From: Eubacteriales bacterium
GTDB taxonomy: Bacteria > Bacillota > Clostridia > Oscillospirales > CAG-382
Assembly (NCBI GenBank): GCA_045631825.1
Contig: JAZQVQ010000121.1
Location: forward strand, 1,129 to 65,128
Direction of reading: 5' to 3'
DNA length: 64,000 nt
The position numbers and the translations under genes are program-made. Shown here one piece after another: positions 1 to 64,000 of this stretch. Each line of letters starts with the position of its first letter. Within the stretch, counting starts at the first letter, position 1. Below the pieces are notes generated by a model. The model ran no database searches and was not told the origin of the DNA. It saw only the letters and a list, made by a program, of their open reading frames with translations.

Positions 1-120
1 CTGTTGAACAAATATGAAAGGGTTGAGAAAGAAACAACTCATCCTTATATTAAAACGATAGCGAAACAACGACAGACATCAATAATGGATTTATTGGGAT
101 TTAGGGAAAAAGAAAGATGA
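1..120 (+). CDS. 3' end of an upstream CDS (partial, hypothetical)
   Basis: Frame 1 is open from the window edge to TGA at 118-120. The stop overlaps the next start (ATGA). Confidence 0.4.
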   Translation: MLNKYERVEKETTHPYIKTIAKQRQTSIMDLLGFREKER

Positions 121-356
121 GTGTGTCCGCTTTAAATAGCCACTATCGGAAAGAAATCAGACAAGGTAATTATCCGATATGCTATTTGTGCGGACAACCT
201 ATCACGAAACAAAACGAAGTCAGTCAAGACCATTTAATCCCGAAATGTATATCACACGATAACCGACGAATAAACCTAGTGGTGACTCATAAGTTGTGTA
301 ATAACGCAAGAGGGTGTATGTCGGTTCAGGAGTGGTTTGATAGACAAAGGTCTTGA
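117..356 (+). CDS. HNH endonuclease
   Basis: 79 aa. CYLCG ... DHLIPK ... NLVVTHKLCNNARG gives an H-N-H core with flanking cysteines. Confidence 0.8.
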   Translation: MSVSALNSHYRKEIRQGNYPICYLCGQPITKQNEVSQDHLIPKCISHDNRRINLVVTHKLCNNARGCMSVQEWFDRQRS

Positions 357-381
357 CATTCCATTCTTTATACTGTATAAA
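353..381 (+). promoter_or_regulatory. sigma70-type promoter candidate
   Basis: TTGACA (353-358), 17-nt spacer, TATAAA (376-381). It overlaps the HNH stop codon. Confidence 0.4.
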
Positions 382-457
382 TGAATACAGGTGAAACCAA
401 CACACCTTTCATTTGTTGGGATTTTTATAGATTTACCTTTGTTAAAATTAGCTGTGG

Positions 458-493
458 CACCCCAGAAATTATTTTTGGGGTGTTTTCATTTTT
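458..493 (+). terminator. intrinsic terminator
   Basis: CACCCCAGAAA / TTTTTGGGGTG stem with a 3-nt loop, followed by TTTTCATTTTT. Confidence 0.7.
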
Positions 494-496
494 AAC

Positions 497-525
497 TTGA
501 CACTGTTTTCATTTTGTTATATAAC
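497..525 (+). promoter_or_regulatory. sigma70-type promoter
   Basis: TTGACA (497-502), 17-nt spacer, TATAAC (520-525), just upstream of the 548 start. Confidence 0.55.
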
Positions 526-547
526 TATCATTGTGAAAGGGGTTACT

Positions 548-934
548 ATGAATTACTGTTTTGATTTGATAGATAAAAAATTCGACATACCAAAATTGGT
601 ATGTGAGATAGCAGAACGTGTTAAAACCGAGGCTTCTTACGGTATTCACACTGCTCGTATTACAAACTTAACGTTGCTCGCAGGGAAAGTCACCGTAGAG
701 TTCCATATTTCCGGAACTGACTACGCAACGTTTACATATAGATTAGATGTTCCGTACTTTGAAAACGCTTTTCGTGAATTGATTTCTATGATGGGTTGTA
801 GAGAAGAACCACCTTACTGGGACGAGTTTGAGTTTCGTGAATTTCTGAAACGAATCGTTGAAAATAATAAAGAAACCCAATTTAAAATTCATCACAATTT
901 CGATTCTCTTGTTATTTTAGGAAAGGTAATTTAA
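548..934 (+). CDS. hypothetical protein
   Basis: ATG at 548 preceded by GAAAGGGG. It abuts the polymerase start. The track ORF 497..934 begins inside the promoter. Confidence 0.6.
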   Translation: MNYCFDLIDKKFDIPKLVCEIAERVKTEASYGIHTARITNLTLLAGKVTVEFHISGTDYATFTYRLDVPYFENAFRELISMMGCREEPPYWDEFEFREFLKRIVENNKETQFKIHHNFDSLVILGKVI

Positions 935-2686
935 ATGATTTTAGTGTACGATACAGAAGTTTTCAAATACGATTGGATGTTGGTCGCAGTCGATTTGATG
1001 ACAAAGGAAGAAACCGTTATTATCAACGATTCGCAAAGACTGAAAGATTTTTACGAATCGCATAAAAATTATATATGGGTGGGTTTTAACTCTCGTCATT
1101 ACGATACTTGGATTATAAGAGCGTTGTTGAAAGATTATAACCCGTATGATATGTCCAAATGGATTATCCAAGCAGATAAAAAGGGTTGGGAATATGACCG
1201 TTCTCTATCCAAAATCCAACATTACGATTACGATGCCCGTTGGTCGAACATTGTCCCCGGGTTAAAGACTTTAGAGGCCTTTATGGGGGACGATATTCGT
1301 GAAACAACGGTGTCCTTCGATATAGACAGACCTTTAACCGAAGAAGAATTACAAAGAACGTTGAAATATTGCCGTCACGACGTGAACGAAACGATGAAGG
1401 TGTTTGCTCACGCAAAGAACGAATTTAACGCACATTTCAGCCTCGTGAAAGAATTTAATTTGGAATTAGCCACGGTCAGTAAAACGAACGCACAGTTGAC
1501 TGCTTTGATTTTAAATGCGCAACGTACAGAACGGAACGATGAATGGGATTTTGAATTAGAAGAACCTTGCAATCTCCTGAAAAAATATAAATACATCGCA
1601 GATTGGTTCCGTGACCCTGCGAATCGTAATCCGACTGCAAGTTTTGAAACAGAGGTTGCAGGCATTCCGATTAAATATGCTTGGGGTGGTTGTCACGGTG
1701 CGAAACCCAATTATTTCGCTTCCGGTAATTTCGTTCACTGCGACGTGAACTCTTATTACCCCAGTCTTATGATTGAATGGGGGTTATTGTCCAGAAACTG
1801 CCGCACGCCTGAAAAGTTCAAAGAGATTTATGAAAAACGTCTGGCGTTAAAACGTGCCGGTAAAAAAGCAGAACAGGCCCCGTATAAAGTTATTTTGAAC
1901 TCGACATACGGTGCGAGTGGGGATAAGAATAACGCTTTATTTGACCCAAGACAGGCTCATCGGGTATGCGCCAACGGACAAATCTTTTTAACACTCCTCA
2001 TTGAAATGATGGAAGGTGTTGCAGAGGCATTCAACGTGAATACCGATGGTGTGTTCTTCAACATCACAGATTTGAGTAAGTTGGATGATTATTACCGCAT
2101 TTGTAAAGAATGGGAACAAATTACAAGAATGGGTTTGGGACACGACAAATACACTCGTGTATGGCAACGTGATGTTAACAACTATATCATCGAATTGGAA
2201 AATGGTGAGTTAGAACAGAAAGGCGCTGTGGTTAAAAACACATCGGTGTTGGATAACGACTTACCTATTGTGAACAAAGCCGTTGTGAATTGGTTTGTTC
2301 GTGGTGTTCCACCCGAAAAAACAATCCAAGACTGCAAGGATTTGCAAGAATTCCAAAAGGTGTTTAAGTTGTCCAACAAATATAATTACGCTATGCAGGG
2401 TTGTACCTTCCAGACGGTAAAAGGTAAAAAACTTTGGAACAGCGATGGGGTTGTTCTGAATGACAAATCTTACCGAGTCTTTGCGAGTAAAGAACCGACG
2501 GGTGCCGTTTACAAAAAGAAAACGGATAAGAATCCGGAAAAGTTCGCAAACTGCCCAGACAACTGCTTTATCGAGAACGATTCGGTTGCAGGTGTTAGTA
2601 CTGAAGATTATCCGCAGTTGGATAAACAATGGTATATTGACACAACTTGGTATCGAATCCGTCAATTCAAAGGAGAAGTGAAATGA
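935..2686 (+). CDS. DNA polymerase, family B (compact, with 3'-5' exonuclease domain)
   Basis: 583 aa. Exo motifs YDTEVF, FNSRHYD and YCRHDV. Polymerase motif A DVNSYYPSLM, motif B KVILNSTYGA, motif C NVNTDGVFF. Confidence 0.9.
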   Translation: MILVYDTEVFKYDWMLVAVDLMTKEETVIINDSQRLKDFYESHKNYIWVGFNSRHYDTWIIRALLKDYNPYDMSKWIIQADKKGWEYDRSLSKIQHYDYDARWSNIVPGLKTLEAFMGDDIRETTVSFDIDRPLTEEELQRTLKYCRHDVNETMKVFAHAKNEFNAHFSLVKEFNLELATVSKTNAQLTALILNAQRTERNDEWDFELEEPCNLLKKYKYIADWFRDPANRNPTASFETEVAGIPIKYAWGGCHGAKPNYFASGNFVHCDVNSYYPSLMIEWGLLSRNCRTPEKFKEIYEKRLALKRAGKKAEQAPYKVILNSTYGASGDKNNALFDPRQAHRVCANGQIFLTLLIEMMEGVAEAFNVNTDGVFFNITDLSKLDDYYRICKEWEQITRMGLGHDKYTRVWQRDVNNYIIELENGELEQKGAVVKNTSVLDNDLPIVNKAVVNWFVRGVPPEKTIQDCKDLQEFQKVFKLSNKYNYAMQGCTFQTVKGKKLWNSDGVVLNDKSYRVFASKEPTGAVYKKKTDKNPEKFANCPDNCFIENDSVAGVSTEDYPQLDKQWYIDTTWYRIRQFKGEVK

Positions 2687-3129
2687 AAAAATCTCCTCTT
2701 TGGAAACAATGTGAAAAAGTTGTATTCGAACATTTTAACAACGATTTTGGGAAACAATCCGTTGCGTATAGGTTCACGGACTCGGCCGACATAAATAGAC
2801 AATCTTACAAGAAAGGGGTACGATTCGTTGTAACTGAAATAACGAATCCGTCTGATTTCATAGTAACGTGTAATGGGGTTACCTTTTTTGCGGAAGTCAA
2901 ATGCACTTCTGACGAAAAGGGGGTGAAACCGACCTTGCTCAAACAGCAGGGCGGTAGTCGCAGACGTATCACTGCGGCAGGTGGGGAATTCCTGTATTTT
3001 ATATACAGCGCTCATCACAAAGAATGGTACAAAGTTCACGCCAGCGATTTTATCGATAAGGACAAAACCGTAACGTGGGACGAATTGAAAAATTGTAAAT
3101 ACACAAAATTGAAAGGGAAATTGAAATGA
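2683..3129 (+). CDS. PD-(D/E)XK-type nuclease (possible junction resolvase)
   Basis: ATGA overlap with the pol stop and GGAG 9 nt upstream. PSDFIV ... FFAEVKC resembles a D...E-x-K nuclease core. Confidence 0.5.
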   Translation: MKKSPLWKQCEKVVFEHFNNDFGKQSVAYRFTDSADINRQSYKKGVRFVVTEITNPSDFIVTCNGVTFFAEVKCTSDEKGVKPTLLKQQGGSRRRITAAGGEFLYFIYSAHHKEWYKVHASDFIDKDKTVTWDELKNCKYTKLKGKLK

Positions 3130-3665
3130 GAGACATTTGTGTCGACTTGGAAACGACCAGTACCGACCCGTATCACGGGGCAATCGTGCAAATCGGTGCG
3201 GTTAAATTTGATTTATTCACCGGTGAGGTTGGGGAAACATTCAGCGTTGCGTTGAAAATCCCTAAAAACAGGTTCTGGAGTGAGGGTACTCGTTCCTTTT
3301 GGGGTGAACGCCTCCCACTGTTTAACAGCATAACAGAGAACGCCGTAGAACCGAAAGAAGGGTTTACATCATTCATCGAGTGGGTGCAGAAAACACCAGA
3401 CCCACATTTTTGGGCTAAACCTATTACATTTGATTTTAACTGGGTGCAATCTTACTGCGACCAGTATGATATTAAAATCCCGTTTGCCTTCTGGAAAGCA
3501 CGTGATTTGCGGTCGTTTATGTTGGGTGTGTACGCACCGGAACCTTTACCGAGAATTACAATGAAAGGGTCTCTACTCGAACACGATGCTTTATCGGACG
3601 CTTTGAGTGAGGCGATGTGGGCTATCGAAACTTATCGTGAATTAAGAAAGAGGAAAAACAAATGA
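3126..3665 (+). CDS. DEDDh 3'-5' exonuclease (DnaQ-like)
   Basis: ICVDLETTS (DxE), PITFDFNWV, and HDALSDALSEA (H-x4-D). Confidence 0.75.
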   Translation: MRDICVDLETTSTDPYHGAIVQIGAVKFDLFTGEVGETFSVALKIPKNRFWSEGTRSFWGERLPLFNSITENAVEPKEGFTSFIEWVQKTPDPHFWAKPITFDFNWVQSYCDQYDIKIPFAFWKARDLRSFMLGVYAPEPLPRITMKGSLLEHDALSDALSEAMWAIETYRELRKRKNK

Positions 3666-4114
3666 ACAAATATTATCATTTACACCGAGAGGAATACAAA
3701 AAAACCGCATTGGAGTATTATGAAAAAAACAAAGAAGAAAGGAAAAAGAAGATGAATGAATATTACCAAACCCATAGAGAAGAAATCTTAAAAAAAGCGA
3801 AAGAAAAGAATTCAAAATACATAGCCAAAAGTAAGAAATACAAAACCGAGGAGGGGTTGTGGCGCTTGCTGAACTCTGTCGCAAAGAAAAACAACCTGAT
3901 GATTGGTTATAATGCCGACCGTATTGTTTCGGCAAAACTCCGAATGTTGAAGGATGATTTAAAACGTTGTCCGTGCGACAACAACCCCGAATCGTTGCGT
4001 TGGTGTGGTTCTGAAAAATGTATCACCGAATGTAAACAAAACGGGAAATGTCATTGTGGTTTATTTTATTACAATAAAAACGAGGTAAAAGCCAATGCGA
4101 TTGTTGAAGACTGA
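3662..4114 (+). CDS. hypothetical protein, Lys/Glu-rich N-terminus, Cys-rich C-terminus
   Basis: 150 aa with an internal duplication of a YY..(H/T)REE / YYEKNKEE motif. C-terminal CPCD...CGSEKC..C...GKCHC cluster. Confidence 0.6.
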   Translation: MNKYYHLHREEYKKTALEYYEKNKEERKKKMNEYYQTHREEILKKAKEKNSKYIAKSKKYKTEEGLWRLLNSVAKKNNLMIGYNADRIVSAKLRMLKDDLKRCPCDNNPESLRWCGSEKCITECKQNGKCHCGLFYYNKNEVKANAIVED

Positions 4115-5000
4115 AACTTGTGTGTTGGTTGGGGACATACACCTCGGCCGTACTTTCAAAACGGGTGTCCCATTGGATAGACGTGGTGAGATTGAGGAAA
4201 CTTTCAAAAGTGCTTTTGTAGAAAGTTTGAAGGCGTGTGAAGGGAGGAAATTGTACGTGCAATTAGGTGACCTTTTCGACAATTTCAAAGTACCGTACGA
4301 TTTACTGCTGTGGACTTACGAAACGATTACGGATTACCGCCGTTTGGACTGTGAATATTATTTCATAGCAGGAAATCACGATTTGTCACGTAATCCGGAA
4401 GATGTGTCTGCCATACAGGTGTTGGCTTTGATGTTGGAGTCAATCCCCAACGTTCACTTTGTGTTAAATGATGTTGTGAACTTACCAGCGTTTGGCTTTT
4501 CTTTGGTGCCGTGGAGTTACAGCAAACCCCTTGAGGAATTACTGAAATGTTGTACCACGAACTACATTCTGGGACATTTCGAAGAACCTTTAAATCCGGC
4601 TGTGGTCGCCTCAGATTCAAACTTTATAAGCGGACACATTCATTTACCTCATCTAAACGGGAACGTGAACTTCATAGGTAGTATTTTACCGATAGCATTC
4701 GGCGAAAACGACTGCAACGACGAAGGGATGATTACGGTAACGCTCGATGAACTCGAAGGGATGAAAGAGGAGGATTTGAGTCAGCGCCGTGTTCGGGTTA
4801 TTTTGAAAAACGATGAAACGTTGCCGGCAGACATCAACTGCTTGCAGTTAATCGCCAAAAAAGAAACCTCTGAGGAAGAAGGTGTACAATTAGAAGTTAA
4901 TTTAGAAGAATTTAATTTTGAAGAATTATTTAGAAAATATCTGGGGCCGTCCGGTAAAACAGATGAGTTGTGGGCAAAATATTTACGATTGAAAGGATGA
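4095..5000 (+). CDS. SbcD/Mre11-family nuclease
   Basis: Calcineurin-fold motifs VGDIHLG, LGDLFD, AGNHD, GHFE, GHIHLPH. It is adjacent to a Rad50-like ATPase. Confidence 0.85.
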   Translation: MRLLKTETCVLVGDIHLGRTFKTGVPLDRRGEIEETFKSAFVESLKACEGRKLYVQLGDLFDNFKVPYDLLLWTYETITDYRRLDCEYYFIAGNHDLSRNPEDVSAIQVLALMLESIPNVHFVLNDVVNLPAFGFSLVPWSYSKPLEELLKCCTTNYILGHFEEPLNPAVVASDSNFISGHIHLPHLNGNVNFIGSILPIAFGENDCNDEGMITVTLDELEGMKEEDLSQRRVRVILKNDETLPADINCLQLIAKKETSEEEGVQLEVNLEEFNFEELFRKYLGPSGKTDELWAKYLRLKG

Positions 5001-5007
5001 ATGTATT

Positions 5008-6891
5008 ATGATTAAAAGATTATTATTGGAGAATTTCGTTAAACACGAGCACAGAGAGATAATATTCGAAAAAGGTTTAACCGCTATTTCGGGTAAAAAC
5101 GGTGGTGGGAAATCCTTAATCCAAGAGGCGATTCGTTTTGCTTTGTTCGGAACGGCCGCACTTCGGGGTAAAGTAACCGATTACGATAAACGTTTAAAGG
5201 TGACGATGAGTTGTCAAATCGGGGACAAGGAGTATGAAATCATCCGGACTTTGAAAGACTGCTCGTTCAATGGCGTTGTGGGTACGACTGCTTGCAACAA
5301 GGCTATCGAGGATGTCTTGGGTTTCGGTATGAATGTTTTTGATATGGGTTGTTGCGCTAAGCAGTCTGAAATCACACGTTTGGGTGATATGAAACCGACG
5401 GAACGTAAACAAGCGGTTGACAAACTCATCGGTTTAGATACTTTAGAACTATTGAGAAAAGAAGTAAAGCAAACTATATCTGAATTACGGGGACGTAAAG
5501 AAGGGCTGGAACGATATATGACAGAACCAGTTGAGCCGACAAAACCCCTAGGCTACGTCCCCAGTTCCCAACTCGAAACGGAATTGCGTACGGCGCTCGA
5601 CAATAAAGCAAGACACGACGCTTTAATCGAAACGTTTATGGCTTGTCCGCAAATCCCACCGGTTGAACCCACTTTCGATATGGAAAAACCGGCAGGAGAC
5701 CCCACGACAAAACATTTAAAAAATATGTTAGCCAATACGGTAGCACGACTGCTCGCACTTGGCGCAGACCAACCTTGTCTTGAAGACACCGGTTTGCTCG
5801 AACGTGAATTGGAACATACCCTTGCGTGGGAAAAGTTTTTGGATTTAGAACAACCCACTATGATAGAGGAGGAATGTACTCGAATCGAAGAAGAATGGCT
5901 CGAATACAACTCTTGGTTACGTTCTGAAAAAGTCACGTGTCCGAAATGTGGGGAAACGTTCGCTCTCAGCGGTGTAAGTGAGAAAGAAAAACCGAGCGTT
6001 GATTTAGAGGAAGTGAAAAGACAGAAAGCGTTGATAACACAATGGCGTTTGCGCCCCACCTGTCCGAAACCGACGGGGGAACTGGGACCAGAGCAGTTGC
6101 GTTCTAAAATAGATGCAGTCCGTGAAAAGAGGAAAAACCACGAGGCCTATTTGGAAGTAATTGCTGATTTGGCTAAAATCGAACCCTGTGATTATGATGC
6201 TTGGGATAGATACAACGAAGCGGAAAAGAACTATCGTATCCTGAAAAACAAGTACGACCTCGAACTGCGTGCATATCAACACGGCCAAGAATTGCTGGGT
6301 AAAATAGCAGAGTTGTCTGAAAAGATTAAAGGTGTCGAAATCGAGCAGTTACAAGAACTACACCGGACGTTCTTGCAGTACGAAACAGAACACGCCACCT
6401 ATCTCACGTTGAAGAAACGGTACGACGAGTTGGTGGTCGAACACAACGAACTGGAAAAAGAACTCGAATGTTACACGAAAGCGGACGAAGGTTTGGTTGA
6501 ACTCAAATCGAAAATCAAACTATACGTCATCCCTTCACTGCAAAAGGTGGCGACAGAACTCGTTACCGAAATGACGGAAGGTGAACTCAACGAAATGAAG
6601 ATAACGGAAGATTTCGAAGTCACGTTGAATGGCAAGGAATTAAATCTCTTATCCGGTTCGGAAAAAGCGGTTGCCAATTTGGCGTTGCGTTTGGGTTTAG
6701 GGTGTGTTTTGACACACAAAATCTTCAACGTCTTTTTGGGGGACGAAATCGACGAATCGATGTCGGATGAACGTGCAACGTTAGTGTCCGATTCGTTACA
6801 TAAACTGTTGGGACAAATCAACCAAATTATTCTGATTTCTCATAAAGATATTGTAGCAGACCATTATATTTCTGTTGACAATAAGGAATAA
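5008..6891 (+). CDS. SbcC/Rad50-family ATPase
   Basis: Walker A GKNGGGKS, long coiled coil with a central CPKCG zinc-hook-like motif, signature LSGSEKAVANLALRLG, Walker B FLGDEIDE. Confidence 0.85.
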   Translation: MIKRLLLENFVKHEHREIIFEKGLTAISGKNGGGKSLIQEAIRFALFGTAALRGKVTDYDKRLKVTMSCQIGDKEYEIIRTLKDCSFNGVVGTTACNKAIEDVLGFGMNVFDMGCCAKQSEITRLGDMKPTERKQAVDKLIGLDTLELLRKEVKQTISELRGRKEGLERYMTEPVEPTKPLGYVPSSQLETELRTALDNKARHDALIETFMACPQIPPVEPTFDMEKPAGDPTTKHLKNMLANTVARLLALGADQPCLEDTGLLERELEHTLAWEKFLDLEQPTMIEEECTRIEEEWLEYNSWLRSEKVTCPKCGETFALSGVSEKEKPSVDLEEVKRQKALITQWRLRPTCPKPTGELGPEQLRSKIDAVREKRKNHEAYLEVIADLAKIEPCDYDAWDRYNEAEKNYRILKNKYDLELRAYQHGQELLGKIAELSEKIKGVEIEQLQELHRTFLQYETEHATYLTLKKRYDELVVEHNELEKELECYTKADEGLVELKSKIKLYVIPSLQKVATELVTEMTEGELNEMKITEDFEVTLNGKELNLLSGSEKAVANLALRLGLGCVLTHKIFNVFLGDEIDESMSDERATLVSDSLHKLLGQINQIILISHKDIVADHYISVDNKE

Positions 6892-6970
6892 GTGTGTTAT
6901 TGTAGATTTAGGAAAACGAAATACCCCCGACATTCAGACATAACTCGTTTTCCTAAAATAGAAACCCCCG

Positions 6971-6999
6971 TTACGCACCCAGACTTTTTGGGTGCGTAA
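6971..6999. terminator. hairpin at the convergence of the plus and minus arms (bidirectional terminator candidate)
   Basis: TTACGCACCCA / TGGGTGCGTAA, an 11-bp perfect stem with a 7-nt loop, between the stops at 6891 (+) and 7001 (-). Confidence 0.6.
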
Positions 7000-7000
7000 T

Positions 7001-8497
7001 TTAAATTCCGATATATGCGTTTATGTTACGTAAGAAGTCGTACACTTTTTGTAAGGCGTTTGTGTCGTTTAAACGGGGACCCAAATCCCGAATGGAAAAA
7101 TAACCATTTGTTCCGGTATAATTTGTACCTGCGTGTACGTTTGATGTTCCGTATTGGAAACTGGGTACACCACCGTTCGTTATTCCGTATTTATCTTCCA
7201 ATAAGGATTTAACAGCCGGTGCGGTTGAGATTCCACTGTGGATGTGAATTGCTGCGTGACCTGCGTTTCCGTTACCCCGAACCGTTGTGGAGTGTATCGT
7301 AAATACCCCACCGTTGTTCGTGTTTACAGTTAACGTACCACCAGCGCCTATAACAGGCGAGCCACCGTGCCACCCATCCGAATTACCAGTACCCGTTGTT
7401 AAAGCACCGCCACCTGCGTTTATTAACGTTGTGTTCGTGTCAACGTAAACGAAAGTGGAGTTCGTTCCGGCGTAACCACCGTTACCACCAAAACCGGCCT
7501 TACCCATTGTACATTTATAAGTACCACGTTTGAGGTAGACAATTCCAGCGAATGCGGCACCACCACCACTCGATAGGTGATAGTAAGAGTTCGTTCCAGA
7601 ACTTTCCCCGCCGTTTGCGTAACCACCGCTCGCACCGGATATAATGAGTTCAAAATACGAAGGCGTTTCCACCGTGAATGTTAACGGTGTCGCAACAGTC
7701 GGACTTAACGATTGGTTGAAGTTCTGATTGAATAATGACAATTTTCTGGGCAACAATATGCGTTTGTTTGCGTTGAAGTCGCTTTCTGCGTTCGCACCCT
7801 TCGTCGTCAAATTACCCGTACTTGTATATAAAATCGCATCGGGGTTTTGCCATAACACTGAAAAGAGTTCTTTGTACGCAACGTTTCTATACGTCCCACC
7901 AGACAAATTCCCACCCATAGTAAACCCGTCACCCAGCAGTAGACATCCGTTGCGAGTGTCGTTGCGATAACTGTAAAAAATATCACCCGTGCTGAATTGG
8001 TCGTCCACGAGAATGCTTGCTTTGAATTTGGATAGCGTTAATTCCTCATCCGGAATATCGGACCCGTCTATTTTATTCTGCAACGCCAACTCACCCAAAC
8101 CGATTGAGTTCCGGCAGTCCGTTACATTTGTGGTTTTGAAATTGTTGTTGAAAAACTTGCTCATCGTAACGAAAGCGTTGTGGGATATTAAACCTTGACC
8201 GCTCACAGCAACGCCAGCAAATCTTGTTAAATTCTCATTTAAAGGTTGCATTACTCGTTTGATTGAATCCGAATTCGCAATCCTGTGGGAAAAATCTATT
8301 ACAACATCATCTTTTGAGTCGTGCACCGTGTTCAACGTTTTGGTTGCTAAGTTCAGATAAAAAAGATATTGTATAGGCGAAGTGAACGCTGTATATCCGC
8401 TCATTGTTGAAAGAACTGCTCGGTCTCTTTCCAACAAACGCAAAAGACCGGTGTCTATGTAATCTGTGCTTGAAACGTCCTCAAATACCCTACTCAT
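7001..8497 (-). CDS. tail fibre protein with glycine-rich distal domain
   Basis: 498 aa. The N-terminus (FEDVSSTDYI..LLRLLERD) is paralogous to the upstream ORF. It has a long GGxG/GNGG-rich region and is the last gene of the late operon. Confidence 0.7.
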   Translation of the reverse strand: MSRVFEDVSSTDYIDTGLLRLLERDRAVLSTMSGYTAFTSPIQYLFYLNLATKTLNTVHDSKDDVVIDFSHRIANSDSIKRVMQPLNENLTRFAGVAVSGQGLISHNAFVTMSKFFNNNFKTTNVTDCRNSIGLGELALQNKIDGSDIPDEELTLSKFKASILVDDQFSTGDIFYSYRNDTRNGCLLLGDGFTMGGNLSGGTYRNVAYKELFSVLWQNPDAILYTSTGNLTTKGANAESDFNANKRILLPRKLSLFNQNFNQSLSPTVATPLTFTVETPSYFELIISGASGGYANGGESSGTNSYYHLSSGGGAAFAGIVYLKRGTYKCTMGKAGFGGNGGYAGTNSTFVYVDTNTTLINAGGGALTTGTGNSDGWHGGSPVIGAGGTLTVNTNNGGVFTIHSTTVRGNGNAGHAAIHIHSGISTAPAVKSLLEDKYGITNGGVPSFQYGTSNVHAGTNYTGTNGYFSIRDLGPRLNDTNALQKVYDFLRNINAYIGI

Positions 8498-9321
8498 TAT
8501 ATTTTTATCCTATATTTTGTCGTTAAAGATAAAGGGTTGATGTTGCTTAAAAAGGTTATTGTTTTGTTTTCTGTCCAGTCGGCTTCAGCGCTGGCACCTT
8601 TACCGGAAGAAATGGAGAAAGAGTCCCCAATCCAATTCCACAAGAGAACGAATAAATCGTGGTATTGTGCGCCTTTATATGAGGCGTTTGAACCGGAACT
8701 GCCTATAGAGGAATTAACGGTCATATCAATCCAACCGTCTTCATTTCCGGCGTAAGAGAATACTTCTTTTATATCACCTGTTTTGAATGCGTGTTCTGCC
8801 GATATGGGGGTGAACGCTAATTTTTCTAATGTAATTGTGTCGTCCGTGATGTCCGAATTTTCGATTTTAGATTTTGTCGCCAAAGCGCTTAAACCCAGCA
8901 ACGTTCTAACTGCTTGGGCGTTTGCAGACCCCAAGATGTTTTTACCCAACGTTGTAAGTTGGAAGGTCGACATTTCGCCGTCTTTTATGAAAAAAGGAAC
9001 TGCGTTTGCCTCGGAAGAGACGTTTGAGAAAGCCGTCAGGTTATCATTCAACGGTTGGTAGAGCGCCGCAACTTCTTCTGTGTTTAGAATAGGACTGCTG
9101 TAATCTAAGACAACCTCCCATTGAACTGGATTCGTTGAGGTTAAAACATATAGTGTCTTTAAATCGGTTCTGTTACAAATCCGACCTACCATATCTTCGG
9201 ATAAGGAAGTAGGGAAAGACGTACCGGAAGAAAACGTCACGGCGGATAAATCTCGGTTTAGCAGTTTACTCAACGAATCTTTAATAATGTCCGTCAGTTT
9301 AACGTCTTCAAATAAGTCCAT
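8497..9321 (-). CDS. tail fibre / fibre-anchor protein
   Basis: 274 aa. N-terminal FEDVKLTDII..LSKLLNRD is shared with 7001..8497. The stop/start overlaps at 8497. Confidence 0.6.
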   Translation of the reverse strand: MDLFEDVKLTDIIKDSLSKLLNRDLSAVTFSSGTSFPTSLSEDMVGRICNRTDLKTLYVLTSTNPVQWEVVLDYSSPILNTEEVAALYQPLNDNLTAFSNVSSEANAVPFFIKDGEMSTFQLTTLGKNILGSANAQAVRTLLGLSALATKSKIENSDITDDTITLEKLAFTPISAEHAFKTGDIKEVFSYAGNEDGWIDMTVNSSIGSSGSNASYKGAQYHDLFVLLWNWIGDSFSISSGKGASAEADWTENKTITFLSNINPLSLTTKYRIKI

Positions 9322-9334
9322 CTTTCCCTCTCTT

Positions 9335-9535
9335 TTATTTTTTCTTGTTCTCTTTTTGCTTTTCAGCGTACGTTTTAACGACGGGTTCGGCTTTTGTGAA
9401 CAAAGATTTTACTTTTGTCCAGAAAGCGTCATCCTTCGTTGTCGGTGTGAGGGTCGCAATAGCAACACCCAACGCAATGACCGCACCACAGATTGCTAAA
9501 ATAGATTCAAGATTGTTTGTAATAAAATCTAACAT
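9335..9535 (-). CDS. small single-TMD membrane protein (holin candidate)
   Basis: 66 aa with one hydrophobic helix (ILAICGAVIALGVAIATL) and a charged C-terminus. It is adjacent to the spanin-like and endolysin-like genes, and GAAGGAGG lies upstream. Confidence 0.4.
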   Translation of the reverse strand: MLDFITNNLESILAICGAVIALGVAIATLTPTTKDDAFWTKVKSLFTKAEPVVKTYAEKQKENKKK

Positions 9536-9559
9536 TTAGACCTCCTTCATTACAAAATC

Positions 9560-9588
9560 AAAATAACACAAAAAGAAACTCTTGTCAA
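9560..9588 (-). promoter_or_regulatory. sigma70-type promoter candidate (minus strand)
   Basis: Minus-strand TTGACA (9588-9583), 17-nt spacer, TATTTT (9565-9560). Confidence 0.4.
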
Positions 9589-9591
9589 CGA

Positions 9592-9966
9592 TTACTTCGA
9601 AATCTCATCGAACGTGAGTTGATTGGCTAATGTTTTTTGCGCAAAAGTTTCCCAACTCGAGTCGTCGCCCCCTAATTCTGCAATTCTCAAAAGTTCTTCT
9701 TGTGTATAAGGGGTGTACCACGAGGTGCAAATGGATGAAAATCTCCTCGTGGTACAAGCAGTCAGCGTTGAACAGAGAAGTAGGAGGATTACCGCTGACT
9801 TGCTTTTCTTTTTCACCTCCTCGGTGAGTTCCTTCAAACTTTTTGCGTTATTCTTTTTTGCGATGTGAATTACCTCGGCCGAACTTTCGACTTCTTTTTG
9901 TTGTCCGCTTTTACGACCCAGAAAAAAAGCCAAAATTGAAACGAGTGCGATTAAAACGTATTCCAT
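9592..9966 (-). CDS. spanin-like protein (N-terminal TMD plus internal lipoprotein-type signal and lipobox)
   Basis: 124 aa. N-terminal TMD YVLIALVSILAFFLG. Internal KKKSKSAVILLLLCSTLTAC resembles an n-region, h-region and L-T-A-C lipobox. It sits directly downstream of the endolysin candidate. Confidence 0.45.
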   Translation of the reverse strand: MEYVLIALVSILAFFLGRKSGQQKEVESSAEVIHIAKKNNAKSLKELTEEVKKKSKSAVILLLLCSTLTACTTRRFSSICTSWYTPYTQEELLRIAELGGDDSSWETFAQKTLANQLTFDEISK

Positions 9967-9967
9967 A

Positions 9968-10384
9968 TCACAACCCCGCTAACAACATTCCACCACGGAT
10001 TTCTTCCTCGGCGTAAGGTTGAATTCCGTTTTCGTGTAAAATAATGGCGCTTATTAACAGATACATCACATCCGGCTGTAACGCATTGATGGGTTCGATG
10101 GGGCCAACGCCCAGTTTTTGTGAGACGTGTCGGATGTAATAATCCGTTTCATTTTCTACGGGTGGTGCGTACCGATTTATGATACCTTGGATTGTGTTTA
10201 TCCCGTAGAGTTTGTTATAATTCATAAGAATTTTACATAAAGCCCGTATACCGTATTTTGCCGAAATGAAAACACAGAAGGCTTTGTCTAACTCATTTGA
10301 GTAGGGATGTAACCCTTCCCAATTTTCCCCGTGACGAATGTTTCCGGGGTTACAGTTTCTAATTCCACGTGGGGTTTTTTTCAT
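9968..10384 (-). CDS. putative endolysin / peptidoglycan hydrolase
   Basis: 138 aa. It has the N-terminal RNCNPGNIR motif that I recall from phage lysozyme-like proteins. The call rests mainly on its position next to membrane proteins. Confidence 0.45.
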   Translation of the reverse strand: MKKTPRGIRNCNPGNIRHGENWEGLHPYSNELDKAFCVFISAKYGIRALCKILMNYNKLYGINTIQGIINRYAPPVENETDYYIRHVSQKLGVGPIEPINALQPDVMYLLISAIILHENGIQPYAEEEIRGGMLLAGL

Positions 10385-10440
10385 ATATCCTCCTTCTATG
10401 GGTTATCCTAAAAATAAGATAACCCATACGGTAGGATTTG

Positions 10441-10926
10441 TCAAGACAAATAGTCCTTTTTATTTTGAAAATACCATTTGGCTTTTCCGGGTTTTGTGAA
10501 ATCTTTATCGTTTAAAAAGTCTTTTGCTAATTCGATATAAGTTTCAACACCCCAACCGGAATGGTAGTAATCGCTATACACCATATTCAGGACAACGAAC
10601 CAGTCATAACAACGGAAGTTTTTACCTTCGAGATTGACACCAAATTTATGGGCCGCTTCTTTGGTTTGTTCGTACGTCCAATGGGGTCCACGTGTTCCGT
10701 CTGAATTGACAAAACCGGCCACGATTTCGTGCGCTTCTTCCTCGCTGATGTAAGGAGATAAGGCTTCGTGAACCTCTGCTAACATTTCCTCCACTTCGTG
10801 TGGATGGTGTGTGCGCATATCTTCCACAAAATTGGACATAATACACAGTGCATCTTCCATAGCCACATTAGAGGCCGTGTCCAGATGGTGATTGAATATT
10901 TCCTTTAGGGTTTTCTTGTTTTCCAT
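10441..10926 (-). CDS. hypothetical protein
   Basis: 161-aa ORF in the late operon, acidic and His-rich. No motif recognised. Confidence 0.55.
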   Translation of the reverse strand: MENKKTLKEIFNHHLDTASNVAMEDALCIMSNFVEDMRTHHPHEVEEMLAEVHEALSPYISEEEAHEIVAGFVNSDGTRGPHWTYEQTKEAAHKFGVNLEGKNFRCYDWFVVLNMVYSDYYHSGWGVETYIELAKDFLNDKDFTKPGKAKWYFQNKKDYLS

Positions 10927-11425
10927 TAAAATTCTCCTGTGTTAATTTTAAATCGTTATTTATTTGTTTTATAATTTTCTTGGCGGTGTTCCGTCCTTCT
11001 TTTGTATAGATGAACCACCCCAAGGCTAAATCTGCTATAAGTTGCAAGCGTCCGAACATATTTCCTCCTAGGAAGGTTCGACGGGGACGAATCCTCCGCG
11101 GGGTTTGTGCCTTGCACGGCGTGTTCAAAACAAGCACGTGGTTAGCCGTTCCGTTACCCATATACCCGACGTAGGTTACCCCACGTTGTAAGGTGTTGGA
11201 GTAAACGGGGTTTCCGAATTTATCCCACAACGCAACTTGAGCCGTCGCACCTGCTACGGTCATATTGACTACGACCGGCAGAGGTTCTGTTGCTGGGTTC
11301 ACGATTTGTGGGCTTATCACGAAACAAATTTTCCGTGTGTTCGAAAACGTAGGAAGATTTGACGGGGTTAGCACGAGATTTGTTCCGTCCACTACGGCTG
11401 TAATCAAACAATATTTTCTCGTCAT
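10868..11425 (-). CDS. hypothetical protein (with strong in-frame internal start at 11059)
   Basis: 185-aa ORF. An in-frame ATG at 11059 is preceded by AGGAGG (11069-11064). Confidence 0.5.
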   Translation of the reverse strand: MTRKYCLITAVVDGTNLVLTPSNLPTFSNTRKICFVISPQIVNPATEPLPVVVNMTVAGATAQVALWDKFGNPVYSNTLQRGVTYVGYMGNGTANHVLVLNTPCKAQTPRRIRPRRTFLGGNMFGRLQLIADLALGWFIYTKEGRNTAKKIIKQINNDLKLTQENFNGKQENPKGNIQSPSGHGL

Positions 11426-11443
11426 AGTATTCCCTCCTTCAAA

Positions 11444-12010
11444 CTATAAAGTCCCACACGGACTGCAAGAACCGCAAGAACCGAAACCGTTGAGGTTGGA
11501 GATACCCAAACCATTGATAACGGCAGAGTTCGGGCAAACAGCGGCCACACCACTTAAAGCAGGTTTCGGCAACATATTGCAACGAACGTCAGCGATAGCA
11601 GACGAAATTGGCGCTAATTGTTCTTTGACGAACAACTGATTTTGCAATTCGGCAACCTTCATTTGAGATTTGCTTAATTCGTCACGCAAACCTTGGTAGG
11701 CGTAGAAGTCAATCTTGGCCTGTGTTGCGTTAGAAGTTGCAGCAATCAATTCACGAGTTGTCGCAGCCTGTTGTTCTACCAAATACTGCGTTGTAGCCGT
11801 ATTTGCGATGTTTTGTTTTTGTGCCTCACAGATGGCTTTATAATCTTCAAAACCGTAACCGTTTACACCACCGTCAAAGAAACCGGCGTTTCCATAAGCA
11901 CGGTTCGGGCCGAAACCCATTCCGCCACTCCAGAAGACGGCAAACAGTATGATTAAGAAAATTACAAGACCCCAGTTAGAGGATGTTAAAGATGAAGTAT
12001 TATCACCCAT
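11444..12010 (-). CDS. membrane-anchored hypothetical protein, Cys-rich C-terminus
   Basis: 188 aa. N-terminal TMD WGLVIFLIILFAVFW, Gly-rich linker, coiled region, C-terminal GFGSCGSCSPCGTL. Confidence 0.6.
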   Translation of the reverse strand: MGDNTSSLTSSNWGLVIFLIILFAVFWSGGMGFGPNRAYGNAGFFDGGVNGYGFEDYKAICEAQKQNIANTATTQYLVEQQAATTRELIAATSNATQAKIDFYAYQGLRDELSKSQMKVAELQNQLFVKEQLAPISSAIADVRCNMLPKPALSGVAAVCPNSAVINGLGISNLNGFGSCGSCSPCGTL

Positions 12011-12026
12011 AGTTTTTCTCCTTTTG

Positions 12027-12386
12027 TTATGAGACTCGTTTTAATTTTTCAAGGGTTTTTTGTAACTCTTGAAGTTCCGACCCCTGCGGAGTCCCGTTCG
12101 TTGGGGTCGGAGGTGTAGCCTGCAACTGCTCTAGCATTGCTTTTGTTTCGGCAACGTCGAGTCCGAGCGGTTTGAGAACCGAACCGGCCAGAGGGTTAGC
12201 AAGCAATCCCTGCAATTTGTTTATAACTGCGGGGGACACGTTTGCTTTTTTCAACGCATCTTGTGGCGAGGACGATGAGGACATAATTTGAGATGCCACA
12301 TCATAGGCTTGACTTAACGCTTGGCTCTTTCCTTGTCCCAGAAACTTGTTGGCAAACGTCATTAGTAGATTTTTGTTTATCGACAT
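12027..12386 (-). CDS. hypothetical protein
   Basis: ATG at 12386 is preceded by GGGAGA. The track ORF extends to 12407. Confidence 0.5.
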   Translation of the reverse strand: MSINKNLLMTFANKFLGQGKSQALSQAYDVASQIMSSSSSPQDALKKANVSPAVINKLQGLLANPLAGSVLKPLGLDVAETKAMLEQLQATPPTPTNGTPQGSELQELQKTLEKLKRVS

Positions 12387-12663
12387 TTTTATTCTCCCGT
12401 TGTTCAATTTTGATTATTTTCTCATTGAGCGATGTTACTGTTGACACAAGCGTTTGGATGGTGCTTTGTAATTCAGCATTTATCTCCTCGGCAGTTTTAG
12501 GCCGAGTTAATATTTTATGCTCGTAAAGCACTTCTTCAAACTTTTTGGCTGTGTCGATTGCTTTCTGGTGTTCGTCCATCACGACTCCCACCTGTTGGTT
12601 TACTTGGTTGAAGATTTTTCCATTCTGGATATATCCCCAAAATAACCCTTGATTTGTTTCCAT
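12301..12663 (-). CDS. hypothetical coiled-coil protein
   Basis: ATG at 12663 is preceded by GGAG at a 7-nt spacing. The 3' end overlaps the next ORF by 86 nt. Confidence 0.5.
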   Translation of the reverse strand: METNQGLFWGYIQNGKIFNQVNQQVGVVMDEHQKAIDTAKKFEEVLYEHKILTRPKTAEEINAELQSTIQTLVSTVTSLNEKIIKIEQRENKNVDKQKSTNDVCQQVSGTRKEPSVKSSL

Positions 12664-12729
12664 AGTTCGACTCCTTTTCTTATGGCTACAATTCGACAAT
12701 AACCCGAATGCGTTAGAAAGTGAAGTTGC

Positions 12730-12746
12730 GAATCGGGTGCGAAAAA
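12730..12746 (+). promoter_or_regulatory. operator-like direct repeat, copy 1 (GAATCGGGTGCGAAAAA)
   Basis: The 13-nt core GAATCGGGTGCGA recurs at 12806, and the two copies bracket the promoter at 12757-12785. Confidence 0.45.
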
Positions 12747-12756
12747 GACGTGTGTG

Positions 12757-12785
12757 TTGACAACGTTGGGGTAATGTGCTAAAGT
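12757..12785 (+). promoter_or_regulatory. sigma70-type promoter with extended -10
   Basis: TTGACA (12757-12762), 17-nt spacer ending in TGC, TAAAGT (12780-12785). Confidence 0.55.
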
Positions 12786-12805
12786 GGATTCGTTAAAACG
12801 CATAG

Positions 12806-12823
12806 AATCGGGTGCGATAAAAC
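12806..12823 (+). promoter_or_regulatory. operator-like direct repeat, copy 2 (GAATCGGGTGCGATAAAA)
   Basis: Same core as 12730-12746, located just downstream of the predicted transcription start. Confidence 0.45.
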
Positions 12824-12845
12824 ACCCTAGTTTAGGGACAAAAGG

Positions 12846-13157
12846 ATGACCCTAAATGATTTCAATCCTTCAATTCATCAGACATTGGAGATTGATATGT
12901 CTATACCTTTAACAGAAAGAAATAAATTAGCAACAGATTTAGAGAAAATGTGTTTACCCGGTTTAATTGAATTATGCGATTCGGCAGGTCTTACGAGAGC
13001 GCAGAAAAGCGTAGTGATAGAGCGTTGTAACCGTGGCGTAAGTGTCGAGCAGTGTGTCGATAATCTCGGTATGTGTGAGACGTGTGTAAAGAAATTTTAC
13101 CGCATTGGTTTGGAAAGACTTTACGATTACAAAATATATCTTGCAAAAAGGAAGTAA
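12846..13157 (+). CDS. sigma-70 region-4-like / HTH transcription regulator candidate
   Basis: LTRAQKSVVIERCNRGVSVEQCVDNLGMCETCVKKFYRIGLERL resembles a region-4-type HTH. An alternative start at 12897 has GGAG upstream. Confidence 0.45.
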   Translation: MTLNDFNPSIHQTLEIDMSIPLTERNKLATDLEKMCLPGLIELCDSAGLTRAQKSVVIERCNRGVSVEQCVDNLGMCETCVKKFYRIGLERLYDYKIYLAKRK

Positions 13158-13207
13158 ATATGTTAAAAAGAAAGAGTAACCGATTACATCACGGAGGGAA
13201 AAGTATT

Positions 13208-13498
13208 ATGGATTCTATTACAGGAGTCTGGGAAGCAATTATAGCATTAGCCGGTGGTTTGTTTGTTATGGCACCCTATGTGTACACGAGGGCGAGTCGC
13301 AAGGAATTAAAAGAATCTGAAGAAAAGATGGCAACGAAATTGCAGTTACGTGAATTCAAAGAAGACGTAATGCGTTATTTTGATGACAGATGGGGTTCTT
13401 TATCTCAACGAATGGACGACCGATTCGATGCAGTCATTGAGTTGATAAAAGCCAAGCACGCAAACGATTCGAACGATTCAAGGCGAAAAAGACGTTAA
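13208..13498 (+). CDS. single-TMD membrane protein
   Basis: ATG at 13208 is preceded by GGAGGG. TMD VWEAIIALAGGLFVMAPYVY, then a charged helical tail. The track ORF starts earlier, at 13082. Confidence 0.5.
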   Translation: MDSITGVWEAIIALAGGLFVMAPYVYTRASRKELKESEEKMATKLQLREFKEDVMRYFDDRWGSLSQRMDDRFDAVIELIKAKHANDSNDSRRKRR

Positions 13499-13503
13499 AA
13501 ATA

Positions 13504-13544
13504 CCCTCCCGTATTCGCTGTGCTTTTGCCTTTAGCGGGGAGGG
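13504..13544. terminator. convergent-gene hairpin (terminator candidate)
   Basis: CCCTCCCG / CGGGGAGGG arms between the stops at 13498 (+) and 13553 (-). The loop is long and the T-runs are weak. Confidence 0.35.
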
Positions 13545-13552
13545 CTTAATCT

Positions 13553-14089
13553 CTATTCTTCAGGGTACGGATAACGATTCGCAATGTCTTCCGAACGGCG
13601 TTTAACTTCTGCGATATAGTTCGCTTCATCTTCTTCCGTCCAAGTGCCTAGAATTGTTTTTCTGTCTTTTTGTGCGTGTAAAACGTCAATCTCTTTAATG
13701 TATGCTTGTTCACGCAAGGTAGAGATTTCTTCACGAGTTGGTGCAGGTTTTTCTACCACCTCATTGTCAATAATGACAAGAGTTCCATTGTTTAATCCTT
13801 CAACTTCTTCATCTGACAAAATCTTTTCAACTGAATCAAGCGTTTCAATTTCTTGCATACTGCCGTCAATAATAGTAAATTTCCCTCTATTATCATCAAC
13901 TAATTTCCAAGCCGAACCGTCAAAAATAACCGCTTTCCCGTCTTCTTTATCAAGAGGTTTTTCAAATGTAGCATTTGCAGGCAACAAATAAACATCTTCG
14001 CCTTTTAACTGTGTTTCAAGTGGGTCAATAAAGGCTTCTTCTTCTCTTAAAAATTCTTTTGTTTCTTCGTCGTAAATATAAACTAACAT
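13553..14089 (-). CDS. tail fibre assembly protein (Tfa-like)
   Basis: 178 aa immediately downstream of the collar-domain fibre. The N-terminal pattern (YIYDEETKEF ... LPANATFEKP ... FDGSAWKLVDDNRG) is typical of Tfa chaperones. Confidence 0.65.
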   Translation of the reverse strand: MLVYIYDEETKEFLREEEAFIDPLETQLKGEDVYLLPANATFEKPLDKEDGKAVIFDGSAWKLVDDNRGKFTIIDGSMQEIETLDSVEKILSDEEVEGLNNGTLVIIDNEVVEKPAPTREEISTLREQAYIKEIDVLHAQKDRKTILGTWTEEDEANYIAEVKRRSEDIANRYPYPEE

Positions 14090-14101
14090 TTTTAAACCTC
14101 C

Positions 14102-16012
14102 TTAATACTTAATGTAATACCGCATTGTGAGTGCTGGTGGTTGAACGGTTGTGCTTGCACCATAAATTGCGTTTGAACGGGAAGCATCCATATGTAAATT
14201 ACCGCAATAATAAATACCATTACCCTCGCCGTTTCTTACTCCAGCATCGTTATACAAACACCCCGTGCTTGTTGGGGATTCCGTTGTATAATACTCAACG
14301 CTATCTATCCGACCATAAATGTTCGGCAATCCTGCGGCTTTGCTTGTCCCTGCTGTTCCACTACCTTGAATGAATTTATCTGTCAAATTCGGCAAGTTAA
14401 AAGTCGTTGAGCCGTTACCCGTTCCGTATGTTGTCCCAATCTTTGCGAATAAAGCGGCGTATGTCGTACGGGAAACAGCCGAACCATTACAAATTAAATA
14501 ACCGCTAGGGGCTGAGTTTGCAGCATAGGCAATAACAGTCCCAACTGGTGTTATAACTTCTTTCCCGTCCCAAGTCAAAGTGCCACCACTACTCAATACG
14601 AGAGCTTTTGCCCCGTTTGTTGGGTCGCTTGCTGCAATATTCAATTCAACAGTTCCGTTGCTTTTAAGCTTAGGTTGCATATAAGAAACGCGTACACCGC
14701 TTTTATCGAAGAACGGAACAGATGCCATATGCCAAGTGTCTTCCGAAGGACTTAATGCTGTTTGAGTATCTTTTAAAGTTATGCTACCAGCTACAACTCC
14801 ACCAGCACTCGTGATAACGTCTTTCCCGTTCCAAGTCAACGTGCCTGTGAAGTTCTTATTCCCACCAATATCTTGGTCGCCATAACTTAACACAGCATCA
14901 TTATAATCAACTGCGTGGAATGGGTTCTTAGAGTTGAATGAGGTTATTCGATTGCTTCCGTCTGTGCTATATGTAGCAAATACTAAATCATTACGAACAT
15001 CCCCGGAGTGAGTTTTAATTAAATTGTTTTCATCATCATAAATGTAATTAGAGTCATAATTAAAAAATTGTGCGTTTTCATAAATACCAATTTTATAATC
15101 TGTTACGTTTGTTCCAACATCGGTTCTTGTTAGAACTTTAGTTAAACTTATTTCTATATTCTTCAAACTTCCATCGGCCTTTCTACCGTTCGGAATAAGT
15201 CCTTTAACACCAGGTAAAGCAAATACTGTAGAACCGATATAACCAAAGCCGTTGAAGACTTGGTCGATGGATGTGATACCGTTTGCACCACTTACTGAAA
15301 CAACGCCTAGTGGAAACGTACAATCATAAACCAGTATTCCTTCAGTGCCTTCTATTTTTCGCACCTTATTGTTTGCTGTATCATACCAAACTTGCCACGT
15401 ACCAGATGGTACAGTTAACCCTGATGAGAAGCTTTCTTTTTTAAGCATACCAATATACGAACCATCTGACCTTAAATATATAATTCCTTTTCCTTGAATA
15501 TTTGTGGAAGTTATATTTTTATCAGCAGTTACCGTCAACACATCAAACTTCCCAGCACCATTCGGAACATAAACTTTCGAACCAGCCTTTAAGGTCAACG
15601 TCCCATTGTTCAATTCCAGTTTAATATCCTGCGGTATATACGTTAGGCAGTTGGTGATTTGAGTTTTGTCCAAAGAATTGTTCTTAACATCGTTCAGCTC
15701 TTTCTTTGTTGCCACAGAACGGAACGTCCAAACGACAGAACCGTCGGTACGTGTAGCGCCGTCAGTAACAGTCCCACTCGTATCTAATTGCCCGACAGCA
15801 CTCGTCCCAGCCGTCGTACACTCTAATAAAAAGTCACCGTGATACTCGCAGAAACATTTGTCACTAACCTTGTAAGCCGTACTACCCTTACGAATACCGA
15901 CCTGACTCCTTTCAATCTTGTCGGCATTCAAAGCGTCAACCATATCGTTGACTTTTTCGTATAAAGCACCGTCCGCTAAATCCGTCTTCGTGATTTTATT
16001 GTAAGAACTCAT
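14102..16012 (-). CDS. tail fibre protein with C-terminal phage tail-collar domain
   Basis: 636 aa. The C-terminus GTVIAYAANSAPSGYLICNGSAVSRTTYAALFAKIGTTYGTGNGSTTFNLPNLTDKFIQG matches the tail-collar motif. Confidence 0.8.
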   Translation of the reverse strand: MSSYNKITKTDLADGALYEKVNDMVDALNADKIERSQVGIRKGSTAYKVSDKCFCEYHGDFLLECTTAGTSAVGQLDTSGTVTDGATRTDGSVVWTFRSVATKKELNDVKNNSLDKTQITNCLTYIPQDIKLELNNGTLTLKAGSKVYVPNGAGKFDVLTVTADKNITSTNIQGKGIIYLRSDGSYIGMLKKESFSSGLTVPSGTWQVWYDTANNKVRKIEGTEGILVYDCTFPLGVVSVSGANGITSIDQVFNGFGYIGSTVFALPGVKGLIPNGRKADGSLKNIEISLTKVLTRTDVGTNVTDYKIGIYENAQFFNYDSNYIYDDENNLIKTHSGDVRNDLVFATYSTDGSNRITSFNSKNPFHAVDYNDAVLSYGDQDIGGNKNFTGTLTWNGKDVITSAGGVVAGSITLKDTQTALSPSEDTWHMASVPFFDKSGVRVSYMQPKLKSNGTVELNIAASDPTNGAKALVLSSGGTLTWDGKEVITPVGTVIAYAANSAPSGYLICNGSAVSRTTYAALFAKIGTTYGTGNGSTTFNLPNLTDKFIQGSGTAGTSKAAGLPNIYGRIDSVEYYTTESPTSTGCLYNDAGVRNGEGNGIYYCGNLHMDASRSNAIYGASTTVQPPALTMRYYIKY

Positions 16013-16023
16013 AACACTCTCCT

Positions 16024-16713
16024 CTAATAACCATCAACCAACCAGTCTATAGTACCATTAACATATACAGATGAATTTGTCAACGATAATAAACCAACCG
16101 TGAAACTATCTAACCCACTTTCTGTGACAACGATGTTGCAAGGTTCACTCGCCTCGACTAAAGAACACAACACCTTCGTCTCCTTGTAAAACTTCTTCTT
16201 CAACTTCACAGTCGAAGTACCTTCACCTAAACGCAACGTACCCTTCTCTATCGTATCCGGAACGTCTATGTGTAAAGTACTACCTATGATTCCGAATCGA
16301 CCCTCCACCGGAGGTAACGACATCTGAACACCTACGATTGCGTTCTTGTATTCATACTCGCCGGGTATCAACGGTCTTAACGGGCTGTAATTCAAAGGTG
16401 TATCGCTGTTCAAATAATCGGAAACACCTTCCTCACCAACCGTATAATTTTCTAATTCAACATCATACAAAATTAAAGCACCCGACTCCTCTTCGCCGTC
16501 GGAAAATTCCACAAAACCCTCGTTTATCGTCCGCTTAATCTTTCGAGTCGAAGTCTCCCCAACGCTAATAGCCTCGCCGTCTTTCACTAAAACGGTTTTG
16601 TTTTTACCCCAAGAATAATAATCTTCTTGTAACTCAACGTCCCCAGAGACAAGTTCTAATTCTTTGAGGTCTTCATACGTATAAGGGTCTTTATTTCGTA
16701 TGATTTCTGTCAT
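16024..16713 (-). CDS. hypothetical tail-associated protein
   Basis: 229-aa ORF between the J-like gene and the fibre gene. The call is positional only. Confidence 0.5.
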   Translation of the reverse strand: MTEIIRNKDPYTYEDLKELELVSGDVELQEDYYSWGKNKTVLVKDGEAISVGETSTRKIKRTINEGFVEFSDGEEESGALILYDVELENYTVGEEGVSDYLNSDTPLNYSPLRPLIPGEYEYKNAIVGVQMSLPPVEGRFGIIGSTLHIDVPDTIEKGTLRLGEGTSTVKLKKKFYKETKVLCSLVEASEPCNIVVTESGLDSFTVGLLSLTNSSVYVNGTIDWLVDGY

Positions 16714-16717
16714 CTAT

Positions 16718-17161
16718 CTACACCGTAAAAGTAAATTCCTGTGTATATTCGTCGTCAGCGCCAATCTCAATGCTCGGTGAAAACAACACTCGGTCAAACA
16801 TAACCCCACCTACATCGGAGTTAAACACACCGCCCTCTGTTATCACACCGGAAACGCCACCCTTTGCATACGTCGTTTTCACGCTAAAAGAATTACCATT
16901 GCCGTCATAAGTAAACGTCCCCGCCTTACGACTAGATTCGTTCACTAACTTCGTCATAGTCGGTGTCGTAGCACCCGTACCCTTGCCGATTGCAACCCAA
17001 CCCAATGGGTTTGGACGATTCGAACCCGTCATAATAAGGGATTTGATGATGAAGTCTTTACCGACGTTCACAATCATATTAGAGTTTTCCACAACATCAA
17101 CCTTGCCGTTGGAACGCTTTATGATGGCCCGACCGACACCTTTTAATTTAATATTACTCAT
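16718..17161 (-). CDS. hypothetical tail-associated structural protein
   Basis: ATG at 17161 is preceded by GGAGG. It lies directly downstream of the J-like gene and looks beta-rich. Confidence 0.5.
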   Translation of the reverse strand: MSNIKLKGVGRAIIKRSNGKVDVVENSNMIVNVGKDFIIKSLIMTGSNRPNPLGWVAIGKGTGATTPTMTKLVNESSRKAGTFTYDGNGNSFSVKTTYAKGGVSGVITEGGVFNSDVGGVMFDRVLFSPSIEIGADDEYTQEFTFTV

Positions 17162-20100
17162 ATTTTCCTCCAAATCTTAAGTTCGTAAACTCTCCGAGGG
17201 GTTTCGCATTTACTTCCCCTTTACCGGATAGTTTAACATATTCTACGAAATAATCAAGTTTTAATTTGTCCGCACTTTGTGTCAATACGACAGACACGAA
17301 ATCCCCGTCGCTAAAATATGTTATAGGACACACGATTTCCACGCCGTCGCTACGTTTCACGATGATTTCATTTTGTGAATATAAATATACCAAAATAGAA
17401 CCGTTCGTACCGCTCAAACGAACGAGTGGAATTCTCCACGAAACATATTTATGAACTTTAAATCTGAATTTAAGCGTAAATTCTTCCGGAACTTCAACGT
17501 CGTTTTCAACCTTCATCATCCGATGAACCTTCAAACCGAGACCGTATCGCCCCGAACCGTAGTTCACATTTTCACTCACAGTCGGACTTACTTCACCCGT
17601 CATATCCTTGAGCGTTCCGTTGAGACGGAAACCCAAATACGATAAATACTCGCTCGTCAATTCATAACTTATCATAGGTTGAATTTCGCCCATACTAGAG
17701 CCGATTGAGGTCGAGTTCAACCAATTTTGTCCGGCCGCTTCCTCAGATGCCCACGTATATTTCAAATCCTCGAATGTTAATCTCGTGCCGAACTTAAATC
17801 CTTCCGTTTCGTACCAATTTCGGGCCCGTGTTAATTCCGGTAATTTCACTTCGAAATAATGCTCTGCGAAATACACATCCTGTTTCATCGCCAAAATATC
17901 TTCGAACTCGGTCGGTTCCAAGTTGCTCGTCGTACCACTCCACCCATCTTCGACGTTATCTAATTCCAAAATAACATTGCGGTTTTGATGTAATTCCAAC
18001 CTCGCCTCAGCGTAACGATACGCAGAAGAATAAATACCTGCTTTTGAAACAGAACGTATCATAAATCCGGCATCACCATAAGAGGGATTCAACACCGTTT
18101 GGTTAAAACCGCTGACTTTGAACAATTTAATACCCGAGTCCCAACTTTCGCCGATTCGCACCTCGTATTCAACGCCATTCTCAGCAGGCGCAACCCAATC
18201 GAAACGCAAACTGTCTAAGTTCGGTGTAACGAAGAAAGAGGTAACGTTCTGTGGTTTCGCAAGTTGGATGGAAACCGTCGGGTAGTTCTCACTGTAATTA
18301 CCGAGAACGTCTATCGCTTTAATTGTGAAATATGTGTTTTCGGTAACCACGCCGGTGTAAACGTATTCTGTACCCACCGTGTAGGTTACGATAACTTCAC
18401 CGTCTTCCCAAACTTCACCCTTACGGATTTCGTATCCGATTAAATCGGCATCGGGAACTTCGTCCCATTTGAATACGATGTTATTGATGTTCGCCTCGGC
18501 TCTGAAGTTCTGAACATCAGCAGGGGGTTTGGAAACGTCTTCGATTTCGTACACAAATACCGGTGCATTCTCGAAGTTGGGGACTTTCCCGAACGTCGTT
18601 TTCGGTAAAATTTTAAATTCGTACGTACCCATCGGATGGTCGATTAAGGTATCACCGTAGAAAACTTCTCGTTCTAACCAAGTTTCTTCACCCTGCAAAC
18701 GAGAATAGACTTTGTAAGTACCGGTGTAATAGGGGTAATGCTCTTTGTCTAATACGGCATCGACTATCGTGTGCATTTGTTTGGAAGTCGTGACAAACGT
18801 TTGTGTGAACTTCACGTCTTTGACTTGTGGAATAATGCTGTAAGATGGGAGTTTCGTGTAAACCTCATCTTCCATTACGACAGCCAAATCAGCCTTTTGC
18901 TGTTTGTCTCGGTTGATTTCCGTTGCCGTTATGCTATACGAACCGTTACCCTCAGGAGATTCCGAAATAGAAACAACACGGAAAGGTTTGGGTGAACCAC
19001 CGACTCCAGTTGAACCCACTAGAGAGAATACGGCTTTTTCCGGAACACCGAGGTTTGCAATCGAATCGCTGAAATGTAATTCTTTGACGTACCCGACTTC
19101 AATAACATTCAAAGCGACTGACAACAACCCATTGGCGGTTTGTATGTGAATCGTATAAGTAACGCCTGCCTCCAAGAAAATACTATCTCTTAAGGTGACA
19201 GACAAACCATCTTCGGCGATGTCTTTGAAACGACCCGAAGTGGAGTAACCCATCGTTTTGTCAGCGACAAGGATTGTATCGAAAATATTGACGTTTCCGG
19301 CGCTTATGTTCGTAGTGAAAGTTACGGACATCGTTTCTGTCAGGTTGGTTAACAACCGATACCGTGCTCGTCGCATAGCCTCGGATTCTTTAATACAACC
19401 GACGGCAACAAAATCTTCCGGAATTCTCCCCCACAGTTTAATGCTTTCTTCATCAGAAACACGCCTGCGGTCTTCAATCCAATCACGTTCGGAATTCATA
19501 AAGGAAACACTCAAATCGTTATAGCGAGTTGATGGGTCTGAAAAACTATATATAAAGCCACTTGGTGTAACATTTTCCAAACTGAAGATATGGGTGGCCT
19601 GTTGTTCTCTCTGGAAAGTGAGTCTCACCAAACCAGAACCATCCTCGTAAATCGTCGCATTAAAAATACCTGCGATATAATTTAACATATCCGGTCCGGG
19701 TTGTGATTCTTCTAACACGATATTCAACGTGTAGCGAGGTTCCATACCACCCTTACCATCGGACACCAACTCGTCGCAATATTGTGCCGCTTCGTAGAAA
19801 TCCCATTTATCACATTCCACCGGATAATATGCGTTCACACCGTAACGGTCATTCATAATTAAATCATAGAGACACCACGCAGGGTTATCCGTCCAAGCGA
19901 TTTTGAACGTTCCATCCCATTCACCCGCATAAACTCGTGTCGTAGGATTGTAGTTGCTCGGAATTCTGATTTTTAAGAATTTATAAATCCCAGAAAGTTG
20001 TGGAATGTTCGTTAATTGGTCACTAGTTTGTGCCACGAAATGAACCAAAGCAGTGTTTGGGTAGTTACCAACCCCAGCAGTAATTTCCTCAAAAGAATCC

Positions 20101-20741
20101 CAATCGATTATAGTAAAATTACCAAAATCGCTCGCCTCTGGTTTATCTTTAGTTAATTTGGTGACTCTAATTTCGTAATAATATTCAGAACTTCTTTCAA
20201 CGGGAATACGATAGTCACGAACATAACCGGTTGTTGTTTTACCGGAAATTGTTTGTGTTTTATCTTGAAACAGCGTCCATCCGAGTTGGTCTTGACGTTT
20301 ATATTCGATGTTAAAGGACACGCTGGTTTCAAACACATCACCATCGTCTTCTGAGAAATATAATTGTTTAACTGCGATACGAACATCTATATAATCCACC
20401 TCGCCTGTTTGTGTGACACGAGTGACAGGTTTATCACATTTAAGTTCTAGTTTCACAGAGGTGTATTTACCAGACCCACCTAATTGGAATTTTATACTTT
20501 CATCGTCTATAACGTCGCCTTTTTTAATATCTAAGGTATAATTCGTGTAGTTCTTCGTACCGTCAGTGGCTTCCAACGGTGTGTCATCCAAATAAAAAGA
20601 TTTTTCACCGTTTTCCAAACCCTCGATAGGACCTTCACATAAACCTATTAAAATTTCGGCTGTATCTTTAGAAAAAAGGGTATTTTTAGCAACGTCAAGT
20701 TCGCTACCACCGCCACCGTAAATCAAAGGTTTCTTTCTCAT
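17154..20741 (-). CDS. host-specificity / central tail fibre protein (lambda J-like)
   Basis: 1195 aa. The N-terminus GGGGSE...LIGLCEGPIEGLENGEKSFYLDDTPL matches the conserved J N-terminus. It has FN3-like repeats and follows the I-like gene. Confidence 0.85.
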   Translation of the reverse strand: MRKKPLIYGGGGSELDVAKNTLFSKDTAEILIGLCEGPIEGLENGEKSFYLDDTPLEATDGTKNYTNYTLDIKKGDVIDDESIKFQLGGSGKYTSVKLELKCDKPVTRVTQTGEVDYIDVRIAVKQLYFSEDDGDVFETSVSFNIEYKRQDQLGWTLFQDKTQTISGKTTTGYVRDYRIPVERSSEYYYEIRVTKLTKDKPEASDFGNFTIIDWDSFEEITAGVGNYPNTALVHFVAQTSDQLTNIPQLSGIYKFLKIRIPSNYNPTTRVYAGEWDGTFKIAWTDNPAWCLYDLIMNDRYGVNAYYPVECDKWDFYEAAQYCDELVSDGKGGMEPRYTLNIVLEESQPGPDMLNYIAGIFNATIYEDGSGLVRLTFQREQQATHIFSLENVTPSGFIYSFSDPSTRYNDLSVSFMNSERDWIEDRRRVSDEESIKLWGRIPEDFVAVGCIKESEAMRRARYRLLTNLTETMSVTFTTNISAGNVNIFDTILVADKTMGYSTSGRFKDIAEDGLSVTLRDSIFLEAGVTYTIHIQTANGLLSVALNVIEVGYVKELHFSDSIANLGVPEKAVFSLVGSTGVGGSPKPFRVVSISESPEGNGSYSITATEINRDKQQKADLAVVMEDEVYTKLPSYSIIPQVKDVKFTQTFVTTSKQMHTIVDAVLDKEHYPYYTGTYKVYSRLQGEETWLEREVFYGDTLIDHPMGTYEFKILPKTTFGKVPNFENAPVFVYEIEDVSKPPADVQNFRAEANINNIVFKWDEVPDADLIGYEIRKGEVWEDGEVIVTYTVGTEYVYTGVVTENTYFTIKAIDVLGNYSENYPTVSIQLAKPQNVTSFFVTPNLDSLRFDWVAPAENGVEYEVRIGESWDSGIKLFKVSGFNQTVLNPSYGDAGFMIRSVSKAGIYSSAYRYAEARLELHQNRNVILELDNVEDGWSGTTSNLEPTEFEDILAMKQDVYFAEHYFEVKLPELTRARNWYETEGFKFGTRLTFEDLKYTWASEEAAGQNWLNSTSIGSSMGEIQPMISYELTSEYLSYLGFRLNGTLKDMTGEVSPTVSENVNYGSGRYGLGLKVHRMMKVENDVEVPEEFTLKFRFKVHKYVSWRIPLVRLSGTNGSILVYLYSQNEIIVKRSDGVEIVCPITYFSDGDFVSVVLTQSADKLKLDYFVEYVKLSGKGEVNAKPLGEFTNLRFGGKYE

Positions 20742-21292
20742 TTTTCACTACTCTCCGTCGTTACAGATAATAACTGACCATAAAACTTATACTTACCGTA
20801 CCCTATGGCAATTCTAGTTCCTATTTTTGTTGTGTTACCACCTGAGCCAAAATATTTATTAGAATCGCCATCCTCATCAGAATCTGGAACTTTCATAAGC
20901 AATGCTGCTACACCAGTAAAAACCATACCAGCCCCACTTATAATCAAACCAGCGCCAGCCCAAGGGCTTCCGGTACAACATAACACGATACCAATAATTA
21001 TCAATACTACGCCAATCACCACTTGAACCCAACCAGCGCTTTTTCCTGTCCCAGCAGGCATATAATCCGGATAAAGGTTTAACTCCTGTAATTCTGGGTT
21101 TATGGCATACAAATCTTCACGATTCGGACATTCACGCACACGACAAACCCAACGGTTCCCACCTACACGAATGAGTTGTTTCATTTGATTCGTCAACCCA
21201 CGAATCGCCTCGGCCGGAGTCTGAGCGTCGATTTCATAATAGTCTTTGGGGCATAGGCGTTTCAAAAACCCGTGGAATTTAATCTTCATCAT
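20738..21292 (-). CDS. tail assembly protein (lambda I-like)
   Basis: 184 aa. N-terminal ubiquitin-like region (KIKFHGFLKRL...AEAIRGL) and a Gly-rich hydrophobic C-terminal half. It sits between the K-like and J-like genes. Confidence 0.7.
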   Translation of the reverse strand: MMKIKFHGFLKRLCPKDYYEIDAQTPAEAIRGLTNQMKQLIRVGGNRWVCRVRECPNREDLYAINPELQELNLYPDYMPAGTGKSAGWVQVVIGVVLIIIGIVLCCTGSPWAGAGLIISGAGMVFTGVAALLMKVPDSDEDGDSNKYFGSGGNTTKIGTRIAIGYGKYKFYGQLLSVTTESSEK

Positions 21293-21644
21293 ACACTATG
21301 TCCTCCATAATGACCGTTTCTTTCTCTGTTACTTTATAGCACGAAATTCCGTTTTTGCCAACAATTAAATGAAAAAAATGCGGCCAATTTATGAAAGCGT
21401 GGAAATCTTGCTTACTCATAGCACTCGTTCCGTTGGGATGACTGTGAACCAACGCTATCACTTTTTCTTCCATTTCATCAATCTTATCTATGGAATCACA
21501 GGAAAATCGAAAGTTCTCAACCTTGTTCGAAGAATCGTTCTCGCATTCAATCAAACCTTCTTCCAAAATGAAACCACCACGTTCGATACCTTCGTCACTA
21601 TAAAGAGATAGTATCTCATTCTTCTGCTTTTTTGATAATCTCAT
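21279..21644 (-). CDS. MPN/JAB-domain protein (lambda K-like, domain 1)
   Basis: JAMM-like motif E...ALVHSHPNGTSAMSKQD. Confidence 0.75.
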   Translation of the reverse strand: MRLSKKQKNEILSLYSDEGIERGGFILEEGLIECENDSSNKVENFRFSCDSIDKIDEMEEKVIALVHSHPNGTSAMSKQDFHAFINWPHFFHLIVGKNGISCYKVTEKETVIMEDIVYDED

Positions 21645-22059
21645 ATTCTTTCCTTTCAGGAACTTTATCCCTCAAACTCTCGTGTCTCCAAATCGATGCC
21701 GTGAAATTGCGGAACATTCCACGGTAATCGTCCACCCTAGATAAACGGTTTTGCACGTGATGTAAAACTTTATTATTTCCCACATAAATCGCAGCGTGCG
21801 ACGGGACAGGTGCACACAAACACATTAAAATCACATCGCCGTAACGCAGTTCTTCACCTTGTTGCAGTAGAAAGAAACCTTCTTTCCGTATATTATCTGC
21901 GTACAAATTCAACCCGTCATTCCACCACCCATCATAACGTGCGTAATCCGTAAGCTCTATACCAAACTCATTCTTATAAAAATCACGAACGAGGGTGTAA
22001 CAATCCGTTACCCCGAAAACAAACGCTCGGCCAAGATATTGTGTAAGATTTTTGTTCAT
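21616..22059 (-). CDS. NlpC/P60-family cysteine peptidase (lambda K-like, domain 2)
   Basis: Catalytic-Cys context GVTDCYTLVRDFY and downstream His (HAAIYVG ... LHHV). Confidence 0.8.
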   Translation of the reverse strand: MNKNLTQYLGRAFVFGVTDCYTLVRDFYKNEFGIELTDYARYDGWWNDGLNLYADNIRKEGFFLLQQGEELRYGDVILMCLCAPVPSHAAIYVGNNKVLHHVQNRLSRVDDYRGMFRNFTASIWRHESLRDKVPERKEYEIIKKAEE

Positions 22060-22544
22060 AGCGTAACACTCGGAAATTCTGGAGGTAGGTACATCCTTGC
22101 TGGAACGTCAAAGTTGACACCATCCATAGGGTTTCTTAATTCGAGTTGCAACATATCCCTCGTCAGTTGGGGGACGTTCCAAGCAACCCACACCTTCTTT
22201 TGATAAATATTATTGTCGTTCAAAATATCCTGATAAAGAACAGAATACCTTGTAATCACGGAACGTAACAAAATACCGTCACGGATAAATGTGGAAAACG
22301 AACCTTCTGGGTTTGCTATACTAAGCGTTGGTCTGGATAGGGTTTCCCCACTCGCACTCGAATAACCCTCGAAGGCCATAGGTATCCCCGTCCACGTTCT
22401 ACCTTGCCATTTGACAGTATTATTTTCTTTGAAATACAAATACTCACCGTTGCGAAGTTTTATTTCGAATAAGTGGACGTATCCGTCGGAAACGAGTTTT
22501 TCGTTGTTTTCTCGGTGTGATTGTGGGATAAAATTCTCGGCCAT
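22056..22544 (-). CDS. minor tail protein (lambda L-like)
   Basis: 162 aa. VHLFEIKL ... VKWQGRTWTGIPMAFEGYSSASGETLSRPTLSIANPEG matches the L-family pattern. Confidence 0.8.
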   Translation of the reverse strand: MAENFIPQSHRENNEKLVSDGYVHLFEIKLRNGEYLYFKENNTVKWQGRTWTGIPMAFEGYSSASGETLSRPTLSIANPEGSFSTFIRDGILLRSVITRYSVLYQDILNDNNIYQKKVWVAWNVPQLTRDMLQLELRNPMDGVNFDVPARMYLPPEFPSVTL

Positions 22545-22936
22545 TATTCAGAAACCTCCACGAGTGTTATTCTAAAATCTTCAACGACTCCACGGTCCCC
22601 AACGGTTTTAGGTACGGTCAGGGGCTCTTTAAAACGCACCGGAACAGCGCCAAATTGCTCATCGTTGTAAATGAAGCTTGTGTATTGATTCATTTCCTCG
22701 TAGAACTGACACAAAGCCCCCATATTATTTACCGATTTATTCGTTTCATAATCCAACAGACCCTCTTCATTGAAATAAAAACGGTAACCGCTAAAAGAGA
22801 GTGTAAACTCTTTAAGTTGTGGGGAAATCGGTTTTGAAACGTATGAATATCCGTTGCCAAGTTGGATTGAAGCAACGTTACCCAAATATTTGAATTCTCG
22901 TTTATGTAACTTGAAATTATCAAAATTAGCAGCCAT
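22544..22936 (-). CDS. minor tail protein (lambda M-like, positional)
   Basis: 130 aa, immediately after the tape measure and before the L-like gene. Stop/start overlaps on both sides. Confidence 0.6.
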   Translation of the reverse strand: MAANFDNFKLHKREFKYLGNVASIQLGNGYSYVSKPISPQLKEFTLSFSGYRFYFNEEGLLDYETNKSVNNMGALCQFYEEMNQYTSFIYNDEQFGAVPVRFKEPLTVPKTVGDRGVVEDFRITLVEVSE

Positions 22937-25900
22937 TATTTCCTCCCTGCGATAACACTTTTAATAAGTTGACGAGTCGTCCCACCGGTGCGGATGTCTT
23001 TCGTGATAGTAGCGATGACATCGTTCGGACCCATACCGGCTTGTTCTTCTTCGGATACGACCCAGACATTTACGACAGATTGTCCACCGTTGTTACCCAT
23101 TACACCCACTTCCGGTGTGATGGCGTTTAGCGTTTGTTCTGTGTTGTGGTTTAAGGAGTTCAAGAAGTTTTCACCCAAGTAATCAACGGCTGATTTCTTC
23201 AAAACGTATTCACCTGGCATTAACTTAGCGTTAACTGAGTCACGATTCGCAACACCACCACGTATCATACCCCCACCGGCCTTACCTGTCTCAGATGCGT
23301 TCTTTATGTCAGACCCACCTTTTACACCAACCCCAACAGCTTGTCCAACCAAACCGAGACCTTGTAACGTGGCAAAGAAATCTGGGAACATCGCCTTCAT
23401 AGCAGCATAAATAGCAGCCTTTATCCCCAACTGAATTAACCAGTTACCAATGTCCCTCAAACTGTTAACAACAAATTCTCTCAAAGCCTCTGAGAAACTC
23501 TTTTCAGAGTTAGCGAATTGTGTAACAGCATCCGTGAAATTATCGACGAACGTTGTAAAAGTCTTTGTCCCAATGGATTCTATGGCTTTATTGAAATCTT
23601 TTAGATTTTCGATGTCGTCACCTAACGAATCGAACGCACCTTTAAATAACCCTACACCAAAAGAACCCATCGGTCCTTGCTTGATTTTCTCAACGGTTGT
23701 AAGGTATTCTTTCATCATAGCAAGAGATTTGTTTTGTAAATCTAACTCTTGAATCTGTGTCTGTAAACTACTTTCAGCTGTATTAGCCTCTTTAATTTGA
23801 CGGTCTATGTCGTTTATGAGGTCTTTAATTTCTAACTGTTTCGTTAAATTGTCGGTCTGTGAAAGTTCCGTTTCCAGTTGGTTTTTCTTAGTCTCAAGTA
23901 ATTCTTTGTTCGCTTGTGTTTCATCCAACGTTACGGATAAATCGTACATTTCAGTAGAACGTAAAGTCATTGCGTTGCTGACAGCTTTTCTTTGAGCACC
24001 ATAACTTGGAGTCAAAGCCAATTTGTTTGCTAAATTGGAGAAGACACCATCACCCGGTAAAAAGGTAGAGGATAAGCTACCAACTTGTCCTAAAATTCCG
24101 CCACGGTTACCGTAAAGGGATTTATTTGAACGTTCGATGTTTGCTCTGGATAACTCGGCACGTTGTGTGGCCAACCGTAAAGCGTTTATAATATTTTCAA
24201 TATTATGAAGGTATTTGAACGTTGCTTTATTCAAATCCGCAACGTAGCGTTCAATCATAGCGTCACGACTTTGTTCGATTCGTGCAACCTCACGATTATA
24301 AAGATAACTTCCTTTTTCATAACTAATGGATTCGATTTCCTGTTTTGCGTTTTCGGAAACCGCTTCGATTAAAGTTCGTTTCGTATCCTCGGCCATTTTG
24401 AGCAAATCCTCATCCGGTTTGCTCGTTTTCGCTGTGTTCAATAATTTTGTTACATTCTTTATCGAATTTTCCGCTTGTGCTAAAGTACCCTTCACGATTG
24501 CTTTTGCGTTTTCGTTGATGTTTTCCTCAATCGAACCGATTGTCTTAGATATACTCAACATCTGCTCTTTGGCGCTAATATACGTCGGGTTGGTTTTAGA
24601 GACCCCAGACATATCCATCTGGTTAATCTGCTGAGAAAGAAAGTAGTATTCTCCACGTAAAACATCAAGTTGTGTTTCAGCCACCCCATAAAGTTTATCT
24701 ATGGAGAACTCGCTCTTTGAACCCAACGTATCCTGCAGGTTTTGACGATAAGATTCCAACGCCTTGTTTGTTTTAATCGTGGATTCGACGATGATTGTTT
24801 GTATAGCAGAAGCATCTTCGGTTGTGATTTTCGTGGCCGCTTCGACACCTTCCATCAAATTTTTATATTCAAGAACATCTGATAAAAATTCTGTAAGTTG
24901 TTTCTTCTGCCCCTCGGATTTTGTGTTGTTTATAAACTCTCTGATGTTTTTTATACCAGCATCATCGTAGCCAACCGCTTCATCGAAAGCCCTACTCAAT
25001 TCGGATTCACCGAACCACGGGGCATATTTATCTCGTATCTCTTGAGCACGTTCTTTATCCGTCTTGGTTTTTTCATCGAAACGAGCCTGACGAACCTCCA
25101 ACATCTTCTTCAAAACTTCGTCATACTTCGCACTCAAAGAGATAAGTTCGTCGCCTTGTAATTTAAATTGTTTGTTCAATTCTTGGACTCGTATCGCAAG
25201 AGCATCCGTGTCGTTCGAATACAAAATACCCTTTTCCGTCAACTCTTGATATGCTGCGGACAAAGAATTTATTTCTTCTTGTTGCTCGGATGATTTGTTC
25301 GTGAGGTCTTCTAATCTATCGGAAGTTTTAGCGATTTGTTCAAACAAAAGACCGACAGCAGAAACAATCAAACCAGTAACCAAACTTCCGAGCGTTAACC
25401 TTAGTACTCTTAATTTTGTGTTAACAAGGTCCACTTTGCTCGCTAAGTTGGTATAACCCATAGCAGCGAGTTTGTTTCTCAAAATACTATTCCCAACAGC
25501 CACGTTGTTTTTATTCTGCTCAGCTGTTGCTTTTTTCCACGCACCGCTCAAACCTGTAACAATCGTTGTCAAACTTTTAAAAGTTGTCGTTAGAACAAGT
25601 AAACGACCGACGAAGGTACCCAAATAAGGTACACTCAAAACATCATTTATAAGTTTCAATACAGTCGTTAAAGTATCCACTAAAGGTTTAAACGCACCGT
25701 ACATATCTTTTTTTACAACGTTGACGAAACGTTCAACCTGCGCTGACAACGTGTTCATCTGCGTTTCGTTGGCACGCATAGCAGCACCTTCCTCTAAGAA
25801 GGCTTCTCGCAAACTCTTAACCGTGTCTAACTGTGCCGTCGCAGCCAAATAGAATGTTGCGGCCCGACGGTCGAAACCTTCAGCAGCCTCCTGCGCACCT

Positions 25901-27030
25901 AATCCGGCATCCCTCAACGTCTGCAATACCGCTTGTAAACCACGACCCCGAATATCTACTTCGTCTAAAGAAATACCTAAACGTGTGAACACCTTTTCTA
26001 ATTTCTTCGTCGGATTCGCCAACTCTGTGATGACAGAACGTAAACCCGTACCGACGTTCGTTCCTTTTAAACCAACGTCCGTAACAGCAGAGGCTACCGC
26101 TACGAATTCTTCAAAACTTACACCCAAGTCGGCCGCAGCCACACCAGCATATTTAACGGCATTTGCCATAGTGGTGAGTTCTGCTTTCGTCTTGTTGGCC
26201 GCAATAACCAAAGTATCTGCGATGGATGCCGATTCTTTCGCCGTCTTATTCCAAGCACCCAAAGCGGTCGTCGTAATATCCACTGAGGTCGCAAGGTCTG
26301 TACCCGTAGCCGTTGCGAGTTTCGAAACCGAAGCCAACACCTCCTCGATTTGTCCCGCATTCAAACCGGCCTGACCTAACGTGACCGTCGCTTTGGCTAA
26401 TTCTTCGGTAGCATAACGAGTCTCCGTACCGAGGTCTAAAATGGTTTCGCTTAACTTAGCAATTTCCGAATCACTGGAGGCGGTAATTGCTTGGATGTTC
26501 GCAAACTCTTTCTGTAGGTTGTAAACCGAAGATAAACTACCCGTAATGACATTACTAATCCCTGCCAATAAACGATAGGACATAAAAATACCCGCACGCT
26601 TACTCCAGTTACCTGTAATTTCTTCTAAAATGTGGTCCCAATGGGATAACTCTTCAGCACCCTCTTTGAGTTCCTTGTTGTTCTTATTCAGAGCCTTCGT
26701 TTCTTTTTCGAGAGCGATGCTTACTTTATCGATACCTTTCTCTAATTTCTGGTATTCTTTTTCGATGGCCCGAATGTTTTTCTCTTGAAACGCTTGCGAC
26801 GTAGCTCGTTTTCCACCCTTGGGGGAATTCATTAACTCGACTAAATTGGAGAAGCCGAAACCAGTGGCGTTGGGGTTTCTGGAAATAGTATCACCCAACC
26901 TTTTGTAACTTTCTCTTAACGAATCGACGGATTTTTTAACGGAGTCCAGCGATTTCTTGGTTTCTTCTCCACCACGAGTTTCTACGTTAAATAAAATGGT
27001 CTGCTTGTTATTTCCTGTTGTATCCGCCAT
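22936..27030 (-). CDS. tail tape measure protein
   Basis: 1364 aa and the largest ORF in the window. It has extensive coiled-coil and Ala/Gly-rich hydrophobic segments and sits between the chaperone pair and the M/L/K/I/J genes. Confidence 0.9.
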   Translation of the reverse strand: MADTTGNNKQTILFNVETRGGEETKKSLDSVKKSVDSLRESYKRLGDTISRNPNATGFGFSNLVELMNSPKGGKRATSQAFQEKNIRAIEKEYQKLEKGIDKVSIALEKETKALNKNNKELKEGAEELSHWDHILEEITGNWSKRAGIFMSYRLLAGISNVITGSLSSVYNLQKEFANIQAITASSDSEIAKLSETILDLGTETRYATEELAKATVTLGQAGLNAGQIEEVLASVSKLATATGTDLATSVDITTTALGAWNKTAKESASIADTLVIAANKTKAELTTMANAVKYAGVAAADLGVSFEEFVAVASAVTDVGLKGTNVGTGLRSVITELANPTKKLEKVFTRLGISLDEVDIRGRGLQAVLQTLRDAGLGAQEAAEGFDRRAATFYLAATAQLDTVKSLREAFLEEGAAMRANETQMNTLSAQVERFVNVVKKDMYGAFKPLVDTLTTVLKLINDVLSVPYLGTFVGRLLVLTTTFKSLTTIVTGLSGAWKKATAEQNKNNVAVGNSILRNKLAAMGYTNLASKVDLVNTKLRVLRLTLGSLVTGLIVSAVGLLFEQIAKTSDRLEDLTNKSSEQQEEINSLSAAYQELTEKGILYSNDTDALAIRVQELNKQFKLQGDELISLSAKYDEVLKKMLEVRQARFDEKTKTDKERAQEIRDKYAPWFGESELSRAFDEAVGYDDAGIKNIREFINNTKSEGQKKQLTEFLSDVLEYKNLMEGVEAATKITTEDASAIQTIIVESTIKTNKALESYRQNLQDTLGSKSEFSIDKLYGVAETQLDVLRGEYYFLSQQINQMDMSGVSKTNPTYISAKEQMLSISKTIGSIEENINENAKAIVKGTLAQAENSIKNVTKLLNTAKTSKPDEDLLKMAEDTKRTLIEAVSENAKQEIESISYEKGSYLYNREVARIEQSRDAMIERYVADLNKATFKYLHNIENIINALRLATQRAELSRANIERSNKSLYGNRGGILGQVGSLSSTFLPGDGVFSNLANKLALTPSYGAQRKAVSNAMTLRSTEMYDLSVTLDETQANKELLETKKNQLETELSQTDNLTKQLEIKDLINDIDRQIKEANTAESSLQTQIQELDLQNKSLAMMKEYLTTVEKIKQGPMGSFGVGLFKGAFDSLGDDIENLKDFNKAIESIGTKTFTTFVDNFTDAVTQFANSEKSFSEALREFVVNSLRDIGNWLIQLGIKAAIYAAMKAMFPDFFATLQGLGLVGQAVGVGVKGGSDIKNASETGKAGGGMIRGGVANRDSVNAKLMPGEYVLKKSAVDYLGENFLNSLNHNTEQTLNAITPEVGVMGNNGGQSVVNVWVVSEEEQAGMGPNDVIATITKDIRTGGTTRQLIKSVIAGRK

Positions 27031-27274
27031 TTAACTGACTCCTTATCGCTAAAGCTAGTTGGTCACTCGATTGGACATTTATGACGTTGTCTGGGGTCTT
27101 TTTATGCTTACCATCACCGCCTAAAGCCTTACTCACAATAGTAGCAAAAGTTTCATAGTTTTGCAAGACTTTCATTTGTTCTTTCTTAAAAAAACTAGAA
27201 ACCGCCAACCTAATTTCCGGATAAGTGTACTTAAATTCAATCATACGGAATGGTTCACCGAAGGCCAAGAACAC
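27008..27274 (-). CDS. tail assembly chaperone, T-like extension (probably expressed by -1 frameshift from 27298..27681)
   Basis: This ORF is in the -1 frame relative to the upstream G-like ORF. That frame stays open through the G stop codon. There is no convincing independent RBS. Confidence 0.5.
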   Translation of the reverse strand: MFLAFGEPFRMIEFKYTYPEIRLAVSSFFKKEQMKVLQNYETFATIVSKALGGDGKHKKTPDNVINVQSSDQLALAIRSQLNGGYNRK

Positions 27275-27283
27275 ACCTTCGGT
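27255..27283 (-). other. stem-loop downstream of the putative G/GT frameshift region
   Basis: Minus-strand CACCGAAGG (27283-27275) and CCTTCGGTG (27263-27255) form a 9-bp perfect stem with an 11-nt loop. Confidence 0.5.
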
Positions 27284-27297
27284 GAATGTTGTAGAAC

Positions 27298-27681
27298 TTA
27301 CCCAGCTTTTGTAGCTTGAGAAACCTCTGTCGTTATTTTCTCCATTACTTTGTCGGAGATGTTCTTCATTTTCGTGGCGGTTTGTTGAATAAAATTTGCG
27401 CAGTGGTCAAACCCCCACACCAACAATTCCGTAGAAATAGACGGTGCGATTTCAAAAAGAGAACACTTCATACCCTTGACGTTCCCTTTATCATCGTAGT
27501 CTTGTAATAAGATTTTTAAGAAATTTTCTTGTGTTTCAGGGTTCAACATAAAGTCATCAAGATTTCTGATACCCCCAACAGATTGCATCAATTTGTTTAA
27601 CAATCCTGCTGTCATAACAATTTTAATTTCTTTCGAATTTTGTTCAAAATTAAATTCGTAGGATAAATTTTCTTCTGTCAT
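27298..27681 (-). CDS. tail assembly chaperone (lambda G-like, positional)
   Basis: 127 aa and acidic. It lies between the major tail gene and the tape measure. Confidence 0.65.
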   Translation of the reverse strand: MTEENLSYEFNFEQNSKEIKIVMTAGLLNKLMQSVGGIRNLDDFMLNPETQENFLKILLQDYDDKGNVKGMKCSLFEIAPSISTELLVWGFDHCANFIQQTATKMKNISDKVMEKITTEVSQATKAG

Positions 27682-27711
27682 ATATAACCTCCATAATGTT
27701 CGACACTATTA

Positions 27712-27740
27712 TTGATAGCAAGATTTTTTCATTTTGTCAA
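27712..27740 (-). promoter_or_regulatory. sigma70-type internal promoter (minus strand)
   Basis: Minus-strand TTGACA (27740-27735), 17-nt spacer, TATCAA (27717-27712). Confidence 0.45.
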
Positions 27741-27770
27741 GAAAAAAGAAGGGCAAAAATTTGCCCTTCT
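27741..27770 (-). terminator. intrinsic terminator after the major tail gene
   Basis: Minus-strand AGAAGGGCAA / TTGCCCTTCT stem followed by TTTTTTC. Confidence 0.7.
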
Positions 27771-27790
27771 CAACCAAAGTAAAGTTTAGT

Positions 27791-28603
27791 TTAACGTTTG
27801 TAGACAATAACGTTGGCGGAATAATCCTTAAATTCTTCGTACATAGCATCTTCTGCTGTTAAATCGTACGGTGTGAATTCAAACGGAATGTTCCCGTAGT
27901 TGTCTGTGTTGAAGGCCAAAGAAATACCAGATGTAATCTTAGCTTTCGGTAAAATAATCGTAACAGGTTCGTTGCCGTTCGGTAAAATACCAACGATTTT
28001 GACACCCAAGTAAGGTTGCGGTTCTTCTGAACCAACCGGAATTACAGAAACTGTATAGACCGAATCGCCTTTTGCAAAACTCCAACCAGCGGGGATTGGG
28101 TTCTTCAATGTCAAAGACAAAGAACCGTCTGTATAAGAAGCAGATGCGACTTTAACCAGATATACTTTGTCGTATTTCTTGGAACCAGTTGCTTGAAGTT
28201 CAATCGTTGTACCTTCTGCAAATTGAGAAGAAACATCTGTATCTGCTTCAAGTGTCAAAGTTGTCGCCGATTCTCCACCTGTCAGGTCGGCTGCCAATTT
28301 ATAAACAGAACCCGTTGTGTAGTTTGCGCCATCTAATTGAGTAGCGTAAGCCAAGTTAGCGGCTGTGTATTCATAAACTTCGGCCGTAACCGTGGAAGTC
28401 ACGCCAGTAACTTGTGAATCAACGGTTTTGTTACGAATACCTTGAGTTAAAGAAACTTCATTCGTTTCAGATGTCAAAGACACGGCTTTAACCAACCCGA
28501 TAGAATGTTGTTCCGGTGTTAAATTTAAAACATCTTCCATAGGTCCAACCATAACGGTGGCCGTTCCGATGTTAAATTGATTTGTAATTGCATTTCCTGC
28601 CAT
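27791..28603 (-). CDS. major tail protein
   Basis: 270 aa. It sits upstream of the G/T chaperones and is followed by its own terminator. Thr/Val-rich beta-type composition. Confidence 0.7.
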   Translation of the reverse strand: MAGNAITNQFNIGTATVMVGPMEDVLNLTPEQHSIGLVKAVSLTSETNEVSLTQGIRNKTVDSQVTGVTSTVTAEVYEYTAANLAYATQLDGANYTTGSVYKLAADLTGGESATTLTLEADTDVSSQFAEGTTIELQATGSKKYDKVYLVKVASASYTDGSLSLTLKNPIPAGWSFAKGDSVYTVSVIPVGSEEPQPYLGVKIVGILPNGNEPVTIILPKAKITSGISLAFNTDNYGNIPFEFTPYDLTAEDAMYEEFKDYSANVIVYKR

Positions 28604-28692
28604 TTTAAACCTCGTATTGCTATAATTATAGAATGAGCCACTTGCTCACAAAAATAAAATACCAAATTTCCAAACGCTTTGCAAGTAAAAAA

Positions 28693-29187
28693 TCACAAAA
28701 CAGTTGAGGTTGATAAAGTTGTGACCGATACGAATTGGACAGAACGATTCTTTTCCTTCGACATAGGGATTACCTCTGTACCATCCGTTGTAATCAATTT
28801 ACCGATTTCGTTGCCTTCGGAATCCACAGCAAGTATGGATTTACCGGGGTAAAACCTAAAATATAAATAACTTATAATTTTGGATAAACGGTGGTTGTTT
28901 TCATCGTTATATGTGCTCGCACCAACAAAAAAACCAAATCCGATTTTTTTCTCATCGATGAAAGAATTGAAACCTTCCAACATAATACAATCACATTCCG
29001 GTAAATCGTAAATATTTGAGTGATTGTCCAAGTTCACGATTCGTAACGAATCGTCGCAAATCCCCAGTTCTTTGATTTCACGAACACATTGTTGAAACGC
29101 CATAAAGACAGATTGCCAGTTGTTGTTGTAAATTTCAATTTGATTTAAATCCAACGGTTGGTCAAAAACATCAAGTGTAGACGACAT
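28693..29187 (-). CDS. neck/tail-completion module protein (positional)
   Basis: 164-aa ORF immediately upstream of the major tail gene. Confidence 0.4.
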   Translation of the reverse strand: MSSTLDVFDQPLDLNQIEIYNNNWQSVFMAFQQCVREIKELGICDDSLRIVNLDNHSNIYDLPECDCIMLEGFNSFIDEKKIGFGFFVGASTYNDENNHRLSKIISYLYFRFYPGKSILAVDSEGNEIGKLITTDGTEVIPMSKEKNRSVQFVSVTTLSTSTVL

Positions 29188-29905
29188 TGTATCCTCTCTT
29201 TTTTAATTCTTGGTTAATTCTTCTCGGAATCCTCTGCCGGACAAAGTATTCCATAACAGGACGGAATATAGGACGAGCCTCCTCGTTCGACATTCCGGTA
29301 TAATGATTCGGGGAGTTAACTTTTCTGTCTTGTACTTCTTCCCCGAACATACTGTCATCCCCTGCCTCCAATGAAAACATCCCATCGGAAAGACCGGGTG
29401 TTAAAAATAAACGATACTTTGCGTGGACGGCTCTGTCAGATGTGGTTTTTACATACTTTGATGTGGATTGCGCCACATAGTTAAAAACGTTCTCTTGCTT
29501 CAAAAACGATTTTAAAGGGATTCCACCGAATTTTCTTTTCTCACCAGACACCCACTTTACGTTTCTGAAAGACGAGCCCCTTAACTTCGCTTTTCTAAGG
29601 CGAGTCTTATAACGTAAGGGTCGCCAAAACACACTCTTAAAAGCATCGATTCGCATACCGGTTTCTGGGTCGTGTGTTGGTTTTTGTTGCGAACCCATTA
29701 AAGCGGACACAACTTTAAAATACCGTTCGGTTTCCATATCGGCAACCTCCGCCGACATCTTTGCGATATTGTAAGCGCCCTGTTCACACACCCTGTGGAT
29801 GTGTTGGTCAACCAACGCCCTCAAATCAAATAAAGGCTCGTTGCTTGTTAATTTCCCCGGTGGGTTATTGCTTGGTGGTTTTTTGTAATTACGATTGCTT
29901 GACAT
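29171..29905 (-). CDS. neck module protein (positional)
   Basis: 244-aa ORF in the capsid-to-tail interval. Confidence 0.4.
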   Translation of the reverse strand: MSSNRNYKKPPSNNPPGKLTSNEPLFDLRALVDQHIHRVCEQGAYNIAKMSAEVADMETERYFKVVSALMGSQQKPTHDPETGMRIDAFKSVFWRPLRYKTRLRKAKLRGSSFRNVKWVSGEKRKFGGIPLKSFLKQENVFNYVAQSTSKYVKTTSDRAVHAKYRLFLTPGLSDGMFSLEAGDDSMFGEEVQDRKVNSPNHYTGMSNEEARPIFRPVMEYFVRQRIPRRINQELKKRGYNVVYT

Positions 29906-30428
29906 CGGCTATTGTAACCCCCAAAAACTTATCCACTTTTGTGACAACATATTTATCATCAATCACATCGTTTAATTGTAACGGTTTGTTCGTGATAATT
30001 TTATATTTTGGGAATGGGATGTTCAAAGTACTCGTATTGATACCCTGTTCTTCCAAGGAACAATACAACATCCCTAAATCTTCGAAACCTTTGCTTTCTT
30101 CCAAACCGGTTATTTTGTTGACGATACGAGCCGGTCGTTTCCAAGAAAGATGTGCGTTCGTAGGTTTGACGGTAAAACACCGTTGTGTTCTACCCAAACT
30201 TTCTTCATCTGCGTTATCCAGACAAATCATAGCACGGTTAAATTTGGAAAAAAACACGTCCCCAGTATTGAGGTTGGTTTCGGGTGCGGTGAAAAGAACC
30301 AAACCGGTTATGGTGTAATCGGTATAACGGGCCGTCAGTGATGGACGACCCAAAAGACCTTTAAACTTACCACCATTCTCTTTCGTGTAAGTCTGATAAA
30401 ACCTTCTCCCCACCTTCCTAATATCCAT
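29889..30428 (-). CDS. neck module protein (positional)
   Basis: 179-aa ORF in the capsid-to-tail interval. Confidence 0.4.
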   Translation of the reverse strand: MDIRKVGRRFYQTYTKENGGKFKGLLGRPSLTARYTDYTITGLVLFTAPETNLNTGDVFFSKFNRAMICLDNADEESLGRTQRCFTVKPTNAHLSWKRPARIVNKITGLEESKGFEDLGMLYCSLEEQGINTSTLNIPFPKYKIITNKPLQLNDVIDDKYVVTKVDKFLGVTIADVKQS

Positions 30429-30429
30429 A

Positions 30430-31164
30430 CTAACCTCCTGTGAAAGGGTCTGTCAATGCGGGTAAAACGAATGCGGCGACATTGTAATCCATATTCTCAC
30501 CGGAAATTTCGGCTTTCAGTTCGCTCAATTCGTCCGTCATATTTTTGAATAAAATATCCAAATCCTCGGCAGACAAATCGTATCTAGTCTGGGTTACAAC
30601 GTTATCCGTTTCTGTTTTAGGTACACCCAACATAATGGCCGCACGCAAGGAAATGGCCGTTTTTAACAAAATTGCACGATTCGCACGAACGCTTTTAACG
30701 TCCCCTGCACGTAACCATTCCTCGAAAACAGGACCCAATTCTTCAACCAGTAAGAGATAATTGCCGAAAATGTCCATACTTTCAGAGGAAACGTTCTGTT
30801 CGGTGATACCCAAGACAGCGTAAACATCCGATTCGTTTACCGTATACGGCGCAAATTTTATCACATTATACGATTTTCTGATTACGTTTTCCTTCCCATT
30901 CAGGGTGTACGTAACCAAAATAAAACGAGCATCTGATTTTTTACCGTTCGGAATAATGTTGGCTTCGGGTGGAGTAGCAATCTCCAACTCAGAAACCTCA
31001 CCTCGAATAGGGTAAGTTTCATCGTTGATTCCAGCTACGATGTCCCCATTAGCATCCATAATCGTATAGGAAACTTTATCCTTTTCCCCCAATGAAAAAT
31101 ACTCGCCACCCTTCATCAAAGGGACGTTAATTATTCCAGATTTGTTTTCAAATACCACATCCAT
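30430..31164 (-). CDS. neck/head-completion module protein (positional)
   Basis: 244-aa ORF in the capsid-to-tail interval. Confidence 0.4.
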   Translation of the reverse strand: MDVVFENKSGIINVPLMKGGEYFSLGEKDKVSYTIMDANGDIVAGINDETYPIRGEVSELEIATPPEANIIPNGKKSDARFILVTYTLNGKENVIRKSYNVIKFAPYTVNESDVYAVLGITEQNVSSESMDIFGNYLLLVEELGPVFEEWLRAGDVKSVRANRAILLKTAISLRAAIMLGVPKTETDNVVTQTRYDLSAEDLDILFKNMTDELSELKAEISGENMDYNVAAFVLPALTDPFTGG

Positions 31165-31179
31165 TAGGGAACCTCCGAA

Positions 31180-31596
31180 TTAACGGTTTTTATATTTCTT
31201 TACTTTCTTTTGCGGGAAAACCACTTGTTCCGGTTCTGGTTGTACTTCCGGTTCTGGTTGTACTTCCGGTTGTGGTTGTACTTCCGGTTCTGGTTGCACT
31301 TCCGGTTCGGGTTGCACTTCCGGTTCGGGTTCTTTTTGCGCCGAACCCTTATCAAAAGAATATTTTTTAAGAAATTCAACAACCCCGTTATCACCTTTAT
31401 CAAAAAGATAAGTCTTAAAAATGTCATCGGTAGCCTCATCCTTCAAAGTACTTTTGATTTCAATCAATTTACGGGAATCCCATTCACGAATATCCGTTTC
31501 ATCCCCATAAACCCGAAAGCGAAATTCGTCGAGAAATTTTGTTCTATCTCGGCCAATTAAAGTGTTTCCACGTTTTGCTTTAACTAAGAATTTCAT
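31180..31596 (-). CDS. hypothetical protein with (PEPEVQ)n tandem repeat
   Basis: 138 aa. The C-terminal half is EPEPEVQPEPEVQPEPEVQPQPEVQPEPEVQPEPEQ. It is the first gene after the capsid terminator and promoter. Confidence 0.6.
   Translation of the reverse strand: MKFLVKAKRGNTLIGRDRTKFLDEFRFRVYGDETDIREWDSRKLIEIKSTLKDEATDDIFKTYLFDKGDNGVVEFLKKYSFDKGSAQKEPEPEVQPEPEVQPEPEVQPQPEVQPEPEVQPEPEQVVFPQKKVKKYKNR
31228..31331. repeat. 18-nt tandem repeat, about 5.8 copies
   Basis: The plus-strand unit TTCCGGTTCTGGTTGTAC is repeated with point variants and encodes PEPEVQ on the minus strand. Confidence 0.9.
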
Positions 31597-31627
31597 TTGT
31601 TACTCCTTTTGTAAACGTTTACAGACA

Positions 31628-31656
31628 CAGAATAGCAAGTTTTGTCGAAGATGTCA
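31628..31656 (-). promoter_or_regulatory. sigma70-type internal promoter (minus strand)
   Basis: Minus-strand TTGACA (31656-31651), 17-nt spacer, TATTCT (31633-31628). Confidence 0.45.
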
Positions 31657-31688
31657 AATAAAAAATCCCTCGCCCAAAAGGACGAGGG
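31657..31688 (-). terminator. intrinsic terminator after the major capsid gene
   Basis: Minus-strand CCCTCG / CGAGGG stem followed by ATTTTTTA. Confidence 0.65.
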
Positions 31689-31718
31689 GTGTCTTTGTTT
31701 TGGAGTATAACCAAAAAC

Positions 31719-32879
31719 TTACGCTTTCGTGTTGTATGTGTACAACCAACGAGCATCCGGGTAAACCAAGGAGTAACCTGTGTTTTCCGTTTTTGTGTAA
31801 GTGATGATTTGGTTCCGTGTTGCCCGGTCTTCTTCTTGAATACGGGAACCTGCTTCGACCAATTCTTCGATTGTGTCAGCACGGTTGAACATCAACAACT
31901 TACCAGCCGGTACAGCCGAGTTCAGAACGAAACGAATCGGTAAGAATACGTTGCGCATTTGTAAGAACATCGGGGCACCTTTTTCTGCTTTCTGGTCGGC
32001 TTCGAAAGAAGACGAAGCAGCAGATGTACCAAACAACTTGACTAATTGAATGTAAGCATCCATATCACCAGCGATTGTGTCGATAGGTGTATGGTTCTTA
32101 GCAGCAGTAGCGCAAGCGGCCAAGATACCGTCGTAAGAAATAGCACCGTCTGTTGCAGAAGCGTCTAAAGTTTTCTGAGACAATGTCGTAGCAGCACCGT
32201 TTACACCGTCACCAGAGATGATGATGTCTGTACAAGCGCCAATTTTGCTCAACTGCAGGTCACGTTCAACACGAGCAGCATACGGAGTGATGATGTCCAA
32301 AGAGGCACGGCGTTCAAATTCGTATGTGAATTCAATACCAGAACCGTGTTTGAAAATATCAACAGCACGGCTGGATGTTTTCACCCGACGAACCGGAATA
32401 CGGCCACCTTCAGCGACACGGAAAGTTTTACGAGCATCAGCATCGTCTTCCGCAATCTGACGGACCAATTCGTTACCAGTGATTGTGCGAGAAGATGTAA
32501 TCATATCTTCAACACGTTCCATCGTGTCTAAACGAGAATTCCAACGTAATACGTTATCAACTGTATACGGGAACAATACACGAGAACCCGGTTTTGTAGC
32601 AAAAGTTTCAGAGGCTTGAGCCAAGGAAACTTGGTTGCGAGAGTCGTTTTGCAACGGCAAACCTAATTTCAGGTTAACCATTTCATAACCACTCAAACCT
32701 TTGCTGTGTAATGTGGCGGCTTCTTCTTCGCTCAAATCAATAGCTTGGTTCAAGAATAAGTCCAAACGCATATTAGCGTCTTTGGCTTTCTTGGAAAGTG
32801 TTTCACCAGCCATAAGAGATTCTGTAGCAGAATCGCTCATCAACCCAGCAACGACTTCACTTAATTTAATTTTTTCCAT
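31719..32879 (-). CDS. major capsid protein
   Basis: 386 aa. It follows the protease-scaffold and decoration genes and is followed by a terminator. The call is positional, supported by size. Confidence 0.75.
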   Translation of the reverse strand: MEKIKLSEVVAGLMSDSATESLMAGETLSKKAKDANMRLDLFLNQAIDLSEEEAATLHSKGLSGYEMVNLKLGLPLQNDSRNQVSLAQASETFATKPGSRVLFPYTVDNVLRWNSRLDTMERVEDMITSSRTITGNELVRQIAEDDADARKTFRVAEGGRIPVRRVKTSSRAVDIFKHGSGIEFTYEFERRASLDIITPYAARVERDLQLSKIGACTDIIISGDGVNGAATTLSQKTLDASATDGAISYDGILAACATAAKNHTPIDTIAGDMDAYIQLVKLFGTSAASSSFEADQKAEKGAPMFLQMRNVFLPIRFVLNSAVPAGKLLMFNRADTIEELVEAGSRIQEEDRATRNQIITYTKTENTGYSLVYPDARWLYTYNTKA

Positions 32880-32893
32880 CGTACTTTTTCTCC

Positions 32894-33292
32894 TTACATT
32901 AAAACAACAACGAAGTCAGAACCAACTTCCCAGACTTTCAAACCTTTGGCTTCGTCTGAATCCGTTTTCTTACGAACTTTACCACCAGCAGCACCAACTA
33001 CTTCATCACCAACAGCGATTGTTTCACCGTCAGCAACCGGTAATTTCATACCACCAACACGTTCGATTGTAGCAACAACACCTTCACCTTGAGAGGCACC
33101 GTTTTCTACAACAAAGATACGACCTAAAATTTCAGAACCATCTGTTGCCAACTTTACTGTGTTAGCTGCAGCAGCGTCTTGGCACACGGCCAAACCTAAA
33201 ACAGCATCCGTGTCAGTAATAGTGTCGGAAATAGAAAAAGTTAAGTTGAAATCTGGAAAGGTCTGACCAATTAAAGTAACATTATAAGACAT
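32894..33292 (-). CDS. head decoration-type protein (DUF2190-like)
   Basis: 132 aa, Gly/Val-rich (VGDEVVGAAGGKVRK). It occupies the lambda D position between the protease and capsid genes. Confidence 0.55.
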   Translation of the reverse strand: MSYNVTLIGQTFPDFNLTFSISDTITDTDAVLGLAVCQDAAAANTVKLATDGSEILGRIFVVENGASQGEGVVATIERVGGMKLPVADGETIAVGDEVVGAAGGKVRKKTDSDEAKGLKVWEVGSDFVVVLM

Positions 33293-33306
33293 TTTAATAT
33301 TCCTTC

Positions 33307-34521
33307 CTATTTTTTAACTTGGAACGCTTTTAATTGTGCTTCTGTATAACCACAGAACAACTGTTCGCCGCTCTTGGTTTTAGCAGTCGCAGACACGCCG
33401 CCAGCCGGTATCAGAGATGCTAACATCTGTTGACGTTCGGCTAACAGATTTGCTATCCCATCCAAGTCTTCTGGGATAGTCAAATTGCTTTCACCTGAAG
33501 CAACCAAAACCTTCTGTACTTCATTTTTAACGAAGGTCATTGCTTCTGATAATTTCGTTTCACCTTCCGCTTTATCGGATTGTAATTGTTCGATTTCAGC
33601 GGATTTTTCAGCAATAGCCGATTCTTTTTCTTCGTTGGCTTTTGCTAATTCTTCCGTTAATTCGGCTACTTTGGCCCTAAGGGCTTCCGCTTCACCTTCT
33701 AACGCTTTAACCTTTTCGGCTAAATCTAAAGATAGTTTGAGTTTCGCATTTTCTGCTTCCAACTCAGCAATCTTTTCGTCCAACAGGACTTCGTTTGTTT
33801 TTTCAACTGTCATCTTTTTCTCCAGTTTGTTTCTAAATGTTGCAACATATAAATCCGCCACGTTGGCAGAAGCCGCTAATTTACGCAGTTCTTCTTCCGA
33901 GTAATGCGTTGAACGTTTCTCTTGAAGGATTTTTGCGTTGGTAGCAGCACCTCTATTTACAATAGAGATTTCTGAAAAGTGTTCAATCCCACTTAAATTC
34001 AAATGACAACCGTCTTCCCCTATCGTATGTCCTTCAGGGCAAGTTTGGGTTAACCAATTCATTATATCTGCATCCGGACCCATATAATCGAAATCACATT
34101 TGCTACACACAGCGTGTTTCGGTGTAAAAGAAACAGACACCTCATCTAACACATTGTTGTCAATCTTAGCAATCAAATCCTTCGTGTCGTCCGTTTTCAA
34201 AATCGCAAGATAAGCGTAAAGGGCTGTAACCCCACCTTCATCAACGACTTCGGAATAAAACACCCGACCAACGTTCAATTCAGAAGAATCGTGCATAGTT
34301 AAAACACCGATGTTTTCATCGGTATAGTTCACAAGGTCTTTCATTTCAGAAATTGAACCAGATGAAAGCACCGCACCGTCAAAAATCGTGTTCTGATGTA
34401 CCGGTTCGGTAGAAATTGCACGAACTTTGATGATGTAAAAGTTATCCACATTCACATCTTCACCGAACTTTTGTTGGAATTTTTCTACCAATTCTGTGGT
34501 CAATGTAATAGCTTTACTCAT
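33307..34521 (-). CDS. prohead protease (HK97/S78-like) fused to a coiled-coil scaffold domain
   Basis: LTMHD ... LDEVSVSF ... FSEISIVNRGAATNAKI resemble S78 motifs. The C-terminal 150 aa are heptad-rich (AELEAENAKLKL...EALRAKVAELTEELAKANEEK). Confidence 0.7.
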   Translation of the reverse strand: MSKAITLTTELVEKFQQKFGEDVNVDNFYIIKVRAISTEPVHQNTIFDGAVLSSGSISEMKDLVNYTDENIGVLTMHDSSELNVGRVFYSEVVDEGGVTALYAYLAILKTDDTKDLIAKIDNNVLDEVSVSFTPKHAVCSKCDFDYMGPDADIMNWLTQTCPEGHTIGEDGCHLNLSGIEHFSEISIVNRGAATNAKILQEKRSTHYSEEELRKLAASANVADLYVATFRNKLEKKMTVEKTNEVLLDEKIAELEAENAKLKLSLDLAEKVKALEGEAEALRAKVAELTEELAKANEEKESAIAEKSAEIEQLQSDKAEGETKLSEAMTFVKNEVQKVLVASGESNLTIPEDLDGIANLLAERQQMLASLIPAGGVSATAKTKSGEQLFCGYTEAQLKAFQVKK

Positions 34522-34591
34522 AATAATTCACCTCTTTTTCTCTACAATAACAAGTTTTTTATTTTTTTGCAAGAGTTTTTTTGCATTTTCC

Positions 34592-36061
34592 TCACACTTG
34601 GTCGATTTCGTTGGAGTTAGCGCCATTAGCACCATCCGGAATAACCGCTCTATCGATTGAGTTTTCCTTACGTATCGTCGTGTCGACACCGTCCTCTGCT
34701 TTCGCATCTAAAAAGTTTGTACCACTAAGCGGTTGCATACCTTCTGGAGGTATCGTACCATACATTTCCATACAATAAGTCTCGTCTGTTATGATACCCA
34801 AAGATAAATCTTTCATCAGACGGGTTTGTTTTTGTATCTTCTGTGATTCGAGTTCCAATTCGGGTTTTAATTCAGACGGAGTAAATTTAAAGGTAACAAA
34901 ACCATCAAATCCACCGATACGAAGTGCCAAAGTGAAAACTCGTGACAAAATGGAAGCGATTGGCTTATTTAAAGCGTCAGCACTCAAACTAAATATACGA
35001 GCCTCAACACTCGCTGTGTTCACACCCGATTCCCCACGTCCCAAAATCGTAGAAACGATTTTTAAACCCGCTTGGTTCTGCGCATTCAATGTATTTATAA
35101 TATCAGTGACCTGCAACGAAGCACCGGGGTTCTTATCATTCAGAATACCAACTTTAATGGAGTTCGTGAACGCAAACGGTAAATCAGCACGGATGTCAGA
35201 AAAACGATTGGCGATATAATTCAACTGTTGGTTAACCCAATCGTTATATTTTTTCGAATCCTCTTGAACCGCTTTCGGCGCACGTTTCTTTAAAATTTCT
35301 TCCACAACTTCCAATGTAATTCTCGGATAACCCGTAATACGCATAATCCGATATAAATCATTGATGACAACAGCACGGGCCGCAACCGTGTTGATGGCAC
35401 TTGTGAAATAAGAATAGTTGTAAATATCTGTCGGGTCTTGTTTAAAACGTTCCGTAAAGAAAGTCGGGATGTCCAAACTCAATTCCTCGACATTATCCGT
35501 CGTTTGGAAAGGTTTATATTGACCCGGTTTTGTTTCTTTGTATTGGATTGTCCCCATATCAACGTTGCGTAACTCGTAGGGTTGTAAGGCTTTATCGTAA
35601 ACCAACTCTACCCCAATCGCACCCCTCATCAATAACATATAACGCAACTCGGAAAGGAATTGCGACAAAGAGGGTTTCGATTGATATTTTAAAGTGTAAT
35701 CCGTTATTTCGAACACCTTATAGAGTAAAGACTCTAATAATTTTTGACCGTCACGGCTTACCACACCGGAGGAATCACGAACAACCCAAGTGAGTTGGGT
35801 GTCCGCCAAAGTCAAATATGCCGAAACCGCAGCACTCGTGTCCGGGTCGGAAATCATCATCTGCTTTATGAGTTCTTGGCTATCTTCGGCCAAACGTGTT
35901 TCGGCAATATCAGACAGATGTTGCTGATATTCCGGTAACGTTAAAGTTTGGGTAGTATTACTCGGGTCGTACGTGTCGGTATAACTCGTACCACCAGATT
36001 TATTCGATTTGCTCGGTAAAATAAAATCAAATAATTTTTTAAGTGTAGACGTAGCGGCCAT
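34592..36061 (-). CDS. portal protein
   Basis: 489 aa, directly downstream of the large terminase. Confidence 0.8.
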   Translation of the reverse strand: MAATSTLKKLFDFILPSKSNKSGGTSYTDTYDPSNTTQTLTLPEYQQHLSDIAETRLAEDSQELIKQMMISDPDTSAAVSAYLTLADTQLTWVVRDSSGVVSRDGQKLLESLLYKVFEITDYTLKYQSKPSLSQFLSELRYMLLMRGAIGVELVYDKALQPYELRNVDMGTIQYKETKPGQYKPFQTTDNVEELSLDIPTFFTERFKQDPTDIYNYSYFTSAINTVAARAVVINDLYRIMRITGYPRITLEVVEEILKKRAPKAVQEDSKKYNDWVNQQLNYIANRFSDIRADLPFAFTNSIKVGILNDKNPGASLQVTDIINTLNAQNQAGLKIVSTILGRGESGVNTASVEARIFSLSADALNKPIASILSRVFTLALRIGGFDGFVTFKFTPSELKPELELESQKIQKQTRLMKDLSLGIITDETYCMEMYGTIPPEGMQPLSGTNFLDAKAEDGVDTTIRKENSIDRAVIPDGANGANSNEIDQV

Positions 36062-36066
36062 TCATC

Positions 36067-37800
36067 TTACCTCTTAATAACGTGCTTGTTGTATCTCTTA
36101 TCACTACTATACTGTAAAAGATTTGAATTGTAAAGAACTTTTTTATCCAAATCCAAACCACTTAGGGCGACAACGCTTCTTTCGTCTTCTTCCCCACTGT
36201 AAATATAATCAAAAATCTTCCTAGAAACAAACCCATAAGCGAGTGAATGAAAAAAGTGGTCGTTCCCGTTCATCTTCCTCCACATCGGTTGGGCGTTCTC
36301 ACGAACATCATCACGATACATATCCCGTAAATGTTCTATGATTATGTTTTGATAATCACCGTAACCATAAAAATGAAGAGTGTGGTTATTGACTGTCTCT
36401 TTTATAATATCCAAAGCGTTGGTTCTGTTAACTCTATAATAAGTTGTATCCCCGACGGCATCCTTGACCGGTTCGATTTCCTTACCATATTTATATTCTA
36501 TCGGCCAAATTCTACCTTTCGACCAATCACGTATGGCATTTGACAAGGTTGTTTCGGGGTAACGGTCAATCCCTCCGGCCACAATATTATATTTCTCATC
36601 CAGAAGATATAAAGTTTCCATCAACTTATGACCGGGGACAACGCCAAAATAAACAACATCTGACTCATTCGTATTTATCGTAATGTGGCAGTACGCACCA
36701 ACGTCTATACCGATAAAGCACGCTTTACTCTTATCTATTTCCGGGGCGGTTCGATTTTCAAAAGCCTTCATAATATCATCTCGTTCCAAACGGCAGTTGC
36801 TATCTGAATACTCCATACCGAGAACGGTGTTCACCCCACGACGGAGGTTGTCCTTCTTCAAATAATCTGCCATTGTGGTAACCAAATACCGAATCGACAA
36901 CAAGTCGGATGAGAAGGGTCGTACCCAATAACCACGACTATGAAGTCTCTCCGGATAACGGGCGACCCATTCACGTTTGGCTTCGTCCCCGAGAGGGAGT
37001 CTTTTTCGGCATTTTTCACAGCAACAATATGCGTTATCTAAATCCAAAGATACGGCCATACTCAAATCGATGTCCGTCAAAAGGTTGGAAACAGATGAAG
37101 GTAAGTTCGGGATGTACACGTTTTTGAGGTCATACATCGGAATTTGCCAATGATTGCAGTGTGGGCACTGAACCCAATATTCACGTTGGTCCGACGATTC
37201 GTATTCGAGGCTTATACCGTATCCGGAAAAAGTCGGCGTACTGAAACCTTGTTTAATCTTAAAGGAGGAGTGCTGAATACGAGAATTAACCAACGCCAAG
37301 AATTCTTGGTCCGATAAGTCGTATTCGTCGTTAATAATCATATCAACCGGTGTGGATGTAGCGTCGGATTCGACGTTTGCGGACACGTAGAGGAAGGAAC
37401 CCCCAAGTTGCATAATATCATTGTTACGGATTTCGGTTGAATTTTTAACGAGAGGAAAATCTCGGTCGAATATGGGTTTGATACGAGTTTGCGAGTTTCT
37501 TTTCTTCATATTCCCATCTGGGAACGTATACAAAGCACTTGTTCCGGGGTGTTGCGCCAAGAAACCTATCGTCTTACGGATAGAAACCTCAGTCAGGCCG
37601 ACCTGTGATAGTTTCTTAACGCACATATTCGGGTGCATATCATTTATAATGTCTTTCTGGAAGCCGTGTCTTTTGTAGCCGAAAGGTTGTCCGGAAGGGA
37701 AACTCGTATTCTCTGTCACCCACTCGGACATCACAACCTGTCGCTGAGAAGTCTCAATTCTATCTATAAGATTTTTTAAATAAATATTGTCCATTTTCAA
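36067..37800 (-). CDS. terL: terminase large subunit (GpA-like)
   Basis: 577 aa and the first gene of the late operon. It has CPHCNHWQ ... CCEKCRK zinc-ribbon-like pairs as in the GpA family. The likely ATG at 37794 is preceded by AGGTG. Confidence 0.8.
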   Translation of the reverse strand: MKMDNIYLKNLIDRIETSQRQVVMSEWVTENTSFPSGQPFGYKRHGFQKDIINDMHPNMCVKKLSQVGLTEVSIRKTIGFLAQHPGTSALYTFPDGNMKKRNSQTRIKPIFDRDFPLVKNSTEIRNNDIMQLGGSFLYVSANVESDATSTPVDMIINDEYDLSDQEFLALVNSRIQHSSFKIKQGFSTPTFSGYGISLEYESSDQREYWVQCPHCNHWQIPMYDLKNVYIPNLPSSVSNLLTDIDLSMAVSLDLDNAYCCCEKCRKRLPLGDEAKREWVARYPERLHSRGYWVRPFSSDLLSIRYLVTTMADYLKKDNLRRGVNTVLGMEYSDSNCRLERDDIMKAFENRTAPEIDKSKACFIGIDVGAYCHITINTNESDVVYFGVVPGHKLMETLYLLDEKYNIVAGGIDRYPETTLSNAIRDWSKGRIWPIEYKYGKEIEPVKDAVGDTTYYRVNRTNALDIIKETVNNHTLHFYGYGDYQNIIIEHLRDMYRDDVRENAQPMWRKMNGNDHFFHSLAYGFVSRKIFDYIYSGEEDERSVVALSGLDLDKKVLYNSNLLQYSSDKRYNKHVIKR

Positions 37801-37856
37801 ACACCTATGATTTCACTTTATAATTTTTTTGAAAAAAATGCAAGTTTTTTCTTGAC

Positions 37857-37886
37857 AAGTGTGCAAAAGTGTGCAAAAGTGTGTAA
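37857..37886 (+). promoter_or_regulatory. three tandem 10-nt repeats AAGTGTG(C/T)AA in the divergent control region
   Basis: Copies at 37857-66, 37867-76 and 37877-86 have an exact 10-nt period and start at the last base of a TTGACA hexamer (37852-57). Confidence 0.6.
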
Positions 37887-37922
37887 TGTGATTCGTTTTT
37901 AAGATGAAAGGAATTAGGGGTT

Positions 37923-38393
37923 ATGAGAACGAGTTTATGGGGTTTAGGTCAATTTTTAAAATCTAAAAACATAGATTTCTTGGATAACGAGGGTGGATTC
38001 AAAGAACATTGGGTCTGCGACGAGGGTTGTCCGAGGACACGTTTGAAGATTGTGAAATCAATATTCACCTACTTGGGTCAATCTCTCCAAGATTCGAAAT
38101 ATATTTCCATCCGAAAGAAAAGAACTTGTTTAATCGAGAACTGTGTATGCCCCGACTGTTATACTTTTATAAAAAAAGGAAACGTAACAAAAGGCAATGG
38201 TTGCAGGCTCGGAGAGCAGGATTTAGAAGAACTGTGTGAAGAAATAAACATTGACAGATGTGAAGAAATCGGTTTAGATAGATACTTGGATGAATTCAAT
38301 GAGCAACAGCCTTCATTTCTAAAAATCGGTATGGAAGAATTAAAAGCGGCCATTTTTTATTTAAAAAAGATTGAAAGGAAAAACGAATGGTAA
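37923..38393 (+). CDS. hypothetical Cys-rich protein
   Basis: 156 aa and the first plus-strand gene after the divergent region. GGAATTAGGGG lies upstream. Confidence 0.55.
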   Translation: MRTSLWGLGQFLKSKNIDFLDNEGGFKEHWVCDEGCPRTRLKIVKSIFTYLGQSLQDSKYISIRKKRTCLIENCVCPDCYTFIKKGNVTKGNGCRLGEQDLEELCEEINIDRCEEIGLDRYLDEFNEQQPSFLKIGMEELKAAIFYLKKIERKNEW

Positions 38394-38584
38394 TTGAACA
38401 TAGATACAATTTGTCGCAAACAGCGAAGGAATTGGGTGTCTCTCGTAGGACTCTCTATTATTGGATAGAGAAGGGTTTAATTCCGGAACCGCACAATACT
38501 TTGAGTGGAAACCGGTATTACACGATACAAGAGATTTTAAAAATTAAAGCGAACGATGTGAGCAAGACTGATAAGGAGGATTAA
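38387..38584 (+). CDS. MerR/excisionase-type HTH DNA-binding protein
   Basis: 65 aa. YNLSQTAKELGVSRRTLYYWIEKGLIPEP is a typical winged-HTH signature. Confidence 0.7.
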   Translation: MVIEHRYNLSQTAKELGVSRRTLYYWIEKGLIPEPHNTLSGNRYYTIQEILKIKANDVSKTDKED

Positions 38585-38585
38585 G

Positions 38586-39014
38586 ATGTACGATTATCCC
38601 GATTTAGATTACAAGACTTTATATCCTATATTATTGTTTATTTTGGAATGTCGGAAAAATCCAAAAACAATCGAGGATGCGCCATACAGCGACCACATCA
38701 AGAATGCTTTGTTTGAGTTGTGTTTTAATTTGAATGAAGATGCCAAAGGTGGGGAAGTCAAAAATCTTATGGATTTGGACATTGAAGCCGAGACTATCCG
38801 GTTATACGAGAGTATGAAAAACATCGAAATGAAGGGGAAATTGGACGAAAAAGAAAAAATTTCAGTATTAAAATTGCAAACAACGTCTTTACAAGACTTG
38901 TTAGATATGTTAAAAGAGGCGAAAGAAATCAAAAAAATCAGGGAATTTGAGGATTTAATCTTCACGATTTTGACTGATGAACAGAAAGAGAAAGTAAAAG
39001 AATTATTTAAGTAG
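38586..39014 (+). CDS. hypothetical protein
   Basis: 142-aa ORF with AAGGAGG upstream. Confidence 0.6.
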   Translation: MYDYPDLDYKTLYPILLFILECRKNPKTIEDAPYSDHIKNALFELCFNLNEDAKGGEVKNLMDLDIEAETIRLYESMKNIEMKGKLDEKEKISVLKLQTTSLQDLLDMLKEAKEIKKIREFEDLIFTILTDEQKEKVKELFK

Positions 39015-39023
39015 GGGGTTCTA

Positions 39024-41474
39024 ATGATTTTCAAAGAAAATGCGCCGAGATATTGGGCGAAAGGTCTACCTGTCATACCATTGGTAGGAAAGGCACCGGT
39101 ATTGGCTGCGTGGCAGAGGTACAACGATTCGTTACCCAACGAAAAAGAGATGGAGTATATGCTCAAAAACCACGCTGATTGCAATATGGGTTTACCGTTG
39201 GGGAAGCAATCCAGATGTGTTGCGTTAGATATTGACTCGGAGATTGGGTCTGAAATAGCGTTGATTGATGAGTTGATACCGAGTTCACCTTGGATTCGTG
39301 TGGGTAAGAAGGGTAAGGTTGTAATGTTCCGTTACAACGGCGAGAAGACTTTTCGTATCAAAGATGAAAGCGGTCGGACGATTTGTGAACTTTTGTCGAG
39401 CAGAACGCAGGTGGTGTTACCGCCATCCATTCACCCCGACACGAAAGCGCCCTACGTCGCCAACGGTGATTTGGTAGATTTGGTGGATTCGTTACCGGTT
39501 TTACCGCAAAACATCGAGGACATCTTAAGAAACGCCTTTGTGGAACGGTTGGGGTTACGGTTAAATCACGTTGGTTGGACGAAGACGGTTGATTTTGTAT
39601 CTCGTGGTTCACGTGATGTGAAGATGACGAGTGTTGCCGGTCTGTATGCCAATGCGGTTTTGCGTGGTGAGATGACGTTGAAGGAAGCCATTGAGATTTT
39701 CCGTGCGTGGTGTTCTACGCAGACCGAGCAGGTTGCGGGCGACCCGATTGACGTGGAGAAGGGCGTGAGCAATCTCGTAAAATTTTTACTGCGAAACGTC
39801 ATCGGCGAGAAGAAACGTCCTTTACCGACGGGTTGGGACAACGGGCTCACAGCGGACGAGAAAAAGCAGTTAGGTGTTGTGATTGACGAGGATGCGAACG
39901 TATCGTGGGATTTCCCCAAACTGCGTGATTATTTGAAGTCAGCATTCGAGGAATCCAACGGCGATGCGGTTGAGGTTGACCGGATTATTGACTATGCGTT
40001 AGACAAGGTCGCCCGGTCGCAGAGTATGAATTCGTTAGAAGTTGACCGTGCGTTACATCACATTGCCAATTTAACGAAGGATGCGAACGTTCCGGCCCTA
40101 CGCAAGCGTATGTTGGAAATGCAACGTGACGGCATTATGGGTTCGAACCACACGGAGATTGCGAGAGCGGTTTTGAGAGATTTGAACGACATCATACCGG
40201 ATGCGGAAGAGTTCAGCACGCAGAGGGAGTTCAATTCACTGCGGTATTACAACGACGAGTTCTGGCAGTGGGCAGGTTCGCATTGGGAGATGATGAACAA
40301 GAGTGAGATTTTGCGTTTAATTTCGAGGGAGTACGGCAATTTACCTGCGGCAACCCGTGCCAACGACCACAAGGGGATTTTGACGGTTATGAAATCGCAG
40401 TTGTGTACAGATTTAGCGGAGGACAACACTGCCGGGGTTAATTACGCCAACGGTTTTGTGGATGCGTACGGTGTTCTTCACGAACATTCCAAAAAATACG
40501 GATGTACTTACACGTTGCCGTATTGTTACAGACCGGAATTGGCGAGTTTAGAGGCCGCACCCAAGTTTGCACGGTTCTTAAAATCAGTCTGGGGACAGGA
40601 CGAAGATTACGAGGAGAAGGTGCGTGCCTTACGCCAAGTTATCGGTGCGACCATTTTCGGATTAGGACCGTCCTTTGCCCGTGCGATTTTATTGTTTGGG
40701 ATTGGGCAGTCTGGTAAAACGCAACTTTTGACCATTATTTCGAAGTTGTTACCGAGCGAGGCACTCAGTTACGTTACCCCGTACGACTTCGATGACAAGT
40801 TCAAACCGGTCAAATTATCCACTTCACTTTTGAATATTTGTGGGGAATTGGACGAAAAACGGGATATTCCCTCCGCCAATTTCAAACAGGTGGTGGACGG
40901 AAGTGTTATGCAGGGCCAATACAAAGGTCGGGATGTGTTTTCATTCGTACCAAAAGCGACACATTGGTTTGCCTCGAACCATTTACCAAAATCAAAAGAC
41001 ACCACGGAAGGGTTCAATCGGCGCTGGGCTGTGTTCACTTTCAACCGGATGGTGCCAAAAGAAGAAAAAATACGTGGTATCGGGGATATTATCGTAGCCG
41101 AAGAACGGGAAGCCATTTCAGCGTGGGCCATCGGGGCTATGGGTGACTTACATCGCAAGTCTGATTACGATTTACCCAGAAGTCATTACAAAACGGTCGA
41201 GGATATGTGTTCTGAGAACGATAGTCTTTTCTTCTTCCTGACTGCCGACGAAGGTCCTCGGAAAGTGGATGCCGGTGAGGTGGAAATGGAACGCCTATAC
41301 GAGGCTTATCGTGCCTTCTGCTACTCAATCGCCGGGGCCAAACCAATCGGACTGCGTAAATTCTATACCCGTATGCGTGAAATGGGCATAATTATGGGCT
41401 TTGGGGTTAAGCAGTTGGTTGTCGAAGGCCTGAGTCTTGACCGCACGGTCGGTGTTAAACTGGGGAGGGGATGA
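39024..41474 (+). CDS. bifunctional primase-polymerase / D5(P4)-type SF3 helicase
   Basis: 816 aa. N-terminal prim-pol pattern (GLPVIPLVGKAPVLAAWQRY ... VALDIDS ... VVLPPSIHPDT). C-terminal Walker A GIGQSGKT and Walker B-like region. Confidence 0.9.
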   Translation: MIFKENAPRYWAKGLPVIPLVGKAPVLAAWQRYNDSLPNEKEMEYMLKNHADCNMGLPLGKQSRCVALDIDSEIGSEIALIDELIPSSPWIRVGKKGKVVMFRYNGEKTFRIKDESGRTICELLSSRTQVVLPPSIHPDTKAPYVANGDLVDLVDSLPVLPQNIEDILRNAFVERLGLRLNHVGWTKTVDFVSRGSRDVKMTSVAGLYANAVLRGEMTLKEAIEIFRAWCSTQTEQVAGDPIDVEKGVSNLVKFLLRNVIGEKKRPLPTGWDNGLTADEKKQLGVVIDEDANVSWDFPKLRDYLKSAFEESNGDAVEVDRIIDYALDKVARSQSMNSLEVDRALHHIANLTKDANVPALRKRMLEMQRDGIMGSNHTEIARAVLRDLNDIIPDAEEFSTQREFNSLRYYNDEFWQWAGSHWEMMNKSEILRLISREYGNLPAATRANDHKGILTVMKSQLCTDLAEDNTAGVNYANGFVDAYGVLHEHSKKYGCTYTLPYCYRPELASLEAAPKFARFLKSVWGQDEDYEEKVRALRQVIGATIFGLGPSFARAILLFGIGQSGKTQLLTIISKLLPSEALSYVTPYDFDDKFKPVKLSTSLLNICGELDEKRDIPSANFKQVVDGSVMQGQYKGRDVFSFVPKATHWFASNHLPKSKDTTEGFNRRWAVFTFNRMVPKEEKIRGIGDIIVAEEREAISAWAIGAMGDLHRKSDYDLPRSHYKTVEDMCSENDSLFFFLTADEGPRKVDAGEVEMERLYEAYRAFCYSIAGAKPIGLRKFYTRMREMGIIMGFGVKQLVVEGLSLDRTVGVKLGRG

Positions 41475-42372
41475 TGGATAAACGTGAACTGCTCAAAATG
41501 AGTTTTGAGGACAAAGTACAACGCAGTAAAGAGTTGATTTTAGAGTGGTATTTGCAATATCGGGGTAAAGTCTATGTATCGTTTTCCGGTGGGAAGGACT
41601 CAACAGTCCTTCTCCATCTGTGCCGCAGTATCAAAGGTTGCGAAAACGTGGCGGGTGTGTTCTCAGATACCGGGTTGGAATATCCGGAGATTAGGCAGTT
41701 TGTCAAGAAACAAGAAAATATCATTTGGATTAAACCAAAAATGACCTTTAAAGAGGTCATCGAGAAGTACGGCTGGCCCGTCGTGAGCAAAGAAGTCGCT
41801 CAGAAAATCTCAGAAATCCGGAATACGGGCAGTGAGAAACTTCGGAACAAACGCCTTTATGGTGATGAACGAGGGAATGGGAAGTTACCCGCCAAATGGT
41901 TGCCAATGGTGGACGCACCTTTCAAAATCACAAGTAAATGCTGTAATATTATGAAGAAAAACGTTTTTGCGAAGTTTGAGAGAGAGAGAGTGGGTTAAAA
42001 CCAATTTTGGGTGTTATGGCCACTGAAAGCAAATTACGGATGACAAAATTCCTTAAAGGGAATTGTAATGCGTTCAGTTCGGCACATCCAAAGTCTGAAC
42101 CGTTGTCTTTTTGGACAGAGGATGATATTTGGGAATATATCCGTAGATATAATGTGGAAATCTGCGAGGTTTATACCAAATGTGGGTTGAAAAGAACCGG
42201 ATGTATGTTCTGTATGTTCGGTTGTCATTTGGGTGGGGACAAAAGATTTGAGATTATGCGGAGGCAGTGGCCTAAACAATATGCCTATATTATGGATAAG
42301 TTGGGTGGGAGAGCGGTGTTCGAGGAATATATGAGAATTGCACACCTTGAAAATAAAAATAGGGTCGAATAA
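41471..42372 (+). pseudogene. PAPS-reductase-family (PP-loop ATPase) gene interrupted by a frameshift at a (GA)6 tract
   Basis: ORF 41471..41998 carries the PP-loop SFSGGKDS. ORF 42007..42372 (open from 41980) carries the C-terminal half, including a CMFCMFGC cluster. The two frames overlap only across GAGAGAGAGAGAG (41978-41990). Confidence 0.7.
41978..41990 (+). repeat. (GA)6G dinucleotide microsatellite
   Basis: Read directly from the sequence. It is located exactly at the frame switch of the split gene. Confidence 0.95.
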
Positions 42373-42403
42373 AAAATGGGATAGTTTCATCCAAAGGTTG
42401 GTT

Positions 42404-42424
42404 TTTTGTCTAAATTTTTGTCTA
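42404..42424 (+). repeat. TTTTGTCTAA doublet (copy A)
   Basis: TTTTGTCTAAATTTTTGTCTA. A near-identical doublet lies at 46751-46771, and both sit upstream of early promoters. Confidence 0.8.
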
Positions 42425-42435
42425 CCCCCTTATGA

Positions 42436-42449
42436 GAGTCGCAAGACTC
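42436..42449 (+). repeat. hairpin-B family copy (GAGTC-GCAA-GACTC)
   Basis: 5-bp stem with a GNRA loop, downstream of the PAPS-reductase gene. Confidence 0.8.
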
Positions 42450-42496
42450 CGACTTGATAAAAAATCTATTTTTTTTATTTTTTTATAAAATAATGC

Positions 42497-42525
42497 TTGA
42501 CATTAAAACGAAAGTGTGATATAAT
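42497..42525 (+). promoter_or_regulatory. consensus sigma70 promoter P1 with extended -10
   Basis: TTGACA, 17-nt spacer ending in TGA, TATAAT. An A/T-rich UP-like tract lies upstream. Confidence 0.8.
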
Positions 42526-42595
42526 GACTATATCAAGCAAGGGGATGGATTCGCTGTTCTCACTTGATAAAATAAAAATATAAGGATATAAAACA

Positions 42596-43252
42596 ATGAA
42601 AACAAAAAACACAAAAACAACAAAAAACACAAAAAACACAAAAAACACAAAAAAAGAATACACCAACAAAGCTTTAGAAAGCCAGCTAATTTTAATTAGG
42701 AAATCAATCAAAAAAGCAAGGGAAGCTTCGCAAGAATATACAGCTAATTTAATTTACGCTTTTTTACTGGATTCGCAAGAATACAAAAAAACAGAATCCC
42801 GAATCCGTTCCATTTTAGCTGATTCGTTCGGTAATGATTGGCAAGCCGTCAAAGGGTCTGAAAATAGAAAGATTCGCTATGCTAGAATCATTTTTGAATC
42901 AAGAATCGAAGCTTTGAAAAATTGCAAAAATCCAGATGAGGTTTTGCATTATCTGAAAACGAATCAAGAACAGCTGAGTCATTCAAAAGTTTTGAATATC
43001 AATACGAATCAAGCAAGCAAGCAAGCAAGCAAGAAAGCAATCAAGCAAGAAAGCAATCAAGAAAGCAATCAAGAAAGCAAGTCGAATCTTTATGGGAAGA
43101 ATCCGAATCCAGAATCCGAATCAATGGAAGTCATAGCTTTCATCAAGTCAGCTGTGAAAAATCCGAAGCTGTTAGCTTTGATGAATGAAAAGCTAGCCGA
43201 ATCAGGTATCCGAATCCAGTGCATAGCGAATCCGATTCGGAAAGTGGCATAG
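42596..43252 (+). CDS. repeat-rich basic hypothetical protein
   Basis: 218-aa ORF with its own promoter P1 and terminator. It contains KNT repeats (9-nt A-rich units), a period-4 AAGN tract (43011-43082) and a dense GAATC cluster. Confidence 0.55.
   Translation: MKTKNTKTTKNTKNTKNTKKEYTNKALESQLILIRKSIKKAREASQEYTANLIYAFLLDSQEYKKTESRIRSILADSFGNDWQAVKGSENRKIRYARIIFESRIEALKNCKNPDEVLHYLKTNQEQLSHSKVLNINTNQASKQASKKAIKQESNQESNQESKSNLYGKNPNPESESMEVIAFIKSAVKNPKLLALMNEKLAESGIRIQCIANPIRKVA
43011..43082 (+). repeat. period-4 AAGC/AAGA/AATC tract (18 units)
   Basis: AAGCAAGCAAGCAAGCAAGCAAGAAAGCAATC... read directly. It encodes QASKQASKKAIKQESNQESNQESK. Confidence 0.9.
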
Positions 43253-43254
43253 TC

Positions 43255-43304
43255 AAGAGAGAGTCGCAAGACTCTCTTTTTTCTTTTTTTTTTCTTTTTT
43301 TTTT
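43255..43304 (+). terminator. intrinsic terminator built on a hairpin-B core
   Basis: AAGAGAGAGTC-GCAA-GACTCTCTTTT stem (8-11 bp, GNRA loop), then a T-rich tract of about 27 nt. Confidence 0.85.
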
Positions 43305-43357
43305 AACTATGCGTAAGGGTTTTTGAAAAATTTGAATCGCCCGAATCGCAAAAATCG

Positions 43358-43373
43358 GAGTCGCAAGACTCCA
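43358..43373 (+). repeat. hairpin-B family copy (GGAGTC-GCAA-GACTCC)
   Basis: 6-bp stem, 24 nt upstream of the ATG at 43398. Confidence 0.85.
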
Positions 43374-43397
43374 ACAACATTTTGAAAGGAACAAACA

Positions 43398-43553
43398 ATG
43401 ATTAAAGGTGTAATCCAACAATTTTGTAAAACATTAGAACAAGCTGAATCTATCCAATCGGAACTTTACGAGAAATACGATTCTGTGCAGTTAGTATCTT
43501 TCCCAACGACACAGGAGGAAGGAATCTACATTTTTAAAGTAGAAAAAAGGTAA
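43398..43553 (+). CDS. small hypothetical protein (51 aa, below the ORF-track cutoff)
   Basis: ATG is preceded by the canonical hairpin-B, CAACAA and GAAAGGAA leader. The frame is open to TAA at 43551-43553. Confidence 0.45.
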   Translation: MIKGVIQQFCKTLEQAESIQSELYEKYDSVQLVSFPTTQEEGIYIFKVEKR

Positions 43554-43581
43554 TTTTTAGCATTTTTTCTACCTAAAACTC

Positions 43582-43610
43582 TTGACAATACAACAAAAGT
43601 ATGATATAAT
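43582..43610 (+). promoter_or_regulatory. consensus sigma70 promoter P2 with extended -10
   Basis: CTTGACAATACAACAAAAGTATGATATAAT. The upstream TTTTTTCTACCTAAAAC is shared with P4. Confidence 0.85.
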
Positions 43611-43650
43611 CATATCTGTAATCGGGACAACCCGAAACAACTCAACCAAT

Positions 43651-43666
43651 GGAGTCCCGAGACTCC
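43651..43666 (+). repeat. hairpin-B family copy (GGAGTC-CCGA-GACTCC)
   Basis: 28 nt upstream of the ATG at 43695. Confidence 0.9.
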
Positions 43667-43694
43667 AACAACCAACCTGAAAGGAACTAACGCA

Positions 43695-44003
43695 ATGAAA
43701 CACACATTATTTATCGGATTGAATGACAAGGACACGAAACAACAAGAAATTGACACTATCACAGCCTATAAAACGCTGATTCGCCTTATGACAAAGAACG
43801 GCTACACGGGTGGGACGATTTCCCAAGCCGAGGGATTTTATACTCATCAGGACGGCAGTTTTACAACCGAAAAAATGATTCGGGTGGAAATTATCGATGC
43901 CGATGCAGTCAAGACCACTAACCTCATCAACGACATCAAGGTAGCCTTGAATCAGGAATGCGTAGGCTTACAGGAAGAAGTCGTCAAAACGAGTTTTGTG
44001 TAG
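43695..44003 (+). CDS. hypothetical protein
   Basis: 102-aa ORF with a P2 / hairpin-B / GAAAGGAA leader. Confidence 0.65.
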   Translation: MKHTLFIGLNDKDTKQQEIDTITAYKTLIRLMTKNGYTGGTISQAEGFYTHQDGSFTTEKMIRVEIIDADAVKTTNLINDIKVALNQECVGLQEEVVKTSFV

Positions 44004-44040
44004 GTGGAGTTTCCCTTATATTTATCCACCTAGCACGAGC

Positions 44041-44074
44041 AGTTTGGAGTCCCGAGACTCCAAACTGTATTTTT
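44041..44074 (+). terminator. extended hairpin-B copy with T-run (terminator candidate)
   Basis: AGTTTGGAGTC-CCGA-GACTCCAAACT (11-bp stem), then GTATTTTT. Confidence 0.6.
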
Positions 44075-44102
44075 AACCACTAATACGAAAGGAAACTTTA
44101 CA

Positions 44103-44531
44103 ATGGCAACAGCTAATTTTAAACAAATGGACAAATTTGATTTGTGGGTATATGAACCAGATTTTTGTGGGGATTTACCCGAGAATCCAGAGGAATGCGA
44201 CTATGATTTCGCTTACGAGGATTTTACCACCAATTTCGACTCTTTACCAAAGCCCAACACGGACTTTTTTGACATCAGCCTGAAATCTGGGCATTATTCT
44301 GGGGTGCAGATTTATGTGGACTACAAGCCCGACTTATGCGACCCGAAGCATCTTACCAACGAGGACACACGGTATTTTTTGGATTTACCGTTATCGGTGG
44401 CGAAGCGTAGGCACGAAGCCGAAATCAAACGAATCCAAAAGTGGCTTGCCCGACTCGGCAGAATCGGGGCAGTCAAACTGATAGCAGTGGCACGATTTTC
44501 AAATGGGGAGGTATGGTATGAACGAGCCTAA
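44103..44531 (+). CDS. hypothetical protein
   Basis: 142-aa ORF with GAAAGGAAAC upstream. Confidence 0.65.
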   Translation: MATANFKQMDKFDLWVYEPDFCGDLPENPEECDYDFAYEDFTTNFDSLPKPNTDFFDISLKSGHYSGVQIYVDYKPDLCDPKHLTNEDTRYFLDLPLSVAKRRHEAEIKRIQKWLARLGRIGAVKLIAVARFSNGEVWYERA

Positions 44532-44685
44532 ACGCACGAGAACCTATCTAACGGCACACAAAGCCAACGGACGGTGGTATTTTAAAGAACACAAAACCAA
44601 AAAACCTGATTTAGAAACTTTATTAAACAATTATTTGAAAGGAACAAACTATGGCAACACCAAAAACATTAAAACGAATCGATAA
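44518..44685 (+). CDS. small basic hypothetical protein
   Basis: ATG at 44518 is preceded by GGGGAGG. It overlaps both neighbouring ORFs. Confidence 0.35.
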   Translation: MNEPKRTRTYLTAHKANGRWYFKEHKTKKPDLETLLNNYLKGTNYGNTKNIKTNR

Positions 44686-44845
44686 GGAAAAAGCCTTAAA
44701 GATTATGAACAAACATTATTTAAACGGAACAGGATATTACGAATACGGGGATTGTGGCGACTTTATCTACGAGGAACGGGGTCGTTTATATCTCATTCGG
44801 TCAACATTCGGACAAGAGTATGAAACAGGCGAGGTGGCACAATGA
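44651..44845 (+). CDS. hypothetical protein
   Basis: 64-aa ORF with GAAAGGAACAAACT upstream. Confidence 0.55.
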   Translation: MATPKTLKRIDKEKALKIMNKHYLNGTGYYEYGDCGDFIYEERGRLYLIRSTFGQEYETGEVAQ

Positions 44846-45087
44846 AGAAATACAGAGCAACGATAGAACGGAAAGTCGTCAAGACTTTACTTTTGACTTA
44901 CGAGTTCGAGTCCCGAGACTCCGTAGACCGTATCAAAGAGGAGTTGAGAAACGGTTGGGCTGACTCATACGCAACCCCGATTGACGAGGATTATTTTGAA
45001 GAGGAGTACAACGATAGGTTGTTGACGCTTGAATCTTTGGACGAGGATTCTGAACCGTTATTTGACTTTTTGAGTGATGAAAAATAA
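44842..45087 (+). CDS. acidic hypothetical protein (contains an in-frame hairpin-B copy)
   Basis: 81 aa, ATGA overlap, GAGGTGG upstream. GAGTCCCGAGACTCC at 44908-44922 reads E-S-R-D-S. Confidence 0.6.
   Translation: MKKYRATIERKVVKTLLLTYEFESRDSVDRIKEELRNGWADSYATPIDEDYFEEEYNDRLLTLESLDEDSEPLFDFLSDEK
44908..44922 (+). repeat. hairpin-B family copy inside a CDS
   Basis: GAGTC-CCGA-GACTCC, codon-aligned as ESRDS. Confidence 0.8.
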
Positions 45088-45101
45088 TGACAAAATGAAA
45101 A

Positions 45102-45131
45102 CAGTTGGGTGTTAAACCAAGCACCCAACTG
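45102..45131 (+). repeat. 10-bp perfect hairpin CAGTTGGGTG / CACCCAACTG
   Basis: Follows the stop at 45087. It shares the CCAAGCA / CCCAACTGC motif with 45196-45214 and with the P4 leader. Confidence 0.7.
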
Positions 45132-45214
45132 CCCATACCACACTACTGACGATTCGCAACCGAAAACCAAACTGCTCGTTTTTGGGTATTCAAAACCCAA
45201 GCACCCAAGCAGTT

Positions 45215-45229
45215 GGAGTCCCGAGACTC
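45215..45229 (+). repeat. hairpin-B family copy
   Basis: GGAGTC-CCGA-GACTC, 12 nt upstream of the P3 -35 hexamer. Confidence 0.85.
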
Positions 45230-45240
45230 TGAAAAACCTC

Positions 45241-45269
45241 TTGACTTTTCTACCTGAATAAGGTAGAAT
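45241..45269 (+). promoter_or_regulatory. sigma70 promoter P3 with embedded palindromic operator candidate
   Basis: TTGACT, 17-nt spacer, TAGAAT. The palindrome TCTACCT-gaata-AGGTAGA spans the spacer and the -10. Confidence 0.7.
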
Positions 45270-45362
45270 TACTATTGCGACTAGGGAGTCTAGACCCGAA
45301 AAGATAGCAACTCACTATCCTGTCGCAATATGTTTTTGAGTTGTTTTTATAGGAGTATAAAA

Positions 45363-45866
45363 ATGATAAATTGTGATTACGAATTTTCATTTATCTTTGG
45401 AAAAATAGGGACTTGCACTTACTGTGGCGAACCTGCTGATACGATTGAACATTTAATACCTTGGTCTGTGATTACGAGCAGTGATTCGAGTAGAAAGATA
45501 AAGGGTTTCTGCACTTACGCTTGCCGAGAATGTAATTGTTTCGCATCAAATCGGGTTTTTCACACTTTTGAGGAACGAGTAAAATTTGTCCACGAAAAAT
45601 TGAGAAAGAAATACAAGCGATATATGGGGGTTGTTTGGGATAGTGGTGAATTAAACCAAACCACTGGAAATTTGAAAAAATATATACGAGGTTGTAATAC
45701 TTTGAACAAGATTGCTAGGCAACGATTAGCATATCCCACCTCAAATGAATTTTGGGAAATCCTAAATTCGGCTCGTGAGGATGCCTATTTAGACCCCAGA
45801 ATCCCAAAAAATCTTTTGGAATTTCTCGTCCCAACAGATTGGACACCAAGTTGGGTTGAAAAATAA
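45363..45866 (+). CDS. HNH-like endonuclease candidate
   Basis: ATG is preceded by AGGAG. CTYCGEPADTIEHLIPWS ... CRECNCFASN resembles an HNH/zinc-ribbon core. Confidence 0.5.
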   Translation: MINCDYEFSFIFGKIGTCTYCGEPADTIEHLIPWSVITSSDSSRKIKGFCTYACRECNCFASNRVFHTFEERVKFVHEKLRKKYKRYMGVVWDSGELNQTTGNLKKYIRGCNTLNKIARQRLAYPTSNEFWEILNSAREDAYLDPRIPKNLLEFLVPTDWTPSWVEK

Positions 45867-46049
45867 AAAACAAGGAAAGGGGGTTTTTAAGCGTTTCCTA
45901 TCACGGATACCTAAAAACCCCCGTTTGCCTCTGTAAGACCCCTTTACGGCGTTTTTAGAGGCATTTTAACTCGGAAGTATATCCCCAACTTTCGAGTTTT
46001 TTAAATTTTTAACCATTTTGGGGATATTTTTAACACGAAAGGATACACA

Positions 46050-46442
46050 ATGATAAAAATCGTAGAAGAAATCGGAATTAGAGAGTTTAAACCTTGGTCG
46101 GGGGCAGTAGACCCCTTCAATGAAATTGAAGAATGTGGCAAACTGGACCAATTTGAGCAGTTGATTGAACAGTTATACCCAGAGGGAATTTCTCGCACTG
46201 GTATCAATGATTGGCTCTGGCACGAAACAGAAAGCCTCTACGAGGCTCTCGGTATGATACGCTCGGAATCTGAACTCCAAGACATCATCACCGACAATGT
46301 CATAGAACCAAACGCTGATTTAGACCAATTTCTCGACTCAGAGGATTTTAACTGCTATGAACGGGACAAAATCAGAACCAATTTTGAGGATTGGGTGGAC
46401 GATTACCAGTTTTTGCACGATTTGGGAAAATATGCCGACTAA
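46050..46442 (+). CDS. strongly acidic hypothetical protein
   Basis: 130 aa, roughly one quarter Asp/Glu by eye, with GAAAGGATAC upstream. Confidence 0.65.
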   Translation: MIKIVEEIGIREFKPWSGAVDPFNEIEECGKLDQFEQLIEQLYPEGISRTGINDWLWHETESLYEALGMIRSESELQDIITDNVIEPNADLDQFLDSEDFNCYERDKIRTNFEDWVDDYQFLHDLGKYAD

Positions 46443-46532
46443 AGTTTGGTAGTATCGGTGGAGGCAGTCGAGAGGTGGGCGTGGGCAGTTTTTGACCAAA
46501 ATTGCCCAAATTAACAAAAGTTGTAATTTTTA

Positions 46533-46724
46533 CACTTAAGAAGCAGAAGTCATTGATTTTATTGAATCTGGTATGTCACTTTACTTTTTCTAACTCGGTT
46601 TCCCTGAAAAAAAATGGGGTAAAAATATATAAAAAGGGTAAAAAATATATATATAAAAGCGAGTTGAAGAATCTTAAGTGACATATCGGATTCAATGTTT
46701 TCAATGACTTACGCTTCTTAAGTG
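46533..46724 (+). repeat. large inverted repeat (49-nt arms, 94-nt AT-rich spacer)
   Basis: Arms 46533-46581 and 46676-46724 pair at 41 Watson-Crick plus 3 G-T positions out of 49. The core contains GGGTAAAAA(A)TATATA twice. Confidence 0.85.
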
Positions 46725-46750
46725 ACATTTTGAGAACCCCAAAATGGCAT

Positions 46751-46771
46751 TTTTGTCTAATTTTTGTCTAA
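46751..46771 (+). repeat. TTTTGTCTAA doublet (copy B)
   Basis: TTTTGTCTAATTTTTGTCTAA. Compare 42404-42424. Confidence 0.8.
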
Positions 46772-46881
46772 AATTACCCATTTTTCATAAACGAAAGTAG
46801 TAAAGTCAACCAAGTGTATAAGCATACCAAAGTTTTAACATCAAAAAATCACAAAAAACTGATTTTTTCTACCTAAAACAC

Positions 46882-46910
46882 TTGACAATACTACAAAAGT
46901 ATGCTATAAT
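46882..46910 (+). promoter_or_regulatory. consensus sigma70 promoter P4 with extended -10
   Basis: CTTGACAATACTACAAAAGTATGCTATAAT. Confidence 0.85.
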
Positions 46911-46918
46911 AAAGGTAT

Positions 46919-46947
46919 CCAAGCAGGAAAAGGGACTCACTGCTTGG
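46919..46947 (+). repeat. 5'-terminal leader hairpin (hairpin C, copy 1)
   Basis: CCAAGCAG-GAAAAGGGACTCA-CTGCTTGG, starting about 8 nt after the -10 of P4. Confidence 0.75.
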
Positions 46948-46986
46948 GTATTTCAATCCAACTGCTTGGGTGGTTCGGATTACACA

Positions 46987-47034
46987 CCCCACAACCCCAC
47001 AACCCAGCAACCCCACAACCCCACAACCCCACAA
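46987..47034 (+). repeat. octamer tandem repeat (CCCCACAA) x6
   Basis: Five exact units plus one CCCAGCAA variant, in the 5' leader of the 47073 gene. The complement is TTGTGGGG x6. Confidence 0.95.
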
Positions 47035-47036
47035 CA

Positions 47037-47050
47037 GAGTCCCGAGACTC
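47037..47050 (+). repeat. hairpin-B family copy
   Basis: GAGTC-CCGA-GACTC, 22 nt upstream of the ATG at 47073. Confidence 0.85.
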
Positions 47051-47072
47051 CAACAGATGAAAGGAAAAGCAA

Positions 47073-47366
47073 ATGAAAACGGAGTATATTTCGCAAGAGA
47101 ACGCAGACAGATTGTATCGGATATTAAACCGTGCAAGTGGTTGTTATTTCAAGGTTTATGACACAGAGTCGCACGTTATTACGACGAGGTTTCCAGAGAA
47201 GTTGATTATGGCGATTGACGGAGGGGACGAGGAGATTCGGATAGAGATTTACGACCACAGCGAGCGTGTATATCGTGGGACATTGTATTTACTGCCGTAT
47301 GAGGAGGATTCGATGCCTTACGATTGGTCTGACAACGCATTTATGGACAAGTTATTAGATTTTTGA
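47073..47366 (+). CDS. hypothetical protein
   Basis: 97-aa ORF with GAAAGGAAAAGCAA upstream. Confidence 0.65.
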   Translation: MKTEYISQENADRLYRILNRASGCYFKVYDTESHVITTRFPEKLIMAIDGGDEEIRIEIYDHSERVYRGTLYLLPYEEDSMPYDWSDNAFMDKLLDF

Positions 47367-47411
47367 GGGCGTAGAAAACTATCTAAACTAAAATGATTTG
47401 TCAAGTAAAAC

Positions 47412-47435
47412 CCACCTCGCCTATCGGCTCGGTGG
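47412..47435 (+). repeat. hairpin-A family copy (CCACC stem, TATC loop)
   Basis: CCACCTCGCC-TATC-GGCTCGGTGG. Confidence 0.85.
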
Positions 47436-47448
47436 AGGAAGATGACAC

Positions 47449-47464
47449 GGAGTCCCGAGACTCC
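47449..47464 (+). repeat. hairpin-B family copy
   Basis: GGAGTC-CCGA-GACTCC, 34 nt upstream of the ATG at 47499. Confidence 0.9.
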
Positions 47465-47498
47465 ACATTACAACTAAAAATTGAGAAAGGAAAATAAA

Positions 47499-47948
47499 AT
47501 GGAAAAAACTATAACATTTAAAATTGATAAGAATCGCAAAGCAGAGATTGAGATTACCTTGGGTGATGAGGGACGGTTTTCTGTCTGTGGTAGTTTGTAT
47601 GAAAAGAATCGGTCCAAATGGGAGTGTGAGTATTGTGGACAATGTTTGGACTCGCTTTCCGAGTTGATTACTGACCCATTATTTACGCAGATTTATTTCT
47701 TATGGAAACGGTATCATTTGAATGATTTGCACGCAGGGACTCCTGTGCAGGAGTATGCGTTGGAACATTCCCCCATTGGTTCTTTGTTGGAAGCTGATTA
47801 CAAACACCGTTGTGAGTATTTAAAATCCATTGGTTTATATGAGGTCAGTGGGTATAAGTATGGACACGGTTGGTTGACTGAAACTATCGAACCACACGAT
47901 TTGGAATTGATAAAAAGCATCGCAACAGGCGAACGCAACCTCGCCTGA
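47499..47948 (+). CDS. hypothetical protein
   Basis: ATG follows GAAAGGAAAATAAA. Its TGA stop lies in the loop of the next hairpin-A copy. Confidence 0.65.
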   Translation: MEKTITFKIDKNRKAEIEITLGDEGRFSVCGSLYEKNRSKWECEYCGQCLDSLSELITDPLFTQIYFLWKRYHLNDLHAGTPVQEYALEHSPIGSLLEADYKHRCEYLKSIGLYEVSGYKYGHGWLTETIEPHDLELIKSIATGERNLA

Positions 47949-47960
47949 CGGCTCGGTTGC
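47935..47960 (+). repeat. hairpin-A family copy (GCAACC stem, TGAC loop)
   Basis: GCAACCTCGCC-TGAC-GGCTCGGTTGC. Confidence 0.85.
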
Positions 47961-47970
47961 TAAATAAAAC

Positions 47971-47986
47971 GGAGTCCCGAGACTCC
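47971..47986 (+). repeat. hairpin-B family copy
   Basis: GGAGTC-CCGA-GACTCC, 23 nt upstream of the ATG at 48010. Confidence 0.9.
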
Positions 47987-48009
47987 AACAACCAAGAAAG
48001 GAAAATAAA

Positions 48010-48357
48010 ATGATTACAGTGCAAATGGAAGAAAGTGATGTTTTGGATTTATTTATCCAGCGTATAAATTATTGGACAACAGACCCAGTCGTTGCCAATT
48101 TATATACCGATATGTATGAAAGATTGCTCGAAGATGGGTGTTTCAATCACACCCAACTGGATATACAGAGAATCGTAGATAACGATTATGTGAATAACTG
48201 CTCAATCATATATTCAGACGACCCAGATTTCGATAAATACTTTAAGATTTACGAGGAACGGGGTGCGTGCGATATATCTGACGAGGATTTATCTTATTCA
48301 TATATCGAATCGGTAGATAATGACGATGAACCAACAATGATGTTGGTGCGTAGATAA
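48010..48357 (+). CDS. acidic hypothetical protein
   Basis: 115-aa ORF with GAAAGGAAAATAAA upstream. Confidence 0.65.
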   Translation: MITVQMEESDVLDLFIQRINYWTTDPVVANLYTDMYERLLEDGCFNHTQLDIQRIVDNDYVNNCSIIYSDDPDFDKYFKIYEERGACDISDEDLSYSYIESVDNDDEPTMMLVRR

Positions 48358-48401
48358 AAAAAAAAACCCGTCAAGTGCTTTTTTATCCGAAAAGCACTTG
48401 A
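48356..48401. other. A10 tract plus 13-bp perfect hairpin that includes the -35 of P5
   Basis: GTCAAGTGCTTTT (48369-81) pairs with AAAAGCACTTGAC (48389-401). Read on the minus strand, this is a hairpin followed by a T-run. Confidence 0.6.
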
Positions 48402-48425
48402 CAATATAACCAAAGTATGCTATAA
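48397..48425 (+). promoter_or_regulatory. consensus sigma70 promoter P5 with extended -10
   Basis: CTTGACAATATAACCAAAGTATGCTATAAT. Confidence 0.85.
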
Positions 48426-48433
48426 TGTATTTA

Positions 48434-48462
48434 TCAAGGCAGGAAAAGGGACTCACTGCTTT
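48434..48462 (+). repeat. 5'-terminal leader hairpin (hairpin C, copy 2)
   Basis: CAAGGCAG-GAAAAGGGACTCA-CTGCTTTG. The 13-nt loop is identical to copy 1, and the stem carries a paired G/T insertion. Confidence 0.7.
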
Positions 48463-48469
48463 GACCGAA

Positions 48470-48493
48470 CCCACCTCGCCTATCGGCTCGGTG
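48470..48493 (+). repeat. hairpin-A family copy
   Basis: CCACCTCGCC-TATC-GGCTCGGTGG. Confidence 0.85.
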
Positions 48494-48500
48494 GAGAACA

Positions 48501-48514
48501 GAGTCCCGAGACTC
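48501..48514 (+). repeat. hairpin-B family copy
   Basis: GAGTC-CCGA-GACTC, flanked on both sides by hairpin-A copies. Confidence 0.85.
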
Positions 48515-48519
48515 AAACA

Positions 48520-48541
48520 CACCTCGCCTATCGGCTCGGTG
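48520..48541 (+). repeat. hairpin-A family copy (shortened outer stem)
   Basis: CACCTCGCC-TATC-GGCTCGGTG. Confidence 0.8.
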
Positions 48542-48562
48542 GAAGAATGAAAGGAAATTACA

Positions 48563-49054
48563 ATGAGAGAATCAACAAAATATAATAAAATCATCGGTAT
48601 TGCGAATGGTTCGGTTTATGTGTTAGAAGAAACCTTTACATACTCTGGCGAGTTTAAAGGTTGCTGTGGATACACAATGTCCACGATTTCGCAGGATTAT
48701 ATTGACGAACGCAATGATGTCGATTGGTTGTGCGATAATTATGATTATGTATGGCGTGAGGCTGTGCAAGCACAGCAAACAACAATGGGTCTTGAGGATT
48801 TTATGGACGATTGGGTGCGTAATTGTTGTGAGTTGTTTCCGACAGACGACTCCTCGTTTCGTATGGATTTCGAACAAGCGTTGGAAGATGCTCGTCCAGA
48901 GGTTGCCAAAAAAGTTATTGAGTATTTTGGTGCTGACAGCGAGGATTTTGGTGCTTGGAACAACGAGGGTTGTGGGCGTTGTTTTCACAAAGATATGGAA
49001 TGGGACGAATTGTTTGAACCAGAACTTTGGGAAATGATTCGTGCTACCGAATAG
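48563..49054 (+). CDS. acidic, Cys-containing hypothetical protein
   Basis: 163-aa ORF with GAAAGGAAATTACA upstream. Confidence 0.65.
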   Translation: MRESTKYNKIIGIANGSVYVLEETFTYSGEFKGCCGYTMSTISQDYIDERNDVDWLCDNYDYVWREAVQAQQTTMGLEDFMDDWVRNCCELFPTDDSSFRMDFEQALEDARPEVAKKVIEYFGADSEDFGAWNNEGCGRCFHKDMEWDELFEPELWEMIRATE

Positions 49055-49060
49055 ATGAAC

Positions 49061-49086
49061 GCAACCTCGCCTGACGGCTCGGTTGC
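49061..49086 (+). repeat. hairpin-A family copy (GCAACC stem, TGAC loop)
   Basis: The 35-nt block GAACGCAACCTCGCCTGACGGCTCGGTTGCTAAAT is identical to 47931-47965. Confidence 0.85.
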
Positions 49087-49100
49087 TAAATGAAAAACTC

Positions 49101-49123
49101 GGAGTCCCGAGTCTCGGGACTCC
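49101..49123 (+). repeat. expanded hairpin-B variant (23-nt perfect palindrome)
   Basis: GGAGTCCCGAG-T-CTCGGGACTCC, 23 nt upstream of the ATG at 49147. Confidence 0.9.
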
Positions 49124-49146
49124 ATAACACAAGAAAGGAAAATAAA

Positions 49147-49740
49147 ATGAAAACAGTAAATTACACGAATTTGTCAACAGCAATTTTTCAAGGGTTTTAT
49201 GAATCAAACTTGTATAATGCTGATAGCGAATACTATGCTAGAGAATACTTGGGGGAAGATTGCGAACTGCAAGATTTTAAAGGTTTTTGTAATAAGGTAG
49301 CCAAAAAGGCAGGCGATTTGTTGCACGAACAGGTTGTGTGGGACGACTCGCTTATCCAACGGATTGATTTCGTTGAGTTAGATAGTCCAGAGTTTTACAA
49401 TTACCGAACGGACCGATTGGTTTTGTCTGTTGATGTAGACACGGACGGTTTAGAGGAGTATTGCTTTGAAGAACACGCCGAAAAGTTTGCGAAGTATTTG
49501 GAAGATAATTTTACTTCTTATGACGGTTTCCATTCGTTTATTCGCAACACGCTCGGTGGTTTCAAGGAACAGTATGTTGAGGAAGATAAAAAGGGTCGCT
49601 GTTTGGATGTAATGATTGAGTTTTATATCTTACAAAACATCGATTTGGATTCGTATCAACTGGCTTTGGTTGAGTGTGCGAATGAAGAACTTTATAACTA
49701 TATGACAACCACCTCGCCTGACGGCTCGGTGGAGAACTGA
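49147..49740 (+). CDS. acidic hypothetical protein
   Basis: ATG follows GAAAGGAAAATAAA. The C-terminal codons TTSPDGSVEN are encoded by a hairpin-A copy. Confidence 0.65.
   Translation: MKTVNYTNLSTAIFQGFYESNLYNADSEYYAREYLGEDCELQDFKGFCNKVAKKAGDLLHEQVVWDDSLIQRIDFVELDSPEFYNYRTDRLVLSVDVDTDGLEEYCFEEHAEKFAKYLEDNFTSYDGFHSFIRNTLGGFKEQYVEEDKKGRCLDVMIEFYILQNIDLDSYQLALVECANEELYNYMTTTSPDGSVEN
49709..49732 (+). repeat. hairpin-A family copy (CCACC stem, TGAC loop) inside a CDS 3' end
   Basis: CCACCTCGCC-TGAC-GGCTCGGTGG. Confidence 0.85.
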
Positions 49741-49752
49741 AAGGAAAATAAA

Positions 49753-50031
49753 ATGAAAAATATACCGACAATTAGTTATGGTTTAATGGCAGAAGTTGTC
49801 AGAACCATTGAACACTTAAAAACTTTTAACTTTACCGATTTATCCGAAGTATCAGAACGACTTGATGTTTATGATTTTGGTGAGTATTATTGTGATTTCA
49901 CATTTTCATTGGGTGATTCGGAAATCGTGATTGAGGGAAGTTATTATATCGGGGATAAGGGTAACATAACTCTTTCCGATTGCTTTTCCGTATTTAATTC
50001 AGAAGCAGAACTTTTGTTGGAGGTAGATTAA
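49753..50031 (+). CDS. hypothetical protein
   Basis: 92-aa ORF with GAAAGGAAAATAAA upstream. Confidence 0.6.
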   Translation: MKNIPTISYGLMAEVVRTIEHLKTFNFTDLSEVSERLDVYDFGEYYCDFTFSLGDSEIVIEGSYYIGDKGNITLSDCFSVFNSEAELLLEVD

Positions 50032-50325
50032 ATGAAAATACTAATTGACACAAATTACAACACAGAACTTATGGCAGAAATTGGCTGTGAAATACAGGAA
50101 GTTAAACGTTTTATCGAAAATAAAACCTTTGAGGAATGTTATGATAATTTCCCGTGGGAAATAACCTGTGTTGTCACAGACGACTCTTTGTTCGATTTCT
50201 ATACGGATAGTTTGTCTGGAACAATCGAAAAGGGTGTAGACGGTAAAGCACAAACATCTGGTGTTTGGAGTTATTACCGAAACGGCGAATGTATTTTTGA
50301 TTTTGAGGAGAGTCACGATGATTAA
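50032..50325 (+). CDS. hypothetical protein
   Basis: 97-aa ORF that abuts the previous stop. Confidence 0.6.
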   Translation: MKILIDTNYNTELMAEIGCEIQEVKRFIENKTFEECYDNFPWEITCVVTDDSLFDFYTDSLSGTIEKGVDGKAQTSGVWSYYRNGECIFDFEESHDD

Positions 50326-50572
50326 ATGTGATGAAGATGGAAACGAAGTCAACACTGGCTCGTATTGGAAGTTTATTGAGGCTTATTATCCTAATTACGA
50401 TTCTTCCGATGAAATATGCGATAGCAACGATTTCAGCTTGTGGTTAGAGTGCGAACGAGCCAACCCACCGATGGGCTTGGAAAATTGTATTAAAAATGAA
50501 GTAGTGATTTTTGAAAAAGCACTGCGAAACTATATTAAATTAAGAAAGGAAAATAACAATGAAAACTTATGA
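50318..50572 (+). CDS. hypothetical protein
   Basis: ATG at 50318 has GAGGAG upstream. The ORF overlaps the previous stop. Confidence 0.55.
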   Translation: MIKCDEDGNEVNTGSYWKFIEAYYPNYDSSDEICDSNDFSLWLECERANPPMGLENCIKNEVVIFEKALRNYIKLRKENNNENL

Positions 50573-50798
50573 AATTACTTATTGGGAAAAAGAAAGTGTT
50601 TGGGTTGAAAGACGCACACTGGTAAAAACGAAACACGATTTGAATAAAGCCATTGAAGATGGGGACGAAGAAATCCTGAAAGAAGCCATCGAAGACAACG
50701 CTCTTGATTATATTCAAGCTGATTATAATTGGGAAACGGCAGAACACGAAGATTATGACTTCGAAGAAGTTATGGTCGAGGAGATTCAAAATGATTAA
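50559..50798 (+). CDS. acidic hypothetical protein
   Basis: 79-aa ORF with GAAAGGAAAATAAC upstream. Confidence 0.55.
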   Translation: MKTYEITYWEKESVWVERRTLVKTKHDLNKAIEDGDEEILKEAIEDNALDYIQADYNWETAEHEDYDFEEVMVEEIQND

Positions 50799-51024
50799 AA
50801 TATACGACTTACCGAAAAGCAATAACAAAGCAAAGGTTGTTATCGATGATGAGGGTGTTTATACTCTCGTGAGTTATAACACACCCATTATCGAACAATA
50901 TCCAGACGGCACATTAAAACGCCTTTACGATGGGTGGACTGCCACCACAGGGCGACACATCAAAGCGTTCTGTGAACTGGATAAAAAGAAGTTTATGGCA
51001 TTACCATTAAATGAAAGGATTTAA
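50791..51024 (+). CDS. hypothetical protein
   Basis: ATG at 50791 has GAGGAG upstream. The ORF overlaps the previous stop. Confidence 0.55.
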   Translation: MIKIYDLPKSNNKAKVVIDDEGVYTLVSYNTPIIEQYPDGTLKRLYDGWTATTGRHIKAFCELDKKKFMALPLNERI

Positions 51025-51026
51025 AA

Positions 51027-51227
51027 ATGGAAGATATAGAAGATTTGAAATATCGAATTGAAGAACTTGAACAACAAAACTCGTTTGAATGTCAATGCGT
51101 ATCAGAACGGGACGAAAAGTTGGCTAAAATCCGACGGCGTATCCTATTGGACGTTTATCCGAAAGCGATAAACAACCCCGACATTCAACACCAACTTATT
51201 GAACTTTTAAAATTGATTGAGGAATGA
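51027..51227 (+). CDS. hypothetical coiled-coil protein
   Basis: 66-aa ORF with AAAGGA upstream. Confidence 0.55.
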   Translation: MEDIEDLKYRIEELEQQNSFECQCVSERDEKLAKIRRRILLDVYPKAINNPDIQHQLIELLKLIEE

Positions 51228-51230
51228 AAA

Positions 51231-51554
51231 ATGACAACGGTTAACATTGATTTACAAGAAGTGGCAATCAGTGCTTTCAAAGAGATTTTAGAGGAATACT
51301 CTTTGGATTGTTTGGTTTATGATATTGCTATCGCAAACCCACAGTGGTGGTCAGATACATTCAAACCTGTAATTGATGAATCAATTAAACAGGCTTTTAT
51401 GAAAAAAGGTGAAAAGATTTTGAAGGAAGTAATGGAATCGGTTATTTCTGAATCTGATTTAGATTATCTAATTGAACGAAAAGTTGAAGAAATCGTCACC
51501 CCTATTGTTAAAGAACAAATTATGAAAGGATTTAAAAATGCAAAAGGAATTTGA
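51231..51554 (+). CDS. hypothetical protein
   Basis: 107-aa ORF, tightly packed against its neighbours. Confidence 0.55.
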   Translation: MTTVNIDLQEVAISAFKEILEEYSLDCLVYDIAIANPQWWSDTFKPVIDESIKQAFMKKGEKILKEVMESVISESDLDYLIERKVEEIVTPIVKEQIMKGFKNAKGI

Positions 51555-52146
51555 ATTATACAGAAAAATGAACAACCTTACTAAAAGAGATTTTTCGAAT
51601 ATGTTGGGTGTTTCACAGAACACTTATAATTATTGGCTTTCTGGTGATAAAAAACCCAGAACTCGATTTACAGCAAACTTACAGGCGTTTTATGAAGCCA
51701 ACATCAAAGGTAAAGTAGAGTCCCGAGACTCCACAGAACCAACTTTGAAAGGGCGTAAAAAAGAAAAACGCACCCTTTATGATATGATGGACCTGTTGTC
51801 GGAATTAAAAGATGGGAATACGGTTTATTTAACCAATACACCTTATTCTTTGAAAATTGTAGACGGGTTTATCGTTCGATATAACGGTGATGACATTATA
51901 TCAATCGGCTCTCCGGTGTTGTCGTCTGACGAATATCACGTCTATAAACCGATTCCTTTGAATATCCAAATAGGAAAACGCTATCTGACGGCTAAGGGTG
52001 AAAAGGTTACGATTTACACCAAAGACGATGATGACACATTCAAAGGTATATTTGACAACACAGGGAATACGAATTTTTATAATTCAAACGGACTCGTTTG
52101 TTCCATTGGTGGTAGTTACGAAGATAATTTAATTGAGGAGATTTAA
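51538..52146 (+). CDS. Xre-type HTH domain protein (contains an in-frame hairpin-B copy)
   Basis: N-terminal LTKRDFSNMLGVSQNTYNYWLSG. GAGTCCCGAGACTCC at 51718-51732 reads ESRDS. Confidence 0.6.
   Translation: MQKEFELYRKMNNLTKRDFSNMLGVSQNTYNYWLSGDKKPRTRFTANLQAFYEANIKGKVESRDSTEPTLKGRKKEKRTLYDMMDLLSELKDGNTVYLTNTPYSLKIVDGFIVRYNGDDIISIGSPVLSSDEYHVYKPIPLNIQIGKRYLTAKGEKVTIYTKDDDDTFKGIFDNTGNTNFYNSNGLVCSIGGSYEDNLIEEI
51718..51732 (+). repeat. hairpin-B family copy inside a CDS
   Basis: GAGTC-CCGA-GACTCC, codon-aligned as ESRDS, in the same frame as the 44908 copy. Confidence 0.8.
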
Positions 52147-52147
52147 A

Positions 52148-52417
52148 ATGCAAAATAATGTAAAAGTAGTATTGACAGACGGAGAAATTAAGTTTTATAA
52201 TGGGGACGAAGAGTTCTCGAGTATGGAAGAGGCTTTTATGGGTAAGAAAATATCCCAACCCGATTTTATAACGGTTAGAACGGATATGCTCGTTGACCTT
52301 TATAAAGAGGCAAAAGCCTGTTGTGGACGTTCGGTTATAGACGAACCCTGCAAATCTTATAATCGTGGAATTATGTATGCTATTGAAAGGATTTTACCGA
52401 ATGTTGAGAGCATCTGA
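52148..52417 (+). CDS. hypothetical protein
   Basis: ATG at 52148 has GAGGAG upstream. Confidence 0.5.
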   Translation: MQNNVKVVLTDGEIKFYNGDEEFSSMEEAFMGKKISQPDFITVRTDMLVDLYKEAKACCGRSVIDEPCKSYNRGIMYAIERILPNVESI

Positions 52418-52619
52418 AACAGACGTTGTTGAATTATTACTGCAAGGACTTAGTAATAAAGACATTGCAGATAAATTGCAAATAAAAGAAGCAACGGTTA
52501 AATGTCATCTTTACCGAGTTTATCAAAAATTAAATATTAAATCGGATAGAGAACTTATCGCAAAATTTTATAAAAACGAACTGGAGGTTATAAATGAATC
52601 TATTGCAAGAAACCATTGA
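52401..52619 (+). CDS. LuxR/GerE-type HTH protein (stand-alone)
   Basis: ETDVVELLLQGLSNKDIADKLQIKEATVKCHLYRVYQKLNI. Confidence 0.65.
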   Translation: MLRASETDVVELLLQGLSNKDIADKLQIKEATVKCHLYRVYQKLNIKSDRELIAKFYKNELEVINESIARNH

Positions 52620-52866
52620 AGAAGAATTGAAAAACGCATTTAATGTGTATTTCGATAATTACGACCACGAAACAGAGGATAATCCTGTTCCATACGGCGA
52701 CACTTACGTCAGTTCTGGGGATTACATAACGGACGAATCTGCTGAACGTTGCGTTGACGATTTCCGTGAGGAATTTGACTTTGAGGAGTTTGTTACGGAA
52801 CAACTTTTGAATAGTCCGAAGTTCGAAGAAGCCGTTAGAAATGTTCTCAAAACAATGAGATTGTAG
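52594..52866 (+). CDS. acidic hypothetical protein
   Basis: 90-aa ORF with GGAGG upstream. Confidence 0.55.
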   Translation: MNLLQETIEEELKNAFNVYFDNYDHETEDNPVPYGDTYVSSGDYITDESAERCVDDFREEFDFEEFVTEQLLNSPKFEEAVRNVLKTMRL

Positions 52867-52877
52867 GAGGTTTTGTT

Positions 52878-53096
52878 ATGAGGGGTTTAAAATTGAGAAT
52901 TCAAAACGGTGAACCTTTGAAACTTGCTCTTGTAGAACATTACTATAAAGGGCGTTGGATTAAATATCCAAAAGACAGGGTTTATCATTTAGTTGGTTTT
53001 GTTAAGGTTACGGATTATGAAACAGATGAAACAATTATCTTTAAAATGCCAGAAAGAACAGTCTATCGGAAACAACGACATTCTGAATTTGACTGA
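52878..53096 (+). CDS. hypothetical protein
   Basis: 72-aa ORF with GGAGG upstream. Confidence 0.5.
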   Translation: MRGLKLRIQNGEPLKLALVEHYYKGRWIKYPKDRVYHLVGFVKVTDYETDETIIFKMPERTVYRKQRHSEFD

Positions 53097-53242
53097 GTAT
53101 TTCGAGGATGTGAACTTATATATGAATGGGTATTACAAAGACTTATACATATATGATATTATCAACAAACACCTTCCCTTTTTATCGGAAGATTACCGAG
53201 AGGATTTGGTTTATAATTATATGAAAACGAGGTTTGATAGAT

Positions 53243-53725
53243 ATGAAGGCTAGACATTGGGGTTGGAATTATGTGGACGGGGTGGAGTTCTTTTTGGAAG
53301 AAGGATATAAACTTCCAGAGTTTTGTCCTTTCAATAAGATGCCTTCCGTAAGGTGTCCCCATAGAACGAAAGGGCAACCCCTTCCATACGCAGAACCGGA
53401 ATTGTGTTTTTCGGAACAACCCTATGTTTATCCTGAAAACGTAAAAGTCGAAACCTCGAAAGTCAGATATACAGGTATGAACTGCTTACCTTTGATTCGT
53501 AAGATGATGGGGGAAACAAATTATGTGCCAATTCTGATTGAGGGTGTTCGGTTGGATAACCAACTGCTTAATTTTTTAGATTGTCTTTACAACGAAATGA
53601 TGATGTCGGGACGGGGCGTTGTAATGACAGGTGATTGTAATATCCCATATCCGACATTTGTTAGGAGAATCAATGTTAGAAAAATGGATGCAACTGAAAT
53701 CACTGGAACGTCAAATAAAAGATGA
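53243..53725 (+). CDS. hypothetical protein
   Basis: 160-aa ORF. The start is ambiguous between 53234 and 53243. Confidence 0.55.
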   Translation: MKARHWGWNYVDGVEFFLEEGYKLPEFCPFNKMPSVRCPHRTKGQPLPYAEPELCFSEQPYVYPENVKVETSKVRYTGMNCLPLIRKMMGETNYVPILIEGVRLDNQLLNFLDCLYNEMMMSGRGVVMTGDCNIPYPTFVRRINVRKMDATEITGTSNKR

Positions 53726-53990
53726 ACGTGTGGCTCTTGAAGAACACATTTTTATGAAGTACGGAAACGCTTTACAAAAACAACACAACACTATTCGTGA
53801 TGGTGAATATAAAATAACCATAAAAATCAACGAAAAATTAAAAGTTGTAAAAGGTGTTGTTCCACCGGCTTACGCTCACGATATTTACGTGCAGAAAGTT
53901 GATGAGAAAAAACTGGAAAAATACGCCGATGAAAATTGGGTAGAACGTGTGATGAACAAACCGAGTATCGAGGTTGTCAGGGAGGTTTAA
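53673..53990 (+). CDS. hypothetical protein
   Basis: ATG at 53673 has AGGAG upstream. Confidence 0.5.
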   Translation: MLEKWMQLKSLERQIKDERVALEEHIFMKYGNALQKQHNTIRDGEYKITIKINEKLKVVKGVVPPAYAHDIYVQKVDEKKLEKYADENWVERVMNKPSIEVVREV

Positions 53991-54142
53991 TGGCAATCTT
54001 TCTTTTATATCTATTTATATCATTTTTGTTTAACTGTGAAAAAATGTTTGACAATAGGCAAAAAGCACGATATAAAGTATTTGATGTTGAAGATGATTTA
54101 TATTTTAATGGGGTATATCACGCAGGTGATGAATTTTTATAA
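53990..54142 (+). CDS. small hydrophobic N-terminus protein (50 aa)
   Basis: ATG at 53990 has GGGAGG upstream. A consensus promoter is embedded inside the ORF. Confidence 0.35.
   Translation: MAIFLLYLFISFLFNCEKMFDNRQKARYKVFDVEDDLYFNGVYHAGDEFL
54048..54076 (+). promoter_or_regulatory. sigma70-type promoter
   Basis: TTGACA, 17-nt spacer, TATAAA. Confidence 0.55.
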
Positions 54143-54345
54143 TGGCAGATATTACGAAATGTGCAAACTATTTTAAATGTCCTTTGGCTAAAACTTGTAA
54201 AAGAGTGCTGGCTGAAGATGACCAGTATGGTTGGCAAAGTTATGCTGACTATTATATCGATGACCGGAATGAATGTGACCGTTACATTCCAATGAAAGGG
54301 GGTTCAAATGTTACCGATGATGTTTTAAAAGAAAATGAAAATTAA
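54142..54345 (+). CDS. hypothetical Cys-containing protein
   Basis: 67-aa ORF. Confidence 0.5.
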   Translation: MADITKCANYFKCPLAKTCKRVLAEDDQYGWQSYADYYIDDRNECDRYIPMKGGSNVTDDVLKENEN

Positions 54346-54377
54346 CAAAAGTCAACCAAAATAAAAGGAGTTTAAAA

Positions 54378-54599
54378 ATGTTTAACTTTGTAAAAAACAT
54401 ATTCAAAAAGAAAAAAGCTAAAACGTTTGAGGTGGCACCCCTTGTAACGGTTGCTATGACAGACGTTGAATTTTTAAGATTGTTTCCTAACCCGTATCGG
54501 GAGGCGGTAGAATTGACGAAACGTAGAAAAGGAAACAAAACATCATTTAAAAAGGGAAATATCCCGTGGAATAAAGGAAAAAAGAAAAATGGAAAATAA
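54378..54599 (+). CDS. basic hypothetical protein
   Basis: 73-aa ORF with AAGGAG upstream. Confidence 0.5.
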   Translation: MFNFVKNIFKKKKAKTFEVAPLVTVAMTDVEFLRLFPNPYREAVELTKRRKGNKTSFKKGNIPWNKGKKKNGK

Positions 54600-54819
54600 A
54601 GAAAGATTACTCTCATTTGTGGAACGTATTGAACGTTTAGAAGAAGAGAAAAAAGAATTAACAGCAGATATTAGTGAAGTTTTGAAGGAAGCGAAAGGTG
54701 AAGGTTTTGATACGAAAGTCATCAAAGAAATTATCAAACTTCGCAGAATGCTCGCTACCGATAGAGCCGAATACGAATATCTGAGAGATGAATACAAGAA
54801 ATTATTGGGTATCGAATAA
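54589..54819 (+). CDS. GapR-like (DUF2312) DNA-binding protein
   Basis: LLSFVERIERLEEEKKELTADISEVLKEAKGEGFDTKVIKEIIKLRRM matches the DUF2312/GapR signature as I recall it. Confidence 0.7.
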   Translation: MENKERLLSFVERIERLEEEKKELTADISEVLKEAKGEGFDTKVIKEIIKLRRMLATDRAEYEYLRDEYKKLLGIE

Positions 54820-55004
54820 TGGAAATATCAATCGGAGATTCAGTGACCTTTAACGGTTCGGATTATTTCGTCGTTACGAACATTACGACGGAAGAAATCA
54901 AAACTAGAAAAAAAGGCACACTGGTTTTTGTTAAATTATATTTTGGGGATGCTCACCAACCTATGTATAAACATAGCGTTGTTGGTGTAAAAAAGTTGGC
55001 CTAA
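54819..55004 (+). CDS. hypothetical protein
   Basis: 61-aa ORF with an ATAATG overlap-type junction. Confidence 0.5.
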   Translation: MEISIGDSVTFNGSDYFVVTNITTEEIKTRKKGTLVFVKLYFGDAHQPMYKHSVVGVKKLA

Positions 55005-55071
55005 AGAGTCTCCTTTCAGAGCGTGGGGAGTGGTTGCCTCAAAAGAACAAATGCCGTACATCAGACTCTTT
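55003..55071 (+). repeat. hairpin-B-like arms AAAGAGTCT / AGACTCTTT enclosing 51 nt
   Basis: A 9-bp inverted repeat in the 156-nt gap upstream of the helicase gene. Confidence 0.6.
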
Positions 55072-55160
55072 GGGTACTTCGAACTTGATGTGTTTTAGTT
55101 CGATGAATCATTGAAGATGTCAATTTGTTCAACAACCACAACTTATTTTTGGGGGTTAAA

Positions 55161-56489
55161 ATGTTACAGTTACGAGATTATCAGTTAGAACGGTTACAAT
55201 ATCATTTAAAGAACGACCGTTCATTGGAGTTATTACCTATGGGGCGTGGGAAAACCCCCATAGCCTGCGTTTATGCTAAACTCCAATGGGATTTATATAA
55301 AGAAAAATCAGTTTGGGTAATGCCCGTTGCTTTGTTGTCGAAAAACAAAGATGAAATTATGAAATGGTGCGAGTTTTCGGACGAGGAAGTTGCTTTATTG
55401 AACGTTCCGAAAAACAAGCGTATGAAGATTTATGCCGACCAAAACGTAAAAGCGTTTATGATGTCGGGTGATACTTATGCCCGTGAGTGGCGTGAATTAC
55501 CGTCGGATGTGAACGTTGTGATAGTGGATGAATTTCATCAAAACTTCGGTTCGCATACGAGTATGAGAACACAACAATTTTATGTTAGTTCTCGTCGTTT
55601 TAAGAAAATAAAAATAATGACTGGAACGTTGATTGCCGGCAAATATAGTTCGGCTTATCCGGCCATCGCTGTAATCGAACCTCGTTATTATTTAAATTAT
55701 AACAACTTCTTGGCTTATCACGGCGTGTTCAACAACTTCAATCAGATTGTGGCTTGGCGTAACCCAGATAAACTGCGGGAGATTTTAAGCCGGCATTCTT
55801 CTGGTTTGAACGACCCGTTTGCCGGTAGGAAGAATTGGACCGAAATCATCTTCGAAAAATGCAACTTCGACGAAAAACAAAAAATGGCATATAAAGAAAT
55901 GGAAGAAGAAGCCTTGTTGGAACTCGAAGATAAATTCATCGATGCCCGTGATTCAGGTGGGGTTAAACAGATTCGTTGTCGGCAGATATTATCTTGTCCG
56001 GAAAGTATTGACTTAAAGGTTGGTTTTCTCGGTAAAGACGATATGTTAAAAATTCACTTGTTAAACGCAAAGGAAGAAAATGAACGACTCGTTATATTCT
56101 CGGTATTCAACGCAGAACAAGAACGCATAAAGAAATTATGCGATGATATTGGGGTGCGTGCTGAGATTATGAACGGTGATGTCCCTTCCTCTAAACGTGG
56201 TGAGATTGATAGGAAATTTCAGAACAACGAGATTGATGTTATCATAGGTTCCCCGAAGATTGCCTCTATCGGTTTTAATTGGGAATTCATAAAAGAAATT
56301 ATATTCACTTCTATGTCCTATGATAATTCAGAGTTTTCTCAGGCTATGGGTCGTGGGGACCGTGGTTCACGGACAAGACCGTTGTTGGTTTATGTTCTAA
56401 CCTACGACACAAAAGTTGAGAAAAGAATAATGACAATTTTATACAGAAAATCTGACGAATTGAAGAAAATTTTTTCAAAAAGTAGTTGA
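55161..56489 (+). CDS. SNF2/SF2-family helicase
   Basis: LRDYQ (Q-motif region), GRGKT (motif I), VIVDEFHQ (motif II), QAMGRGDR (motif VI). Confidence 0.85.
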   Translation: MLQLRDYQLERLQYHLKNDRSLELLPMGRGKTPIACVYAKLQWDLYKEKSVWVMPVALLSKNKDEIMKWCEFSDEEVALLNVPKNKRMKIYADQNVKAFMMSGDTYAREWRELPSDVNVVIVDEFHQNFGSHTSMRTQQFYVSSRRFKKIKIMTGTLIAGKYSSAYPAIAVIEPRYYLNYNNFLAYHGVFNNFNQIVAWRNPDKLREILSRHSSGLNDPFAGRKNWTEIIFEKCNFDEKQKMAYKEMEEEALLELEDKFIDARDSGGVKQIRCRQILSCPESIDLKVGFLGKDDMLKIHLLNAKEENERLVIFSVFNAEQERIKKLCDDIGVRAEIMNGDVPSSKRGEIDRKFQNNEIDVIIGSPKIASIGFNWEFIKEIIFTSMSYDNSEFSQAMGRGDRGSRTRPLLVYVLTYDTKVEKRIMTILYRKSDELKKIFSKSS

Positions 56490-56515
56490 CATTGTTTTGT
56501 ATATGTGTCATTATA
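56486..56515 (+). promoter_or_regulatory. sigma70-type promoter overlapping the helicase stop
   Basis: TTGACA with a 17- or 18-nt spacer, then CATTAT or ATTATA. Confidence 0.5.
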
Positions 56516-56573
56516 AGAGTGTGGGAAACCACAAATGTTAAATGTAAAAATTTTAAAAGAAAGGAAAATTAAA

Positions 56574-57392
56574 ATGTATAATGTAGATATGTTAAAAGTG
56601 TTAATCAATGCTGGCGTTAAGGTTAAACCGGAACAGGCTAGTGAGGAAGATTGGGCGGCAGCGATGGCTTCGTTCTCGCAACAACAACCGCAAACACAAA
56701 TTGTTGACGTGGTTCCTCTGGCACAATCAAGCAGTGTTTCCTCGGTTTCTGTTGACGTGGTTCCTCTGGCACAATCAAGCGGTGTTTCGTCGGTTCCGGT
56801 TGTTCCAGTTTCACAACAACCAAATCAAACATTTGTTGGAAAGAAAGAATACACCTTTGATGATTTCAAACCTCAAGGGATGGCTGTTGATGGCATTTTA
56901 ACTTTGAAAAACGGAACACCTTTTGTTTCTCAGAAAGAAATTTTAAAGAAAGCATTTAAGGCTACTTTATTGTTCGATGAAACAAAAGTAAAACAAGTTA
57001 TCAAATGTAATGTCAACGGAAAAGCCACATACTTCTCAACATACGGAGATGGTGTCGATTCCCGTGATGGAACACCGTTCCAGACAAAAATTGATTACTG
57101 CAAACGTATGGACCCGAACGCCTTTGTTTATCCTTCAGCAGAGTTAGTTTTCGAACTGAGTGAAGATGTCACAGACCCGAATGGTAAAGTGGTTGCCACA
57201 AAGGGTATGAAGTTGGGACACTCCACTTCTGCTACAAACCGTAAGGTTTTGAATGAATTTTACGATGCTTGTAAGATGAAGGGTGTTGATGTTCGTGCTG
57301 ACCACGTTCCTGTTCAAGTTGGTTTTGTTCAAATGAACAACAACAAAGGGCAGATTTGGACGTGTATTACGCTCGAATTAGTCGAAGGTTAA
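56574..57392 (+). CDS. hypothetical protein with a 16-aa tandem duplication
   Basis: ATG follows GAAAGGAAAATTAA. VDVVPLAQSS(S/G)VSSV(S/P) occurs twice. The gene has its own promoter and terminator, consistent with a highly expressed gene. Confidence 0.6.
   Translation: MYNVDMLKVLINAGVKVKPEQASEEDWAAAMASFSQQQPQTQIVDVVPLAQSSSVSSVSVDVVPLAQSSGVSSVPVVPVSQQPNQTFVGKKEYTFDDFKPQGMAVDGILTLKNGTPFVSQKEILKKAFKATLLFDETKVKQVIKCNVNGKATYFSTYGDGVDSRDGTPFQTKIDYCKRMDPNAFVYPSAELVFELSEDVTDPNGKVVATKGMKLGHSTSATNRKVLNEFYDACKMKGVDVRADHVPVQVGFVQMNNNKGQIWTCITLELVEG
56703..56798 (+). repeat. 48-nt tandem repeat x2
   Basis: Copies at 56703-56750 and 56751-56798 differ at 4 positions. Confidence 0.9.
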
Positions 57393-57400
57393 TGTTACAC

Positions 57401-57435
57401 AGGTGTCGTGTTTAGGCACGACACCTTTTCTATTT
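57401..57435 (+). terminator. intrinsic terminator
   Basis: AGGTGTCGTG / CACGACACCT 10-bp stem followed by TTTCTATTT. Confidence 0.8.
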
Positions 57436-57445
57436 GGGGTGTATT

Positions 57446-58207
57446 ATGTCAAAGATTATAATTTATGATTCAAACAACTGGGTTCGTATGACGGTGGAAA
57501 AAGATTTCACCGGTCTTGGGTTGCGTATGTGTTGGTCCGAGGTGATTAAAGACGACGGTAATATCCGTATTTTCGTTTTCGACGGACGTGGTTGTAATAA
57601 TTTGAGAAGAACGTTATATCCGGAGTATAAGGCTAAAAGAAAATTACCGACGGATAATTTCTTCGAGAATTTGGCGTTTTTTAAAGAGATTTTGCATTAT
57701 GCACCGAAAAACGTTGGGGTCGTAGAACGAGAAGGGTTTGAAGGTGATGATGTCATTTATACGATAGCAAAGATGATGCAACCGGCTGAGGTTACTATTA
57801 TGTCTACGGATAAAGACTTAACTGCTATACCTAACGCTGTCAATCCTTTAGTTTCGAAACTTTTATGTGAACGGAAGTACGTCCATTTATACAAAGCGTT
57901 GGTGGGTGATAATTCTGATAACATAAAGGGTGTCCACGGTTTCGGTAAAAGGAGTTGGGAAATTTTAACGACGGATGAAAAGGATTTGTTGGTTAAATTT
58001 TTCGAGAACGGTCTTTCCGAAAACGATGCTATAAATTGTTCGGTTATCAACCCGAAGGTTTGGTCATTGATTCAAAAAACAGACGACCAGACATTGAGAA
58101 CCAACTGGACGATAACCAGTTTTTTTGAGGTTCCCAACCTACAAATAGAATGGGGTGAGGATAACATTGAATTATCTGAAATGAAACTACGAGAGGTTAT
58201 GTTATGA
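57446..58207 (+). CDS. 5'-3' exonuclease / flap endonuclease (FEN, Pol I N-terminal-like)
   Basis: LYPEYKAKRK, GFEGDDVI, STDKDL, LVGDNSDNIKGVHGFGKRSW. Confidence 0.85.
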   Translation: MSKIIIYDSNNWVRMTVEKDFTGLGLRMCWSEVIKDDGNIRIFVFDGRGCNNLRRTLYPEYKAKRKLPTDNFFENLAFFKEILHYAPKNVGVVEREGFEGDDVIYTIAKMMQPAEVTIMSTDKDLTAIPNAVNPLVSKLLCERKYVHLYKALVGDNSDNIKGVHGFGKRSWEILTTDEKDLLVKFFENGLSENDAINCSVINPKVWSLIQKTDDQTLRTNWTITSFFEVPNLQIEWGEDNIELSEMKLREVML

Positions 58208-58803
58208 GTATGAAATTGAATTTAATAATGGGTGCGAGAAATGACGCAAAGAACGCACGGGATGAGAATGATTTTTACGCAACTCATCCGGATGCCGTGA
58301 AAGATTTTCTTAAAGCGTTGGAAGAATACAACGATGGGTTAACGTGTAATAAGGTTTTAGAACCTTGTGCCGGAAACGGTCACATATCGGAAGTGTTTAA
58401 AGAAAAAGGCTACGAGGTTTTATCGTGGGATTTGGTACAACGTGAATATCCGTTGGATAAGGTTGGTGATTTTTTAACATACGATGGTCCGCAGGTGGAT
58501 GCCGATGTAGTTACGAACCCGCCATTTAAACTGGCGTTGGAGTTTGTGAATAAAGCACTGGATGTTGTGACGGATGGTCGTCGTGTTTGTATGCTTATGA
58601 AGGTTCAATTCTTAGAAGGTATGAAGAGGTGGAAACGTCTTTACAGTAAGAATTGTATGAAATATGTGTATGTGAACTCTCGCCGGCAACACACTGCTAT
58701 GGGTGGGGAGTTTGATAAATTGGAATCCAAAACCCAATGTTATTGTTGGTTTGTATTTGAGAAAGGTTTTGAAGGGGAACCTATTGTAAGGTGGATAAAA
58801 TGA
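58204..58803 (+). CDS. N6-adenine DNA methyltransferase (NPPF type)
   Basis: SAM-binding LEPCAGNGH and catalytic VVTNPPF. Confidence 0.75.
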   Translation: MSMKLNLIMGARNDAKNARDENDFYATHPDAVKDFLKALEEYNDGLTCNKVLEPCAGNGHISEVFKEKGYEVLSWDLVQREYPLDKVGDFLTYDGPQVDADVVTNPPFKLALEFVNKALDVVTDGRRVCMLMKVQFLEGMKRWKRLYSKNCMKYVYVNSRRQHTAMGGEFDKLESKTQCYCWFVFEKGFEGEPIVRWIK

Positions 58804-59147
58804 TTGATGTTAGATGTTTGATTCGTATTTTCAACGAAGAAAAGGGTGAATATTACAAAGAGATTACGATAACTTACACGAAGGATAGTTATGTCGTGAT
58901 TGCTGACGGTGTTGTTTTAGATAATCCGATTATGGAGAAATGTATCGGGGTGTATGATGACGACAAACGATTGGTATATACGTTGGATATTGTCGAAATC
59001 GACGGAATTCGCCGGTTAGTGTATGATGATGGTACGGTCAATTTGGGTGGTAAATGTATTCCACTCGAGGAAGTTGATTGTAAAACCCTTAAAATTATAG
59101 GGAATGAACGTGAACATTTCGATTTGATAAATGGAGAATTACTATGA
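58791..59147 (+). CDS. hypothetical protein
   Basis: 118-aa ORF. An alternative start lies at 58800. Confidence 0.55.
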   Translation: MDKMIDVRCLIRIFNEEKGEYYKEITITYTKDSYVVIADGVVLDNPIMEKCIGVYDDDKRLVYTLDIVEIDGIRRLVYDDGTVNLGGKCIPLEEVDCKTLKIIGNEREHFDLINGELL

Positions 59148-59437
59148 AAAAGATAACAGAAGTACCGAAGGATTCTAAATTAAGAGTGATTGATTTTTCT
59201 GCCGATTGGTGTGGTCATTGTCGGCAATTAAAACCGTTGTTGGAGGCAGAAGAAACGAAAAACCCCAACATAGAATTTTGTGTCGTCGACGTTGATACGG
59301 TTCCGGCGGAGATGTTGGATGCTTTCGATGTGAATGAATTACCTTTAATTGTCGCCGTGAAGAATGGTGAGGTTAAATCGGTCTACGAAGAAAGTGAAGG
59401 TTCTCTTTCTTCTTGGGTTTCATTTATACAGTGGTGA
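59144..59437 (+). CDS. thioredoxin
   Basis: 97 aa. DFSADWCGHCRQLKP active site in a thioredoxin-fold context. Confidence 0.85.
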   Translation: MKKITEVPKDSKLRVIDFSADWCGHCRQLKPLLEAEETKNPNIEFCVVDVDTVPAEMLDAFDVNELPLIVAVKNGEVKSVYEESEGSLSSWVSFIQW

Positions 59438-59445
59438 GGTGTGAA

Positions 59446-59799
59446 ATGATTGTAAAAGGACCGAAAGATGTTCAAATTGGAAACCTGTATATGTATGATA
59501 GATGGCATTATGGGTGTCACAAATTAGACTGTGGGGTTTGTATTGGTGTAACTGAAAAAAGTGTGACCTTCCGAGACCCAGAACGCTCTTACCTGAGTGG
59601 ACACGAGGTTAAGTTTATATCCAACGCTTATCCCAAAACTGAATACACAATGATTGCCGATTATGACAAACGTATTTTTAACGCTTACAATAAGCGTATA
59701 GACAATCTGGGGAACGATTTGAAAAATATTTGGGAAGGGAACATTAAAAAAGAACGGAAACGTAAGAAGAAAGGCTTTTGGAAAAGGTGGTTTAAATGA
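59446..59799 (+). CDS. hypothetical protein with basic C-terminus
   Basis: ATG at 59446 has GAGGTG upstream. Confidence 0.55.
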   Translation: MIVKGPKDVQIGNLYMYDRWHYGCHKLDCGVCIGVTEKSVTFRDPERSYLSGHEVKFISNAYPKTEYTMIADYDKRIFNAYNKRIDNLGNDLKNIWEGNIKKERKRKKKGFWKRWFK

Positions 59800-60350
59800 A
59801 AAAATACAACATTATCTATGCAGACCCACCGTGGGCGTATTTGTGGGGTAAAGGTAAGGATGGTGGACACTTTGCACCTGAAAAACACTATCAGACGATG
59901 GAGGTTGATGAAATATGCAAACTCAACGTGAAAAAGATTGCCGATAAAAATTGTGCGTTATTGATGTGGGCTACTATGCCGACATTACCGGATGCGATTC
60001 GTGTTATAAAAGAATGGGGATTTCGCTATAAAACGTGTGCCTTCACTTGGGTAAAGACACGGAAGGACGGACAACCACTTGCCGGTATGGGTAGTTACAC
60101 GAAATCCAACGCTGAGTTATGTTTGTTGGCTATGCGTGGACATATTAAAAGTGTGGATAAAACGGTGCCACAAATTGTTATGCAACAACGTATGGGGCAT
60201 TCGGTAAAACCACCGCAGGTGCGTGATAAAATTGTACAATTATTCGGGGACATTCCTCGTGTAGAGTTATTTGCCAGACAAACTGCCGAAGGTTGGGATT
60301 GTTTGGGTAATGAAATAGATGGTCAAGATATAAGGGAGATTTTAAAATGA
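59796..60350 (+). CDS. MT-A70-family N6-adenine DNA methyltransferase
   Basis: IIYADPPWAY catalytic motif in a 184-aa protein. Confidence 0.85.
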   Translation: MKKYNIIYADPPWAYLWGKGKDGGHFAPEKHYQTMEVDEICKLNVKKIADKNCALLMWATMPTLPDAIRVIKEWGFRYKTCAFTWVKTRKDGQPLAGMGSYTKSNAELCLLAMRGHIKSVDKTVPQIVMQQRMGHSVKPPQVRDKIVQLFGDIPRVELFARQTAEGWDCLGNEIDGQDIREILK

Positions 60351-61123
60351 CTATAAAAAAATACTTAACAACACCAGAAGAAATACTGGCTTTAAAAGAT
60401 ACTGATACAAAGATTTATACGTTTTCAGAAGAAAAGTATTACAAGTTTATTGATGGTGTCTTGTGCCTTTTCAGTGGAAACGATTCTATTGAACTGTTTA
60501 ATACAAATCTAGCAATAGGAACTTATGAACGTCCCTACATTCTCGTAGAAGAACCTGTTAAGGAAGCTGATGAGAAATGGAAGGTTATTGATGAGTTTCC
60601 TGATTATGAAGTTTCTTCCTTAGGTCGTGTATTTTCTAAAAAAAGAAATAGAATGTTAAAACCCTATAAAAGCAGGGGGTATGAAGTTGTTGATTTGGGT
60701 GTTAGGAGTGAAAATCGTGGTGCAAGATATGTTCACAGACTTGTTGCAACGGCGTTTATTGAAAACCCAGAAAACAAAGAAGAAGTAAATCATAAAAATA
60801 GCAAAAGAGATGATAACAGAATAGAAAATTTAGAATGGGTGACACCACAAGAAAACGTTGTTCATTCTTATAGGTGTGGGAAACAGAAATATGCAAGTAG
60901 AAATAGAACACAACAAGTATTATCTTGTTCACAACCGATTGTTTGTGTAGAAACTGGTATTAGGTATTTCTCAATTAGCGATGCGTCTAGAAAATTACAT
61001 ATTCACACAGCAAATATAGCAAGATGTGTAAAAAATAATAAAAAAAGCGTTCACGGATTGCATTTTTTGGCATTACCAAAGCCCGAAGTCGCAGAGATTA
61101 CTGGCTATAAAGTGGAGGCGTAA
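60347..61123 (+). CDS. HNH homing endonuclease
   Basis: WKVIDEFPDYEVSSLGRV (NUMOD4-like) and VNHKNSKRDDNRIENLEWVTPQEN (HNH_3-like). It is free-standing between unrelated genes. Confidence 0.8.
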   Translation: MTIKKYLTTPEEILALKDTDTKIYTFSEEKYYKFIDGVLCLFSGNDSIELFNTNLAIGTYERPYILVEEPVKEADEKWKVIDEFPDYEVSSLGRVFSKKRNRMLKPYKSRGYEVVDLGVRSENRGARYVHRLVATAFIENPENKEEVNHKNSKRDDNRIENLEWVTPQENVVHSYRCGKQKYASRNRTQQVLSCSQPIVCVETGIRYFSISDASRKLHIHTANIARCVKNNKKSVHGLHFLALPKPEVAEITGYKVEA

Positions 61124-61124
61124 G

Positions 61125-61331
61125 ATGTATGGTAATATTTTCGATGGATTCTTTTCTTTTGTAGCAACTTTAATCGCAGCGTTTCTTTTGATTATTTTTA
61201 TTTTGGTAGGAATGCTTTTCTTTGGTAAAAGTGAATCGGAATACAGAGAAATTGTTATAAATGAATTATGTCAAAAGAAACAGTATGACTTTTGTGAAGT
61301 TAGTACTTATAAGTTAAAAACGGAGGAATAA
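61125..61331 (+). CDS. small membrane protein
   Basis: 68 aa. TMD FFSFVATLIAAFLLIIFILVGMLFF. Confidence 0.5.
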   Translation: MYGNIFDGFFSFVATLIAAFLLIIFILVGMLFFGKSESEYREIVINELCQKKQYDFCEVSTYKLKTEE

Positions 61332-61490
61332 ATGTGGAAATTTACTATTAAACAGGATGGATTAAAGGTTGCCTCGGGTTTTGGAGAGGATAAAGAGTTT
61401 GTCCTCAATGAGTGCTTTCATTACCTTTCCTTGTATGCAGAGGAAACTTTTAAAAAGATGACAATAGAAATAGAAGAAACGGAGAAGTAA
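61332..61490 (+). CDS. small hypothetical protein (52 aa, below the ORF-track cutoff)
   Basis: ATG has GGAGGAATAA upstream. The ORF fills the gap between flanking ORFs exactly. Confidence 0.4.
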   Translation: MWKFTIKQDGLKVASGFGEDKEFVLNECFHYLSLYAEETFKKMTIEIEETEK

Positions 61491-61492
61491 AG

Positions 61493-61792
61493 ATGTATAT
61501 TAATCACAAAACAAAGACAGACATTCTATTAGAGGATATTAAGGGCGAAGATGAAAAAGAATATATGGACTATCTGATTCACAACAGAACAGAACTGACA
61601 AAGCAGATAAAACGTCATTTGGATGAGCTATTACTGCTACAAAAGAAACTTGACATAGCTGTAAAGGCTTTGAAACATATGGCAAAGTTTCCAGCATACT
61701 ATCACGATTATACTGGACCAGCTGCACAGAAAGCCTTAAAAGAAATTGATTTGGTCGGGACATCAATGTCCTTAGCAAAGGAGGAAGTATGA
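61493..61792 (+). CDS. hypothetical protein
   Basis: 99-aa ORF with GGAGAAG upstream. Confidence 0.55.
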   Translation: MYINHKTKTDILLEDIKGEDEKEYMDYLIHNRTELTKQIKRHLDELLLLQKKLDIAVKALKHMAKFPAYYHDYTGPAAQKALKEIDLVGTSMSLAKEEV

Positions 61793-62034
61793 AACAGATA
61801 ACGATTTATGAGTTCTTGGAAAGAAATAAAGATATTTTGTGCGGTTATTATGTTGCTATGGACAAAACCGGTGATTGGAAACTTTATGGTTCAGAACCAG
61901 AAGCTAGAAAAGGGTGGAATGAATGGTTATTACATTCAGATACTGTTTTTGATTTAAGCGGTTTTAGCATCGCCCCTTTTGAAGGGGACTGGCAAGATAG
62001 TCTAATTAAGATTGAATATAAGGAGGTAAAATGA
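61789..62034 (+). CDS. hypothetical protein
   Basis: 81-aa ORF with AGGAGG upstream and an ATGA overlap. Confidence 0.55.
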   Translation: MKQITIYEFLERNKDILCGYYVAMDKTGDWKLYGSEPEARKGWNEWLLHSDTVFDLSGFSIAPFEGDWQDSLIKIEYKEVK

Positions 62035-62210
62035 TTAGAAAAGAAGCGGAACAATTAGCAGAAAAACTTAGTAAGGTTTGTATGCGTTCTTTAACATCAA
62101 AATTATATCAATTCCCACCTTTATCAAAAGGAGAAGCGTTGATAAAGACGGCAGAAATAATGCTGTTTTATTGGGAAGCGGTTGAAAGTTTAATAAAGGA
62201 GGAAGTATGA
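62031..62210 (+). CDS. small hypothetical protein (59 aa, below the ORF-track cutoff)
   Basis: ATG has AAGGAGG upstream, with ATGA overlaps at both ends. Confidence 0.45.
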   Translation: MIRKEAEQLAEKLSKVCMRSLTSKLYQFPPLSKGEALIKTAEIMLFYWEAVESLIKEEV

Positions 62211-62665
62211 AACTGAATGAAATAAAAAAAGTTGGATTTTATACAGATGACTTGCAAAAAAAGGAAACGATTTTTGAGGTGATTAAAAACACCGATGAGG
62301 TATGGTTGAAAGAAGAACCAGAGTGCAAAGTTCTTATTGATACTTGGTTTTACGACCATACGGACGATAATGATAAGAAAAATTATCAATGCGATGGGAC
62401 GTTAAGAGAACCGAGATTTTCAGAACCAATAGAGGTATTTGAAATAAAAGATATGAAATACGAAATTTATGGAAATTCTGGTGGGTGTATGAGGGAAAAA
62501 ATAAAAACTTATAAAGAAAAGTATCTTTCGCTGTTAGATGGCGATAAAGGAACATTGGAACACTTGAAAAAGATTCTTCCGATGATTGAGTATAACAGGG
62601 TCGCCTATGATTACCTAGAAAAAGTCATAGAAGATATGGAAAAAGATATAAAGGAGGAACAATGA
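62207..62665 (+). CDS. hypothetical protein
   Basis: 152-aa ORF with AAGGAGG upstream. Confidence 0.55.
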   Translation: MKLNEIKKVGFYTDDLQKKETIFEVIKNTDEVWLKEEPECKVLIDTWFYDHTDDNDKKNYQCDGTLREPRFSEPIEVFEIKDMKYEIYGNSGGCMREKIKTYKEKYLSLLDGDKGTLEHLKKILPMIEYNRVAYDYLEKVIEDMEKDIKEEQ

Positions 62666-63099
62666 GTAAAGAACTGACAGAACAATGGCGTAATGGAACG
62701 CTGCACGGTGGTTGGTATTTTCTTGAATTTGAAAATGGTGCAATACTTCCGGTATATTATTGTGAACTTAATAGAGAGTTTGAGTTTAAGTGGGATTGGA
62801 AAATATCAAAAGTCCTATTACCTGCAAGTTATGACCAATTCGTTGAACTCATCAAAAAGGTTCACATTCTTAACGAAGCGAATATGCAATTAGAAAACGC
62901 TATTGGTTCGCAGGCTGATTATTTTCGGCAAAAGATTAGCGTTCTTGAATCTAAACTATCCGAAGTAAATGAGGTTATCAAGTTTTATGCAAACACGGAC
63001 GGGTTGACCGAAGAAGAAAAACAAATGAGTGCTGAAAAATACCATCTTGTTTATGGATTGAAAGCATACGATTACATTGAAAGGTATGGTGTGAAATGA
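62662..63099 (+). CDS. hypothetical protein
   Basis: 145-aa ORF with AAGGAGG upstream. Confidence 0.55.
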   Translation: MSKELTEQWRNGTLHGGWYFLEFENGAILPVYYCELNREFEFKWDWKISKVLLPASYDQFVELIKKVHILNEANMQLENAIGSQADYFRQKISVLESKLSEVNEVIKFYANTDGLTEEEKQMSAEKYHLVYGLKAYDYIERYGVK

Positions 63100-63437
63100 A
63101 ATGGACAGATGACAAAATAGTAGAATGGCATAAAAAGACTTTCCCTGATTGCACCTACGAAAGTCAGTTAGCAAAATTGGACGAGGAGTTAAAGGAAGTT
63201 TCCGAGGCTCAGAAAAAAGGAAATTACGAACATTCCTTTGATGAACAGGCAGATGTGTATATTGTAGCAACGGTATTGAAAGAAAGGTTTAACAGTGCGA
63301 TTGCTAAATATTTTTTAGCTTGGGAAGACGGGTGGCAAACCCCGTTCTTATTTGAACGTGTTGACCGTAAAATGGAACTGAATCAGAAAAGAACGTGGTG
63401 TAAACTCAACGGTGTGTATCGACATAAGGAAGTTTAA
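63096..63437 (+). CDS. MazG-like nucleotide pyrophosphohydrolase candidate
   Basis: KLDEELKEVSEA ... FDEQADVYIV resembles the EExxE...ExxD all-alpha NTP-PPase pattern. Confidence 0.5.
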   Translation: MKWTDDKIVEWHKKTFPDCTYESQLAKLDEELKEVSEAQKKGNYEHSFDEQADVYIVATVLKERFNSAIAKYFLAWEDGWQTPFLFERVDRKMELNQKRTWCKLNGVYRHKEV

Positions 63438-63438
63438 A

Positions 63439-63777
63439 ATGAAAACAGGTGATGAAGTTAGATTTAACATTGTCTCCGAACCTTATACGAGGAGGGGTTA
63501 CATTATAAACAAAAAAGACGGTAAGTTTTTGGTGAGCGTCCCTTACAGTCGCTGTAAAAGATATTACTGGAAAACACGTGAGCAATTAACGGTTGTGAAA
63601 CCTTATGTTCCAGATTTCCCGACTCCGGAAGAACGAATCGATGAGTTTAAATGGACGATTAAAACGGCTTTGGAGTTTTTAAAGCAAGGAAATACCAAAC
63701 CCGCTGTTTATATACTTGAAAAATGCTTGACAAATGGAAATAAAAAAGATACAGTTGAGGTAGGAGGTAATGTATGA
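63439..63777 (+). CDS. hypothetical protein
   Basis: ATG at 63439 has AAGGAAG upstream. Confidence 0.55.
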   Translation: MKTGDEVRFNIVSEPYTRRGYIINKKDGKFLVSVPYSRCKRYYWKTREQLTVVKPYVPDFPTPEERIDEFKWTIKTALEFLKQGNTKPAVYILEKCLTNGNKKDTVEVGGNV

Positions 63778-64000
63778 ACATAAAAGAAAAATGTAGAGAA
63801 TTGAATATGCCCTATCTTGTGGTTATGAAACGCATTTCTAGGGGTTGGTCTATTGCAAAAGCCTTAGAAACGCCTAGACAACACAAAGCAAGAGAACGCA
63901 TATTTTATAAAGGGAAATCTTTATCAGAATTATTCCCAGAACATATCGTTTCTAAAATCAAAGAAAGAATTAAATCCGGTTGGAGTGTTGAACTTGCGGT
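63774..64000 (+). CDS. hypothetical protein (partial, runs off the window)
   Basis: ATG has AGGAGG upstream and an ATGA overlap. The frame is open to the window end and is not in the ORF track because it has no stop. Confidence 0.5.
   Translation, partial: MNIKEKCRELNMPYLVVMKRISRGWSIAKALETPRQHKARERIFYKGKSLSELFPEHIVSKIKERIKSGWSVELA

Follow-up and report, generated by a model that had tools for sequence, protein, structure and literature searches.

Lineage-specific dyad tags in the early region of a JWF/Seuss-like siphovirus and their possible action as RNA hairpins

Introduction

The closest known analogues of the repeats described here are found in mycobacteriophages: the 17-bp repeats of Cluster O, TGTTCGG-NNN-CCGAACA (PMC4351075), and the SAS and ESAS elements of Cluster K (PMC3203893). 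Neither set has an established function (PMC4351075, PMC3203893), and a role in translation is suspected for the Cluster K elements (PMC3203893). In this study, we analyzed a window of 64,000 nucleotides (the whole stretch of DNA, counted from its first letter) from a phage that is a JWF/Seuss-like siphovirus and not T4-like; all features are given on its plus strand. The original prediction had described a hairpin family marking early-gene leaders, and had compared it with the PeSL cassettes of T4-type phages and the RNase III sites of T7 early mRNA. Intercistronic RNA signals that set the processing, stability or translation of early transcripts are provided by the T7 RNase III sites, which are irregular hairpins of ~20 bp or more cut by the host enzyme, and by the T4 RegB/RegA system, in which GGAG is the cleavage site of RegB and RegA binds ribosome-binding sites rich in AU. 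To our knowledge, hairpins of 5-6 bp whose arms are invariant and lineage-specific are used by neither.

Results

A family of 13 dyads confined to the early region

The motif GAGTC-N4-GACTC (hairpin A) occurs 13 times in the 64-kb window against a chance expectation of 0.02, with matches to GAGTCNNNNGACTC starting at 42436, 43261, 43358, 43652, 44047, 44908, 45216, 47037, 47450, 47972, 48501, 49109 and 51718. The control consisted of dinucleotide shuffles and gave a mean of 0.02 copies and a maximum of 1. All copies fall within 42436-51731, the host-promoter-driven early region, and none was found outside 42.4-51.8 kb in the whole window. The 6-bp form GGAGTC..GACTCC is present in five of the 13, stems are only 5-6 bp long in 11, imperfect copies are rare, the comparison of G.U with A.C gave 6 versus 4, and Rfam returned no match for the hairpin. 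As predicted, the loop is mostly CCGA (nine copies) and is the GNRA loop GCAA in three (42436, 43261 and 43358); palindromic loops number 0/13. The single orientation claimed for the family held only in part: because the arms are palindromic, orientation is definable by the loop alone, and the copy at 49109, whose loop reads TCGG, is therefore the inverted half of a 23-nt palindrome.

Eight copies precede GAAAGGAA-ATG starts, two cap the stems of intrinsic terminators, two are found upstream of promoters and two fall within ORFs. For the eight, the measured distances from the hairpin 3' end to an ATG preceded by a Shine-Dalgarno (SD) sequence are 26, 29, 42, 22, 35, 24, 48 and 24 nt, matching the predicted 22-48 nt, and the anticipated ribosome-binding block takes the form (T/A)GAAAGGAA-N7-ATG. 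The supposedly conserved CAACAA tract is exact, as CAACA(A/G), 3' of four copies, the flanks of the others being CA-rich only; the sense strand is asymmetric in having this CA-rich 3' flank. Hairpin, CA-tract and ribosome-binding site (RBS) constitute one cassette, and predicted folding leaves the hairpin independent and the RBS open in every leader. In line with the proposal that the family marks early-gene leaders, copies occur in the early region only and are mostly leader or intercistronic, with the core inside two terminators. Coding does not explain the family, as had been argued; both copies within ORFs (44908 and 51718) are indeed read in frame as E-S-R-D-S, offset by 66 and 180 nt from the respective ATG.

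Individual copies and their neighborhood

Promoter P1 (42497..42525) is TTGACA-N17-TATAAT with 12/12 matches and a TG extension, and equivalent perfect promoters lie at 43582-43610, 46882-46910, 48398-48426 and 52172-52201. Copy 1 (42436..42449, GAGTC-GCAA-GACTC) is located 3' of a PAPS-reductase ORF and 48 nt upstream of the P1 -35 element, ahead of ORF1 (42596..43252), the first early gene, which lies in a GANTC-dense segment. Copy 2 (core 43261-43274) is extended to an 11-bp stem with a long T-run (43255..43304), so that the hairpin at 43255-43280 and its T-run form the predicted intrinsic terminator 3' of ORF1. Copy 3 (43357..43372, GGAGTC-GCAA-GACTCC) is followed by CAACAAC and GAAAGGAA, 26 nt before the ATG at 43398, while copy 4 (43651..43666, GGAGTC-CCGA-GACTCC) lies 29 nt from the ATG at 43695, at ~+34 relative to the transcription start of P2. 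Copy 5 (core 44047-44060), before the ATG at 44103, is the tip of an extended stem that had been placed at 44041-44066 with 11 bp; the stem is present, with 13 pairs at 44039..44068, and is followed by TATTTTTAACC; it looks like a terminator or attenuator. Among its orthologues in four phages, this 13-bp stem shows three compensatory pairs and a G.U pair on the plus (sense) strand, its tail TTTTTAACC is invariant, and 98% of cells are paired versus 25-38% in slid controls.

Further downstream, copy 6 (44908..44921) lies in the ORF at 44842-45087, its L013 orthologue having the loop CCAA, and copy 7 (45215..45230) is 11 nt upstream of TTGACT-N17-TAGAAT, a promoter-like sequence in front of an HNH endonuclease ORF. 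Copy 8 (47037..47050) occupies the P3 leader at ~+120, 22 nt from the ATG at 47073. Copies 9 (47449..47464) and 10 (47971..47986) are intercistronic, each after a hairpin of a second family (B), and lie 35 and 24 nt from the ATGs at 47499 and 48010, respectively. Copy 11 (48501..48514), at ~+68 in the P4 leader and 48 nt from the ATG at 48563, has a B hairpin on each side. Copy 12 (49101..49123) is the predicted 23-nt perfect palindrome GGAGTCCCGAG-T-CTCGGGACTCC, that is, two overlapping opposed copies 24 nt from the ATG at 49147. Copy 13 (51718..51731) falls in the linker after the HTH domain of an XRE-family gene. A split version at 55003..55071, upstream of a helicase gene, has arms AAAGAGTCT (55003-55011) and AGACTCTTT (55063-55071) enclosing 51 nt as described, and resembles hairpin A (GAGTC/GACTC) rather than hairpin B, to which it had been likened.

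The B hairpins (CCACCTCGCCTATCGGCTCGGTGG, 47412..47435, with more copies at 47935-47960, 48471-48494, 48519-48542, 49061-49086 and 49709-49732) occur at stop codons or just 3' of them, share a conserved 2x2 internal loop, and covary in the outer stem (CCACC/GGTGG versus GCAACC/GGTTGC). At the distal end of the hairpin-tagged region, two HTH regulators are encoded: the XRE-family protein (51538..52146), a candidate reader whose recognition helix varies among homologues, and an 84-aa GerE/LuxR-type protein (52365..52619), which resembles sigma-70 region 4 and is a second candidate regulator. Other phage genes specify two DNA methyltransferases and a GapR-like protein. A repressor or integrase was not found, and the tags are therefore not a lysogenic stoperator system; an RNA-binding protein or nuclease candidate was not found either.

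The observation in the original prediction that the copies carry GANTC sites proved pertinent. The segment 42300-43500 contains 31 such sites, and the first early gene is ~10-fold enriched in all three reading frames beyond codon choice (20 versus 10.8 in synonymous shuffles, p < 0.001), an excess seen in 6/7 genomes. The arms are GANTC, with N being G, C, T or A and spacings of 0, 4-5 or 15 nt, in the window, L006, L009, L025/L028, L026 and L027; they are not in the high-GC relatives or in L017, L024 and L032. Seuss, a Caulobacter phage with a CcrM host, is ~6-fold depleted in GANTC.

Conservation of arms, loops and dyads among relatives

In a sister phage with a 92% identical primase (L006), the corresponding leaders have GACTC-N4/5-GAGTC instead: all arms show a flipped middle base pair and the loops are replaced, with flanks 50-87% identical. 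Comparison with L108 shows the arms of the window to be 100% conserved even where flank identity is only 57-60%. The predicted retention of the stem with changing loops was observed in the close relatives L108 and L013. Loops have diverged at nearly all positions in L006 and L013, and compensatory change within a genome was found at 0 of ~75 stem pairs in these two. From lineage to lineage, the arms at orthologous sites change together, and the core evolves faster than the flanks. Loop length is 4 or 5 nt in L006 and 5 nt in L009, and spacing differs by 1-2 bp, both inside one phage and from sister to sister. L115, with a different XRE recognition helix, yet has a perfect GAGTC-GCGA-GACTC.

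Among ~20 other relatives examined, most possess a 14-16 nt dyad of their own, with invariant arms and restricted to the early region; the cultured phages JWF and Seuss belong to this majority. Across 20 related genomes, an SD and start codon lie within 55 nt of 63/162 motif copies, compared with 14.7% of random positions (p = 4e-14), and in Seuss the annotated SD lies inside the motif, 3-8 nt before the ATG. The centre itself is drawn into the dyad symmetry in at least 12 of 21 relatives, where fewer than 3 nt stay unpaired, as in GTGCAG-NN-CTGCAC, GGGAAC-AC-GTTCCC, GGTTCGT-N-ACGAACC, AGGTTGACGTCAACCT and GTTCCAACGTTGGAAC. Asymmetric centres occur in both orientations (L076 5/4, L043 3/3, L045 3/3). 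The early region is mosaic: the hairpin-bracketed ORF 48563-49054 is missing in L006, where the next gene follows the same promoter, homology blocks between the two phages begin 11-20 nt 3' of hairpins, and the mosaic block boundaries adjoin hairpins.

Several of these observations go beyond the original prediction, including the invariant lineage-specific arms, the middle-pair flip in the sister phage and the separate dyads of most relatives. The same applies to dyad symmetry that, in many relatives, reaches the centre beyond what an RNA hairpin can use.

Discussion

That relatives carry their own versions of the tag at the same places suggests that something sequence-specific reads the tags. 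Invariant arms, free loops and the concerted switch imply such a reader, whose existence and effect we infer from sequence comparison; the lineage-specific arms, the relatives' own dyads and the symmetry reaching the centre imply one too, and would also allow reading at the DNA level. Our best guess is that the 13 copies are lineage-specific tags of early transcription units that act mainly at the RNA level. Tentatively, with a probability of roughly 40%, they would be RNA hairpins with a role in punctuating and controlling early mRNAs. Host RNA polymerase would transcribe them from the five consensus promoters, and each tag, lying in a 5' leader or intercistronically, would fold into a stable hairpin with a 5-6 bp stem and a tetraloop; 3' of it would come a CA-rich spacer free of structure and then the GAAAGGAA ribosome-binding site. 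Such hairpins may punctuate polycistronic early mRNAs, insulating each ribosome-binding site and capping mRNA segments, and where an outer stem and U-run are added they may terminate or attenuate transcription. A sequence-specific factor, probably phage-encoded, probably binds or cuts at the tags, since each phage keeps the sequence of the arms constant, and not merely their pairing, and this sequence switches in concert between sisters; it would control early mRNA translation or decay in a role like that of T4 RegA/RegB.

Action as RNA is favored by the number of copies, their confinement to the early region and the eight placed before SD and ATG. Selection on structure at terminator tips and in the covariation at 44039-44068 points the same way, as do the non-palindromic and GNRA loops of the window, the variable loop length, the CA-rich 3' flank, the RNA-type covariation and conserved internal loop of the B hairpins, and the SD within the Seuss motif. 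Against it, free loops with fixed arms are a classic hallmark of dimeric DNA binders, and RNA-hairpin binders usually recognise loops rather than stems. The nearly closed centres of at least 12/21 relatives are unusable by an RNA hairpin, several relatives have asymmetric centres in both orientations, two copies lie in ORFs and two upstream of promoters, and the association with start codons could reflect mere placement in the short intergenic gaps of a compact genome. In a close rival, only slightly less probable, a dimeric phage-encoded regulator would bind the dyads on double-stranded DNA and shut off or attenuate early transcription by host polymerase, the RNA hairpins being by-products now and then co-opted as terminators. 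The candidate regulators, judged by sequence, would be the XRE protein, whose own gene carries copy 13, and the GerE-type protein. Such sites would resemble, by analogy, Cluster A stoperators or the proposal made for the Cluster O 17-bp repeats, and have precedent (PMC4351075, PMC6550527, PMC9283540). Lineage-specific arms around a free centre, dyad symmetry reaching the centre in at least 12/21 genomes, asymmetric centres in both orientations, copies downstream of P2, P3 and P4, tolerance of copies within ORFs, the distal position of the HTH genes and the variable XRE helix all agree with a DNA site. However, window centres are never palindromic, spacing varies by 1-2 bp, the outer stems at two sites covary so as to keep a pairing that a DNA site does not need, L115 retains its dyad despite a different helix, and the lack of a repressor or integrase speaks against a lysogenic system.

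The remaining explanations are less convincing. Punctuation by structure only, with hairpins serving as exonuclease barriers, weak attenuators or RBS insulators, is improbable: arms would be identical through leader cassettes copied along with new genes, with single stem mutations purged, and the near-uniform loops of the window, the cassette arrangement and the mosaic boundaries at hairpins fit such copying, but loops in L006 and L013 have diverged with no compensatory stem pair, arms switch in concert while the core outpaces its flanks, and perfect arms at 57%-identical flanks exceed what pairing requires. The mosaic early region, with an ORF absent from L006 and homology resuming just past hairpins, would also suit PeSL-like recombination modules, in which short repeats offer microhomology for shuffling small early genes among related phages, and PeSLs too have lineage-specific stem-loops (PMC4122927). 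We regard this as very unlikely: the arms of sister phages differ and therefore cannot supply homology between them, 14 nt is very short for recombination, only 2/13 copies are coupled to a promoter, and the Cluster O repeats were not linked to rearrangements by their authors (PMC4351075). Equally remote is an epigenetic signal, in which the arms would be the sites through which a methyltransferase of host or phage, or a factor that reads methylation, acts on the early region. GANTC is the motif of CcrM/HinfI-type methyltransferases, and the GANTC arms of several lineages, the enrichment in the first early gene and the phage's two methyltransferases and GapR-like protein accord with such a signal. 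It leaves unexplained, though, the constant complementarity of N between both arms, the non-GANTC arms of other relatives and the depletion in Seuss despite its CcrM host.

Comparison with known systems

Returning to the tags as RNA hairpins, the T7 RNase III sites and T4 RegB/RegA are, like the tags proposed here, intercistronic RNA signals specific to early transcripts; an assignment to T7-type RNase III sites finds no support, stem length being only 5-6 bp in 11/13 copies. The PeSLs of T4-type phages share with the window lineage-specific stem-loops, near-consensus sigma-70 promoters, small variable early ORFs and contact with mosaic boundaries (PMC2839356, PMC4122927). A PeSL, however, is a composite of stem-loop and promoter (PMC2839356, PMC4122927), whereas in the window most copies are next to a ribosome-binding site and only 2/13 next to a promoter; the phage family is another one, and the arms are invariant where PeSLs follow a loose consensus, so that membership in this class was not upheld. 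Cluster A stoperators likewise consist of numerous identical sites, spread over transcription units in small gaps between genes, act downstream of promoters and co-evolve in sequence with their reader between related phages, but they are asymmetric 13-mers oriented with transcription and bound by the monomeric immunity repressor of a temperate phage (PMC6550527, PMC9283540), while the window sites are dyads in a phage with no repressor or integrase found.

Cluster K SAS are conserved repeats in the non-structural genome half, just before the start codons of some genes, and ESAS are inverted repeats with a variable spacer and a consensus that differs by subcluster, all as in the window (PMC3203893). 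In contrast to the window, SAS is an asymmetric 13-mer that includes the ribosome-binding site 3-8 bp before the start, and ESAS arms are 17 bp and imperfect (PMC3203893); the window dyad is perfect and 14-16 nt long, with a CA-rich spacer between it and the SD, although in Seuss the SD lies inside the dyad. The Cluster O repeats, like those of the window, are short dyads with invariant arms and a variable centre, mainly intergenic with about one third within ORFs, denser toward one genome end, in a non-temperate phage, in no fixed relation to promoters and with an inferred reader (PMC4351075). They number dozens (PMC4351075), whereas the window has 13 copies, all of them strictly within the ~10 kb that open the early region, with arms of 5-6 bp around a 4-nt centre, mostly linked to start sites and some inside terminators, in an unrelated phage family and host whose sister lineages each have their own arms.

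Anatomy and placement of the dyad

The A dyad, GAGTC-N4-GACTC, is a real, strongly non-random and evolutionarily maintained element. A scan for GAGTCNNNNGACTC returned 13 matches in the 64-kb window, against 0.02 on average and never more than 1 in dinucleotide-preserving shuffles, so that the original prediction of a 13-copy hairpin family is borne out, with minor corrections to its description. The copies span 42436-51731, and five of the 13 show the 6-bp form GGAGTC..GACTCC. The loop is CCGA in nine copies, GCAA in three and TCGG in one, the copy at 49109, because this copy is the inverted half of a perfect 23-nt palindrome (49101-49123). Since the arms are palindromic, the orientation of a copy is set by its loop alone; the single orientation claimed for the family can be defined in that sense and no other, and the 49109 copy departs from it.

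Eight copies have their 3' end 22-48 nt before an SD-preceded ATG, two form the tips of hairpin-plus-T-run terminators (43255-43304 and 44039-44075), two lie ahead of promoters (42436 and 45216), and two are located in ORFs (44908 and 51718), both read as E-S-R-D-S, just as predicted. A split version, in which AAAGAGTCT ... AGACTCTTT arms surround a 51-nt insert, is found at 55003-55071. The tagged region is driven by five perfect TTGACA-N17-TATAAT promoters on the + strand (P1 to P4 at 42497, 43582, 46882 and 48398, and a fifth at 52172) and comprises ~35 small ORFs, each with a (T/A)GAAAGGAA-N7-ATG block. Copies 1 and 7 are located 48 and 11 nt upstream of a -35 element, and the other 11 are not so placed.

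A second family, the B hairpins (CCACCTCGCCTRWCGGCTCGGTGG / GCAACC...GGTTGC; 47412-47435, 47935-47960, 48471-48494, 48519-48542, 49061-49086 and 49709-49732), lies at or over stop codons, usually just 5' of an A hairpin. Its UC/UC internal loop is conserved, its outer pairs covary, and the family is kept in L006, a metagenomic relative whose primase-polymerase (prim-pol) is 92% identical. Before P3, an imperfect inverted repeat (46533-46724) with 69-nt arms, 78% complementary and 54 nt apart, surrounds an AT-rich core; its counterpart in L006 is at 16400-16580, and it is a possible replication origin or some other cis site. A conserved 5'-terminal leader hairpin, CAAGCAG-GAAAAGGGACTCA-CTGCTTG (46921-46950 and 48435-48462), immediately follows the start sites of P3 and P4; it belongs to a promoter cassette of 89 nt whose copies share 82-97% identity with one another and with L006. 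Tandem repeats whose number varies among homologues are present as CCCCACAA octamers in the P3 leader (46986-47035), as 9-nt units encoding T-K-N repeats at the N-terminus of ORF1, the first early gene (42599-42654), and as AAGC(A/T)A units encoding a low-complexity stretch within ORF1 (43007-43086).

The phage and its host

A large terminase of the lambda GpA type, a capsid gene and tail genes are encoded on the - strand of the window. The + strand carries genes for a prim-pol/SF3 helicase, family-B DNA polymerase, SbcCD-like proteins, a flap nuclease, one further helicase and two DNA methyltransferases. Overall, this gene complement is siphovirus-like and related to those of the cultured phages JWF and Seuss. 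No nucleotide match to the window was found among GenBank phages. At 36-39% identity, the terminase resembles those of Pseudoalteromonas KB12-38, Achromobacter JWF, Acinetobacter Mystique/TCUP2199 and Caulobacter Seuss. Metagenomic relatives of the prim-pol number in the hundreds, on contigs of 67-77 kb that come in part from pig gut. MAG bins holding relatives are named Bacteroidales; arguments against such a host are sigma-70 promoters of consensus sequence, strong use of SD sites, a match to an Rz-like spanin and a GapR-like protein. GapR is typical of Alphaproteobacteria and their phages, and the GapR-like DNA-binding protein encoded at 54589-54819 (PF10073, E = 3e-25) hints at a host in conflict with the binning.

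The predicted DNA methyltransferases are encoded at 58204-58803 (phrog_799) and 59796-60350 (MT-A70 / phrog_359). GATC has 0 sites in the 64-kb window, where ~230 are expected; it is also absent or nearly so (0-1 sites) in the relatives L006, L017, L026, L027, L108 and L115, and it occurs at ~1.5 per kb in L009, L024 and L025. This pattern looks like a strong, strain-dependent avoidance of a GATC-specific restriction system. A PAPS-reductase-domain gene is split into two ORFs (41471-41998 and 42007-42372), likely a pseudogene or a sequencing error; L006 has one intact ORF of 298 aa, and L024 an N6/N4 DNA methyltransferase at this locus. Two HNH endonuclease genes are present, at 45330-45866 and 60347-61123; the former is preceded by an A hairpin and a promoter-like site of its own and is missing at that position in L006, which suggests a homing-type insertion.

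Lineage-specific dyads in related phages

The more interesting features of the dyad are its lineage-specific invariant arms, their concerted switch and their family-wide distribution, all seen only through comparison with relatives. In L108 (prim-pol 99.9% identical), arms and loops are the same as in the window at orthologous sites, and the A hairpins are 100% conserved even with flanks only 57-60% identical. L013 (97% identical, pig gut) keeps the GAGTC/GACTC arms with the loops ATAT, ACGT, CCAA and CCGA, in agreement with the predicted pattern of a preserved stem and a changing loop, and its set includes an in-ORF copy orthologous to 44908. GAGTC-N4-GACTC is absent altogether from L006, where the same leaders carry 10-11 copies of GACTC-N4/5-GAGTC, every loop different; the flanks are 50-87% identical to those of the window, the core has both arm centres flipped and its loop replaced, and two decayed GAGTCCCGA remnants are left.

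In more distant relatives, the ~10 kb downstream of prim-pol contain a repeated dyad particular to each genome: GACTC-ACGAC-GAGTC in L009, TGATTC-CTAG-GAATCA in L025/L028, TTGAC-TCGA-GTCAA in L027, GGATTCC-GTTTCACAGTGAAAC-GGAATCC in L026, GGGAAC-AC-GTTCCC in L024, ACTAGGT-N5-ACCTAGT in L017, GTTCCAACGTTGGAAC in L032, GTGCAG-NN-CTGCAC in L099, GTGCGAC-N-GTCGCAC in L064, TCACGG-NN-CCGTGA in L043, CCATAT-NN-ATATGG in L076, AGTCCTAGCTAGGACT in L068, AGGTTGACGTCAACCT in L106 and GGTTCAA-S-TTGAACC in the L045 group. The cultured Achromobacter phage JWF has 12 copies (10 unique) of GGTTCG-TNA-CGAACC, which are confined to the last 12.5 kb at the right end or to the terminal repeat of 1,466 bp, with 0 in the other 67 kb, and seven of the 10 unique copies are 13-25 nt before an SD and ATG. 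Cultured Caulobacter phage Seuss has eight copies of TTTACC-NNN-GGTAAA, with the annotated SD (GAGG) within the dyad, 3-8 nt before the ATG. A dominant dyad was not found in the first 16 kb of Acinetobacter phage TCUP2199, and the trait is therefore not shared by all terminase relatives. When IMG/VR was scanned for the exact motif, five unrelated single-copy matches were returned, and neither single-protein scans of IMG/VR nor a JGI metagenome scan with the XRE protein found anything useful.

A probable sequence-specific reader and its candidates

Imperfect copies of the dyads are rare. Loop change has reached saturation in L006 and L013, with no compensatory stem substitution within a genome, and between lineages all copies change together. 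This combination of absent compensatory change and concerted lineage switch indicates selection on the arm sequence itself, beyond pairing, and such selection would require a sequence-specific reader; since the reader would differ between sister phages, it is probably phage-encoded.

Several proteins were considered for this role and rejected. The ORF1 product (gene at 42596-43252) is all-helical in its AlphaFold model (pLDDT 66) and has no fold match, and the hairpins are kept in L013, where ORF1 is missing at this locus. The 65-aa MerR/HTH_17 protein encoded upstream of prim-pol has a recognition helix conserved across genomes with differing motifs. For prim-pol itself, the 60 substitutions between GAGTC-type and GACTC-type phages are dispersed along the protein and confounded with phylogeny. 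The products of orfA and orfC, also upstream of prim-pol, have no PDB, Pfam or PHROG matches. Better candidates are an XRE-family HTH protein (51538-52146) and a GerE/LuxR-type HTH protein (52365-52619). The XRE-HTH gene carries copy 13 in the linker of its own coding sequence, and its recognition helix is variable among homologues. The one informative relative for XRE-motif covariation, L115, combines a different XRE helix with a perfect GAGTC-GCGA-GACTC and a decayed in-gene copy, a weakly negative result for XRE-HTH as the reader.

RNA hairpins or DNA sites

Our leading model, to which we give a probability of about 40%, is that the tags act as RNA-level elements. In every leader, predicted folding yields an independent stem-loop with the ribosome-binding site open. 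In the extended stem at 44039-44068, 13 pairs survive three double substitutions across four phages, with a G.U pair on the sense strand and an invariant T-run. None of the 13 centres in the window is palindromic, loop length is variable among relatives, and the 3' flank is CA-rich in the sense strand alone. Of 162 copies in 20 genomes, 63 have an SD and start within 55 nt, compared with 14.7% of random positions (p = 4e-14), an excess to which placement in short intergenic gaps contributes. Together with the B hairpins, these features would point to RNA; among imperfect copies, G.U and A.C occur 6 and 4 times, a split that tells little either way. The rival model, close behind in our estimate, takes the tags as double-stranded DNA sites serving as operators or roadblocks. 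Fixed arms with a free centre are a hallmark of dimeric DNA binders, and in at least 12 of 21 genomes the symmetry runs into the centre, leaving 0-2 nt unpaired, unusable for any hairpin. Several genomes have asymmetric centres in both orientations, some copies are located in ORFs, and there are copies downstream of P2, P3 and P4.

Other explanations carry less weight. Punctuation through structure only, set beside arms selected beyond pairing, is improbable, and a recombination module is very improbable. We find it equally hard to credit that the dyads are an epigenetic signal based on GANTC, the adenine of which is methylated by the cognate methyltransferase at CcrM/HinfI-type sites. Throughout most of the low-GC gut clade the arms match GANTC, with several different spacings. 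Separately, the segment 42300-43500, which includes ORF1, has 31 GANTC sites in 1.2 kb, ~10x the background (~3 per kb). Within ORF1 they fall in all three reading frames and number 20, versus 10.8 +/- 1.9 in synonymous-codon shuffles; six of seven genomes show such an excess, the exception being L024, where the dyad is not GANTC. Orphan half-sites of non-GANTC motif types show no general enrichment, and in Seuss (62000-85138), whose host has CcrM, GANTC is ~6-fold depleted (13 sites in 23 kb versus ~80 expected). By analogy with the 1,466-bp repeat of JWF, the GANTC-dense ORF1 segment may be a terminal repeat.

A broader proposal, which we advance tentatively and regard as rather unlikely, is that the dyads of JWF/Seuss-like siphoviruses are programmable address tags: a fast-evolving phage factor would read a lineage-specific dyad or hairpin before early genes and act after transcription initiation, by roadblock, cleavage or translational block, and its specificity would switch between sister phages (GAGTC to GACTC), much as immunity specificities do, so that co-infecting relatives avoid cross-regulation. 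If true, the proposal would add a novel form of early-gene control and of phage-phage insulation in lytic phages, and might also account for the orphan Cluster O and ESAS repeats. Strict confinement to the early region, association with start sites and a clean natural specificity swap between sister phages make the problem tractable, and the cultured members JWF and Seuss allow direct tests. The identity of the reader would reveal how early gene expression is timed or insulated in these lytic phages, and orthogonal programmable RNA or DNA tag-reader pairs could result.

Comparison with known systems

To our knowledge, short perfectly conserved dispersed dyads have been noted in a few mycobacteriophage clusters, and their function has never been explained. 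The original reading of the family as early-leader hairpins holds in part, and its analogies with T7 RNase III sites and promoter-early stem-loops (PeSLs) find no support. RNase III sites of the T7 type are irregular RNA duplexes about two helical turns long (roughly 20 bp); here, 10 copies have stems of 5-6 bp and three have stems of 11-13 bp, and a long interrupted helix is predicted only for the B-A-B composite at 48471-48542. The form of an intrinsic terminator, a GC-containing hairpin followed by an immediate U-run, is seen in the two terminator copies and not in the other 11. A lambdoid boxB has a conserved GNRA-like pentaloop read by the N protein, accompanies boxA and occurs at one or two sites per operon; a nut/boxB identity was rejected on account of loops free among relatives, 13 sites and no N-like protein found. 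Rfam gave no gathering-score match in the window, and only chance-level ones at E <= 1 in 42-52.2 kb. We found these dyads described nowhere for the JWF/Seuss-like family; the sole annotation there in the JWF GenBank record is 'putative terminators', and the TCUP2199 paper does not mention dyads.

PeSLs couple a stem-loop directly to an early sigma-70 promoter in one composite cassette, and populate hyperplastic regions of T4-like myoviruses beside variable ORFs (PMC2839356, PMC4122927). The small early ORFs of the window are variable, with mosaic boundaries. A PeSL identity is not supported, because 11 of the 13 copies are uncoupled from a promoter and the phage is of another type, with its GpA-type terminase and siphovirus-like genes. 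Stoperators of Cluster A are asymmetric, oriented with transcription and bound by the immunity repressor of a temperate phage (PMC6550527, PMC9283540); the sites of the window are dyad-symmetric, and the 64 kb searched, out of a 67-kb genome, revealed neither an integrase nor an immunity repressor. The Cluster K SAS is a 13-mer without symmetry that includes the ribosome-binding site, 3-8 bp ahead of the start codon (PMC3203893). Membership was rejected here too, as the dyad of the window ends 22-48 nt before the ATG with a separate SD; in Seuss, the dyad encloses the SD. The 17-bp repeats of Cluster O have invariant 7-bp arms and a variable NNN centre, one third lie in ORFs, and their function is not known (PMC4351075). 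Measured against that description, the window likewise has invariant arms, a variable centre and many copies, both intergenic and in ORFs, with no fixed relation to promoters (PMC4351075). The best matches are the Cluster O repeats and Cluster K SAS/ESAS (PMC4351075, PMC3203893). The tags are a further variant of a dispersed-dyad type already known yet unexplained, and show that elements of the same kind as the mycobacteriophage dyads occur across a large family of unrelated siphoviruses, with genomes of ~70-83 kb, that come from gut, soil and water.

Follow-up and report, generated by a model that had tools for sequence, protein, structure and literature searches.

The 64-kb stretch of DNA analysed here (the window), from an uncultivated pig-gut phage, carries four near-identical host-type promoters that are predicted to drive small early genes. 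The cassettes built on them are retained in close relatives from pig-gut assemblies (85–97% nucleotide identity), with gene content differing over about 44.8–52.6 kb between conserved flanks. Short repeated hairpins and the cassettes appear to mark the sites at which genes are swapped among these relatives, as the positions of the breakpoints described below support. We think it rather probable that the promoters are early promoters read by the host RNA polymerase, that stem-loops at the 5' end of their transcripts protect the mRNA, and that the repeats double as recombination linkers, in the manner of the promoter-early stem-loops (PeSLs) of T4-type phages.

The phage encodes a terminase of the lambda GpA type along with tape measure and GpJ-like tip proteins and is a siphovirus-like lineage, unrelated to T4-type phages. 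The closest isolate relatives of its terminase (33–39% identity) were found in phages of roughly 80 kb, Achromobacter JWF being one example. The region between 42.4 and 52 kb looks like an early region of the host-takeover type, of which we infer the timing. As the original prediction had stated, its ORFs are small and mostly acidic: 18 of the 22 within 42.6–52.1 kb have a pI below 7, and for 16 of these it lies between 4.0 and 5.4. The first gene after promoter P1 (42596–43252, + strand) encodes a basic protein of 218 aa (pI 9.8) and contains internal tandem repeats and a very high density of GANTC. Across the clade, GANTC is enriched threefold in early regions.

A search of the window for TTGACA-N14-TGN-TATAAT gave exactly four perfect matches, all on the + strand (P1, 42497; P2, 43582; P4, 46882; P5, 48398), each having the elements of an extended −10 promoter of the sigma-70/sigma-A type (TTGACA, a spacer of 17 ± 1 nt, TGn and TATAAT). 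With up to two mismatches allowed, 13 matches were found against 1.1 expected, a number reached in no shuffle, and a second, independent promoter scan returned the same four sites (12/12, with TG). The TATG or TGTG preceding the −10 box agrees with the −16 motif (TRTG) known from promoters of Gram-positive bacteria. Counted with the C preceding the −35 box, the 30-nt cores differ at two positions between P2 and P4 and at three between P5 and either of these, while the core of P1 differs from the others at 4–6. The near-identity of P2, P4 and P5, with P1 as a fourth consensus promoter, had thus been correctly predicted, as had the 17-mer TTTTTTCTACCTAAAAC common to the upstream sequences of P2 and P4 (43563–43579 and 46863–46879). 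When the promoters of the window and of three relatives were aligned, spacer positions and flanks were conserved in all 12 copies from the four genomes. Because of this conservation of the spacer, we regard P1, P2, P4 and P5 as paralogous copies and not merely as good matches to the consensus.

P1 (42497–42525), in which a 17-nt spacer separates a perfect −35 from a perfect −10 with TG extension, is preceded by an AT-rich tract (42462–42495). P2 and P4 extend, with their upstream 17-mer, over 43563–43610 and 46863–46910, respectively. In P5 (48370–48426), the promoter follows a 13-bp stem-loop (48370–48402) whose 3' arm includes the −35 hexamer; this stem-loop has no T run on the + strand, and its stem is preserved with a U-G pair in the relative L015. 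P3 (TTGACT-17-TAGAAT) is weaker than the other four and travels with an HNH endonuclease gene (45363–45866) in a cassette (45241–45866, + strand) that begins directly after a copy of the repeat described below as hairpin B (45216–45229).

The predicted transcripts of P4 and P5 open with an 8-bp hairpin (P4, 46917–46949, core 46919–46947; P5, 48435–48463), and the 13-nt loop GAAAAGGGACTCA is identical in both (46927–46939 and 48443–48455). Folding gave −16.0 kcal/mol (z −4.2) for P4 and −12.7 kcal/mol (z −3.8) for P5. Both hairpins had been described beforehand, including the single G-U pair in the P5 stem, with P5 coordinates that were off by one. The common leader start ATC(A/C)AAG(C/G)A proposed for P1, P4 and P5 proved inexact, and could be recovered only by allowing 1-nt indels (ATCAAGCA, ATCCAAGCA and ATCAAGGCA). 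Missing from the original prediction were the 5'-terminal helices of P1 and P3, the two families of intergenic hairpins and the intercistronic joints that are described below. The P1 hairpin runs from the predicted +1 (42532–42568; AUCAAG...CUUGAU with an inner 8-bp helix; −11.7 kcal/mol, z −3.2), and the P3 leader contains an 8-bp closing helix (45276–45327). The transcription starts were taken from the spacing alone, as an A 7 nt past the −10 box; with starts so placed, P1, P3, P4 and P5 would each yield a stable helix with 0–1 unpaired 5' nucleotide. A helix begins at nucleotide 1–2 of the predicted transcript in four of the five promoters, compared with 10.9% of random 60-nt windows (binomial estimate about 6e-4). 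No conserved +1 hairpin was found for P2 by folding or by alignment of its copies.

Comparison of the relatives indicated how these hairpins vary. The P4 hairpin of L006 is identical to that of the window. In L015 P4, L015 P5 and a hybrid promoter of L006, the 8-bp stem is preserved through C-G to A-U, C-G to U-G and A-U to G-U changes, and the identity of the loop is not strictly maintained, AAGGG being invariant in all six variants. Across copies of the P4/P5 hairpin, 97.9% of cells were paired. Covariation was weak (one double change; the observed score was reached by 41 of 500 shuffles), and conservation of the stem could reflect descent rather than selection, the copies being recent paralogues. 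The P1 hairpin is preserved in L006 via wobble changes (−16.6 kcal/mol). In L007, with a terminase 76% identical, the P1 leader differs in sequence yet folds from +1, while L034 (55% terminase identity) has the same promoter type, and a search there for +1 hairpins found none. Downstream of the hairpin, the P4 leader carries a variable part (46961–47033, + strand) in which the 3' arm recurs as ACTGCTTGGGT (46961–46971), before five exact octamers ACCCCACA (46986–47033); 21 nt stand in its place in L006 and other repeats in L015.

An inverted repeat just 3' of a −10 box could also be a DNA operator through which a dimeric repressor shuts off the early promoters. Operators are typically found at such a position (+1 to +33), the 5' arm of the repeat, ATC(C)AAG(G)CA, is common to P1, P4 and P5, and the phage encodes small HTH proteins (HTH_3 or GerE-type, at 51538 and 52401) that might be such a repressor. 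We nevertheless consider an operator very unlikely, since the arms are asymmetric as DNA: P5, the L006 hybrid and the P1 helix (whose window copy has four) contain G-U pairs, which function only in + strand RNA, and since the spacing between the arms differs widely (25 nt in P1, 13 nt in P4 and P5). Because the G-U pairs are on the + strand only and because the P1 hairpin of the window and that of L006 differ by wobble-preserving changes, a structure formed at the RNA level is favoured.

The two families of intergenic hairpins outnumber the 5' hairpins and fill the spaces between genes. Hairpin B (GAGTC-N4-GACTC) is present in 13 copies within 42436–51731 on the + strand (starting at 42436, 43261, 43358, 43652, 44047, 44908, 45216, 47037, 47450, 47972, 48501, 49109 and 51718), in a window where about 1.4 GANTC palindromes of any kind would be expected by chance. 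It usually precedes a ribosome-binding site, nine of the copies lying 9–35 nt upstream of one of the GAAAGGA type. The copy at 49109 is part of a 23-nt palindrome (49101–49123). Two others are embedded in terminator-like hairpins that have, on the + strand, a run of T behind them: one (43255–43280) resembles an intrinsic terminator with the core GAGAGTC-GCAA-GACTCTC, and the other, a 13-bp hairpin (44039–44068) located 3' of a 102-aa gene, surrounds a hairpin B core. Hairpin A (CCACCTCGCC-N4-GGCTCGGTGG) is present in six copies within 47412–49732 on the + strand (47412–47435, 47935–47960, 48471–48494, 48519–48542, 49061–49086 and 49709–49732), with two versions of the stem, CCACC/GGTGG and GCAACC/GGTTGC, that differ by compensatory changes. 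Its 23–24-mers occur identically in Lachnospiraceae genomes, as intergenic repeats, and therefore provide a hint at the host.

The existence of hairpin B bears on the possibility that the 5' hairpin is a recognition element, either an RNA site close to the promoter at which a factor of the phage or host would act (for nut/put-like antitermination, translational control or processing) or a partner for long-range pairing with hairpin B. Simple protection of the 5' end would indeed need no identical loop, whereas the P4 and P5 loops are identical and AAGGG is invariant in six out of six variants. Furthermore, the loop sequence GGGACUC is complementary to GAGUCCC (5' arm and loop of hairpin B) in every variant, with one G-U position in L015 P4 and a match reduced to 6 nt in L015 P5; the P1 loop GGAUUCG is similarly complementary to CGAAUCC, and four of the nine CGAAUCC in the window are in the P1 gene. 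The terminator-like hairpins at 43255 and 44039, located inside operons, would also fit with antitermination. We still find a recognition element unlikely: the complementarity was spotted post hoc in a GANTC-rich region, and the GACTC of the loop is lost from both L015 copies. No boxA-like motif was found in any leader, no match in Rfam and no N-like arginine-rich protein among those recognised, and a lambda nut or HK022 put antitermination site was rejected on these grounds.

A wider proposal, to which we also give only a small chance, is that the three hairpin families together form a phage-specific post-transcriptional code, recognised by a dedicated RNA-binding protein or RNase of the phage or host. 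If so, this factor, on recognising the invariant stems, would control how each early cistron is processed, stabilised or translated, the GGGACUC of the 5' loop could pair with the GAGUC/GACUC arms of the hairpin B copies that precede ribosome-binding sites, and hairpin A would co-opt the factor with which the host handles repeats of its own. The GANTC in the stems, together with its enrichment in the early region, could provide a link to adenine methylation.

It is quite unlikely, in our view, that the similarity is a mere trace of recent duplication, with functional promoters surrounded by selfish or neutral debris (REP- or MITE-like) without a role in expression. Copies of a repeat from one genome are identical in sequence, while each lineage has repeats of its own (L035 carries CGTTCCACCGGTGGAACG in place of hairpin B), the copy number of several of them varies freely between close relatives, L015 has a degenerate 5' hairpin that no promoter accompanies, and hairpin A matches intergenic repeats of the presumed host, all as expected for debris. 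In contrast, their placement is consistent, both for the helix at the predicted +1 and for hairpin B ahead of the ribosome-binding site, the layout with a short hairpin before this site is maintained in lineages with other stem sequences, and stems are maintained by compensatory changes.

The original prediction that this is a hyperplastic region assembled by recombination was supported by the relatives. Gene differences are located between and 3' of the cassettes, as in the block between P4 and P5 (47073–48357, + strand; 97, 149 and 115 aa), where all the genes have hairpin A and/or B and a strong ribosome-binding site in front of them. Homology breaks off at 46948 (the end of the 5' hairpin), at 47031 (immediately before hairpin B), at about 47440 (hairpin A) and at 48367 (the start of the P5 module). 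Two relatives have P4/P5 hybrid promoters (L015 P4 and L006 P5x), which are direct evidence for exchange within modules. The cassette with P3 and the HNH gene, inserted beside a hairpin B copy, is absent or replaced in L006, L015, L016, L017 and L018. Recombination between modules is therefore supported by these breakpoints and hybrids, though most joints are at the small intercistronic modules of hairpin and ribosome-binding site, not at promoters, and two gene losses (an 81-aa ORF in L006 and a 97-aa ORF in L015) are internal deletions and not module exchange.

The explanation that we favour, protected early transcripts from shuffled cassettes, would then operate as follows. Host RNA polymerase holoenzyme of the sigma-70/sigma-A type would start expression at P1, P2, P4, P5 and the weaker P3, most likely at the A 7 nt after the −10 box. 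In the transcripts of P1, P3, P4 and P5, a stable stem-loop would form from the first 30–50 nt and leave 0–1 unpaired 5' nucleotide; purified B. subtilis RppH requires at least two (PMC3997798). The hairpin would thus most likely prevent both the removal of pyrophosphate from the 5' end and attack by nucleases that depend on this end (RppH with RNase E, or RNase J1), and the purine-rich, Shine-Dalgarno-like loop with its invariant AAGGG may contribute to this protection. Each downstream gene would be a plug-in unit, in which hairpin A and/or B is followed by a linker rich in C and A and then by a strong ribosome-binding site. Because the modules recur as identical patches of 20–90 nt, they could serve as substrates for homologous recombination and so generate the hyperplastic region.

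Hairpin B recalls the SAS/ESAS, short and partly inverted repeats, specific to each genome, that are found just upstream of many translation starts in Cluster K mycobacteriophages. SAS, however, overlaps the ribosome-binding site itself, while hairpin B lies 9–35 nt upstream, and sequence and phage lineage differ too. The 5' hairpins, with 0–1 unpaired nucleotide at the predicted start, would resemble the E. coli ompA 5' UTR and STAB-SD stabilisers (PMC3997798). Their purine-rich AAAGGG, similar to the GAAAGGA ribosome-binding site of the phage, also recalls the STAB-SD of B. subtilis and B. thuringiensis, which is single-stranded, though, and pairs with 16S rRNA. Here the element is in a hairpin loop, and AAAGGGA matches the canonical anti-SD, which may not be that of the host, over 5–6 nt including a wobble pair. 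SPO1's host-takeover module (PMC6873191, citing Stewart et al. 1998) likewise groups small early genes that the host polymerase transcribes, with operon promoters and ribosome-binding sites described there as typical of very highly expressed genes; it has no sequence relationship with the present region, and the passages on SPO1 in that paper make no mention of 5'-terminal hairpin cassettes or module-bounded shuffling.

The comparison system for the whole arrangement is that of the PeSLs (Arbiol et al. 2010, PMC2839356; Comeau et al. 2014, PMC4122927), promoter/stem-loop linkers that provide a precedent for the mediation of shuffling. Both have repeated, near-identical, strong sigma-70-like early promoters (with an activity that is predicted here), AT-rich DNA upstream and an adjacent stem-loop, in a hyperplastic region of small ORFs without assigned function, and in both the repeats bound insertions, deletions and replacements among close relatives. 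PeSLs belong to T4-like myoviruses, unlike the present phage, and their stem-loop, placed immediately upstream of the promoter, terminates transcription that arrives from before it, whereas the conserved stem-loop is here downstream and opens the transcript. P5 alone is directly preceded by a stem-loop, one devoid of a + strand T run, and none is conserved at P2 or P4. Many joints are, in addition, at hairpin/ribosome-binding-site modules that contain no promoter. The cassette layout is a variation on this known phage design and not a new type of system.

The original prediction was that the region 42497–48462 is made of reusable early expression cassettes. The window covers most of a phage genome. 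The minus strand carries the structural genes between 7.0 and 37.8 kb, among them those for a tape measure protein, a GpJ-like tip protein and a tail-collar fibre, with the GpA-type large terminase at 36067–37800 (minus strand; the start of the database copy differs by 2 residues from that of the window copy). Replication and accessory genes occupy the plus strand from 37.9 kb onward and include those for a PrimPol-helicase (39024–41474), a PAPS-reductase-like protein, a helicase, a 5'-3' exonuclease, a thioredoxin, an MT-A70 methyltransferase (59796–60350), a GapR-like protein and a small GerE/sigma-region-4 protein. The specificity of the methyltransferase could not be deduced from solved homologues, and no domain informative on the host was found in the lysis and tail genes. 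The nearest isolated phages, which are ~80-kb Proteobacteria phages such as Achromobacter JWF and Pseudoalteromonas KB12-38, showed 33–39% terminase identity. Close relatives were found in assemblies only, every source named being a pig gut metagenome. Sequence sets with relatives include SRR24653748, ERZ940877 and ERZ27241624. A megablast search of public phage records with the 6.4-kb region gave no match, and sensitive blastn with the P4 cassette and the hairpin A/B/ribosome-binding-site module gave trivial hits only (to a promoter-like stretch of a Levilactobacillus phage and, in ICP1, to a ribosome-binding-site stretch). In IMG/VR, the loop pattern had no hit, the hairpin B 16-mer had five unrelated single hits and the terminase peptide patterns retrieved no relative. 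The promoter-plus-hairpin pattern had six unrelated chance hits in JGI metagenomes, none homologous to the window.

The motif TTGACA-N14-TGN-TATAAT was present in perfect form exactly four times, always on the plus strand, at 42497 (P1), 43582 (P2), 46882 (P4) and 48398 (P5), while about 1.1 matches were expected even with two mismatches allowed. A second scan concurred on the four sites. As predicted, the 30-nt cores of P2, P4 and P5 were nearly identical (2–3 positions apart, P1 being 4–6 positions from those three), P2 and P4 shared the 17-mer upstream, and the ORFs were small and mostly acidic: 18 of the 22 between 42.6 and 52.1 kb had a pI below 7, with 16 at 4.0–5.4. The first gene after P2 (43695–44003) encodes a 102-aa product that weakly matches both the S-adenosylmethionine lyase family (E 5e-4) and DUF3574; an early anti-restriction role would fit. 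A weaker promoter, P3 (TTGACT-17-TAGAAT), lies at 45241. The promoter-like sites of the structural operons (31657, 27740, 21361 and 9588, minus strand) have TTGACA (TTGGCA at 21361), a 17-nt spacer and TG, followed by (C/T)TAT and a degenerate second half of the -10. This class, with a consensus -35, an extended -10 and a weak -10, may depend on an activator. We infer that the four consensus promoters would be read early by the host polymerase: their match to the consensus is perfect, they precede small acidic ORFs as well as the replication genes, and the structural genes have weaker -10 elements in front of them.

At 12720–12830, two copies of GAATCGGGTGCGA, placed near -45 and +25, flank TTGACA-17-TGCTAAAGT, a promoter-like site that precedes a small plus-strand gene pair set within the minus-strand late region; the arrangement looks like an operator-controlled switch. 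Two candidate internal promoters are a perfect TTGACA-18-TATAAT (52172–52201), located in an 89-aa ORF that immediately precedes the GerE/sigma-region-4 gene, and another site close to consensus (54048–54076); both are kept in L015, a pig gut relative 85–90% identical to the window (at 6760 and 9380). Direct repeats of TTTTTGTCTAA at 42403–42425 and 46750–46771, ~75–130 nt upstream of P1 and P4, may be a binding site for a regulator or initiator. They are retained in two relatives, L006 and L015 (as TTTTTGTCCAA in the latter), and upstream of P1 in a third, L007.

Transcripts from P4 and P5 had been predicted to begin directly with a hairpin carrying an identical 13-nt loop. The P4 hairpin and its loop were found as described, while the P5 hairpin is actually at 48435–48463. 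The loop is the same in both window copies but less constant across relatives (GAAAAGGGGCTCA and GAAAAGGGACTA in L015, GTAAGGGACTCA in L006), AAGGG alone being invariant. Both hairpins are the predicted minimum-energy folds (-16.0 and -12.7 kcal/mol, z -4.2 and -3.8 for P4 and P5, respectively). Two further cases had been overlooked: the P1 leader likewise opens with a hairpin (42532–42568, -11.7 kcal/mol) and the P3 leader with an 8-bp closing helix. With the seventh base downstream of the -10 taken as the transcript start, four of the five promoters had a helix (5 bp or longer) starting at nucleotide 1 or 2, versus 10.9% of random same-strand 60-nt windows; our binomial estimate (~6e-4) hinges on this assumed start site. 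In L007 (76% terminase identity), the P1 leader differs in sequence, yet begins with AUC and folds from +1. L034, a 55% relative, retains the promoter type, down to AAGTATGCTATA, and had no +1 hairpins at its promoters; the cassette is therefore a feature of the window's sub-lineage.

Across the six P4/P5 hairpin variants the 8-bp stem was conserved: 97.9% of cells were paired, and the changes comprised one double (C-G to A-U) and two wobble ones. A shuffle control (41/500) was weak, because the sequences are few and closely related. P5, the L006 hybrid cassette and the P1 helix (with four in its window copy) contain G-U pairs, which can form in plus-strand RNA only, and all differences between the P1 helices of the window and L006 preserve pairing through wobble. 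This strand asymmetry is a stronger argument for an RNA element than stem covariation. The G-U pairs, together with the variable spacing of the arms, also speak against the inverted repeat being a DNA operator. As to what such an RNA element would do, the most economical role is that a helix starting at +1 would shield the triphosphate end. Purified B. subtilis RppH requires at least two unpaired 5' nucleotides (PMC3997798), and, according to the same source and the work it cites, pairing at the 5' terminus is the classical barrier against RNase E and RNase J1. A STAB-SD-like contribution of the loop is possible, since it is purine-rich and resembles the phage's own ribosome-binding site.

Hairpin B (GAGTC-N4-GACTC) is an intergenic repeat present in 13 copies from 42436 to 51731, in one orientation throughout; ~1.4 GANTC palindromes of any type were expected in the window. 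Nine copies are positioned 9–35 nt 5' of a GAAAGGA-type ribosome-binding site, and two are lengthened into terminator-like hairpins followed by T runs. GANTC arms (GAGTC/GACTC, GATTC/GAATC, GACTC/GAGTC), with loops of 4–6 nt and G-U variants now and then, are common to the window clade, L007 and the related pair L010/L012, in which the hairpin before the ribosome-binding site is GATTC-CTAG-GAATC. The shared arms at first seemed to indicate sequence-specific recognition. A universal requirement for GANTC in this hairpin was ruled out by L035, a relative that has CGTTCCACCGGTGGAACG instead, seven times and mostly in the same position, and by L034, in which such hairpins are almost absent. A uniform hairpin of its own was noted at this position for the window, L007, L010, L012, L015, L018 and L035. 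Judging from these sequences, it is the layout that is conserved, not the sequence: a short, stable, genome-uniform hairpin 10–30 nt before the ribosome-binding site of early genes. Hairpin B could insulate this site from the upstream context, form a 5' cap after processing, or be the site of a co-evolving factor. In the window's early region (42001–50000), GANTC showed an enrichment of about threefold, with up to 24 per kb (43001–44000) versus ~3 elsewhere, and this enrichment includes tandem CGAATC repeats within a 218-aa gene. An early-over-late bias was seen in L034 and L035 too; L034 has two N6_N4 methyltransferases beside its PrimPol gene.

The loops of the P4 and P5 hairpins (46927–46939 and 48443–48455) contain GGGACUC, which is complementary over 7 nt to GAGUCCC of hairpin B copies downstream; complementarity is kept in all variants, with one G-U pair in L015 P4 and over 6 nt in L015 P5. 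This complementarity and the conservation of the loop would fit a 5' hairpin acting as a recognition site or antitermination element; however, the complementarity was spotted after the fact, the leaders contain no boxA, and a search of Rfam over 42.3–52.5 kb gave no match at gathering thresholds, with two sub-threshold chance hits only. Also post hoc, we noticed that GGAUUCG in the P1 loop (42545–42553) is complementary to CGAAUCC, which occurs 4 times inside the P1 gene and 9 times in the window.

Hairpin A (CCACCTCGCC-N4-GGCTCGGTGG, with a conserved 2x2 internal loop) is a second intergenic family, with six copies from 47412 to 49732. Its stem versions, CCACC/GGTGG and GCAACC/GGTTGC, differ by mutually compensatory changes. 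Together, the two families place A and/or B ahead of each cistron of the 47–50 kb segment, followed by a C/A-rich linker and then a strong ribosome-binding site. The consistent placement of the repeats argues against their being neutral debris. When one genome per species was scanned, the 23-mer of hairpin A was found in nine places. Three were in gut Lachnospiraceae (Coprococcus ammoniilyticus and two MAGs), with identity over 23–24 nt. These copies are intergenic, beside housekeeping genes, with degenerate copies adjoining, in tandem or paired, and a third stem version (GACC/GGTC) is found there. The other six matches, in other phyla (four in Actinomycetota: three Streptomyces and one Actinoallomurus), are probably due to chance. 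We estimate that genomes of ~42% G+C should yield well under one match by chance. The Lachnospiraceae matches suggest a Lachnospiraceae-like host, with which 40% G+C, a TRTG -16 motif and strong Shine-Dalgarno sites are all compatible. They also suggest that a copy of an interspersed host repeat resides in the phage.

The proposal that the region was assembled by recombination between regulatory modules was supported by the relatives, in which homology breaks where the 5' hairpin ends (46948), at the hairpin B edge (47031), at hairpin A (~47440) and where the P5 module starts (48367). L006, with a 100% identical terminase and 97% nucleotide identity in the structural genes, has P1, P2 and P4 in position, P4 and its hairpin being identical to the window's. 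It is without P3, the HNH gene and most of the 81-aa ORF, has 21 nt in the P4 leader where the window has an 83-nt repeat part, and, after the 97-aa gene, carries a promoter-plus-hairpin cassette followed by three genes not in the window. A leader peptide in the P4 leader was rejected, as the segment is missing or replaced in relatives. L015 keeps P2, P4 and P5, with an internal deletion in the 97-aa gene; its P4-P5 interval has genes of 151 and 69 aa versus 149 and 115 aa in the window, with more replacements as far as 52.6 kb. An alignment of 12 promoter copies revealed two hybrids, the products expected if recombination occurred within modules: P4 of L015 has P4 flanks and a P5-type spacer, and the extra L006 cassette has a P5-type upstream part and spacer with a P4-type discriminator and stem. 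The P3 and HNH endonuclease cassette (45230–45896), which begins straight after a hairpin B copy, is found only in the window among the sequences compared. It is missing from L018 and replaced by other sequence in L015, L016, L017 and L006. At this site, relatives have a 25-nt palindrome, GTATAATGTGTTAAACATTATAACC, in one to five copies (L015 1840–2076; L018 2297–2321; L006 2867–2891; absent from the window), amid CCAAGCAG/CTGCTTGG-type motifs. The idea that CCAAGCAG is a Chi-like over-represented octamer was unsupported (three copies per orientation in the window). The 81-aa and 97-aa ORFs lost sequence through internal deletions that are in frame, with the flanking signals untouched; these losses are not module-bounded.

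Two larger elements were also found. One, ~110 nt long and conserved between L006 (1240–1345, minus strand) and L015 (4165–4285), has hairpin A copies or an A-run/T-run stem on either side, is without counterpart in the window and may be a small structured RNA. The other is a ~195-nt near-perfect hairpin with an AT-rich apex (46533–46727, -90 kcal/mol, z -10.9) in the non-coding gap of 440 nt that precedes P4. It is kept in L006 and L015 with compensatory changes at multiple positions (CTTAAGAAGC/GCTTCTTAAG versus CTTGACGCG/CGCGTCAAG), and may serve as a replication origin or be a structured RNA.

We consider the hairpin families and the match to the host repeat as the most promising leads. 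The exact match of hairpin A provides a testable host assignment for an uncultivated phage clade and raises the question of the host repeat's job. Genetic tools are few for gut Firmicutes, in which the cassettes could be tried as expression parts, being compact and self-contained (a consensus promoter, a strong ribosome-binding site and two hairpins, one a putative 5' stabiliser and the other a putative insulator).

Relevant precedents include 5' stabilisers and SPO1's host-takeover module (PMC6873191). In T4-type phages, promoter-early stem-loops (PeSLs) combine repeated strong early promoters with stem-loops in hyperplastic regions subject to modular shuffling (PMC2839356, PMC4122927). The window region appears to resemble them in its repeated early promoters, its stem-loops and its module-bounded shuffling, but has neither the upstream terminator stem-loop nor the T4-like lineage, both of which define PeSLs. 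By this comparison, the cassettes are an analogue of PeSLs and not a member of this group, PeSLs being the closest described system. If the cassettes work as proposed, promoter/stem-loop linkers that express and shuffle accessory genes would not be peculiar to T4-type myoviruses, and would have originated independently in gut siphoviruses with a different anatomy, the promoter being followed by the 5' hairpin.
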